Shown one piece after another: positions 1 to 28,150 of a stretch of 28,150 bases of DNA. The translations under genes and the position numbers were made by a program. Every line of letters starts with the position of its first letter. The first letter of the stretch is position 1. Source of the stretch: an uncultured Acidimicrobiaceae bacterium (lineage in GTDB: Bacteria > Actinomycetota > Acidimicrobiia > Spongiisociales > UBA5794). The stretch is from contig CAYTWC010000001.1 of NCBI GenBank assembly GCA_964441975.1, positions 1 to 28,150 of the forward strand. Direction: 5' to 3'. The notes under the pieces are model-generated. The model worked only from the letters and a program-made list of their open reading frames with translations, was not told the DNA's origin and did not search any database.

Positions 1-26
1 CGACGAGCCCCGAAGGCCGTCGCCGA

Positions 27-533
27 ATGGAGAGCATCATGTCGACTGACACGAAACAAGGACAGAGACATCAGGGCAGTTCCCGTACACCGTGGTACGC
101 AGCGGCAGCCGCCGCGATGGTCGCGGTCGTCGCCGTCGGCGTCATCGCTGTCGGATCGAACAATACGGGTGATAACCCTGTCGCCAGCGAGCCGATCCGA
201 CTGACGGCCGGGGCATCCGACATCACTGCCTCGTGCATGGTCCTGACCCCCGAACTGCTCGCACCGGTCGAGGTCGCGTTCGCAGGTACGGTCACCGAGA
301 TCGATGGTGAAGTCGTGACCCTGCGGGTCACGCGGTGGTACGCAGGCGGCGACGCTGAAACCGTGATCGTGACCGCACCGGCCGGATTCGAAGCGTTGAT
401 CGGAAGCGTGCCGTTCGCACTCGGCGAGGACTTCCTCGTCTCGGCCACCGATGGCACGGTCAACTACTGCGGGATGAGCGGTCCTGCGACCGCAGAACTC
501 CTGGCGATCTTCGACGGGGCGTTCCCCGGCTGA
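27..533 (+). CDS. Single-pass membrane protein with a small C-terminal extracytoplasmic two-Cys beta domain (TIMP/NTR-like pattern); probably 5'-truncated by the window edge
   Basis: The frame is open from base 3 (TSPEGRRR-MESIMST), so the true start may lie upstream. Hydrophobic segment WYAAAAAAMVAVVAVGVIAVG, then SC...AFAGTVTEIDG..VTLRVTRWYAG...GEDFLVSA...NYCG. Stop TGA at 531-533. Confidence 0.75.
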   Translation: MESIMSTDTKQGQRHQGSSRTPWYAAAAAAMVAVVAVGVIAVGSNNTGDNPVASEPIRLTAGASDITASCMVLTPELLAPVEVAFAGTVTEIDGEVVTLRVTRWYAGGDAETVIVTAPAGFEALIGSVPFALGEDFLVSATDGTVNYCGMSGPATAELLAIFDGAFPG

Positions 534-542
534 CCGCCGAGC

Positions 543-590
543 CGAACGAAGTGAGGCGAGGGCCCGGATCCCGGGCCCCCGCTTCGTTCG
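543..590 (+). terminator. GC-rich imperfect hairpin after the first ORF (possible terminator)
   Basis: gggcccgg (560-567) pairs with ccgggccc (571-578) around loop atc; outer cgaacgaa (543-550) pairs with ttcgttcg (583-590). No U-tract. Confidence 0.5.
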
Positions 591-634
591 ACATCGACCG
601 CTTCGGCACATCCGACCGTCACCGCCTAACGTCC

Positions 635-650
635 TGTGATGCGCCTCACA
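635..650. promoter_or_regulatory. Perfect CRP/GlxR-type palindrome TGTGA-N6-TCACA overlapping the amidohydrolase start
   Basis: TGTGA tgcgcc TCACA followed by TT. A TANNNT -10 (TAACGT, 627-632) lies 6 nt before ATG 639. Confidence 0.55.
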
Positions 651-2198
651 TTCGTCAACGGACCGATCTGGACCGGGACCGCAGCAGACCCGGATTGGGT
701 CACCATCGACGGAACGACAATCGTCTCCATCGGTACAGATACCCCACCAAGCGGCGAAGTATTCGACCTCGACGGTCGGTGCCTCATGCCTGGTTTCCAG
801 GATGCGCACGTGCACCCACCGATCGGCGGGCTCGCATTGATCCGATGCGAACTCCACGAGGTCGACCCGGTCGACTACGCCGCAACGATCGCGACATACG
901 CGGCAACGCATCCGGAGAGAACGTGGATCATCGGGGGTGGATGGCCCATGAACGCATTCGAAGGCGGAGTGGCCCACCGCTCGATCCTCGACGCCATCGT
1001 TCCCGACCGCCCGGTGCTCCTGCACTCGAGTGAAGGACACGCCGCATGGGTCAACAGCAGAGCACTTGAGATTGCGGGGATCGACGACACCACATCCGAC
1101 CCGCCACACGGGCGAATCGAGCGCGACGCCGACGGTACACCGAACGGAACCCTCCAGGAGGGAGCGGTTGGTCTCGTCGAACAGTTCGCCCCGCCCGACA
1201 CCCCGGCAGAGGTTGCCGATGGAATCCTGGCCGGGCAGGGCTACCTCCTGTCGCACGGCATCACAGGTTGGAATGATGCATGGGTCCGCCCGATCGACCA
1301 CGACGCCTACCGCACACTCGACTCCGATGGCCGATTGATCGGCAATGTCCTCGGTTCGTTGTGGTGGGATCGTGACCGCGGCCCCGAGCAGCTCGACGAT
1401 CTGCTGAAGATGACTCTGGAGGGCACGTCTCGGTATCGCCCGCGGGCGATCAAGCTGATGGTTGACGGAGTGATCGAGAACGGGACGGGAGCCGTGTGCA
1501 GCCCGTACGTCGGATCATCCGACGACCGGGGACTCACCTTCATTGCGAGCGATGTCCTGACCGAGATCGTTCCCCGCATCATGGCCGCTGGCATACAGCC
1601 CCACTTCCACGCGATCGGCGATTGCGCGATCCGCAGTGCGCTCGATGCTGTCGCATCCGCGGATCCTGCCGACACTCGACACGTACGTCCACACATCGCC
1701 CACATCCACCTCATCGACCCCGACGACATCCCCCGTTTCGCTGAGCTCGGCGTCACCGCGAACGCCCAGTCGTTGTGGGCCTGTCACGACGACACCATGA
1801 CCGAGCTGACCATTCCTCGTCTCGGACCGGAACGCACCTCGTGGCAGTATCCGTTCCGCTCGCTCGTGGATGCAGGGGCAAGGCTGGCGGCGGGTTCCGA
1901 CTGGTCGGTGTCGACCGCAGATCCATTCGCGCAGATGGCTGTCGCCGTGACCCGGGCGACGGATGACGCGCCGGACCCGTTCCTCCCGGACCAAGCGCTG
2001 ACGCCGACCGAGGCGCTCACGGCATTCACGTTCGGTTCTGCATGGGTCAACCACGACGACCACCGAGCCGGGACCATCGAGATCGGAAAGGATGCCGACT
2101 TTGTCGTCGGCTCCGATCACCCCCTGTACGCGCCTGACATCGCACGGGTGAGGACCGAGGCAACCTTCGTCTCGGGTCGACTCGTGTACGAGCGATAG
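639..2198 (+). CDS. Metal-dependent amidohydrolase, Amidohydro_3 (YtcJ/NfdA-like) family
   Basis: PGFQDAHVHP (HxH), DSIVPDRPV-like 'DAIVPDRPVLLHSSEGHAAWVNSRAL', IKLMVDG, HFHAIGD, HIAHIH, GSDWSV, GTIEIGKDADFVV. Start is ATG 639 (or GTG 636); no SD, so probably leaderless. Confidence 0.93.
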   Translation: MRLTFVNGPIWTGTAADPDWVTIDGTTIVSIGTDTPPSGEVFDLDGRCLMPGFQDAHVHPPIGGLALIRCELHEVDPVDYAATIATYAATHPERTWIIGGGWPMNAFEGGVAHRSILDAIVPDRPVLLHSSEGHAAWVNSRALEIAGIDDTTSDPPHGRIERDADGTPNGTLQEGAVGLVEQFAPPDTPAEVADGILAGQGYLLSHGITGWNDAWVRPIDHDAYRTLDSDGRLIGNVLGSLWWDRDRGPEQLDDLLKMTLEGTSRYRPRAIKLMVDGVIENGTGAVCSPYVGSSDDRGLTFIASDVLTEIVPRIMAAGIQPHFHAIGDCAIRSALDAVASADPADTRHVRPHIAHIHLIDPDDIPRFAELGVTANAQSLWACHDDTMTELTIPRLGPERTSWQYPFRSLVDAGARLAAGSDWSVSTADPFAQMAVAVTRATDDAPDPFLPDQALTPTEALTAFTFGSAWVNHDDHRAGTIEIGKDADFVVGSDHPLYAPDIARVRTEATFVSGRLVYER

Positions 2199-2243
2199 TC
2201 GGTCACTGATCGCAACCAGGTTTTTGACCGACCTATCGGTCGG
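2193..2243. terminator. Hairpin(s) between convergent genes (possible bidirectional terminator)
   Basis: cgatagtcggtca (2193-2205) pairs with tgaccgacctatcg (2225-2238) with one bulge. Alternative short stem ccgacc-tatc-ggtcgg (2228-2243). Confidence 0.45.
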
Positions 2244-2249
2244 CGACTC

Positions 2250-4097
2250 CTACGGGAGATCTCCGAAACGGCCCGCCACCGGTAGGAGCGCGGACGAACC
2301 AGCGTCCATCCACGCATCAGCGTTCCCTGCCGAGTTGTGATACCGAACGTAGAGTCTTCGGGTCGAGGGGCGGAACACGCCCGGAGAGTCATGGCCGTTC
2401 GCGTTCCAGTCTCCGGTTACGAATCTGTCATTCGGATTCCCGAAGATGAACGAGGCGTGCGCGACACCTTGCGTATGGGCGTTGCGGAGATACACGAGAC
2501 CGGTCGATGTGCGATACAGACCGAACGTGTCGATTCCGTCGCCGTCGAAGTCTCCGGCGAACGGGACGTCCCCGGGGTTCCCGAAGAGATAGTCGGTCGT
2601 GGCCTTGCCAAGTCCCTGGTCGGCGCTCCCGAGCTTGTCGATGACGTAGAACCTGCCTGACGATGGTCGGTAGAGACCGACGGTGTCGCAACCGTCGCCG
2701 TTGAAGTCTCCTGCAAGAGGCACGTCACCCGGATTGCCGAAGTAGAACGTGATGTCGGCAACACCCTGTGTGTTCGAGTTCCTGAGGTACACGTAGCCGT
2801 CCGATCGGCGATACAGACCCGGTGTGTCGATACCGTCGCAGTCCCAATCACCCATGAATGGTGCGTCCCCCGGATTCCCGAAGTAGAAGGTCTTCGCATC
2901 GCTTTCGATGTCGGTGATCCACCATCGGCCGGTCGTCGGATCGACGAGGCCCGGCGAATCACCACCCGGCACCCCGACGTAGACCGACGGGGGTGTATCC
3001 GAGATGATCGAATTGACCACGACGGGGAACCCGCTCTTTGCGATGATGAAGAACCCGGGGTACCCCTTCGTCTCGAAGTCGTCCGAGGGATTGTCGACGA
3101 TCACCGAGTCCGTGACGTAGAGCTCGCCCGTGCGGTTGTTCGACACATAGAACACACCACCGCCGCCGGCGCGGGCGTGGTTGCGCTGGATCCTCGTACC
3201 TTCGAGGCGAAGCGTGTATGTGTTGCCGTCAAGGGCGATCGCCCCACCGTTTCCACCTCCCGGTGTGCCCGGCTTCGCGGGATTGGCACCCCAACCGGTT
3301 GTGTCGTTGTCGGTCAGCAGGCTGTTGATGATCGTCCACGACACACCGATGCTCGACAGTGCACCGCCGTTCGAGCAAACGTTTCCGAGGCCCGGTTCGC
3401 CACCGAACGTGCTGTTCACCACGTACACCGGCTGTGTGTTGTATTGGCTGAACACACGGACGGCGCCGCCTCCGACGTCGGGACCGGTGTCGGCACAGAC
3501 GTTGTTGAAGAATCGCGAGTTGACGATCTTGAAACGGCCGCCTCTGACCCAAATGGCGCCACCGCCATCGTATTCGTGCTCACCCTTCGAATTTCCGTTG
3601 ATGAAAGTGAGGTTCTGGACGGTCAGCTCCGGGTACTGCTGGTTCTGGCAATGGGGGGTCGTCCATACCTGCGCCGGATCACAGGTGTTCATGTAGAGGA
3701 TCCGGACAGCGTTGCGACCGTTGAGCGTGACTTTGCCACCGCCGTCGATGACGACCTTGTTCGATGCGTCGTTGAACACCTTTGCGGTCGCATACATGTC
3801 GATGGTCACCGGCGCCGGACCGCAATCGAACGTGATGACCCCGCCCTGGGCGACCGCGGCGACAACCGCTGCTGACGTGCAGGACGCCGGAGACCCGTTG
3901 CCGATGACGTGGTCGGGGTTCGTCGAGTCCTCTGCTTGACCTGCGGCAGGAACCGGTGAGAACCCGTCCGGGTTCCCCGCGGGCGGCAACGCGTCCGCTG
4001 GCTGTGCACACGCGAGCAACCACAGGACGACGAGCGCAACAAGCGCCGCGCCGACGCTGAGACGTCGACCGTTGAAGGTCAATCGTTGTACATGCAT
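2250..4097 (-). CDS. Secreted protein: pectin-lyase-like beta-helix (GGA[I/L/V] repeats) fused to a C-terminal FG-GAP-like beta-propeller
   Basis: N-terminal basic plus hydrophobic signal (RRLSVGAALVALVVLWLLACAQPADA). Repeated GGGAIW, GGGAVR, NGGALS, NGGAIA, GGGGVF motifs. C-terminal about 230 aa with repeats FGNPGD-x-P-x-x-GD[WF]-x-x-DG-x-D-T-x-G-LYR. Confidence 0.85.
   Translation of the reverse strand: MHVQRLTFNGRRLSVGAALVALVVLWLLACAQPADALPPAGNPDGFSPVPAAGQAEDSTNPDHVIGNGSPASCTSAAVVAAVAQGGVITFDCGPAPVTIDMYATAKVFNDASNKVVIDGGGKVTLNGRNAVRILYMNTCDPAQVWTTPHCQNQQYPELTVQNLTFINGNSKGEHEYDGGGAIWVRGGRFKIVNSRFFNNVCADTGPDVGGGAVRVFSQYNTQPVYVVNSTFGGEPGLGNVCSNGGALSSIGVSWTIINSLLTDNDTTGWGANPAKPGTPGGGNGGAIALDGNTYTLRLEGTRIQRNHARAGGGGVFYVSNNRTGELYVTDSVIVDNPSDDFETKGYPGFFIIAKSGFPVVVNSIISDTPPSVYVGVPGGDSPGLVDPTTGRWWITDIESDAKTFYFGNPGDAPFMGDWDCDGIDTPGLYRRSDGYVYLRNSNTQGVADITFYFGNPGDVPLAGDFNGDGCDTVGLYRPSSGRFYVIDKLGSADQGLGKATTDYLFGNPGDVPFAGDFDGDGIDTFGLYRTSTGLVYLRNAHTQGVAHASFIFGNPNDRFVTGDWNANGHDSPGVFRPSTRRLYVRYHNSAGNADAWMDAGSSALLPVAGRFGDLP
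2253..2952 (-). repeat. About five FG-GAP-like/DxDxDG propeller-blade repeats (protein level)
   Basis: FYFGNPGDAPFMGDWDCDGIDTPGLYR; FYFGNPGDVPLAGDFNGDGCDTVGLYR; YLFGNPGDVPFAGDFDGDGIDTFGLYR; FIFGNPNDRFVTGDWNANGHDSPGVFR; a partial final copy LPVAGRFG. Confidence 0.85.
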
Positions 4098-4283
4098 GCA
4101 GTCACCGGTCTTTCAGCCACTATCGGCAGCAGCCGGCCGTTTCTTGAATCTCCGGTTCCGACTCAGCGGGTGGGGCGGGTCCCGCCGATCGACCGCACGA
4201 CGACAGCAGCCGCGTACACTCGAATCCGCGCTCGGAGAACCAAACATCGTGCGACACCCGCCGACGTCGACCGAGGACACTAC

Positions 4284-4790
4284 GTGACCACCGACACCGT
4301 ATCCACTCGCATCGTCGTTGCTGGTATCGCGGGTTCGGGGAAGTCCACGGTGGCCCGAGAAATCGCCACCCAACTCGGACTTCGATTCGTTGAGGGCGAC
4401 ACGTTCCACCCGCAGGCCAACATTGCCAAGATGACCGCCGATGAGCCGCTCACGGACGCGGACCGTTGGCCGTGGTTGGAGGCGATCACGTCCGAACTCC
4501 GTGGTTCGCCGAGAATCGTTGTGTCATGTTCGTCGCTGCGGAGATCGTATCGCGATCTGCTGCGACAGGCTGTGGACGTGCGTTTCATCTTTCTCGATGT
4601 AGGCGCCGACGTCGCTGCCTCCCGGGCAGCACACCGCGTCGATCACTTCATGTCGTCGGCGATGATCGAGAGCCAGATCGCTGCCCTCGAACTGCCTACA
4701 CCCGACGAGCTCGACGTGATCGTGGTGCCAGCCGACGGTCCGGTCGACAGCGTCGTCGGATTGGCGATGGAAGCGCTGGGAGCGCCGTGA
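4284..4790 (+). CDS. gntK: Gluconokinase (GntK/IdnK, thermoresistant type)
   Basis: P-loop GIAGSGKS; EGDTFHPQANIAKM...PLTDADRWPWL; CSSLRRSYRDLL; HFMSSAMIESQIAALE. Start moved from 4086 to GTG 4284, which has SD GAGGA at 4273-4277. Confidence 0.93.
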   Translation: MTTDTVSTRIVVAGIAGSGKSTVAREIATQLGLRFVEGDTFHPQANIAKMTADEPLTDADRWPWLEAITSELRGSPRIVVSCSSLRRSYRDLLRQAVDVRFIFLDVGADVAASRAAHRVDHFMSSAMIESQIAALELPTPDELDVIVVPADGPVDSVVGLAMEALGAP

Positions 4791-4794
4791 TCGT

Positions 4795-4818
4795 CCGGGG
4801 CCGTCGAACGGCTCCCGG
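4795..4818. terminator. Hairpin between convergent gntK and cyclase-STAND gene
   Basis: ccggg-gccgt / loop cga / acggc-t-cccgg: a 10-bp stem with one bulge filling the 33-bp intergenic gap. Confidence 0.5.
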
Positions 4819-4823
4819 GCGCT

Positions 4824-7800
4824 TCAGTTGCCGACGATCCCGGCGGCGGTGCGGTGCGCCTCGATCGACTCGAGGTATGAGCGACGGTGGGACGGATCAC
4901 TGATCCGCGCGGCTCGTGCCGCAACACGCTCGGCGGTGAGTCTGCGCAGCTGAGTGGCCCGCTCTGGATCGACGTGGTCGATGACCTCGATGCATCGGAG
5001 CAACGAGACCGTCGTCTCGACCGCACCCTCGAACATGTCGTCGCCCTCATCCTCAAGCACTGAATCGACCAAGGCGACGGCGTCTGCCACGTCGCCACGT
5101 CGGAGCATCGCGGTAGCGCACGCTGCCCTCGACTCGTTCGCCAGATGATGTTCTCCGAGTTCGGTGCGGAGATCCGCCGCCTCGCCAAGAGCTTCGGAAG
5201 CGAGGTTGTATCGCTCGAGATCGAGCAGGCAGACGCCGACACCGTGCAAGTCGTACGCCTCACCTCTCCGACGCCCGATACGGCGGTCGATCGCCAATGC
5301 CTCACGGTACAGGATCAGCGCATCATCGGGATAACCCATCGCCCGCCGGGTCGCCCCGAGATTCCCCTTGCTTATGGCGATTCCCCACGCGTCATCCATC
5401 CGTTCTCTGATGGCAAGCGCAGCGGAGTACAACTCCATGGCAACCCCGTAGTCGCCGACCGCCCACGCCGTACCGCCAGCGTTGTCCTTGTGGTCGCCTT
5501 CGCCCATCAGATAGCCGATATCGGCGCTGCGTGCTGCACCTGCCTCATGCATGGTCCTCGCTTCCGAGTAGTCACCCAATGCAAAGAGAGCGGAACCCAG
5601 GTTGTTGAGGGCTCGGATCTCGTCAGTCACATTTCTGAGCGAACCGAACATGTCGGCGGCAGACCGGTGGAGCGATACCGCCCTCTCGAAGTCGCCTCCA
5701 TCCCATGCGATTCCTCCAAGGAAGTCATCCACGGATGCGACCCCTGATGCATCGCCGATTTCTCCATAGAGCGAACGTGCCTCCTCGGCGTGGCTCGACG
5801 CCCTGTCGTTGTGCCCCCGGTGTCTGGCCAGTTGTGCACGGAGGAACGCCAGCGAAGCGCGGTCTGACACGTGCAGCGAGGCATCGGGCGCAGCGAGGGC
5901 CCTTGCGACGACCTCCTCTGCCTCTGCATACGAACCATGCGCCGAGAGCAGCCGTGCACGGAGGATCGACAACTCTGCGGCGATCGTAGGGTCGGTGGAT
6001 TCCATCTGCTCCATCGCCGCCAGGTCGAACTCCTGTGCATTCCTGTCGCCGACGATGTCGTGGACGCCGAACCGCAGCCGCAGAATCTCGAAACGTCGGT
6101 CGGGGGCGTCGTCGCCGACGAGCGCCAAAGCCCTGTCAAGATGATCGATCGCTTCCGCATTGGCGTACCGACTCGATGCCGCCTGTGCTGCGATGACATA
6201 GTGTGCGACAGCGTCGGACGCCAGTCCTGCCCGGTCGTAGTGGAAAGCTAGTTCGGCGGCCGTGCGCTCGTGCGACCCGTGGACCTGCTCGATCGCCCGC
6301 GCGGCGCTTTCGTGGAGAATGCGGGCCTCGGCGTGGGGAAGCATGCCGTACGCGGCATCGCGGACGAGGAGATTGCGGAACTTCGCCGACATGCCCGAGT
6401 CATCGAGATCCCACAGTCTCGCCTCGACTGCGGTCTTGGCATCGACATCGACGCGCTCGGGCTCCTCAGTCATGACAGCCAGGACGGCCATGTCGATCTC
6501 ACGCCCGAGAACAGAAGCAACTTGAACCGTTCGGCGCACCGCCGCCGGCAGTTCGTCCAGACGTGCCACCAGAACACGCCGAAGATCGAGCGGTACGTCG
6601 GTACCCGGAAGGTCAAGACGGTTGTCCGCCAATGATGTTCGCTTGACGTACTCGAGGAGCTGTCTGGCGTAGAAGATGTTCCCGTCCGAGCGGTCCATGA
6701 CGAATTCGACGAGCTCTTCGTCCGGCGGCCTTCCGAGCAGACGTTCGGCGAGCTCGGATATCTCAGCGCTTTCGAGCGGTTCGAGCTTGACCAGGTGGTC
6801 GACCGGTACCGGTGTTGCGGCAGTCCGTGTCTCGATCAACACGGCGATGCGACGATCGGACAGGTCTTGTTGCAGTCGTGAAAGGATCTCGGCAGTTCCG
6901 CTGTCGACCCACTGTCCATCGATGACGTAGATCACCACCGGACCGGACTGCTCGATCGCAAGGACGAGGCTCTCGACCGCAGAGACGAGCACCTCGAATT
7001 TGACCTCCGGGTCGATCGTGTCCCCGACCGCACCGTCGTATCCATCGTCGAGGTCGAGTAGCTCGCCCAGGATTCGTCGGCTCCGTTTGATCTCGTCGGA
7101 CAACAACGGGGCATCGACGGCCAGCTGATTGAAGAAGCCTTCGAGTCGATCTGCGCTCTCGACCTCTCCGGGGCGACCGAAATAGCCTGCGAGGGCGTCT
7201 CGAAGCGTTGCAAGTGGTTGCGACCGGATCTGGTCTGCCTGAGCCTCCAGCCACGTTGCCGGCGGCGTTCGCGTCTCAAGCCGTTCCCGCAATGTCCCGA
7301 CGAGCCGGCTCTTGCCGCTCCCTGCCTCACCGACCACTGCAATGACCCCGGCCGATCTGTCTGACCACAGCGGTGCGATGAGGTCCTCGAGCTCATCGAG
7401 TTCGCTCCGCCGTCCAACGAAGGCTCCCCGGAACGGATCGGCACGACGAACCGGCGGAACATGGACGACACGGTGAGTCGGAACGGGATCGGCGAACCCT
7501 CGATAGGTGACCGGCCCCAGGGCGTCAAGCACCCACGGTTCATCGAGTCGGGCACGAATCTCCCCATCGACCCGAATCTCCCCCCATTCGGCGATCGAGC
7601 ACATTCGGGCGGCGAGATTGACACCCGAACCAATGCACGTGTACGACTCGTGCCGTGGCGTGCCCACGAACCCGGCGAACACCGTGCTACGCGTGACCCC
7701 GGCCCGGATACTCGCAGCCACTTCGGATCGCAGGTCAGCGAGGAACCGAAGCGCATAGCCGATGTCGCGTTCCCGACTCGTCGGCGCTCCCCAGAAGGCA

Positions 7801-8663
7801 AAGACGCGTGCTCCGTCGCCCAGGGCGGCCGGTACGACGTTGCACAGGTATCCCTGATGATGGTTGAGCAGCTGGAGCAGTCGGGCCATGGGTGAGCCAC
7901 CGTCGACACCGGGCATCTCGGCGAGCTCGACGAAGACGGACACGACATCGCGGAACTCCCCGGTGTTCGGTGCGTTCTCGAGCGTCGAAGGGTAGAAAGC
8001 GAGGGGACTGGGCGGTCCCGACCAATTCGACGGATGCGGTGGGCGCTCGACGTCGAAGGTCCTCTCGACGGTTCGGAACCCCTGACCAACCTCCGTCGAC
8101 ATCCGAAGATCGAGATGCATCGCCGAAGTCGGACCCACGACGATTGCGCCTCCAGGCGCCAGACTCTCACCGGCGAGTGCCTCGGAAACCGCGGAGCCAT
8201 AGTAGGTATAGGCACCGTTCTGCCTTCCACGACCATCTTGAGCGCGCCAGATCCTCCACTCGATGGATCCCGCCCCGACCGCACACCTCACCGTGAGCGC
8301 CGCGGAACCCGCTGGGGTCGGCAGCTCACCGAGCGATGCCAGCAATCTCAGTACATCGTCCGCGGCCATTGCCGCTCTGTGGACGGTGTCGTCGAGGTCC
8401 CCGAGAAACACAGCGACGACTCCATCACCCGCGAACTCCGAGACGAAGCCACCCCACGCGGCGACGCGGTCGACCATTGGGGAGAAGACGGTCTTGAGTA
8501 TCTGAGCTTGCGCCTCAGCACCCGCCGTACCGAAACGTTGGAGGCTGGCTGACAACTCAGTCGAACCTTCAGCATCGATGACGAGGGCCGCTCCGGTCGA
8601 GCGCCCTACGAACTGTCCATCGGCGGCCATCTGGGCGAGATGCTCGGGTACCAACCTGTGCAT
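4824..8663 (-). CDS. Tandem class III nucleotidyl cyclase + STAND (AAA_16-like) ATPase + TPR protein (soluble-AC/ADCY10-like architecture), divergent copy
   Basis: C1: LVIDAEGST...SEFAGDG. C2: RDVVSVFVEL...FWGAP...AGVTRSTVFAGFVG...YTCIGSGVNLAARM. FVGRRSEL; Walker A GEAGSGKS (7308-7331); wHTH-like KFRNLLVRDAAY; C-terminal TPRs (RALNNLGSAL, AISKGNLGA, AYDLHGVG). Confidence 0.92.
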   Translation of the reverse strand: MHRLVPEHLAQMAADGQFVGRSTGAALVIDAEGSTELSASLQRFGTAGAEAQAQILKTVFSPMVDRVAAWGGFVSEFAGDGVVAVFLGDLDDTVHRAAMAADDVLRLLASLGELPTPAGSAALTVRCAVGAGSIEWRIWRAQDGRGRQNGAYTYYGSAVSEALAGESLAPGGAIVVGPTSAMHLDLRMSTEVGQGFRTVERTFDVERPPHPSNWSGPPSPLAFYPSTLENAPNTGEFRDVVSVFVELAEMPGVDGGSPMARLLQLLNHHQGYLCNVVPAALGDGARVFAFWGAPTSRERDIGYALRFLADLRSEVAASIRAGVTRSTVFAGFVGTPRHESYTCIGSGVNLAARMCSIAEWGEIRVDGEIRARLDEPWVLDALGPVTYRGFADPVPTHRVVHVPPVRRADPFRGAFVGRRSELDELEDLIAPLWSDRSAGVIAVVGEAGSGKSRLVGTLRERLETRTPPATWLEAQADQIRSQPLATLRDALAGYFGRPGEVESADRLEGFFNQLAVDAPLLSDEIKRSRRILGELLDLDDGYDGAVGDTIDPEVKFEVLVSAVESLVLAIEQSGPVVIYVIDGQWVDSGTAEILSRLQQDLSDRRIAVLIETRTAATPVPVDHLVKLEPLESAEISELAERLLGRPPDEELVEFVMDRSDGNIFYARQLLEYVKRTSLADNRLDLPGTDVPLDLRRVLVARLDELPAAVRRTVQVASVLGREIDMAVLAVMTEEPERVDVDAKTAVEARLWDLDDSGMSAKFRNLLVRDAAYGMLPHAEARILHESAARAIEQVHGSHERTAAELAFHYDRAGLASDAVAHYVIAAQAASSRYANAEAIDHLDRALALVGDDAPDRRFEILRLRFGVHDIVGDRNAQEFDLAAMEQMESTDPTIAAELSILRARLLSAHGSYAEAEEVVARALAAPDASLHVSDRASLAFLRAQLARHRGHNDRASSHAEEARSLYGEIGDASGVASVDDFLGGIAWDGGDFERAVSLHRSAADMFGSLRNVTDEIRALNNLGSALFALGDYSEARTMHEAGAARSADIGYLMGEGDHKDNAGGTAWAVGDYGVAMELYSAALAIRERMDDAWGIAISKGNLGATRRAMGYPDDALILYREALAIDRRIGRRRGEAYDLHGVGVCLLDLERYNLASEALGEAADLRTELGEHHLANESRAACATAMLRRGDVADAVALVDSVLEDEGDDMFEGAVETTVSLLRCIEVIDHVDPERATQLRRLTAERVAARAARISDPSHRRSYLESIEAHRTAAGIVGN

Positions 8664-8669
8664 GGACCG

Positions 8670-8675
8670 ATACTA
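8670..8675 (-). promoter_or_regulatory. Putative -10 element (TAGTAT) for a leaderless transcript of the 8663 gene
   Basis: TANNNT hexamer on the minus strand 6 nt upstream of ATG 8663; no SD visible. Confidence 0.4.
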
Positions 8676-8849
8676 CAAACCGCCGGCCCGGCTGCCGAAG
8701 AAGCGCATCACCGTATTGGTACGCCAAGTGGAACGGATGCCAATGGACGAGCACTCTACGTAGTCGTCGAGTGACTTTTCCCCTTACGGACAGTGTTCGG
8801 TGCGACTACTGTGTGATGAGGCGGAAACTTTAGGGAAGGCGCTCGATAC

Positions 8850-11231
8850 ATGTCCAAGATCCATTCTTCGCGTCGCATGCGCTGGCTCATCGTTGCCGCA
8901 CTGGCGGCGATTCTCACCATCGGAACCATCACAATCGGCATTGCGAGCTCGGGATCGCCCGATGAGATCCGGCTTGTTCTCGACCACGGCACGAGCGAGT
9001 TCCAGTACGGATCGGAACGACAGAAGATTCGCACCGGTCACAACCAATGCAACGCAAATCCTGACAAGTATGGGGCCGGTCTCGTCACCGTCGAAACCGG
9101 GGCATACAGCTGGCACCACAAGCCGGTCGACGGAAAACTCGGCCTCGTCAATGGTGGTCTCGGCGTCAGCGCGACCGGATACTGGTGGGAGATCGCATGT
9201 GGCAAGATCGACTACTGGGGATCAGGCAAGTCCGAGTCCATCTCATTCGGAGTCGGACCCGCGATCAACAACCAAGTATTCACCTACGTCGACTTCGACT
9301 TGAGTGCGAAGCACGACTCCAGAGTGCGATTCGACTTCTATCAGGGTGACACGATCGTAGGAACCCAGATCACCGATCTCGAAAGCAGCGCAAGACACTC
9401 AGAGTCGAACAAGGGACACGACTGGCACCACGACAAGTACCGAGTCCTTGCGTTCCCGACCGCACCCGACGGTCCGCCGACAATGACGCCCCCGGAAACC
9501 ATCGTGCCGTTCGATCGGATCGTGGTATCCGCAGCTAAGGGTGCGGTGTCGGTCGAGGGCGGATCAAACTGGGGCAAGGAGTACAACAACTCGGACAAGG
9601 GACGCCCGACCGTCTTTCATCTGACGACGTCGATCGCAGAGATTTCTGTGGATGCATCGGTTCTCGGGTACCCGGACGACGATCTCGGCTTCGTGGAAGC
9701 AGGAACGACGCTTGACTGGAAGTACGCCGTCACGAACACAGGTGATCTCCCACTGACGAACATCAACGTCATCGACAGCACCGGACTGACCATCTCCGGA
9801 CCGTCCGGCGACGACGGTGACAACATTCTGTCCGCCGCCGAGACCTGGTACTACACGGCTTCGAGCCCTGCGGTCATGAGTGCACCGGGAGGCGGCGGGG
9901 AGACCCACGAGATCACGGCCACCGGCCAGTCGGCGGATGACGGTGTGTCTGCGACAGACGAGATCACCTACTTCGGAATGTCAGCATCGATCGAGATGGA
10001 CAAGACGACGGAGGGATCCGATGACGGAGGCGTCTACTCGGGGCCGGGAGACGACGTGCTGATCAACGCCGGCGACACCGTCACGTGGACCTATCACGTC
10101 ACCAACACCGGAAATGTCCCTCTGACCATTTCCGTCGAGGACAACCCCGAGGGGTCGGCGAGCTGCCCATCGGGTTCACTCGCACCGGGGGCATCGGTGG
10201 ACTGCTCGCTGACCGCAACCGCGGACGAGAGCCCTGGCGAAGCGCTTGCGGACGGGACGTATGAGGACGGATACTCCAATTCAGCGATCGCAACCGGCAC
10301 GCACGGGCCGACCGAAACCAGCGTTGAATCGACAAGCGACGAATCAGGCTATTTCGGTATGAATCGATCCCTCTTCATCGAGGTGACGAACAACGGTGTT
10401 GGGACACCTCCCGTCGTATCCGATCCGGAGGTCGTCTGGACGGTCTTCGCACGGAACGACGGCAACGTCGAGGTCGAGGTGATCGTCGCGGAGGAGAACG
10501 TTCCTGACGGTGCGAGTCCGAATCAATGTGACATCGCCGAATCGCTCCTCCCGGGGGAATCCGACTCCTGTGAGATTCGGACGCCTGCAGTGGACGGTGA
10601 ACAAACGACGACGTTCACGGTTCGCGGAGAAGATCCGCTCGGCATGGTGATCGAAGAGACCAGCGGTACCGTCGGCTACTACGGCGGTCTCGCTTGCGGT
10701 GAAAGCGCTGAGAGCGGTGGACCTGATCTCACCGACACGCCGTTGGCTGGCTTCTTCGTCGGGCCATCGACGAAGGACGATTCGACGGACTGCGCTGTCG
10801 CTGTCGATATCGTCACCGAGAACGACCCCGAAGAGCCGGAACAGTCGGTGTTCCTCGGTGCACCCGTCGGCTACAGCTGGGTCGGCGTGACCGGGTTGCT
10901 GACGATCGAGTGGGACATCGAAGATCCGGCCGACGGTCTCAGGCCGACGCTCCAGACCAACGGTCTTGTGACGGAGGAGGTACCGGTGTGTGCGGGGGAT
11001 GTCGCGGTTGAGATCGCCGAACCCGCCCCGGGTGACTTCATGTACACGTTGATCGACAACCCGGTCGGTGACGGGAGCTATCCGAATGCGACCGGCGGAG
11101 GTGATGTCTGTCTGGTACTCCACACCACGCGGACGATCAACTACGACAACGGTGGAACACCGGAGGTGAAGACACTCACGACTGAGGTCTTCTACATCTT
11201 CAACGATCCACGACTCAGCCGCCCACGCTGA
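8850..11231 (+). CDS. Large secreted or membrane-tethered protein with three tandem DUF11/DUF7507-like Ig-fold repeats
   Basis: N-terminal RRMRWLIVAALAAILTIGTITIGIASS. Repeats GTTLDWKYAVTNTGDLPLTNINVID, GDTVTWTYHVTNTGNVPLTISVED and EVVWTVFARNDGNVEV, each ending in Y[FY]G. Acidic, Cys-containing C-terminal domain. SD-like GGAAGG upstream. Confidence 0.85.
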   Translation: MSKIHSSRRMRWLIVAALAAILTIGTITIGIASSGSPDEIRLVLDHGTSEFQYGSERQKIRTGHNQCNANPDKYGAGLVTVETGAYSWHHKPVDGKLGLVNGGLGVSATGYWWEIACGKIDYWGSGKSESISFGVGPAINNQVFTYVDFDLSAKHDSRVRFDFYQGDTIVGTQITDLESSARHSESNKGHDWHHDKYRVLAFPTAPDGPPTMTPPETIVPFDRIVVSAAKGAVSVEGGSNWGKEYNNSDKGRPTVFHLTTSIAEISVDASVLGYPDDDLGFVEAGTTLDWKYAVTNTGDLPLTNINVIDSTGLTISGPSGDDGDNILSAAETWYYTASSPAVMSAPGGGGETHEITATGQSADDGVSATDEITYFGMSASIEMDKTTEGSDDGGVYSGPGDDVLINAGDTVTWTYHVTNTGNVPLTISVEDNPEGSASCPSGSLAPGASVDCSLTATADESPGEALADGTYEDGYSNSAIATGTHGPTETSVESTSDESGYFGMNRSLFIEVTNNGVGTPPVVSDPEVVWTVFARNDGNVEVEVIVAEENVPDGASPNQCDIAESLLPGESDSCEIRTPAVDGEQTTTFTVRGEDPLGMVIEETSGTVGYYGGLACGESAESGGPDLTDTPLAGFFVGPSTKDDSTDCAVAVDIVTENDPEEPEQSVFLGAPVGYSWVGVTGLLTIEWDIEDPADGLRPTLQTNGLVTEEVPVCAGDVAVEIAEPAPGDFMYTLIDNPVGDGSYPNATGGGDVCLVLHTTRTINYDNGGTPEVKTLTTEVFYIFNDPRLSRPR

Positions 11232-11241
11232 CACCAGGAGG

Positions 11242-14200
11242 TCAAGGAACGTTCCGTACACCCAGTGTGCGGAACGTTTCTTGCGCCTCCGACCGCTGAC
11301 CGTCCAAGACCGCCGAACTGTCGATGCGGTCGAGTGTCGCCACGAGTAGTGCTGCCTCGTAGGTGTCGCCGCGATCGCTGGCTTCGGCGAGACCACCCTT
11401 GAGGACGGACATGGCCTCATCGTGTTGTCCGTCGGCGTCGAGGATGGAGCCCCTGACTCTGGCGAGAAGCGGTGCGAAGAAGTCGAGGTGCTCGTCGGGA
11501 GCCTCGCCGGTTGCGCGGTCGAGTATGCGCAGTCCGGCAGCGGGGTCACCCGAGCGGCAAGCGGCGTCGGCGAGATGGATCGAGGCCTCAAGTATGTCGG
11601 CATCGAGTCTCAGACCGCGCGAGGCAGCTATGGCTGATTCGAGGTACTGCGACGATTGGTCGAGTTCCCCGCGCAGTCCGAACATCCTGCCGATCAGGAT
11701 GTCGACAAAAGCGATCCCCTCATCGAACCCAGATGCCGCATGTACTCGCCTCGCCGAGAACAAGGGTTCCTCGGCTTCATCAAACCGACCCTGATTCACG
11801 AGCACCTCGCCGATGTTCGAATCAGCGCGGGCGACCTCGACGACGTTGCCAACGCGATCGAGAGCGGTGCGGCCCTCTCGATAGAACTCAAGCGCCCCTA
11901 CCCAGTCACCCCGCCAGTAGGCCATGACTCCGAGGTTCTGCGCAACCTGTCCCTCCTGGTCAAGTCGCCCGTGTTCCCGGTAGATCTCCAAGGATCGCTC
12001 GGAATTGGTCGCGGCCGTCAGATCTCCGAGCATCACGAGCGAGTAGTCCAGTACAGAGAGCGCCCTGGCGAGAGCAATGTCGTCGTCGACCGACTGCGCA
12101 GCCTCGATCGCAGCAAGTGCTGCTTTCCGCGCCTCGGTCGGTTTCTGCTGCGCCTGTCTGATGACCGCTTCCATCCCGATCGCGTCAGCCCTCTGCTTGC
12201 GCATCGCCGGGCTGTCGATCGACTCTGCGAGATTCCGTGCTCGGGTCGCCTCGCTGAGCGCGGCCGAATATCTGCCCGCCCGTTCCTTTGCACTTGCGCG
12301 TTTGAGAAGGATCGCAGCCTGCTGCTCGGGATCGTCGCGAGCCCATTCCGACGCGCGTCGATAGGCGTCGAGCGCGGCATCGAACTGGCCGAGCTGCTCA
12401 CGGACATCCCCGAGATCCGTCCATACCTTCATCCGGGACGCTTCATCCACCGCGGCGAACCGTCGTGCGGCTTCAAGGGCCCGCTCGTACTGGGCTGCAG
12501 CCGACGCGTTCGCGAACAACGCCCTGTTACGGTCGGCTGCCATACGGGCATACCGCCAGGCTGCCTCGTGATCACCGGCCTCTGAGAAATGGAGGGCGAC
12601 CATGTCGGCAACGGATTCCTCATCACCTGAGGCACTCGCCAGCAAGAGCGTTCCCGCGGCAGCGTGCAGTTCCCGTCTCAGGCGATACGACAGACCCTCG
12701 TAGGCCATATCACGGACCATGGCGTGTCGGAACTCAAGCCGGGATGAACCGTCCCCATCGATGAACGCCGCCAGGGTGGTTCGCGTTGCCTCGTCGAGAT
12801 CGATCTCCTGGCTCCGGAGAAGGTCCCTCGCCACGCTGACCCGGAAGCTGCGCCCGAGCACAGACAGGTACCGCAATACTCGCCGAGCCAATGGAGGGAG
12901 GTTGTCGATCTGACTGCCGACCACGCCGTCGAGCGAGGTGGGCAACGATGACACATCGCCCGATTCCCGCACGATGGTGACGAGTTCCTCGACGAACAGT
13001 GGGCTACCGCCGGAGCGGCGCGCGATCGTTGCGACGATGTCCGGACGAAACGGAGCGGCCTCGGTGGCCGCGTGGATCAATTCGGTGACCTCGTCGTCTT
13101 CGAGCGGTCCCAAGGGGAGTTCGTCGGTCCCTTCGACGACTCCCTCCCTGCTCGTCGCCAACACGATCCACGGCCGTTCGGACAGATCCGAAGTGTCGGA
13201 GGCGATCCGCTCGAGGAGGGATGTGGTGGCGGGATCTGCCCAATGGATGTCGTCGGCGAACACGACGAGCCCCTCGGGGTACACCGTCGCGAGCAGCCTT
13301 GTGACCACGTCGACCGTGCGTTCGTGACGGAATCTCGGCTCGATCGCAAGCGTTTCGGGGGTCGGATCCAACTCGATGTGTGCGACGTCGCCGATCAGCG
13401 GTGCGAACGGTGCAAGATCCGGTGCGACCGTCGATATCGCGAGCCGAATCTGCTCTGCCATCTCGGGCTGCGGTCCACGATCGACTCCGAGGGTTGTACG
13501 GATCGCATCGCGCCATGACCGATACGGGTTCGCGGACCCGTATGGCTCGGACCGGACATCGATCCGCGGCACCGCGAGGTCGGCGACCGCTTCGGATACC
13601 AGACGGGTCTTGCCGATACCGGTCGGACCGGTCACAGTCACACCGGTTCCCGAGCTTGCGAGCACCTCCGAGATTCGTGCGAGCTCGACGGGCCGGCCGA
13701 CCATCGGTGAACGGTTCTCGAGGGAATCGCGCGTTCCGGATTCATCGCCGATCGCGTACGCCTGCACCGGCGCCGATTTGCCTTTGACGTGAAAAGGTTC
13801 GACCGGGGCCGTGCTGAAGAGCGTTGACGATCCGTCGATGACCGGCCGCGTCGCGAACACCTCACCCACCGGACTGGCGGCCATGAGCCTGGCAGCGAGG
13901 TTCACCGTGTCGCCCATGATGGTGTATGTCGAGCGCTCGGACGTGCCGACCTCGCCGGCGAACACGTCGCCCCGATTGACCCCAACACGGGTCTGGAGCG
14001 GAGTCGAGACGTCGACGATGCGACGTGCGGCTCGGAGCATGCGGCCGTCCTCGTCGACCCGGGTCCTCGGGACACCCGCCACCAGGATGATCTTGAACGA
14101 GTTCCGGTCGACGTCGGTAGCAAGAAACGTGACTTCTTCCTCGTCCGCGATCGCCATCACGGCCGACACGAACTCGGCTATGGCGGCCGCGGTGGCCGCG

Positions 14201-14991
14201 ATCCCTGTGGTTACGACGAGATCGTCGACCCCCGCCGCCTTGACGAATGCGACCGTCGCCTGCCGGTGCTCCGAGTCGGGCGTTCCCGCACCGAGGAACG
14301 GACGCAACGCCGTCGGGATGAGGTCGTCCACCTCCCCACCGGTTGACCGATCACGACCCGTTGACTCGATCGGCGGAACGCGCGGTGTCCTCCAACGCAG
14401 CAGCCATCCGTCCCCCTTGGCCGCGGATGCCGAACCGGAAGGCAACAGGGCCCGGGTGGAATCACTGACGACGATCTCGCCCGCCTCCGCGATGCCCTCC
14501 ATTTCGGTGACCCGAGAAGCAGCGGCGCCGCCGACGATCAACTCCACGTGGGATCCATCGGCTCGGAACAGATGAACCGGACCGGTGTGCACACCTTGGG
14601 ACATCCGCAGCGGAACCCGACCGACGGAGGTCGGGATCTCGGCAGCGATCCGCAACGCAGACCGCATCTCGACGGTCGCCGACGCTGCCTGCACTGCATG
14701 ATCGTCTCCCTCGAACAGGAGCAGGAGCGCGTCGCCACCGTACTTGACGAGGCTCCCACCTCGTCGCGCCGCGAGGTCCAGCATGTCGCCGAACACCCGA
14801 TTGAGGATCTCGGTCAGCTCCTCGGCACCAACTCGGCCGAGTGTCGCAAGTTTCTCTGAAAGCGCTGTGAACCCTGAAATGTCGACAAAGCACAGCGTGC
14901 CCTCGACTGTCTTCCATATCTGTTCCGGATCGGTACCCCAGTCGCGCAGGTGTACCGACGCGAAACGATCGAGATTCGGGGTGAGATCCAC
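11242..14991 (-). CDS. Tandem class III nucleotidyl cyclase + STAND ATPase + TPR protein (soluble-AC-like architecture)
   Basis: C1: LCFVDISGFTALSEKL...GAEELTEILN...VKYGGDALL. C2: RQATVAFVK...GVNRGDVFAGEVG...YTIMGDTVNLAARLM. MVGRPVEL; Walker A GPTGIGKT; Walker B FADDIHWAD; EFRHAMVRDMAY; C-terminal TPRs. GTG start with SD GGAAGG. Confidence 0.94.
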   Translation of the reverse strand: MDLTPNLDRFASVHLRDWGTDPEQIWKTVEGTLCFVDISGFTALSEKLATLGRVGAEELTEILNRVFGDMLDLAARRGGSLVKYGGDALLLLFEGDDHAVQAASATVEMRSALRIAAEIPTSVGRVPLRMSQGVHTGPVHLFRADGSHVELIVGGAAASRVTEMEGIAEAGEIVVSDSTRALLPSGSASAAKGDGWLLRWRTPRVPPIESTGRDRSTGGEVDDLIPTALRPFLGAGTPDSEHRQATVAFVKAAGVDDLVVTTGIAATAAAIAEFVSAVMAIADEEEVTFLATDVDRNSFKIILVAGVPRTRVDEDGRMLRAARRIVDVSTPLQTRVGVNRGDVFAGEVGTSERSTYTIMGDTVNLAARLMAASPVGEVFATRPVIDGSSTLFSTAPVEPFHVKGKSAPVQAYAIGDESGTRDSLENRSPMVGRPVELARISEVLASSGTGVTVTGPTGIGKTRLVSEAVADLAVPRIDVRSEPYGSANPYRSWRDAIRTTLGVDRGPQPEMAEQIRLAISTVAPDLAPFAPLIGDVAHIELDPTPETLAIEPRFRHERTVDVVTRLLATVYPEGLVVFADDIHWADPATTSLLERIASDTSDLSERPWIVLATSREGVVEGTDELPLGPLEDDEVTELIHAATEAAPFRPDIVATIARRSGGSPLFVEELVTIVRESGDVSSLPTSLDGVVGSQIDNLPPLARRVLRYLSVLGRSFRVSVARDLLRSQEIDLDEATRTTLAAFIDGDGSSRLEFRHAMVRDMAYEGLSYRLRRELHAAAGTLLLASASGDEESVADMVALHFSEAGDHEAAWRYARMAADRNRALFANASAAAQYERALEAARRFAAVDEASRMKVWTDLGDVREQLGQFDAALDAYRRASEWARDDPEQQAAILLKRASAKERAGRYSAALSEATRARNLAESIDSPAMRKQRADAIGMEAVIRQAQQKPTEARKAALAAIEAAQSVDDDIALARALSVLDYSLVMLGDLTAATNSERSLEIYREHGRLDQEGQVAQNLGVMAYWRGDWVGALEFYREGRTALDRVGNVVEVARADSNIGEVLVNQGRFDEAEEPLFSARRVHAASGFDEGIAFVDILIGRMFGLRGELDQSSQYLESAIAASRGLRLDADILEASIHLADAACRSGDPAAGLRILDRATGEAPDEHLDFFAPLLARVRGSILDADGQHDEAMSVLKGGLAEASDRGDTYEAALLVATLDRIDSSAVLDGQRSEAQETFRTLGVRNVP

Positions 14992-15074
14992 AGCGCCTTC
15001 CAGGTCCGAGGAACAGCTGACACACTACCCAGCCCACCGACGGGACCCAGCCTGTCTGCCTCTCGATTCGGTGG

Positions 15075-16274
15075 CTAGGCGTCCCTCACCATGACATCGA
15101 CGATGTGTTCTGCGATTGCAAGGCTCGATGTCGCGCCAGGCGACGGCGCGTTCCGAACGGTCACGATCCCGTCGTTGACGTTCACGCGGAAGTCGTCCAC
15201 CAGCGATCCGTCCCTGTCAAGCGCCTGGGCGCGGACACCGGTGCGACCTCGAATGATGTCCGCTCGCCCGATCGCTGGGACATAGCGCGAGGCGAGCTTC
15301 ATGTACGCCGAGGTCGAGAGCGAGCCCCACATCTCGGATGCCCCGGCCCGCCAGTGCTTCCCTGCCATCCGCCAGAAGCCCGGCCAACCGAGCGTCCTAC
15401 CGAGGTCCGCAAAGCCGAGATCCGACCTCTTGTAGCCCTCCCGCTTGAGAGCGAGCACGGCGTTCGGTCCCACCTCGAGTCCACCCGAAACATTCCGGGT
15501 GAAGTGCACCCCGAGGAACGGGTATCGCGGGTCGGGCACGGGATAGATCATCCCCCGCACCAGATCCTGCTTGTCCGCAGCAACGGTCATGTACTCACCA
15601 CGGAAGGGGACGATCCTTGGCGATCGTTGCCCGTCGACCGGCTCAGAAACGGTGTCGGACTGCAGACCCGCACAGACGACCAATCGACCCACCGTATGAA
15701 CGGTTTCCCGGGTGATGAGGTCGATCGAGCCGCCCCGCCGGGTGATCCTTTCGATCCTCGAACCAAGGACCACACGCCCACCGCGTCTCTCGACGCCGGC
15801 CGCAAGAGATCGCGCGATCGCTGGGTAGTCGGTGATGGCGGTGGCCGGCGAATGGAGCGCTGCCACACCGGCCCCATGGGGTTCGATGTCCGCGATCCCC
15901 GACGGACCGAGGCGGACGAGACCCGGCACACGGTTCTCACGTGCCGTCTTCTCAAGCGCGTCGAGCCGCCCGATCTCGGTTTCATCGACAGCGACGACAA
16001 GCTTTCCACACGCTTCAAACGGCAGCTGGTGCTCGGCGCAGTAGTCTCGGAGGAGGGCCCTCCCTCTCGAGCAGAGCTCAGCCTTGAGACTGCCGGGCTG
16101 GTAGTAGATCCCTGCGTGGACAACGCCTGAGTTGTGGCCTGTCTGATGGATTCCGACCGCAGCCTCCTTGTCGAAGACAGTGATCTCGGAATCTGGGAAG
16201 CGACGTCCAAGTTCTCTCGCAACCGCGAGACCGATGATGCCGGCGCCGATGACGCCGATCCTGTCACTCTTCAT
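15075..16274 (-). CDS. lhgO: L-2-hydroxyglutarate oxidase (FAD-dependent)
   Basis: GAGIIGLA (FAD), QTGHNSGVVHAGIYYQPGSLKA.LC, PFRGEY, IYPVPDPRYPFLGVHFT, GPNAV, GVRAQA, NAPSPGATSSLAIAEHI. Confidence 0.93.
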   Translation of the reverse strand: MKSDRIGVIGAGIIGLAVARELGRRFPDSEITVFDKEAAVGIHQTGHNSGVVHAGIYYQPGSLKAELCSRGRALLRDYCAEHQLPFEACGKLVVAVDETEIGRLDALEKTARENRVPGLVRLGPSGIADIEPHGAGVAALHSPATAITDYPAIARSLAAGVERRGGRVVLGSRIERITRRGGSIDLITRETVHTVGRLVVCAGLQSDTVSEPVDGQRSPRIVPFRGEYMTVAADKQDLVRGMIYPVPDPRYPFLGVHFTRNVSGGLEVGPNAVLALKREGYKRSDLGFADLGRTLGWPGFWRMAGKHWRAGASEMWGSLSTSAYMKLASRYVPAIGRADIIRGRTGVRAQALDRDGSLVDDFRVNVNDGIVTVRNAPSPGATSSLAIAEHIVDVMVRDA

Positions 16275-16292
16275 TGGTGCACCGGACTCGGC

Positions 16293-17645
16293 TCAAACGC
16301 GTTCTCTTGAATGATCATCACCCACCACAACGACATCGGAAGCATCAACGGTAGCCCCGAACTCGCGCGGTTGATCGCCGGCCCGTGCGGCGCCGACCAC
16401 AAGGTAGGTCGGCACGACACCGACCCCCCGCATCGCAATCGGCCCGCGCTCTTCGACCTCGAACATCGGGACGATGAGGTCGCGCGTCTGCTCGCTCACG
16501 TGGACCCGTCCACGGATGCCGTATTCCTCGAGTCGCGACGCAACGTTCACGGTGTCCCCCCAGATGTCATAGGCGAATTTGCGGGTTCCGATCACACCAC
16601 CGGCGACAGGCCCCGAGTGGACGCCCACCCGCACAGCGAGATCCGGGAAACGCTCAGACGCCGCCGTGACGTCGATGATTGCGAGCGCGAGGTCCACCAC
16701 CTTCTGGGCGTGGTCGGGCATCGCCTCGGGGAGTCCTCCAACGGCCATGTAGGAATCACCCACTGTCTTGATCTTCTCGAGACCCCTGTCGTCGACAAGA
16801 TCGTCGTACGCCGAGAACAGCTCTCCGAGCATCGAGATGACCGTATTCGCGGAGAGCGTGGCTGCAAGCGGTGTGAACCCGATGATGTCAGCGAACATGA
16901 CCGAAACGGATGGAAAGTCATCCGCGATCTGGGTTTCGCCGTTCCTGAGACGATACGTCACTGATTCAGGAAGGACGTTGAGTAGCAGACGCTCGGACTC
17001 TGCGCGTTCGTCCTCGAGATGCTGCGCCTGCTCCTCGATCACGAGTCGTTGGTGCCACGACCGACGCCGGTTCCGTTCGATGAGCCGCAGCCCCACAAGG
17101 CTTGCGATCCCTGCAACGACGTAGAAGAAGCAGTCCACGAGGAGGCTCCCGTCTCCTGCATACGTCGCAACGGCCGCGGCGAGCCCGAGTCCGATCACAA
17201 CGGTTCGCACGGCCGCGTGCACGAAGCGGGTCCGTGACACGAAGCCGAACAGAAACAGCAGCAGGATCGCTGCGATCGCGTAACCATGCAGAAAGGCCGA
17301 GGAAGCACCAAGCGCCAGGATCACCAATCCGTTCGCTGACGTCAAGAACGTCGCAAGCCCGTGCTGCCGATTCATCGTGGACGCCCACCGAGCTGCGATG
17401 AAGCAGGCCGTGCCTACGGCGGCCATCGTCAACCCGACCGTGACCGCTCGTTCGCTTGATATGTCGGTACCGCGTGGGAGCACGAAAGCCGCGATCGCCC
17501 AGATGATCGCTGTCGCACCGGTGATGATTCGGTACCCGGCCAGGCCGTCCGCACCTTCTTCGCGCTGATAGGCAGCTTCGAGTTCGTCGTCGAGAAACCT
17601 GAGCGTGAACGGTTGGACCGCACCGCGACGGAGCATCTCGGTCAC
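16293..17645 (-). CDS. 6-TM class III adenylate cyclase, Rv1625c/mammalian-like
   Basis: FTLRFLDDELEAAY, six hydrophobic segments, helical domain ESERLLLNVLP, then VMFADIIGFT, KIKTVGDSYM, RVGVHSGPV, AYDIWGDTVNVASRL. Both metal Asp, adenine-selecting Lys/Asp and catalytic Asn/Arg are present. Confidence 0.95.
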   Translation of the reverse strand: MTEMLRRGAVQPFTLRFLDDELEAAYQREEGADGLAGYRIITGATAIIWAIAAFVLPRGTDISSERAVTVGLTMAAVGTACFIAARWASTMNRQHGLATFLTSANGLVILALGASSAFLHGYAIAAILLLFLFGFVSRTRFVHAAVRTVVIGLGLAAAVATYAGDGSLLVDCFFYVVAGIASLVGLRLIERNRRRSWHQRLVIEEQAQHLEDERAESERLLLNVLPESVTYRLRNGETQIADDFPSVSVMFADIIGFTPLAATLSANTVISMLGELFSAYDDLVDDRGLEKIKTVGDSYMAVGGLPEAMPDHAQKVVDLALAIIDVTAASERFPDLAVRVGVHSGPVAGGVIGTRKFAYDIWGDTVNVASRLEEYGIRGRVHVSEQTRDLIVPMFEVEERGPIAMRGVGVVPTYLVVGAARAGDQPREFGATVDASDVVVVGDDHSRERV

Positions 17646-17790
17646 GTCAGGGCCGCGACCGATCCACTCGACAACTCGGGGTGTCGACGAGTCACCATCT
17701 ACCCATTATCGCGAGAATTTTGGCCGGGTGGAGCCGGAGCCGAACCGGTCAGGCGAGCCAACCTTGACCAACCCGATCAGGCTCTCACCC

Positions 17791-19524
17791 TCACGCTATG
17801 GACCGAAGATGCTCCCTGGGGAGGCTCGGCTCCTCGTCGATCGGTTCGTGTGTCGCACGACCCGGGAGCGTGACCGAGAAACAGGCTCCGCCGAGCAGCT
17901 CGGATGTCCGGTACCCGGTCGAGCCGCCGTGGGCCTCGGCGATTGCGGCGACGACCGCCAAACCGATTCCTGACCCCGGGGTGGTTGCGTTGAGCCTGTT
18001 CGGGCCCCGATCGAAGCGATCCCAGATCCTGACCTCGTGCCGACGAGGGACACCCGGCCCGTCATCGTGCACCTCGAAGGTCACGTCGGAACCATCCGAG
18101 ATGATCCGCATGATTCGCTCGGGACCCCCGTATCTGGCCGCGTTGGTCAGAAGATTGACGAGGACCTGCTGCATCCGGGCGTGATCGGCGAAGACGACGA
18201 GGTCGTCGCTTCCCTCGATCTTGACCGTTTCGACCCCGATGTTGGACGCAAGCACGGACGCCTCCGTGAGCTCTTTAACGGATACAGCTTCGACGTCGAG
18301 ATCGAGACCGCCGTCGGTTCCGCGTGCCAGCATGATCAGATCCGAGACGATCGTGGACATGTAGTCGGCCTGCTCCTGGATGATCCCGACCATTTCGACC
18401 TGATCAGGTTCGAGACGATCCCTGTCCTCGCTGAGGATGTCCACATAGCCGACCACAGCCGTGAGCGGCGTACGAAGCTCGTGAGAGATTGTCGTCACCA
18501 ACAGGTCGCGCTGCTGTTCGATCGTCGCGCGGTTGTCGAGGATCAGGAGCGCCTGGCGTGCGATGACCAGCAACCCCACGAGAATCATCGCCCCGAGCAG
18601 AATGCGGTTGCCCGCGGCATCCGCACCGGTGGCCAGCTCGACCATGAACACAGCGAGCATCATGAGCGCCGGGACGTTGGGCGCGATCTGAGTCCACAGC
18701 GGTGGATTGCGGTCGGCATATTCACGCGTAACGGATGGCTTGCCCACAAAGGAAGCCGATGCCACGAAGAAGCCCATAGCGAGGAGATTGATCCAGTACA
18801 GCGGATTCGCATCCTGGAATGAACCTGACTGCGCCGACGCAAACAGGCTGATGTCGCCGAGGACCTGGAAGGATACGGCGACCGCGAACAGCGCGACCCG
18901 AACGTCGAACCGATGACGCGATCGTCGCAAGAGCACGGTCATCGCGACCGTCAGGACGACCAGGTCGAGGAACGGGTAGAACGCACCGATGGTTCTCGTG
19001 AGCAGCGACGCATCGGCGAGGCCAGACGTCATGTCCGACAGGAGAAGGACCCAGGCGAGCGCGGCGATCGAGACCGCCCCGATCAGACCGTCGAGGAACA
19101 TTCGAGCGCGTTGGGTCGTGGATCCTTCAGCGTGGGGAAGGGCCGACGCCCCGAGAATGACCAACACATACGTCGCGAGGAAGAACAGGTCGGTCCACCC
19201 GAACGCGGGAGCGTCGCCCTGGACGAAGTAGACGACGGCGACGACGAACACCCCGAGGGACGCCGATGCCATGCCGAAACCGATGAGCGACCAACCCGTC
19301 CGTTCGCGACCGTCGAGGGTACGAGCCCGGGAGATGAAGAGTCCGCCGGCGACACCTGCACCGAACATGACTCCGATAGCACCGGCAGCGTCGGCTGCAT
19401 CCTTCGAGCCGAGGATCGTGATCAACCCACACAGGGCGAGAAAGGCGAACACGCCGAGCGCAAACCGTCCGAACGGGACGGTGGTCGTCGATTTGCCGCG
19501 ATGAAAGGTGGTTGTCTGCGTCAC
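17791..19524 (-). CDS. Sensor histidine kinase with a large polytopic (about 9 TM) membrane input domain
   Basis: H-box TISHELRTPLTAVVGY; N-box QVLVNLLTNAARYG; G1 VHDDGPGV; G2 GSGIGLAVV. Membrane region with PAFGWTDLFFLATY, FLDGLI, FYPFLDL and LGDISLF motifs. No receiver domain. Confidence 0.93.
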   Translation of the reverse strand: MTQTTTFHRGKSTTTVPFGRFALGVFAFLALCGLITILGSKDAADAAGAIGVMFGAGVAGGLFISRARTLDGRERTGWSLIGFGMASASLGVFVVAVVYFVQGDAPAFGWTDLFFLATYVLVILGASALPHAEGSTTQRARMFLDGLIGAVSIAALAWVLLLSDMTSGLADASLLTRTIGAFYPFLDLVVLTVAMTVLLRRSRHRFDVRVALFAVAVSFQVLGDISLFASAQSGSFQDANPLYWINLLAMGFFVASASFVGKPSVTREYADRNPPLWTQIAPNVPALMMLAVFMVELATGADAAGNRILLGAMILVGLLVIARQALLILDNRATIEQQRDLLVTTISHELRTPLTAVVGYVDILSEDRDRLEPDQVEMVGIIQEQADYMSTIVSDLIMLARGTDGGLDLDVEAVSVKELTEASVLASNIGVETVKIEGSDDLVVFADHARMQQVLVNLLTNAARYGGPERIMRIISDGSDVTFEVHDDGPGVPRRHEVRIWDRFDRGPNRLNATTPGSGIGLAVVAAIAEAHGGSTGYRTSELLGGACFSVTLPGRATHEPIDEEPSLPREHLRSIA

Positions 19525-19564
19525 CCATCGTTTATCGGCGTGATCTCCGGTCAGGTGTAGGAGT

Positions 19565-20839
19565 TCAGCGCTCGATGTTCACAGTGCCCGACGTTGTCAG
19601 ATCGATCTGCCACTCGATCGGTGTCACGAGTCCATCGATATTGCGCACGAGCGCATCCATGAACCGTTTCAGATCATCGTCCGTCTGGAAGGTCGTCGTC
19701 GTGAATCGAATGCCGTCGGTGCCCTTCGGTACGACAGGGAATCCCGAGACGTTGACATAGAAGCCGTCTTCCATCATGCGTCGGGCATACTCGATCGCAT
19801 TGCCGAGCTCTCCGACCCTGATGAACCACAACGGTGTCCTCTCGAGAGACAGGGCAGGAAGCTGTGCATCCACGATCCGCCGACGGACGTATTCGATCTT
19901 GGCCATCAGCGATTTCTCTCGTTCAAGCCGTTCGTCAGACAGGTGAAAATCGGCAGCGGCAACAGCCGCTCCGAGCTCGGCGGGATGGAGCGGTCCGGAG
20001 AACGTGAACGTGGCTCCTGCGAGCAGAACCTTCTGGGTCAGCTTCTCATTCGGAAGCACGAGCACCGCACCGCCGGCTCCCCACGACTTGGCCAACGACC
20101 CGATAATGATCACACGATCGTGGTACCCGACCTCGGTGATGACATGACCCACACCGTGGTGACCCTTCCAACCGACGCCATGCGCATCGTCGTAGTACAC
20201 GTGAAGATTCTCGAACTCATCGAGCAGCTCGGCGATCTCATGCACCGGTGCAGTGTCACCGAACATCGAGTAGATGCCATCTGCGAGGTACCAGACACGG
20301 GCGTGGGTGCGGGCCTCGGCTTCGAGAACTCGACGAAGCTCGCCGACATCGTTGTGACCTACGTGGCGAACGTCTGCGCCGAAACCCCTGAGGATGCCGG
20401 ATGTCAGCTGTACCGACGCGTGCACCTGATGATCGAGGAGCACCAAGTCACCAGGGCTGACCAACACCGGTAAGACGGACAGGTGACCGAGCGTCGTGGT
20501 GGTCGGTACGAGGATCTCGCCTTGATCGAAGATCTTGCCGAGCCGCTCCTCAAGATCCGTGTAGAGATCGATCGAGGTGTACGCCGCCGATGACGAGAAC
20601 ACCGGACCGTATTGGTCGAGTGCGGCCTTCGCACCGTCGATCAGGCGCTGGTCGGTATTGAGTCCCAGGTACGCACAGGAGCCGTAGTTGAGGAGCTCGC
20701 GACCACGCACGGTTATCGTGCGACCTTCGCTGGACTGGTCCTCCACCCGGAGGCGGATGAGACCGCCTCGCACGGCTTGGCCGAGACGACCTTCAACGAA
20801 GTCGATCGTGCTTTCGCGTGACGACACCTTCGAATCCAT
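19565..20839 (-). CDS. PLP-dependent alpha-oxoamine synthase family protein (BioF/KBL/SPT/CqsA superfamily), not canonical BioF
   Basis: NYGSCAYLGL, DHQVHASV, HND, DGIYSMFGD, DDAHG, PLP lysine in GSLAKSWG, FTFSGPL, FPVVPKG..GIRFT. Start moved from 20977 to ATG 20839 (AGGAG upstream). Confidence 0.88.
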   Translation of the reverse strand: MDSKVSSRESTIDFVEGRLGQAVRGGLIRLRVEDQSSEGRTITVRGRELLNYGSCAYLGLNTDQRLIDGAKAALDQYGPVFSSSAAYTSIDLYTDLEERLGKIFDQGEILVPTTTTLGHLSVLPVLVSPGDLVLLDHQVHASVQLTSGILRGFGADVRHVGHNDVGELRRVLEAEARTHARVWYLADGIYSMFGDTAPVHEIAELLDEFENLHVYYDDAHGVGWKGHHGVGHVITEVGYHDRVIIIGSLAKSWGAGGAVLVLPNEKLTQKVLLAGATFTFSGPLHPAELGAAVAAADFHLSDERLEREKSLMAKIEYVRRRIVDAQLPALSLERTPLWFIRVGELGNAIEYARRMMEDGFYVNVSGFPVVPKGTDGIRFTTTTFQTDDDLKRFMDALVRNIDGLVTPIEWQIDLTTSGTVNIER

Positions 20840-21004
20840 GGCTTGTCCGCGTCTCCTGACCTCGCTTCTGCGGAATGGCGACCCTACCGCGAATGTATCC
20901 ATGTCCGTGGGATTACGGCGAAACGGTCGCCTTGTGGGCGCCACGGTCGCCCCTACACTCCTGTGACCGCAGCCCACGTGACGGCATGCCCATCAGGAGT
21001 TCCG

Positions 21005-21808
21005 ATGCCCCCTATGTTCGGACAGGTCGAGACCGTCAGCTTGCTCGGTCAGTCGATGGTCAGGGTGGTACTCGGAGGCGACGGGCTCGAAGCCTTCGAG
21101 CCGACGCAGTACACCGACGAGTACGTCAACGCGTTGTTTCTCCCGGACGACGCGCCGTATGCACCGCCGTTCGACCTCGAGGAGGCTCGGTCCCTCGAAG
21201 CCGATCTTCGGCCTCGTCCGCGTCGGTTCACCGTCCGTGCGTGGGACGCCGACCTCCGGTTGATGACGATCGACTTCGTCACGCACGGTGATGCGGGATA
21301 CGCGGGACGGTGGGCTCAGCAAGCCAGCCATGGCGACCGTCTCCAGATGATCGGTCCCAACGGGTCCTACAGGCCTGACCCTGACGCCGATTGGTATCTG
21401 TTCGGCGGCGACGAGAGTGCCCTGCCTGCGATCAACCGGTCCATCGAAACGGTCCCGCGGGGTCGATCCTGCCATGTCTTCGTGGTCGTGGACGGTGCGG
21501 ATGACGAGTTCGATCTCCGGGCGCCGGCCACCTCCCAGGTTCACTGGCTCCACCGAACTGGCTCCCCGTCTCCTGAGACCCTCCTCGTCGACGCGGTCTC
21601 CGCACTCGATTGGAACCCTGGACTGGTGGATGTGTTCGTCCACGGCGAGGCAGGAGAAGTCCGCTCCACGCGGAGGCACCTGGTCGGCGACCGCGGAATC
21701 GACCGGGCATCGATGTCCATCTCTCCTTACTGGCGTCGCCACCACGACGACGAGGCGTGGCGAGCCATCAAGCGCCAATGGCTCGAGGACCAAGACCGCG
21801 ACGTCTGA
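21005..21808 (+). CDS. Siderophore-interacting protein (FAD-binding ferric reductase, ViuB/YqjH family)
   Basis: MVRVVLGGDGL, DEYVNALF, RRFTVRAWD, IDFVTHGDAG, GPNGSY, LFGGDESALPAI, VHGEAG, SISPYWR. ATG 21005 with SD AGGAG at 20995-20999. Confidence 0.92.
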   Translation: MPPMFGQVETVSLLGQSMVRVVLGGDGLEAFEPTQYTDEYVNALFLPDDAPYAPPFDLEEARSLEADLRPRPRRFTVRAWDADLRLMTIDFVTHGDAGYAGRWAQQASHGDRLQMIGPNGSYRPDPDADWYLFGGDESALPAINRSIETVPRGRSCHVFVVVDGADDEFDLRAPATSQVHWLHRTGSPSPETLLVDAVSALDWNPGLVDVFVHGEAGEVRSTRRHLVGDRGIDRASMSISPYWRRHHDDEAWRAIKRQWLEDQDRDV

Positions 21809-21848
21809 ACCGGACGCAACAGTTGGCGAAGGGACATCGCCCGCGCAT

Positions 21849-23000
21849 CTAGGCGAGGTCGATCAGACCCGACCAGAAGATGTAGCCGGTTCCGGTGTCG
21901 ATGTCGTATCGGTTCCGCAGTGCCAACCGACCGTCGCCGTCGACCTCGAGGACAGCCATCCCGGCGGGACGAGTCAGCCCGTCAGGCGTGAGGACCGGCG
22001 CAATCGATGTACAACACAGAACCCGTCCCGATCGATCGATACCACCGTTCCGTATGTGGACCAGCCCGGGGTCTGCGTGCTGTTCCACTCGGGCGGTCCC
22101 CGTTTCGCCGTCGATCGAGATCACCGCGATGTCGTCCTCGCCTCCGTCGAATACTCGCATGCCGTTCAGCCTGGGTCCGATGCTGCGGTTGGAGACATAG
22201 ACGACGTGCCCACGAGGATGCGCACGGACGAATCCGACTGCTTGCCGATCCGGCGAGGCATCGGCGAGGGTTGAAACGTCGTGCACCGGCTCTGAAGTCA
22301 ATTCGCCGGTCGGGGACAAGCCGAAGACCATCAGTCGGCTCTGACGTTCGACGCCGAGCAATGCGAATCGGCCCGATGGTTCGTAGTCGAAATGCCGTGG
22401 TCCGAACCCGATCCCGCCGTCGCCAAGCGCTGTCACGCCTCGGTGGGTCATCCTTCCGTCGTCGTACTCGAACAAGTGGATGGAGCCGGGATCCTCCGGT
22501 TCACCAGCCCGCGGCTTGGTCCCTCGACAAACGAACAGCGCCGCGTTGTCGTTCGGCGTCGTCAGGACCTGATGGCCATAGAACCCGAACACATTCTCGG
22601 CCTGTGAAACCTCGCTACCGACGCGTCCATCGGCCTTGATCCGGTGCACCGTGAATGCTGACGGAGCGTTGTATGCGATCAGGACATGTCGACCGGCGCG
22701 ATCGAGACTGACATGAATCGGCCGGGACACCAACCTGACCGGGTCCCCGTGCGGGGTCAGGTCACCGTTCCTGCCGATTGCCCATGCCGTGATCCAGTGA
22801 TGGCTGTTGGCGGTGTACGGACCGCCGTCAGAACATGCGACATACAGGAACCGTCGGTCCGCATCCGGCCACGCATACATGGCTGGGGCAGGAAGCCGCA
22901 CGGTCGACCGCACGCCTGCGCTAGCCCTGTCGGAATCGATCTCCCACGTCGACAATTCGTCACCGACGCCAGTGAGATAGACGCTTCTCGCTCCTGACAT
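21849..23000 (-). CDS. Lactonase-family 7-bladed beta-propeller (6-phosphogluconolactonase / cycloisomerase-2 family)
   Basis: RPIHVSLD, YGHQV, GFGPRHFDY, LGVERQ, HPRGHVVYVSNR, GEDDIAV..ID..TG, HIRNGGIDRSGR. Start moved from 23162 to ATG 23000. Confidence 0.85.
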   Translation of the reverse strand: MSGARSVYLTGVGDELSTWEIDSDRASAGVRSTVRLPAPAMYAWPDADRRFLYVACSDGGPYTANSHHWITAWAIGRNGDLTPHGDPVRLVSRPIHVSLDRAGRHVLIAYNAPSAFTVHRIKADGRVGSEVSQAENVFGFYGHQVLTTPNDNAALFVCRGTKPRAGEPEDPGSIHLFEYDDGRMTHRGVTALGDGGIGFGPRHFDYEPSGRFALLGVERQSRLMVFGLSPTGELTSEPVHDVSTLADASPDRQAVGFVRAHPRGHVVYVSNRSIGPRLNGMRVFDGGEDDIAVISIDGETGTARVEQHADPGLVHIRNGGIDRSGRVLCCTSIAPVLTPDGLTRPAGMAVLEVDGDGRLALRNRYDIDTGTGYIFWSGLIDLA

Positions 23001-23122
23001 CGATCCGAATCTCCTGCGCGGCGACGTGCTCGGGTAGCGTAAACGACGCCACCGCGTGCACGGTGTCGCGTCACACCACGGACACGTCCTCAAACGAATC
23101 GCCCCTGTCGGCCCACGAACAG

Positions 23123-23156
23123 GCGCACCCCACCGGCGCTGGCCGGCAGGGTGCGC
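23123..23156 (-). terminator. Long GC hairpin just downstream of the YceI gene
   Basis: gcgcaccc-ca-ccggc / gctg / gccgg-ca-gggtgcgc: 13 bp of pairing with a 2x2 internal loop, 21 nt after the YceI stop. Confidence 0.55.
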
Positions 23157-23177
23157 ACACACCTCGTGGAACGGGGG

Positions 23178-23759
23178 CTAGGAGGCTGGGGAAGCCTGAA
23201 TCTCGATCTCGATCGTGATGTTCTTCGACACCAGGACTCCACCGGTTTCAAGAGCAACGTTCCAGTTGAGATCCCAGTCCGACCGTTGGATTTCGGTCGA
23301 TGCGGAGAACGCCGCCTTGGGATTACCCCATGGATCGTCGATCAATCCGAGGAAATCGAAATCGAGTGCCACTGAGTTCGTGACACCTTTGATCGTCAGA
23401 TCGCCCTCGAGAACCCAGCCACTCCCCTTCGACCGGACCGATGTCGACTCGAAAGTCATGGTCGGATTGTTCTCGACGTCAAAGAAGTCCGCCGACTTGA
23501 GATGACCGTCACGGTCGGCGGCGCCGGTCGAGATCGAATCCGTTGCGATCGACACAGACACGTGACTGTCCAACGGGTTCTCGGCGACGTCGATCGTTCC
23601 CGCAACGTCCGAGAACGAGCCCCGGACCTTCGTCACCATCAGGTGCCGTCCAACGAATTCGACGGACGAGTGTGCCGGATCGATCTGCCACGTGCCGGGA
23701 GCCGGAACGCTGCGGTCATCGACCATTCGGCTGAGCTGGTGGGTAGTCATGGTGGTCAT
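23178..23759 (-). CDS. YceI-family lipid/polyisoprenoid-binding protein
   Basis: GTWQIDPAHSSVEF..RHLMVTKVRGSF, RDGHLKSADFFDVE, GDLTIKGVT, DPWGN, GGVLVS..I.IEIEIQA. ATG 23759 with AAAGG SD; no signal peptide. Confidence 0.93.
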   Translation of the reverse strand: MTTMTTHQLSRMVDDRSVPAPGTWQIDPAHSSVEFVGRHLMVTKVRGSFSDVAGTIDVAENPLDSHVSVSIATDSISTGAADRDGHLKSADFFDVENNPTMTFESTSVRSKGSGWVLEGDLTIKGVTNSVALDFDFLGLIDDPWGNPKAAFSASTEIQRSDWDLNWNVALETGGVLVSKNITIEIEIQASPAS

Positions 23760-23772
23760 GCAATTGCCTTTC

Positions 23773-23831
23773 GTTGCGCTGTGCAATGGTTGCGTGACGC
23801 AACTATACCCTAGATGGTTGCACAATGCAAC
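23773..23831. promoter_or_regulatory. Three GTTGC-N5-GCAA(C) palindromes, probable MarR operators
   Basis: GTTGC gctgt GCAAT (23773-23787); GTTGC gtgac GCAAC (23789-23803); GTTGC acaat GCAAC (23817-23831). They sit in the 93-bp gap between the divergent yceI-like and marR-like genes. Confidence 0.75.
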
Positions 23832-23852
23832 TACTTTGTGTACGCTTCCTCC

Positions 23853-24347
23853 ATGGCCGTCAAACTCCGAACAACCGAGGCATCCGAGACCTGGCGCGCA
23901 GTCATCACCGCATTCACGCGCATCAACGCAGTCCTTGCGGAGGAGATGGAAACTGACACCGAGGTCTCACTCGAGTGGTACAGCATCCTCCTCATGCTTT
24001 CCCAGGTCGAAGACGGGATGATGCGACCATCGGATATCGCCGACTCCCTCGGCCTCAGCCGGAGCGGCACCACACGACTCATCGATCGCCTCGAACGCGA
24101 TGGGCTGGTTGAGCGCCGTTCGTGTGGCACGGACCGTCGTGGCACCTTCGTCGGGCTCACCACCGACGGGGAGCAGCGCTTTCGCGAGGCCGGGCGTGTT
24201 CACCTCCGAGGCATCAACGAACACGTGGGCTCCCACCTCACGTCCGACGAGATGGCGGACCTACGGCGGATCCTCACCAAACTGGCAGACAGCGCCAATC
24301 GCACGGAACTCGCCATGATCTCCCAGACGTCGGAGTCGCCGCGCTAG
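23853..24347 (+). CDS. MarR-family transcriptional regulator
   Basis: SLEWYSILLML, MRPSDIADSLGLSRSGTTRLIDRLERDGLVER..C..DRRG..VGLT..G. Start moved to ATG 23853. Confidence 0.93.
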   Translation: MAVKLRTTEASETWRAVITAFTRINAVLAEEMETDTEVSLEWYSILLMLSQVEDGMMRPSDIADSLGLSRSGTTRLIDRLERDGLVERRSCGTDRRGTFVGLTTDGEQRFREAGRVHLRGINEHVGSHLTSDEMADLRRILTKLADSANRTELAMISQTSESPR

Positions 24348-24387
24348 CTCGCTGGTTCCTTCTCCCGACCTTCCGTGCGCGCTCGGC

Positions 24388-25569
24388 TCATGGCGCTCGC
24401 TGTGGGTGGGTCGACAACTCGGCGTCAAGGTCTTCGTGCATGGCGGTGTGGTGGGTCCGGCAGAGCAGGACAAGGTTCGTGAGGTCGGTCGAACCACCGT
24501 CGGCCCAGTGTTCGATGTGGTGGGCGTCACACCAGTCTGTTGGAGCATCACAGCCCGCCCACTGACATCCCCGATCTCGGGCGTCAAGAGCTCGGCGCAA
24601 GGCTGGCGGGATCGCCCGGGTTGCTCGTCCCACATCAATCGGTTCCGCGTTCTCATCGAGAATCACTCGCACGACGGTCGAGTCACAGGACAACCGTCTG
24701 GCGACGGCTGGCGACACGACGGCATCACCAATCGTGCCAAGCGCTCGCCTCAGCCCGAGCAGAGCTTCCGCTTCGATCGTCAACATCAGATGTGGCTTGA
24801 CGCCACCCGACGTCGGCGCGGAGCCACGACGCAAGGACTGTTCGCACAGGTCCGCAAGCGCATCGGCTCGGACCTGCCACGGTTTGCGTCGGTCGTCTGC
24901 ATCGAGATTCGACGGATCTGCGATCGATCGGATCGCTGCATCGACCATGGATCCTGTCTCGGGATCGAGTTCTGCCGACAGGGACCACATGCCATCCCAG
25001 GTTTGGTTGATCGACAACCGGCGACGGCTCCTCTGCGCTTCGGCCTGTGCGACGGCAGACGGGTAGTCAACCTGCTGTTCCCAGTGCGTGATCGCGCGGC
25101 GCATGCCGGTCGGATCGAGATACGAACCGATGTCTGCGAAGACCGCCTCGTGGCCACTGAACTCATCGGGATGTCGTCGCCTCGCCCGGTCCAAGAGGGC
25201 GACAACGATCGGGCCGATCACACCTGCAGTCGCTGCGGCCGCCACCTTCGGCATGCGAAGCAGCCCTCGTGACTGGCGAAGCGTTGACGATGCGGCACGA
25301 CCGGTCATGCGGAATGTGGATCGCAGCCAGCCCGTCGTGCTCAGGCGGTGTCGTACATCCGCGAGCTGGCGGCGGTCGTACTCAGCGATGCGTGCCAACC
25401 ATTCTGCATGGTCGGCGTCCATCTGATATTTCATCTCGACGATCGTTGCCTCTAGATCGTCGTCGCCGATGGTGGCGAGCTCCTCGGTCAACCTCTCCCA
25501 CCCGATCCGGATGGAATCGTTGCCGTCCTCATCGAAGACCTCACCCGGCGTGCGGGTTGGGTTCTTCAT
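24388..25569 (-). CDS. DUF222 + HNH endonuclease (Rv1128c / REP13E12-like)
   Basis: RRADALADLC-like 'QVRADALADLC', ARRLSCDS..VRV, DVGRATR, ALDARDRGCQWAGC...WCDAHHIEHWADGGSTDLTNLVLLCRTHH. Confidence 0.93.
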   Translation of the reverse strand: MKNPTRTPGEVFDEDGNDSIRIGWERLTEELATIGDDDLEATIVEMKYQMDADHAEWLARIAEYDRRQLADVRHRLSTTGWLRSTFRMTGRAASSTLRQSRGLLRMPKVAAAATAGVIGPIVVALLDRARRRHPDEFSGHEAVFADIGSYLDPTGMRRAITHWEQQVDYPSAVAQAEAQRSRRRLSINQTWDGMWSLSAELDPETGSMVDAAIRSIADPSNLDADDRRKPWQVRADALADLCEQSLRRGSAPTSGGVKPHLMLTIEAEALLGLRRALGTIGDAVVSPAVARRLSCDSTVVRVILDENAEPIDVGRATRAIPPALRRALDARDRGCQWAGCDAPTDWCDAHHIEHWADGGSTDLTNLVLLCRTHHTAMHEDLDAELSTHPQRAP

Positions 25570-25576
25570 ACCTCAC

Positions 25577-25605
25577 ATGCTATCGAACATATGTTCGATT
25601 GTCAA
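25577..25605 (-). promoter_or_regulatory. Housekeeping-sigma promoter TTGACA-N17-TAGCAT for the DUF222-HNH gene (leaderless)
   Basis: On the minus strand, -35 TTGACA is 25605-25600 and -10 TAGCAT is 25582-25577, with a 17-nt spacer. ATG begins 7 nt downstream at 25569. Confidence 0.8.
25582..25599. promoter_or_regulatory. LexA (SOS) box, actinobacterial consensus TCGAAC-N4-GTTCGA
   Basis: Perfect 18-bp palindrome ATCGAACATATGTTCGAT. Confidence 0.9.
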
Positions 25606-25724
25606 GCCGGATTCAGACAGAACGGAGACCTTCGACCAGCATGGGATGCTCACCCGATCGGACCCATTCGATAGCGCCGATTGACGGCTCTACGCTGCGA
25701 GTCCGATCAACGCGTTGGGAAGCT

Positions 25725-26762
25725 ATGACGAAGGCCGAGAAGTGGCGAATTCTGGGGAAAGTCCTCTTTTTCACGGTGCCCATCGGCATGCTGCTCGGAC
25801 TCATGCTCGGCTGGTTCATCGGTGGCGCCGGCACGGCAATGGCGACCGGAGTCTTGACCGGACTCTTCATCACCGTGGGGTTCGTGACGTTCGACGTGAG
25901 CTGGGTACTCGGGCTCATTCCTCGCGGTTGGCGTGAAGCGCCGTTCCTCGTCGTACTCATCTCGCGCAGTGTCATATGGCTGGCGATCATCGTCGTCGGA
26001 ATCAGCGTGCCGCTCCTCACCCTCACTGATCTGTCTCTTGCAGAACTATTCGACCAGACATTCACGATCGTCGTGATCGCCAGCTTCCTCGCTGCCCTCG
26101 TTGTCAACTTCGTCGGTCAAGTCAACCGTCTGCTCGGACGTGGTGTGCTGGTGAGTCTGATTCTCGGCCGATACCACCGACCCCGCGAAGAGGTCCGGGT
26201 CTTCCTACTCATCGACGTTCGCGGATCCACCCAGATCGCCGCACTGCTGGGCAACCTCCGCTACCACGACTTTCTTCGGAGGTTCATCAGCGACGTCACG
26301 GCGAGCGTCGTGCGCCATCGCGGCGACGTGTACCGCTACGTGGGTGACGAAGTGATCCTCACATGGACCGCGGAGGAAGGGTTGCGCGACGCACGATGTG
26401 TGAGAGCGGTGTTCGACATCTCCGATACCTTGGACGCCGCACGTACTGAGTACGAAGCCGAGTTCGGTGTCGCACCGGACTTCTGGTCCGGCCTTCACCT
26501 GGGTCAGGTCGTTGCCGGCGAGGTCGGGACGATCAAACACGAAATCGCCTATCTCGGCGATGCGCTGAACGTGGCGGCTCGGGTCGAACAGGCGTGCAAG
26601 GAGCTCGACCACCGGTTTCTCGCATCAGCCGATGTCGTCTCGGCATTCGAGCTGCCGTCCGAGTTCACAAGTGTGAGCATCGGTCCGATCGAGCTAGTCG
26701 GCGTCGCCGCCCCTGTGGAACTGTTCGCCATCACGCGAGCCGAGCATCGGACTCGTGTTTGA
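25725..26762 (+). CDS. 4-TM class III nucleotidyl cyclase with non-canonical base-selecting residues
   Basis: Four hydrophobic segments, then YHRPREEVRVFLLIDVRGST, YRYVGDEV, GLHLGQVVAGEVG, HEIAYLGDALNVAARVE. Start moved from 25269 (which overlaps the HNH gene) to ATG 25725. Confidence 0.9.
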   Translation: MTKAEKWRILGKVLFFTVPIGMLLGLMLGWFIGGAGTAMATGVLTGLFITVGFVTFDVSWVLGLIPRGWREAPFLVVLISRSVIWLAIIVVGISVPLLTLTDLSLAELFDQTFTIVVIASFLAALVVNFVGQVNRLLGRGVLVSLILGRYHRPREEVRVFLLIDVRGSTQIAALLGNLRYHDFLRRFISDVTASVVRHRGDVYRYVGDEVILTWTAEEGLRDARCVRAVFDISDTLDAARTEYEAEFGVAPDFWSGLHLGQVVAGEVGTIKHEIAYLGDALNVAARVEQACKELDHRFLASADVVSAFELPSEFTSVSIGPIELVGVAAPVELFAITRAEHRTRV

Positions 26763-26857
26763 TCCGGAACAAGGAATCTGGCGTGCACACTGCCGTCCTG
26801 ATCCAAGGCACACAACCGGATGCGCTGCGCGCGTGGCAGGACGACGCCACCGCTGAT

Positions 26858-27997
26858 CTAGTCGGAGCCCTTTCGATGGTCCGGTCGGGACGGACGGAGT
26901 CGGATGTGGAACGTCCGCACCTTCGGAAGCGGTTCGACCTCAAGCGTGATGTGGCGCGATCCGAGTCTGGAACTGAACCCGTACAGGGCATGACTCCGCT
27001 TGGCGATCAGCGCCGCAGCACCGAGGACAGCAACACCAGCAGCGAGAAGGAACAGACCGACGAGCCCGAAACTTCGCATCTGCTCGAACGATGCGCCGGT
27101 CACGGGCAGCGTCGGGGGAACCGTGGAAGGGGGCAGGGTGCTCGGTGGCTGCGTGATCGTCGTCGCAAGTACCGGCGGGAACACGGTGGCATCGTCCGTG
27201 TCGGTCACTTGCGTCCCGTTCGGACCGGTACCGATGGCTGTCGCCTCGTTCGTGAACGGCGAGATGCCATTCAGGTTTCCGACGGAGCATGTGTACTCGT
27301 ATGACTCTCCGACCGCCAGATCGGGCAGGTCGGGCTGGGCGCATGCAGATTCCGGGTCGACGATCGACGCTATCTCATCGGTCACGTGGACGTCCGTCAA
27401 CGGGACAGGTCCGATGTTTGTCACCTTGATCGTGAAGTGACCAATCCCATCCCTGCCGTAATCGGTCGGAGTTGCCGTCTTGTCGATGGCGATATCGGGC
27501 TGCGATCCAGCGGTCGTCGTGGTGGTCGTGCTCGTCGATGTCGAAGTCGACGTGGTGGTGGTCGAGGACGAGGTCGTTGTCGTCGTCGGCGGTGCACAAT
27601 CTCCGAGGGTGACCGTCATCCCGCCACTGAAGACGCCGTCGCGCCCCATACGGAGGGAAACAGTGATCGTCTCGCCGAGCGTGAGCGTCCCATCCCCCGG
27701 AGTTACGGCGCCGGGTGCGCGTTCAACGTCTGCGAGGACCATCGAGTCGCCGTCGGATGCAACAATCAGGTCGTTGCCCGGATGAACCGACGACTGGTTC
27801 TCAGCGGCCGCAACGACAGGGCATGTCAACCCGACCAATTCGGACGGGGTGGTCGCCTGGTCGAGACGCGTGACCGAGCCCTCATCGGCATAAACCACCG
27901 TATCGATCGATATCTCGACGATCGCCGCATGGGCGACCGGAATGCCTACGACGAGCAGCGCTACCAGCATGGCAACAGCTGCGAGGATGCGTTTCAC
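26858..27997 (-). CDS. Secreted surface protein with Thr/Ser linker, DUF11-like Ig domain and LPXTG-like (LPVTG) sorting signal
   Basis: Signal MKRILAAVAMLVALLVVGIPVAHA; PPTTTTTSSSTTTT linker; IAIDKT...FTIKVTNIGPVPLTDVHVTD; LPVTG (27085-27099) + TM + KR. GTG 27997 with SD GGAAGGA 7 nt upstream. Confidence 0.88.
   Translation of the reverse strand: MKRILAAVAMLVALLVVGIPVAHAAIVEISIDTVVYADEGSVTRLDQATTPSELVGLTCPVVAAAENQSSVHPGNDLIVASDGDSMVLADVERAPGAVTPGDGTLTLGETITVSLRMGRDGVFSGGMTVTLGDCAPPTTTTTSSSTTTTSTSTSTSTTTTTTAGSQPDIAIDKTATPTDYGRDGIGHFTIKVTNIGPVPLTDVHVTDEIASIVDPESACAQPDLPDLAVGESYEYTCSVGNLNGISPFTNEATAIGTGPNGTQVTDTDDATVFPPVLATTITQPPSTLPPSTVPPTLPVTGASFEQMRSFGLVGLFLLAAGVAVLGAAALIAKRSHALYGFSSRLGSRHITLEVEPLPKVRTFHIRLRPSRPDHRKGSD
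27512..27591 (-). repeat. Low-complexity Thr/Ser-coding tract
   Basis: ACG/ACC/TCG-rich codons encoding PPTTTTTSSSTTTTSTSTSTSTTTTTT. Confidence 0.85.
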
Positions 27998-28150
27998 GAC
28001 GGAGTCCTTCCCAACCGGTCGCACGACGACGACCTATCTGAACCCGGTCCCGATGAAGCCCACCCGTCGGGACCAGATGTGTCCCGTACGGTGCCCATGC
28101 CGTACCGACGTATCGTACCGCATCACGGGCGCGCTCAAGAGTATTGAATC

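What the first reader, a model, noticed from the sequence alone, without database searches (positions are those of the whole stretch)
4824..14991. Candidate system: a pair of cyclase-STAND-TPR (NLR-like) proteins bracketing one secreted Ig-repeat gene
Seen: the 793-aa secreted gene is divergent from one sAC-like STAND protein (186-bp shared promoter gap) and convergent with the other (10-bp gap). Established: effector-STAND-TPR is the layout of bacterial NLR-like proteins (e.g. Avs) and of signal-transducing STAND regulators, and tandem cyclase + STAND + TPR is the ADCY10-like layout. Inference: a three-gene module in which TPR ligand recognition switches on cNMP synthesis. It could act in envelope or cell-contact signalling or in defence, with the Ig-repeat protein as regulated output or partner. 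No cNMP-binding effector is visible in the window.
Basis: partly seen in the sequence, partly recalled or inferred. Interest (0 to 1): 0.72.

Follow-up and report, generated by a model that had tools for sequence, protein, structure and literature searches.

The report
sAC-like cyclase paired with secreted lectin-like protein
One of the two big cyclase-STAND-TPR genes and the secreted repeat protein next to it form a tail-to-tail gene pair conserved across many bacteria, pointing to an undescribed partner for soluble-adenylyl-cyclase-type enzymes; the second big cyclase gene is only a chance neighbour.

Summary
The three-gene module is not supported.

Gene C (11242-14991, minus) is a tandem class III cyclase + STAND NTPase + TPR protein. 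Its best solved relative is human soluble adenylyl cyclase, in both catalytic halves. Gene B (8850-11231, plus) belongs to a secreted protein family that has no Pfam model. It has a signal peptide, a CBM-like jelly-roll N-domain, a variable Ig-like stalk (CLIPPER_2/DUF7507 in B) and a conserved C-domain.

C-type genes are followed by a convergent B-family gene, with stop codons abutting or overlapping (local median -4 bp):
- In 49 of the 57 Acidimicrobiales genomes (of 301 sampled) that have the family; the other 8 sit at contig ends.
- In 37 of 56 assessable GTDB-wide loci by HMM, plus at least 7 remote homologs.
- Outside the order, in Longivirga aurantiaca (a cultured strain), Ornithinibacter, Nanopelagicales and proteobacterial MAGs.

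Gene A (4824-8663) is a 26%-identical deep paralog. Its orthologs have no such partner, and the congeners G008 and G010 keep C+B without A.

No defence-system signature was found. Relatives carry cNMP-binding effectors beside C. How C and B are coupled is unknown. The scan's earlier notes were all on this same window.

The parts
11242..14991 (-). Gene C: sAC-like class IIIb tandem cyclase (C1 about 14404-14910, C2 about 13732-14274) + STAND NTPase (AAA_16, about 13186-13701, Walker A GPTGIGKT) + TPR sensor (about 11245-12594). This is the conserved anchor of the pair.
   Evidence: Pfam. Human sAC is the best PDB match for both halves. D37, D87, K300, T357, N364 and R368 are invariant and K83 nearly invariant in 15 orthologs. 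Orthologs of 65-68% identity in G008 and G010.
8850..11231 (+). Gene B: secreted partner. Signal/anchor helix (about 8868-8948), CBM-like N-domain (about 8961-9587), stalk of CLIPPER_2/DUF7507 Ig-like repeats (about 9642-10685), conserved C-domain (about 10677-11213).
   Evidence: Pfam. Family HMMs for the N- and C-domains. AF2 models. Structural match of the N-domain to 9q5u_A at Z 12.4 and to CBM29 and other CBMs. Nearly invariant Cys pairs.
11229..11244 (.). Tail-to-tail junction: the stop codons of B and C are 10 bp apart and no terminator-like hairpin lies between them. Abutting or overlapping stops are conserved across the family.
   Evidence: Sequence. Terminator scan. Gap distribution has median -4 bp, mostly -40 to +50.
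4824..8663 (-). Gene A: paralogous sAC-like cyclase + STAND (Walker A GEAGSGKS) + TPR of a separate, partner-less clade. Juxtaposed to B only in this genome and not part of the conserved unit.
   Evidence: 26% identity to C. Orthologs of 49-52% identity in 4 of 301 order genomes, all in another family. No B-family gene in their neighbourhoods. Separate clade. Keeps D30, D80, T342, N349 and R353 but has E at the sAC-K95 position.
8664..8849 (.). 186-bp divergent intergenic region between A and B. It holds B's promoter region and is specific to this genome's arrangement.
   Evidence: Sequence. One weak sigma-70-like match on the minus strand only. The best CRP-box match upstream of B has 3 or more mismatches.

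Best explanation
The real unit is a two-gene cassette, C plus B. A does not belong to it. C is a cytoplasmic cyclase of the soluble-adenylyl-cyclase type: a tandem C1-C2 class IIIb catalytic core fused to a STAND NTPase switch and a TPR sensor. It most likely makes cAMP when a ligand bound by the TPR/STAND part switches it on (inferred from the family, not shown here).

B is exported. Its CBM-like jelly-roll N-domain and conserved C-domain, with conserved cysteine pairs, are separated by a lineage-variable stalk of Ig-like domains. This gives it the look of a small surface lectin or adhesin.

The two genes are kept tail to tail with touching or overlapping stop codons across Acidimicrobiales. 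They appear to have moved together into other Actinomycetota and into Proteobacteria. I therefore infer that they act in one pathway.

Because the two proteins lie on opposite sides of the membrane, I judge the coupling to be indirect. Either B captures or releases an envelope- or glycan-derived ligand that C's TPR domain senses inside the cell (MalT-like logic with cAMP as the output), or B is the surface output of the cAMP signal. With no terminator between the genes, convergent read-through would add a transcriptional link.

Shown: domain make-up, conserved catalytic residues, fold of B, and conserved adjacency. Inferred: cAMP synthesis, regulation, and the direction of coupling.
For: Adjacency:
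- In 72 assessable loci around C-type genes in the order, 36 have a B-family gene (35 at +1). All are convergent, with a median stop-to-stop gap of -4 bp.
- All 38 family members found in those loci abut an anchor.
- A genome-wide profile search found the family in 57 of 301 genomes at 1-3 matches each. By my count of the places listed, 49 of those genomes show it beside an anchor and the other 8 sit at contig ends.
- GTDB-wide, 37 of 56 assessable loci have an HMM-detected partner, always convergent.
- At least 7 more have a remote homolog (hhalign probability 98.1%, E 7e-14).
- Independent gene calls agree.

Spread beyond the order:
- Longivirga aurantiaca CGMCC 4.7317, Ornithinibacter, Nanopelagicales, a complete Pseudomonadales chromosome and a deltaproteobacterial MAG carry the pair.
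- Their anchors form one clade nested among Acidimicrobiia sequences, and 11 of 12 have the partner.

Catalysis and fold:
- sAC-equivalent D37, D87, T357, N364 and R368 are invariant and K83 nearly invariant.
- The partner fold is confident (pLDDT 84.6) and the N-domain is CBM-like.

cAMP context: cNMP-binding patatin (13 loci) and a cNMP-binding histidine kinase with its response regulator recur next to anchors.
Against: - No experiment and no RNA data exist for any member.
- No terminator was found, but no proof of overlapping transcripts either.
- Upstream regions of partner genes are not enriched in CRP boxes (4 of 37 against 71 of 680 controls). This does not favour simple cAMP-CRP control of B.
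- The adenine-selecting Lys of sAC (K334) is not matched at the aligned position. An invariant K300 nearby may substitute, so the substrate is unproven.
- Basal C-type clades lack the partner, so the cyclase can work without it.
- Related genomes are not independent samples.
Confidence: 0.6

Rival explanations
1. Three-gene module. A and C are a cooperating (possibly hetero-oligomeric) pair of NLR-like cyclases that flank and jointly control or use B.
For: Physical arrangement in this window. A and C share their architecture. A shares a 186-bp divergent region with B.
Against: G008 and G010 keep C+B (65-68% and 61-66% identity) with unrelated genes where A would be. Orthologs of A are rare, lie in another taxonomic family, and have no B-family neighbour. 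A and C belong to deeply separated clades.
Confidence: 0.06
2. Anti-phage defence system of the Avs/NLR or Pycsar kind. The TPR domain recognises a phage protein, and the cyclase makes a signal that triggers abortive infection.
For: An effector-STAND-TPR layout resembles Avs. There are weak PADLOC matches to PycC cyclases (E 5e-15 to 1e-6) and to a TPR model.
Against: The PADLOC matches are generic cyclase and TPR similarity, and B has no match. The catalytic core is sAC-like class IIIb rather than Pycsar-like. Recurrent neighbours are housekeeping cAMP-signalling genes (cNMP-binding patatin, cNMP-binding histidine kinase, PAS, MBL-fold) and a secreted lectin-like protein, not defence islands or killing effectors. 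The family is at about one copy in about half of the order's genomes.
Confidence: 0.05
3. Direct trans-membrane complex. B stays anchored by an uncleaved N-terminal helix, and its short cytoplasmic tail or helix is held by C's TPR domain. Ligand binding outside would then gate the cyclase directly.
For: Strict adjacency and apparent co-transfer. The N-terminal helix is predicted in both models. STAND regulators can be controlled by membrane-bound partners (MalT and MalK; established knowledge).
Against: The N-termini look like ordinary signal peptides: a short basic stretch, a hydrophobic core, then small residues. Their sequence is not conserved. Nothing else of B would be in the cytoplasm.
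Confidence: 0.12
4. Linkage without a shared pathway. The pair persists because the genes overlap at their 3' ends and travel together, or because one serves only as an antisense or termination element for the other. B would be an ordinary adhesin unrelated to cAMP.
For: Stop codons overlap or abut with no terminator. No CRP-box enrichment. The stalks are variable and adhesin-like.
Against: The partner family was found next to these cyclases in every genome where its surroundings could be assessed. The pair has been retained over anchor divergence down to about 36-40% identity and across phyla. Passive linkage is unlikely to survive that long.
Confidence: 0.15

Closest known systems
Mammalian soluble adenylyl cyclase, full-length isoform (ADCY10, sACfl)
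   Same: Tandem C1-C2 class IIIb core followed by a P-loop STAND region and helical repeats. It is the best PDB match for both halves (E 1e-36 with the family profile). The metal Asp pair, the Lys equivalent to K95, Thr in place of the substrate Asp, and the Asn/Arg pair are conserved. For sACfl too, no regulator acting through the C-terminal region has been found (PMC12802110).
   Different: Bacterial, about 1250 aa against about 1600 aa. The K334-equivalent Lys is not aligned. It has a conserved, convergently encoded secreted partner gene, for which I know of no eukaryotic counterpart.
Bacterial bicarbonate/CO2-responsive class IIIb cyclases, including sAC-like enzymes (Kobayashi, Buck & Levin 2004, cited as ref. 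74 in PMC3085406; PMC2613629)
   Same: Class IIIb signature (Thr replacing the substrate-binding Asp, PMC2613629). That sAC-type domain structure exists in bacteria is already known.
   Different: Those reports concern the enzymes alone. I found no description of a linked secreted protein family. Bicarbonate response was not tested here.
MalT (STAND transcription activator of the maltose regulon)
   Same: STAND NTPase followed by a TPR-like sensor. Sub-threshold TPR_MalT matches occur in orthologs (43.5 bits against a cut-off of 45), and NCBIfam gives a weak MalT hit for A. The logic of a cytoplasmic STAND sensor tied to extracytoplasmic carbohydrate-binding proteins is similar.
   Different: The output is a cyclase rather than a LuxR-type HTH. 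No inducer is known and no transporter is consistently linked.
Mycobacterium tuberculosis Rv0386/Rv1358/Rv2488c-type cyclases (cyclase-ATPase-TPR-LuxR HTH; from my own knowledge)
   Same: A class III cyclase fused to a STAND-type ATPase and TPR in Actinomycetota.
   Different: Those have a single cyclase domain and a C-terminal HTH. A and C have tandem sAC-like domains and no Pfam HTH match.
Fibrillar adhesins with CLIPPER/CLIPPER_2 stalks (PMC12617251)
   Same: B has a signal peptide, an N-terminal binding-type domain and a stalk of CLIPPER_2 (DUF7507) repeats. Relatives swap the stalk for cadherin-like/Big_9 or SdrD_B domains.
   Different: B is short (793 aa; most relatives are about 410 aa with no stalk). 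It has no LPXTG or other known anchor, carries its own conserved C-domain, and shows obligate linkage to a cyclase gene.
PDB 9q5u, Aeromonas salmonicida putative carbohydrate-binding module and split domain
   Same: Best structural match of the partner N-domain: Z 12.4, rmsd 3.6 A, 150 residues aligned, 23% identity; Foldseek E 5e-6.
   Different: No sequence-level match to any PDB chain. The function of 9q5u is itself only putative.

Membership tests
Class III nucleotidyl cyclase (PF00211) | Significant match to the catalytic-domain profile | tested here: met
   C scores 80.6 bits with two stretches. A scores 31.4 bits (C2 half only). Cut-off is 21.9.
sAC-like / class IIIb tandem cyclase | Two cyclase domains in one chain forming a C1-C2 pseudo-heterodimer | tested here: met
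   Human sAC aligns to residues 29-189 and 241-372 of the C-family profile. A aligns more weakly in both halves.
sAC-like / class IIIb tandem cyclase | Two metal-binding Asp in C1; Asn and Arg in C2 | tested here: met
   C has D37, D87, N364 and R368, invariant in 15 orthologs. A has D30, D80, N349 and R353, invariant in its clade.
sAC-like / class IIIb tandem cyclase | Thr in place of the substrate-specifying Asp (PMC2613629) | tested here: met
   T357 in C (YT[IV]MGD) and T342 in A.
sAC-like / class IIIb tandem cyclase | Lys equivalent to sAC K95 (bicarbonate site) | tested here: met
   C has K83, nearly invariant. A does not meet this feature: it has E76 and its clade has E/Q/G at that position.
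sAC-like / class IIIb tandem cyclase | Adenine-selecting Lys in C2 (sAC K334) | tested here: inconclusive
   The profile alignment puts a non-Lys residue opposite sAC K334. An invariant K300 lies a few residues further on in the hairpin. No coordinates were available to settle it.
STAND NTPase with TPR sensor | P-loop NTPase of the AAA_16 type followed by a helical arm and TPR repeats | tested here: met
   AAA_16 and TPR_12 are above cut-off in A and C. Walker A GxxxxGK[ST] is present in both. The Walker A GK is invariant.
Avs / NLR-like or Pycsar defence systems | Match to a curated defence-system protein model and a defence-type effector or neighbourhood | tested here: not met
   PADLOC gives only weak generic PycC and TPR hits and nothing for B. 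The neighbours are signalling genes.
MalT family | MalT-type TPR region plus a C-terminal LuxR HTH | tested here: not met
   TPR_MalT is only sub-threshold in orthologs. No HTH domain was found in A or C.
TOMM kinase/cyclase fusion (TIGR03903) | Score above the curated equivalog cut-off | tested here: not met
   145 and 158 bits against a cut-off of 705.75; the match is partial.
Fibrillar adhesin (for B) | Signal peptide, adhesive tip domain, repeat stalk, cell-wall or membrane anchor | tested here: inconclusive
   Signal helix and CLIPPER_2 stalk are present. The tip is CBM-like by fold only. No LPXTG or known anchor is at the C-terminus. Most family members have no stalk.
Partner family defined here (N-domain + C-domain secreted protein) | Matches to both domain HMMs and a convergent position after a cyclase-STAND gene | tested here: met
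   B has the N-domain at 7-246 and the C-domain at 610-788, and it lies convergent to C with a 10-bp gap.

The most novel reading that the evidence does not exclude
The secreted CBM-like protein is the extracytoplasmic arm of a sensing pathway that gates a soluble-adenylyl-cyclase-type STAND enzyme. It would bind or process an envelope or environmental glycan, and the resulting ligand (or B's own occupancy state) would switch the TPR/STAND module and hence cAMP synthesis. That would give the first defined physiological input for the long-unexplained C-terminal half of sAC-type cyclases.
Probability: 0.3. Interest if true: 0.78.

Novelty: new variant of a known kind. Interest (0 to 1): 0.6.

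Why it matters
Soluble-adenylyl-cyclase-type enzymes carry a large STAND/TPR region whose input is unknown even in mammals. A 2025 biochemical study of full-length sAC found no isoform-specific regulator and raised the possibility of a missing binding partner or metabolite (PMC12802110).

A bacterial branch of this family is tied to one secreted, Pfam-less, lectin-like protein family. That family has 927 clusters in 1.84 billion representative proteins. This gives a concrete, testable lead. Cultured carriers exist, such as Longivirga aurantiaca CGMCC 4.7317, so genetics and biochemistry are feasible.

The result also corrects the picture of this locus. It is a two-gene cassette plus an unrelated paralog, not a three-gene NLR-like defence module.

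Tried and rejected
- Complex prediction of the TPR region of an ortholog (L032 anchor, residues 790-1259) with its own partner gave no verdict (score 0.01). This is neither support nor evidence against binding.
- CRP-box search (TGTGA-N6-TCACA, 2 mismatches or fewer) upstream of partner genes showed no enrichment: 4 of 37 against 71 of 680 controls.
- Sequencing-run search listed no RNA holder, so expression and convergent read-through could not be examined.
- Foldseek on the whole B model returned only generic tandem-Ig matches. Protein Atlas features gave no usable lead. The partner profile against PDB sequences gave no hit.
- The search for related loci with the partner alignment and with C alone failed. 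It succeeded with the anchor alignment.
- The second cyclase/DUF7507 convergent pair at 25269-28024 was checked. The DUF7507 protein has a 61% ortholog in G010, but no cyclase lies within the 1.5-kb flanks, so I treat it as coincidental.
- The defence reading was checked with PADLOC and rejected.
- The Kobayashi 2004 paper could not be read.
Full report
**Observation.** The window is the whole 28,150-bp contig C1 of a 2.4-Mb, 84.5%-complete MAG. By the titles of related records it belongs to the Acidimicrobiia, order Acidimicrobiales.
- A at 4824-8663 (minus, 1279 aa)
- B at 8850-11231 (plus, 793 aa)
- C at 11242-14991 (minus, 1249 aa)

The A/B gap is 186 bp (divergent) and the B/C gap is 10 bp (convergent).

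**The two large proteins.** The best solved relative of C is human soluble adenylyl cyclase, and the match covers both catalytic halves (E 5e-20 alone, 1e-36 with a 15-sequence profile).
- In those 15 orthologs the sAC-equivalent residues D37 and D87 (metal) are invariant and K83 (sAC K95) is nearly invariant.
- T357 (the class IIIb Thr that replaces the substrate Asp, PMC2613629), N364 and R368 are also invariant.
- The adenine-selecting Lys (sAC K334) is not matched at the aligned column. An invariant K300 sits a few residues away, so substrate choice remains unproven.
- Walker A motifs are intact in A and C.
- Neither protein has an HTH, and both fall far below the TIGR03903 cut-off.
- A is only 26% identical to C. 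Its clade keeps D30, D80, T342, N349 and R353 but has Glu at the K95 position and no conserved K300 equivalent.

**Is the trio a module?** Full-length B orthologs were found in two of the ten congeneric genomes searched, G008 and G010 (66% and 61% identity). In both, B lies convergent to a C ortholog (65% and 68% identity), and unrelated genes occupy the place of A. In G010 a sortase gene precedes B. Close orthologs of A (49-52% identity) turned up in only 4 of 301 sampled genomes of the order. All 4 are in another taxonomic family, and more distant relatives of 33-40% identity occur in 3 further genomes. None of the seven fetched A-type neighbourhoods contains a B-family gene. In a maximum-likelihood tree the A clade (8 rows, SH-aLRT 100) is separated from all 132 C-type sequences. 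A is therefore a paralog that happens to sit beside B in this genome.

**The conserved pair.** C-type genes (the 'anchors') occur in 152 of 301 sampled genomes of the order. I fetched 82 neighbourhoods, called ORFs and clustered them.

The gene immediately downstream of the anchor is, again and again, a convergent gene of one family. Its compact form is about 410 aa. Longer forms carry an inserted stalk:
- B itself carries CLIPPER_2 repeats.
- Others carry Big_9/cadherin-like domains.
- Others carry SdrD_B domains.

Counts from the order:
- Of 72 anchors with at least 1.3 kb of downstream sequence, 36 have the partner, 35 of them at +1.
- All are convergent, with a median stop-to-stop distance of -4 bp.
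- A genome-wide profile search found the family in 57 of 301 genomes at one to three matches each.
- By my count of the places listed, in 49 of those genomes the partner lies beside an anchor. Three of these were confirmed by fetching the flank.
- In the other eight genomes the relevant flank is cut by a contig end.
- The only stray hit is a C-domain fragment with an internal stop (G250:C68).

Counts across GTDB species:
- The anchor alignment retrieved at least 563 relatives.
- Among the best 80 loci, 37 of 56 assessable ones have an HMM-detected partner, always convergent.
- Of the other 19, 13 have a convergent gene with a signal-peptide-like N-terminus, most of them 390-470 aa. Among other genes in those loci, 63 of 370 have such an N-terminus.
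- Seven of those 13 align as one subfamily that is a remote homolog of the partner (hhalign probability 98.1%, E 7e-14). An eighth (L180) looks the same by sequence but was left out of that alignment.

Further support:
- Independent gene calls on metagenome contigs show the same arrangement.
- The pair is present in Longivirga aurantiaca CGMCC 4.7317, Ornithinibacter, Nanopelagicales, a complete Pseudomonadales chromosome and a deltaproteobacterial MAG.
- Their anchors form one clade nested among Acidimicrobiia sequences, and 11 of 12 have the partner. This fits transfer of the two genes as a unit.
- Basal C-type clades lack the partner.

**What the partner is.** It has no Pfam or NCBIfam match outside the stalk, yet it has 927 clusters among 1.84 billion representative proteins.
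- All members start with a basic stretch followed by a hydrophobic stretch.
- Two Cys pairs are nearly invariant. Both features fit export.
- AlphaFold2 on the compact form is confident (pLDDT 84.6, pTM 0.75).
- The N-domain is a jelly-roll beta-sandwich. Its best match is PDB 9q5u_A, a putative carbohydrate-binding module (Z 12.4, 23% identity over 150 residues). CBM29 and other CBMs follow at Z 8-9.
- The C-domain was barely tested in the fold searches, because the N-domain dominated the listed matches.
- CLIPPER_2 domains are isopeptide-type stalk domains of surface adhesins (PMC12617251).
- B therefore looks like a small surface lectin or adhesin with a lineage-variable stalk.

**Context and mechanism.** The window holds four of the genome's five cyclase genes but no cNMP-binding protein.
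- The only cNMP-binding protein found in the MAG is a cNMP-binding histidine kinase on contig C43. A response-regulator/oxidoreductase fusion and another cyclase lie next to it.
- In relatives the same kinase/regulator pair, and more often a cNMP-binding NTE/patatin phospholipase (13 loci), lie next to the anchor. In the closest relatives the patatin gene lies directly upstream on the same strand.
- MBL-fold, PAS and LtrA genes also recur there.
- PADLOC gives only generic cyclase and TPR similarity. This is a cAMP-signalling neighbourhood, not a defence island.

C has no Pfam domain beyond the cyclase, NTPase and TPR parts and, by eye, no signal peptide or membrane segment. I therefore take it to be cytoplasmic. 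B is exported, so I consider direct contact unlikely and the coupling indirect: either a MalT-like ligand relay or surface output of the cAMP signal. The 10-bp junction has no terminator-like hairpin, so convergent read-through is plausible, but I could not test it because no RNA run was listed. CRP boxes are not enriched upstream of partner genes. A complex prediction gave no verdict.

**Comparison and novelty.** sAC-type cyclases with STAND regions are known in bacteria and animals (Leipe 2004 and Danot 2009 as cited in PMC12802110; Kobayashi 2004 as cited in PMC3085406). What I did not find described is their conserved, apparently co-transferred pairing with this secreted family. Because the regulator of the sAC C-terminal region is still unknown (PMC12802110), the pair offers a testable lead.

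**Verdict.** I class it as a new variant of a known kind, with interest 0.6.

Noticed in passing
window 4824-26762: Four of the five class III cyclase genes detected in this 2.4-Mb MAG lie on this one 28-kb contig: A, C, 16293-17645 (strong single domain) and 25269-26762 (weak). Two of the three DUF7507 proteins are also here.
   Followed up: partly
window 25269-28024: A second convergent cyclase/DUF7507 pair: a membrane cyclase at 25269-26762 (+) and a 388-aa DUF7507/DUF11 protein at 26858-28024 (-). The DUF7507 protein does not match the partner-family HMMs. Its 61% ortholog in G010 has no cyclase within the 1.5-kb flanks, so the pairing looks coincidental.
   Followed up: yes
L095 (G000 contig C43) 4834-9486: The only cNMP-binding protein found in the genome is a cNMP_binding + HATPase_c histidine kinase (6482-7843, -). 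It is followed by a response-regulator/pyridine-nucleotide-disulfide-oxidoreductase fusion (7840-9486, -) and lies next to an alpha/beta-hydrolase-cyclase fusion (4834-6171, -). The kinase/regulator pair recurs next to C-type cyclases in relatives (L030, L032, L033).
   Followed up: partly
L015, L016, L018 and L029 (10118-12172) and others: A cNMP_binding + NTE P-loop + patatin phospholipase gene lies in 13 of 83 anchor neighbourhoods. In the closest relatives of C it is directly upstream on the same strand. No second cNMP-binding domain was found in G000 (84.5% complete).
   Followed up: partly
window 17791-20977: The aminotransferase (alpha-oxoamine-synthase-like, 19565-20977) and histidine kinase (17791-19524) upstream of C belong to clusters that recur together near C-type anchors in other genomes (L021, L048, L052).
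   Followed up: partly
L118 2206-2886 (G010): In G010 a sortase gene (PF04203) and a DUF4397 gene sit directly upstream of the B ortholog on the same strand. B has no LPXTG-type signal.
   Followed up: no
L124, L148 (genome contigs): Short contigs labelled Kiloniellales and Verrucomicrobiales carry anchors 54-62% identical to C over the cyclase region, closer than many Acidimicrobiia. They may be binning errors in those MAGs.
   Followed up: no
L103-L117 and many loci: MAG contigs break unusually often at or just beyond the partner/anchor junction, so the pair is frequently split between contigs.
   Followed up: no
window 2250-4097 and 20993-21793: ORFs of 615 aa and 266 aa have no Pfam match. 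In many relatives, giant (about 2000 aa) beta-helix secreted proteins flank partner-less C-type cyclases.
   Followed up: no

What the first reader, a model, noticed from the sequence alone, without database searches (positions are those of the whole stretch)
11242..20839. Candidate signal synthase-sensor run: alpha-oxoamine synthase, histidine kinase, 6-TM adenylate cyclase, lhgO, cyclase-STAND
Seen: five co-directional genes with gaps of 40, 145, 18 and 83 bp. The PLP enzyme lacks the BioF 'SNDYLGL' Asn-Asp (it has SCAYLGL), carries S-L-A-K at the PLP lysine, and has no bioA/B/D neighbours in the window. Established: CqsA/LqsA autoinducer synthases are alpha-oxoamine-synthase homologs (CqsA has ASLAK) encoded near polytopic sensor kinases, and the 6-TM anchor of Rv1625c-type cyclases can work as a receptor (CqsS-Rv1625c chimeras). 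Inference: an undescribed actinobacterial acyl-CoA/amino-acid-derived signal, sensed by the kinase and/or the cyclase. The enzyme is not a close CqsA ortholog by eye.
Basis: partly seen in the sequence, partly recalled or inferred. Interest (0 to 1): 0.72.

Follow-up and report, generated by a model that had tools for sequence, protein, structure and literature searches.

The report
Aminoketone synthase paired with membrane kinase
An uncultured Acidimicrobiia bacterium carries a tightly conserved two-gene cassette, a divergent PLP-dependent alpha-oxoamine synthase followed by a histidine kinase whose sensor is ten membrane helices; it looks like an undescribed small-molecule synthase/receptor pair, while the neighbouring cyclases and lhgO are a later insertion and not part of it.

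Summary
The five co-directional genes, their gaps and the motifs exist as described. Only the first two genes form a unit.

- **Conserved pair.** The alpha-oxoamine synthase (AOS, 19565-20839) and the histidine kinase (HK, 17791-19524) are neighbours in 49 of 52 class genomes that carry the AOS. Nothing else around them is conserved.
- **Later insertion.** The 6-TM cyclase, lhgO and cyclase-STAND lie in a 15.5-kb block (2250-17790). Same-genus relatives lack this block between the HK and a shared amidohydrolase gene.
- **The enzyme.** All catalytic residues are intact. It is not BioF, Kbl, SPT or CqsA by curated HMM cut-offs or by a reference tree. Its nearest relatives are uncharacterised AOS-GNAT fusions, some carrying acyl-CoA-binding or FAAL-ACP domains.
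- **The sensor.** It is a 10-helix membrane module with no Pfam or NCBIfam family and no match among solved structures. Its shape matches N-terminal modules of GGDEF/EAL/HD-GYP/HK proteins.

Best reading (about 0.5): a fatty-acyl-derived aminoketone made by the AOS is sensed in the membrane by the HK. This would be analogous to, not orthologous with, CqsA/CqsS. The function is untested, and no response regulator or RNA evidence was found. This scan noted the same pair earlier in another Acidimicrobiia genome (e1-4553744).

The parts
19565..20839 (-). Divergent alpha-oxoamine synthase (424 aa), the first gene of the pair
   Evidence: PF00155, 78 bits. The best NCBIfam model is NF005697 (261 bits, below its cut-off of 342). 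Catalytic H140, D217, H220, S248, K251 and R378 are invariant in the family. It belongs to a 97-98% supported clade of Acidimicrobiia proteins.
19525..19564 (-). 40-bp AOS-HK intergenic gap; co-transcription is presumed
   Evidence: Read directly from the sequence. No terminator-like site lies in the gap. In relatives, the ends of the two matches lie roughly 70-260 bp apart on the same strand.
18520..19524 (-). Ten-helix membrane sensor module of the kinase (residues 1-335)
   Evidence: Hydropathy shows 10 segments. The AF2 model has 10 helices, pLDDT 80.5 and pTM 0.77. It has no Pfam or NCBIfam family and no Foldseek PDB match at E<=0.001. Its shape matches N-terminal modules of GGDEF/EAL/HD-GYP/HK proteins at TM 0.65-0.75. 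D112, D145, D187, D224, R139, Y183 and P184 are invariant.
17791..18519 (-). Kinase core (HisKA 339-404, HATPase_c 447-554); no receiver domain
   Evidence: Pfam. The H-box 'SHELRTPL' and the N, G1 and G2 boxes are visible in the translation.
20840..21020 (.). Probable divergent promoter region between the AOS and a plus-strand siderophore-interacting-protein gene
   Evidence: The plus-strand ORF 20843-21808 matches FAD_binding_9+SIP from residue 61 onward. The overlapping minus-strand ORF 20993-21793 matches nothing. No sigma-70-like site was detected.

Best explanation
AOS 19565-20839 and HK 17791-19524 form a self-contained synthase/sensor cassette.

- **Synthase.** The cytoplasmic PLP enzyme condenses an amino acid with a fatty acyl-CoA or acyl-ACP. 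The product is a lipophilic alpha-aminoketone.
- **Sensor.** The product partitions into the membrane and is bound within the ten-helix bundle of the kinase. The four invariant aspartates in or next to the predicted helices are candidate ligands for its protonated amine.
- **Output.** Binding would switch the HisKA/HATPase core, which signals to an unlinked response regulator.

This works like CqsA/CqsS or LqsA/LqsS but arose independently.

**Shown:** the gene pair and its conservation, intact catalytic residues in both proteins, the ten-helix topology, and exclusion from the BioF, Kbl, SPT and CqsA families.

**Inferred:** the acyl substrate class, product sensing by the HK, and a cell-to-cell role.
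For: **Linkage.** The AOS subfamily occurs in 52 of 401 class genomes, in 27 genera and four families of one order. The HK sensor module lies beside it in 49 of them. Of these, 48 are co-directional AOS->HK, down to 36% AOS identity and 27% sensor identity. Contigs at 78%, 75% and 52% identity share only this pair. An all-against-all comparison of 20 loci with about 8 kb of flank on each side found no third conserved gene.

**Not housekeeping.**
- A separate kbl-tdh operon lies on contig C184.
- No bioB or bioA scores above cut-off.
- The distribution within genera is patchy.

**Active enzyme.** All AOS catalytic residues are invariant.

**Fatty-acyl chemistry.** The nearest relatives are AOS-GNAT fusions, some with ACBP or FAAL-ACP domains.

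**Sensor-type membrane module.** Its shape is shared with N-terminal modules of GGDEF/EAL/HD-GYP/HK proteins. It has conserved intramembrane charged residues.

**Recurrent link to kinases.** In the AOS-GNAT relatives, 28 of 80 loci have a kinase core within 3 kb. The density is 0.72 per 10 kb near the gene and 0.16 further out. One locus is flanked by two polytopic kinases and a LuxR-type regulator.

**Sensor paralogues without an AOS.** These exist in at least eight genomes.
Against: - There is no biochemical or expression evidence, and no RNA runs hold the locus.
- No response regulator is linked, so the output is unknown.
- Adjacency fits equally well with an HK that regulates or feeds back on synthesis of a membrane lipid.
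- The AOS clade is nested among AOS-GNAT fusions that look like lipid-building enzymes.
- Two genomes of one genus keep both genes unlinked.
- A deeper stand-alone AOS branch (P0214) has no kinase beside it.
- The enzyme and the sensor are not homologous to CqsA and CqsS at family level.
Confidence: 0.5

Rival explanations
1. Membrane-lipid homeostasis. The AOS makes the long-chain base of a sphingolipid-like or amino lipid. The polytopic kinase monitors membrane composition or the level of that lipid and adjusts its synthesis. This would be a structural-lipid circuit, not cell-to-cell signalling.
For: The closest relatives are AOS fused to GNAT/FemAB-like N-acyltransferase domains, plus ACBP or FAAL-ACP. 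That layout suggests N-acylated aminolipid synthesis. Kinases are enriched next to these fusions as well. The sensor lies wholly within the membrane.
Against: No reductase, N-acyltransferase, ACP or lipid-transport gene is conserved near the Acidimicrobiia pair. The pair is patchy within genera, so it is accessory rather than core envelope machinery. A lone AOS without tailoring genes matches the CqsA pattern better. This last point rests on established knowledge of CqsA and was not tested here.
Confidence: 0.3
2. The original five-gene reading. AOS, HK, 6-TM cyclase, LhgO and cyclase-STAND form one signalling system in which the cyclase anchor also senses the AOS product.
For: The genes are co-directional with short gaps in this window. 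Six-TM cyclase anchors can act as receptors in CqsS chimeras (PMC4821796, title and abstract seen).
Against: None of the three extra genes is found near the pair in 20 relatives' loci. In two same-genus records (L007 and L011), which may derive from the same or closely related genomes, the amidohydrolase homologous to window 636-2198 directly abuts the HK. Positions 2250-17790 are therefore a lineage-specific 15.5-kb block.
Confidence: 0.05
3. Coincidental operon of unrelated functions. The AOS is a catabolic or biosynthetic enzyme for an ordinary metabolite, and the HK senses something else, such as an envelope or ion signal. The two genes merely share a promoter.
For: No direct functional link has been shown. 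The HK has paralogues that occur without an AOS.
Against: The pair persists while every flanking gene changes, across four families and down to about 30% identity. That is hard to explain without functional coupling.
Confidence: 0.1

Closest known systems
CqsA/CqsS (Vibrio), LqsA/LqsS (Legionella), JqsA/JqsS (Janthinobacterium): alpha-hydroxyketone quorum sensing
   Same: An AOS-superfamily PLP enzyme is encoded next to a sensor kinase that lies wholly within the membrane and has no periplasmic domain. A single synthase gene stands without tailoring genes. Extra sensors without a synthase exist, as with LqsT. The LqsT comparison comes from my own knowledge of the literature.
   Different: - The AOS scores 79 bits on NF005526 (cut-off 428).
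- It is 22% identical to a verified Vibrio CqsA that scores 610 bits on the same model.
- It lies across a 100%-supported long branch from that CqsA.
- The sensor has 10 helices, not 6, and shows no sequence similarity.
- There is no receiver domain (CqsS is a hybrid kinase) and no adjacent LqsR-like regulator.
- The phylum is Actinomycetota, not Pseudomonadota.
Uncharacterised AOS-GNAT (Acetyltransf_6/FemAB-like) fusion proteins of Bacteroidota, Solirubrobacter and Myxococcota, and NCBIfam NF005697 (PRK07505, 'hypothetical protein')
   Same: These are the closest sequence relatives, at 35-47% identity and 270-420 bits. They share clade signatures, including Cys in 'GSCxYLGL', H119, W183, Y215 and W224. 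NF005697 is the best model for all of them, always below its cut-off. A subset lies next to sensor kinases.
   Different: The window's enzyme is stand-alone, with no GNAT, ACBP or ACP domain. Its partner is one specific 10-TM HisKA kinase, not the HisKA_3 kinase plus LuxR-type regulator seen at L059. The pair family forms its own clade (97-98% support; with its closest stand-alone relatives, 100%).
Serine palmitoyltransferase (bacterial Spt)
   Same: It shares the AOS fold and probably a long-chain acyl substrate. The top solved-structure hit by sequence is Sphingobacterium SPT, at 125 bits.
   Different: The SPT models score 108-145 bits against cut-offs of 500-670. Identity to Sphingomonas SPT is 25%, and the two do not group in the tree. 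No ACP, ceramide synthase or reductase gene is nearby.
BioF / Kbl
   Same: They share the same superfamily and catalytic residues.
   Different: The BioF model scores 185 bits (cut-off 426) and the Kbl model 157 (cut-off 460). The genome has its own kbl-tdh operon and no bioB or bioA above cut-off. The Asn of 'SNDYLGL' is Cys here.

Membership tests
Alpha-oxoamine synthase superfamily (PLP fold type I) | PLP-binding Lys plus the catalytic His, Asp, His and carboxylate-binding Arg, aligned with BioF H133/D204/H207/K236/R361 | tested here: met
   H140, D217, H220, K251 and R378 are invariant in 39 family members aligned with E. coli BioF and Kbl. PF00155 scores 78 bits.
CqsA/LqsA autoinducer synthase (NF005526) | Score at or above the curated equivalog cut-off of 428 bits | tested here: not met
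   The score is 79 bits. The genome's own half-length Kbl scores 119. Vibrio Kbl scores 193 and a true Vibrio CqsA 610.
CqsA/LqsA autoinducer synthase (NF005526) | Groups with a verified CqsA in a tree that includes BioF, Kbl and SPT | tested here: not met
   All five references fall on the far side of a 100%-supported branch 3.95 changes per column long. Identity to CqsA is 22% (58 bits). ALAS was not included. CqsA is a long branch, so its exact position is unsure.
CqsA/CqsS-type system | Synthase encoded beside a polytopic membrane sensor kinase | tested here: met
   The two are adjacent in 49 of 52 genomes.
CqsS/LqsS sensor kinase | Six-TM sensor homologous to CqsS/LqsS (CqsS also carries a receiver domain) | tested here: not met
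   The sensor has ten helices and no receiver domain. No sensor-domain family matches. Direct comparison with a CqsS sequence was not made.
BioF (TIGR00858) | Score at or above 426 bits and a biotin-operon context | tested here: not met
   The score is 185 bits. No bio genes lie in the window, and bioB and bioA are not above cut-off in the genome (the genome is 84.5% complete).
Kbl (NF005394) | Score at or above 460 bits and a tdh partner | tested here: not met
   The score is 157 bits. The true kbl-tdh operon is on contig C184.
Bacterial serine palmitoyltransferase (NF047599/600/603) | Score at or above 500-670 bits, grouping with Sphingomonas SPT, and an ACP/bCerS/CerR context | tested here: not met
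   Scores are 108-145 bits. It does not group with SPT. No such neighbours are conserved.
NF005697 (PRK07505 subfamily, 'hypothetical protein') | Score at or above 342 bits | tested here: not met
   The score is 261 bits. Ten relatives, including AOS-GNAT fusions, score 229-300 bits, all below cut-off.
Class I histidine kinase (HisKA/HATPase_c) | Phospho-acceptor His box and ATPase domain | tested here: met
   PF00512 scores 63 bits and PF02518 scores 72 bits. The H-box is visible in the translation.
Described membrane sensor domains in Pfam (MASE, 7TMR-DISM, HisKA_7TM and others) | A significant Pfam match in residues 1-335 | tested here: not met
   No match reaches a gathering score. Only DUF7937 appears, at 3e-5 in 4 of 32 members.

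The most novel reading that the evidence does not exclude
A convergently evolved quorum-sensing-type system in the abundant, largely uncultured Acidimicrobiia. A stand-alone AOS, derived from a lipid-building AOS-GNAT lineage, releases a long-chain aminoketone or amino-alcohol autoinducer. A new ten-helix membrane receptor kinase reads it through intramembrane aspartates. The sensor paralogues that lack a synthase would act as eavesdroppers.
Probability: 0.35. Interest if true: 0.8.

Novelty: new variant of a known kind. Interest (0 to 1): 0.62.

Why it matters
No small-molecule signalling system that I know of has been described for Acidimicrobiia. The searches here found none for this gene pair either, although the library lacks most subscription journals. 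Metagenomes from many sources in the public collections carry these genes.

The pair gives a concrete two-gene entry point: one soluble enzyme to express and profile by LC-MS, and one kinase to assay. If the reading is right, three things follow.
- It would show that the logic of an alpha-oxoamine synthase plus an intramembrane kinase arose more than once.
- It would give a function to a large uncharacterised AOS superclade (NF005697-like, including the AOS-GNAT fusions).
- It would give a first candidate ligand for a family of ten-helix sensor modules that also head GGDEF/EAL/HD-GYP proteins.

If the lipid-homeostasis rival is right, the pair would instead point to an unknown aminolipid pathway with a dedicated membrane sensor.

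Tried and rejected
**Expression.** A search for sequencing runs found only DNA holders and no RNA holder, so co-transcription could not be examined.

**Promoters and terminators.** The scan gave nothing above shuffled expectation.

**Sensor fold.** Foldseek against the PDB gave no match at E<=0.001. The MFS and rhodopsin rows had TM below 0.4. Pfam and NCBIfam gave only sub-threshold noise on the sensor.

**Apparent 800-aa AOS forms.** G018 and G198 seemed to carry an N-terminal extension. It is Arg/Gly-rich and looks like an antisense reading frame, so it is not a domain.

**Vibrio plasmid hit H45.** It turned out to be kbl-tdh, not cqsA. The true cqsA was then found with the family model.

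**Literature.**
- No paper links an oxoamine synthase, a histidine kinase and an autoinducer.
- No CqsA paper covers Actinobacteria in this sense.
- My recollection that actinobacterial Spt and bCerS are fused could not be confirmed in the papers I could read. It remains an unverified lead.

**Cultured carriers.** All named cluster members are Acidimicrobiia MAGs.

**Deeper stand-alone AOS branches.** P0214 and P0210 have no adjacent kinase. P0231 and P0216 sit on contigs too short to tell, or have no DNA held.

**Not attempted.** AOS-HK complex prediction, because I do not claim that the two proteins bind. An ALAS reference for the tree was also not obtained.
Full report
**Observation.**

The window is contig C1 of a 2.4-Mb, 464-contig, 84.5%-complete genome. 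Its closest named proteins come from Acidimicrobiia MAGs. Five minus-strand ORFs lie at 19565-20839, 17791-19524, 16293-17645, 15075-16274 and 11242-14991, with gaps of 40, 145, 18 and 83 bp.

- an Aminotran_1_2 / alpha-oxoamine-synthase (AOS) enzyme;
- a HisKA+HATPase_c kinase whose first 330 residues match no family;
- a class III cyclase with about six N-terminal hydrophobic helices;
- L-2-hydroxyglutarate oxidase (516 bits, cut-off 299);
- a cyclase-AAA_16-TPR protein.

'GSCAYLGL' and 'GSLAKSWG' are present.

**What is conserved.**

Three homologue contigs at 78%, 75% and 52% AOS identity each carry the AOS followed on the same strand by a 565-577-aa HisKA/HATPase kinase. All other neighbours differ.

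I then searched 401 genomes of the class.
- The AOS subfamily (E<=1e-60) occurs in 52 genomes and 27 genera. All belong to four families of the window's own order.
- The kinase's N-terminal 335 residues match directly beside the AOS in 49 of the 52. Of these, 48 are co-directional and one (G023) is convergent.
- One exception (G363) sits at a contig edge. The other two (G242 and G174, same genus) keep both genes but on separate contigs.
- The pairing holds down to 36% AOS identity and 27% sensor identity.

An all-against-all comparison of 20 relatives' loci plus the window found only these two genes shared. There was no response regulator, cyclase or lhgO.

**The cyclase block is an insertion.**

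In two same-genus records (L007 and L011), the homologue of the window's amidohydrolase (636-2198) lies immediately next to the kinase, convergent with it. The two records may derive from the same or closely related genomes.

In the window the same two genes are 15.5 kb apart. The intervening 2250-17790 holds a 615-aa unknown, both cyclase-STAND genes, a DUF11/DUF7507 protein, lhgO and the 6-TM cyclase. The run of five genes is therefore a recent juxtaposition. The comparative data give no support for the cyclases or lhgO belonging to the AOS-kinase unit.

**The enzyme.**

*Family models.* Every curated NCBIfam model falls below its cut-off.

| Model | Score (bits) | Cut-off (bits) |
|---|---|---|
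| NF005697 ('hypothetical protein') | 261 | 342 |
| bioF | 185 | 426 |
| kbl | 157 | 460 |
| SPT | 108-145 | 500-670 |
| ALAS | 112 | 339 |
| CqsA | 79 | 428 |

*Not the housekeeping copy.* The genome has a separate kbl-tdh operon on C184, and that half-length Kbl scores higher on the CqsA model (119 bits) than the AOS does. No bioB or bioA passes cut-off.

*Solved structures.* A sequence search gives near-equal, weak hits to SPT (125 bits), Thermus BioF/Kbl (119) and others. No CqsA structure appears at 1e-10.

*Catalytic residues.* The His, Asp, His, Ser, Lys and Arg residues are invariant across the family. Cys55, in place of the BioF/Kbl Asn, is a clade marker.

*Nearest relatives.* An exhaustive search of 1.84 billion representatives shows them at 35-47% identity. 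Most are about 800-aa proteins with an N-terminal AOS and a C-terminal GNAT (Acetyltransf_6/FemAB-like) domain. Some add ACBP or FAAL-ACP modules at the N terminus. This points to fatty-acyl substrates.

*Phylogeny.* In a 188-row FastTree, the Acidimicrobiia pair family is a 98%-supported clade. It sits within a small stand-alone group that is sister to a 138-row clade made mostly of fusion proteins.

I then ran an IQ-TREE analysis with five references:
- E. coli BioF and Kbl;
- Vibrio Kbl;
- a Vibrio CqsA verified at 610 bits;
- Sphingomonas SPT with its adjacent ACP gene.

All five references fall across a 100%-supported long branch from the whole superclade. Pairwise identities are 22-27%. 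The enzyme therefore does not group with SPT, BioF, Kbl or CqsA. ALAS was not available, and the CqsA branch is long.

**The sensor.**

Hydropathy and an AlphaFold2 model (pLDDT 80.5, pTM 0.77) agree on ten helices running straight into the DHp helix. The positively charged loops are on the cytoplasmic side.

An alignment of 32 homologues shows invariant D112, D145, D187 and D224, plus R139 and the Y183-P184 motif. These lie in or at the ends of the predicted helices. Two conserved cytoplasmic motifs, RRSxxRFDxR and REYADR, are also present.

No Pfam or NCBIfam family matches, and Foldseek finds no PDB match at E<=0.001. AlphaFold DB clusters and the ESM Atlas find the same shape (TM 0.65-0.75) at the N termini of GGDEF, EAL, HD-GYP and kinase proteins, mainly from Actinomycetota. 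It is thus a signalling-type membrane module rather than a transporter or enzyme.

Sensor paralogues without an AOS occur in at least eight genomes.

**A wider link to kinases.**

The AOS-GNAT fusions occur in Bacteroidota, Solirubrobacter and Myxococcota. In 28 of 80 loci, a kinase catalytic core lies within 3 kb of the fusion gene. The density is 0.72 per 10 kb near the gene and 0.16 further out in the same loci. One metagenomic locus has the fusion flanked by two polytopic HisKA_3 kinases and a LuxR-type regulator.

These genomes are related to one another, so the counts overstate independence. Even so, the association of this AOS superclade with membrane kinases is not confined to Acidimicrobiia. 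Deeper stand-alone branches (P0214, P0210) lack a kinase neighbour.

**Interpretation.**

The best-supported reading is a two-gene synthase/sensor cassette. The AOS makes a lipophilic aminoketone from an amino acid and a fatty acyl thioester, and the ten-helix kinase senses it in the membrane. This is analogous to CqsA/CqsS and LqsA/LqsS but of independent origin. I put it at about 0.5.

The main rival, at about 0.3, is a membrane-lipid circuit in which the kinase monitors or regulates an aminolipid built from the AOS product.
- In favour of the rival is the kinship with the AOS-GNAT fusions.
- Against it is the absence of any conserved tailoring gene and the patchy, accessory distribution.

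The five-gene reading with the cyclases is at about 0.05, and an unrelated-function operon at about 0.1. The remaining 0.05 is left for explanations not listed here.

No biochemical, expression or regulator evidence is available.

**Novelty.**

Searches of the held literature found no description of this pair, although the library lacks most subscription journals. Public annotations are generic.

My analysis was done before I read that note and agrees with it. It adds four things:
- the insertion that explains the cyclase neighbours;
- the AOS-GNAT sister clade and its kinase links;
- the reference tree;
- the separate kbl-tdh operon, with no biotin genes found above cut-off.

Noticed in passing
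window 2250-17790: This 15.5-kb block lies between the HK and the amidohydrolase and is absent at that site in same-genus genomes. It carries a 615-aa unknown, two cyclase-AAA_16-TPR genes, a DUF11/DUF7507 secreted-repeat gene, lhgO and a 6-TM cyclase. It looks like a lineage-specific, cAMP-rich insertion.
   Followed up: partly
window 20843-21808 (+): The gene upstream of the AOS is a plus-strand siderophore-interacting protein (FAD_binding_9+SIP), divergent from the AOS. The overlapping 266-aa minus-strand ORF 20993-21793 matches nothing and is probably spurious.
   Followed up: partly
L059:3532-11539; L060-L139: About 800-aa AOS-GNAT fusion proteins are widespread in Bacteroidota (including Flavobacterium johnsoniae), Solirubrobacter and Myxococcota. 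No curated NCBIfam model accepts them. Kinases lie within 3 kb in 28 of 80 loci. At L059, two polytopic HisKA_3 kinases and a LuxR-type regulator flank the fusion gene.
   Followed up: partly
G000 contig C184 (L001:1-1730): The genome's real kbl-tdh operon is here (Kbl is cut by the contig end). No bioB or bioA scores above the curated cut-offs anywhere in the 84.5%-complete assembly, so biotin auxotrophy is possible.
   Followed up: partly
L045-L054 (G066, G102, G321, G276, G297, G360, G282, G242, G174, G098): These are paralogues of the 10-TM kinase that have no AOS beside them. In genus g41 (G242, G174), the AOS and the kinase are both kept but are unlinked.
   Followed up: partly
window 21849-23825 (-): A lactonase-type 7-bladed beta-propeller (PF10282) and a YceI-like protein lie just beyond the AOS. 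They are not conserved near the pair in relatives.
   Followed up: no
L025:7299-8495, L027:7263-8480: Stop-free frames of about 400 codons upstream of the AOS in two relatives mimic an 800-aa fusion. Their Arg/Gly-rich composition suggests they are the antisense reading of a gene on the other strand.
   Followed up: yes
window 24388-25569 (-) and 25269-26762 (+): A DUF222-HNH nuclease gene and a further membrane-anchored cyclase-like gene. A DUF222-HNH homologue also lies near the pair in G038 and G110.
   Followed up: no
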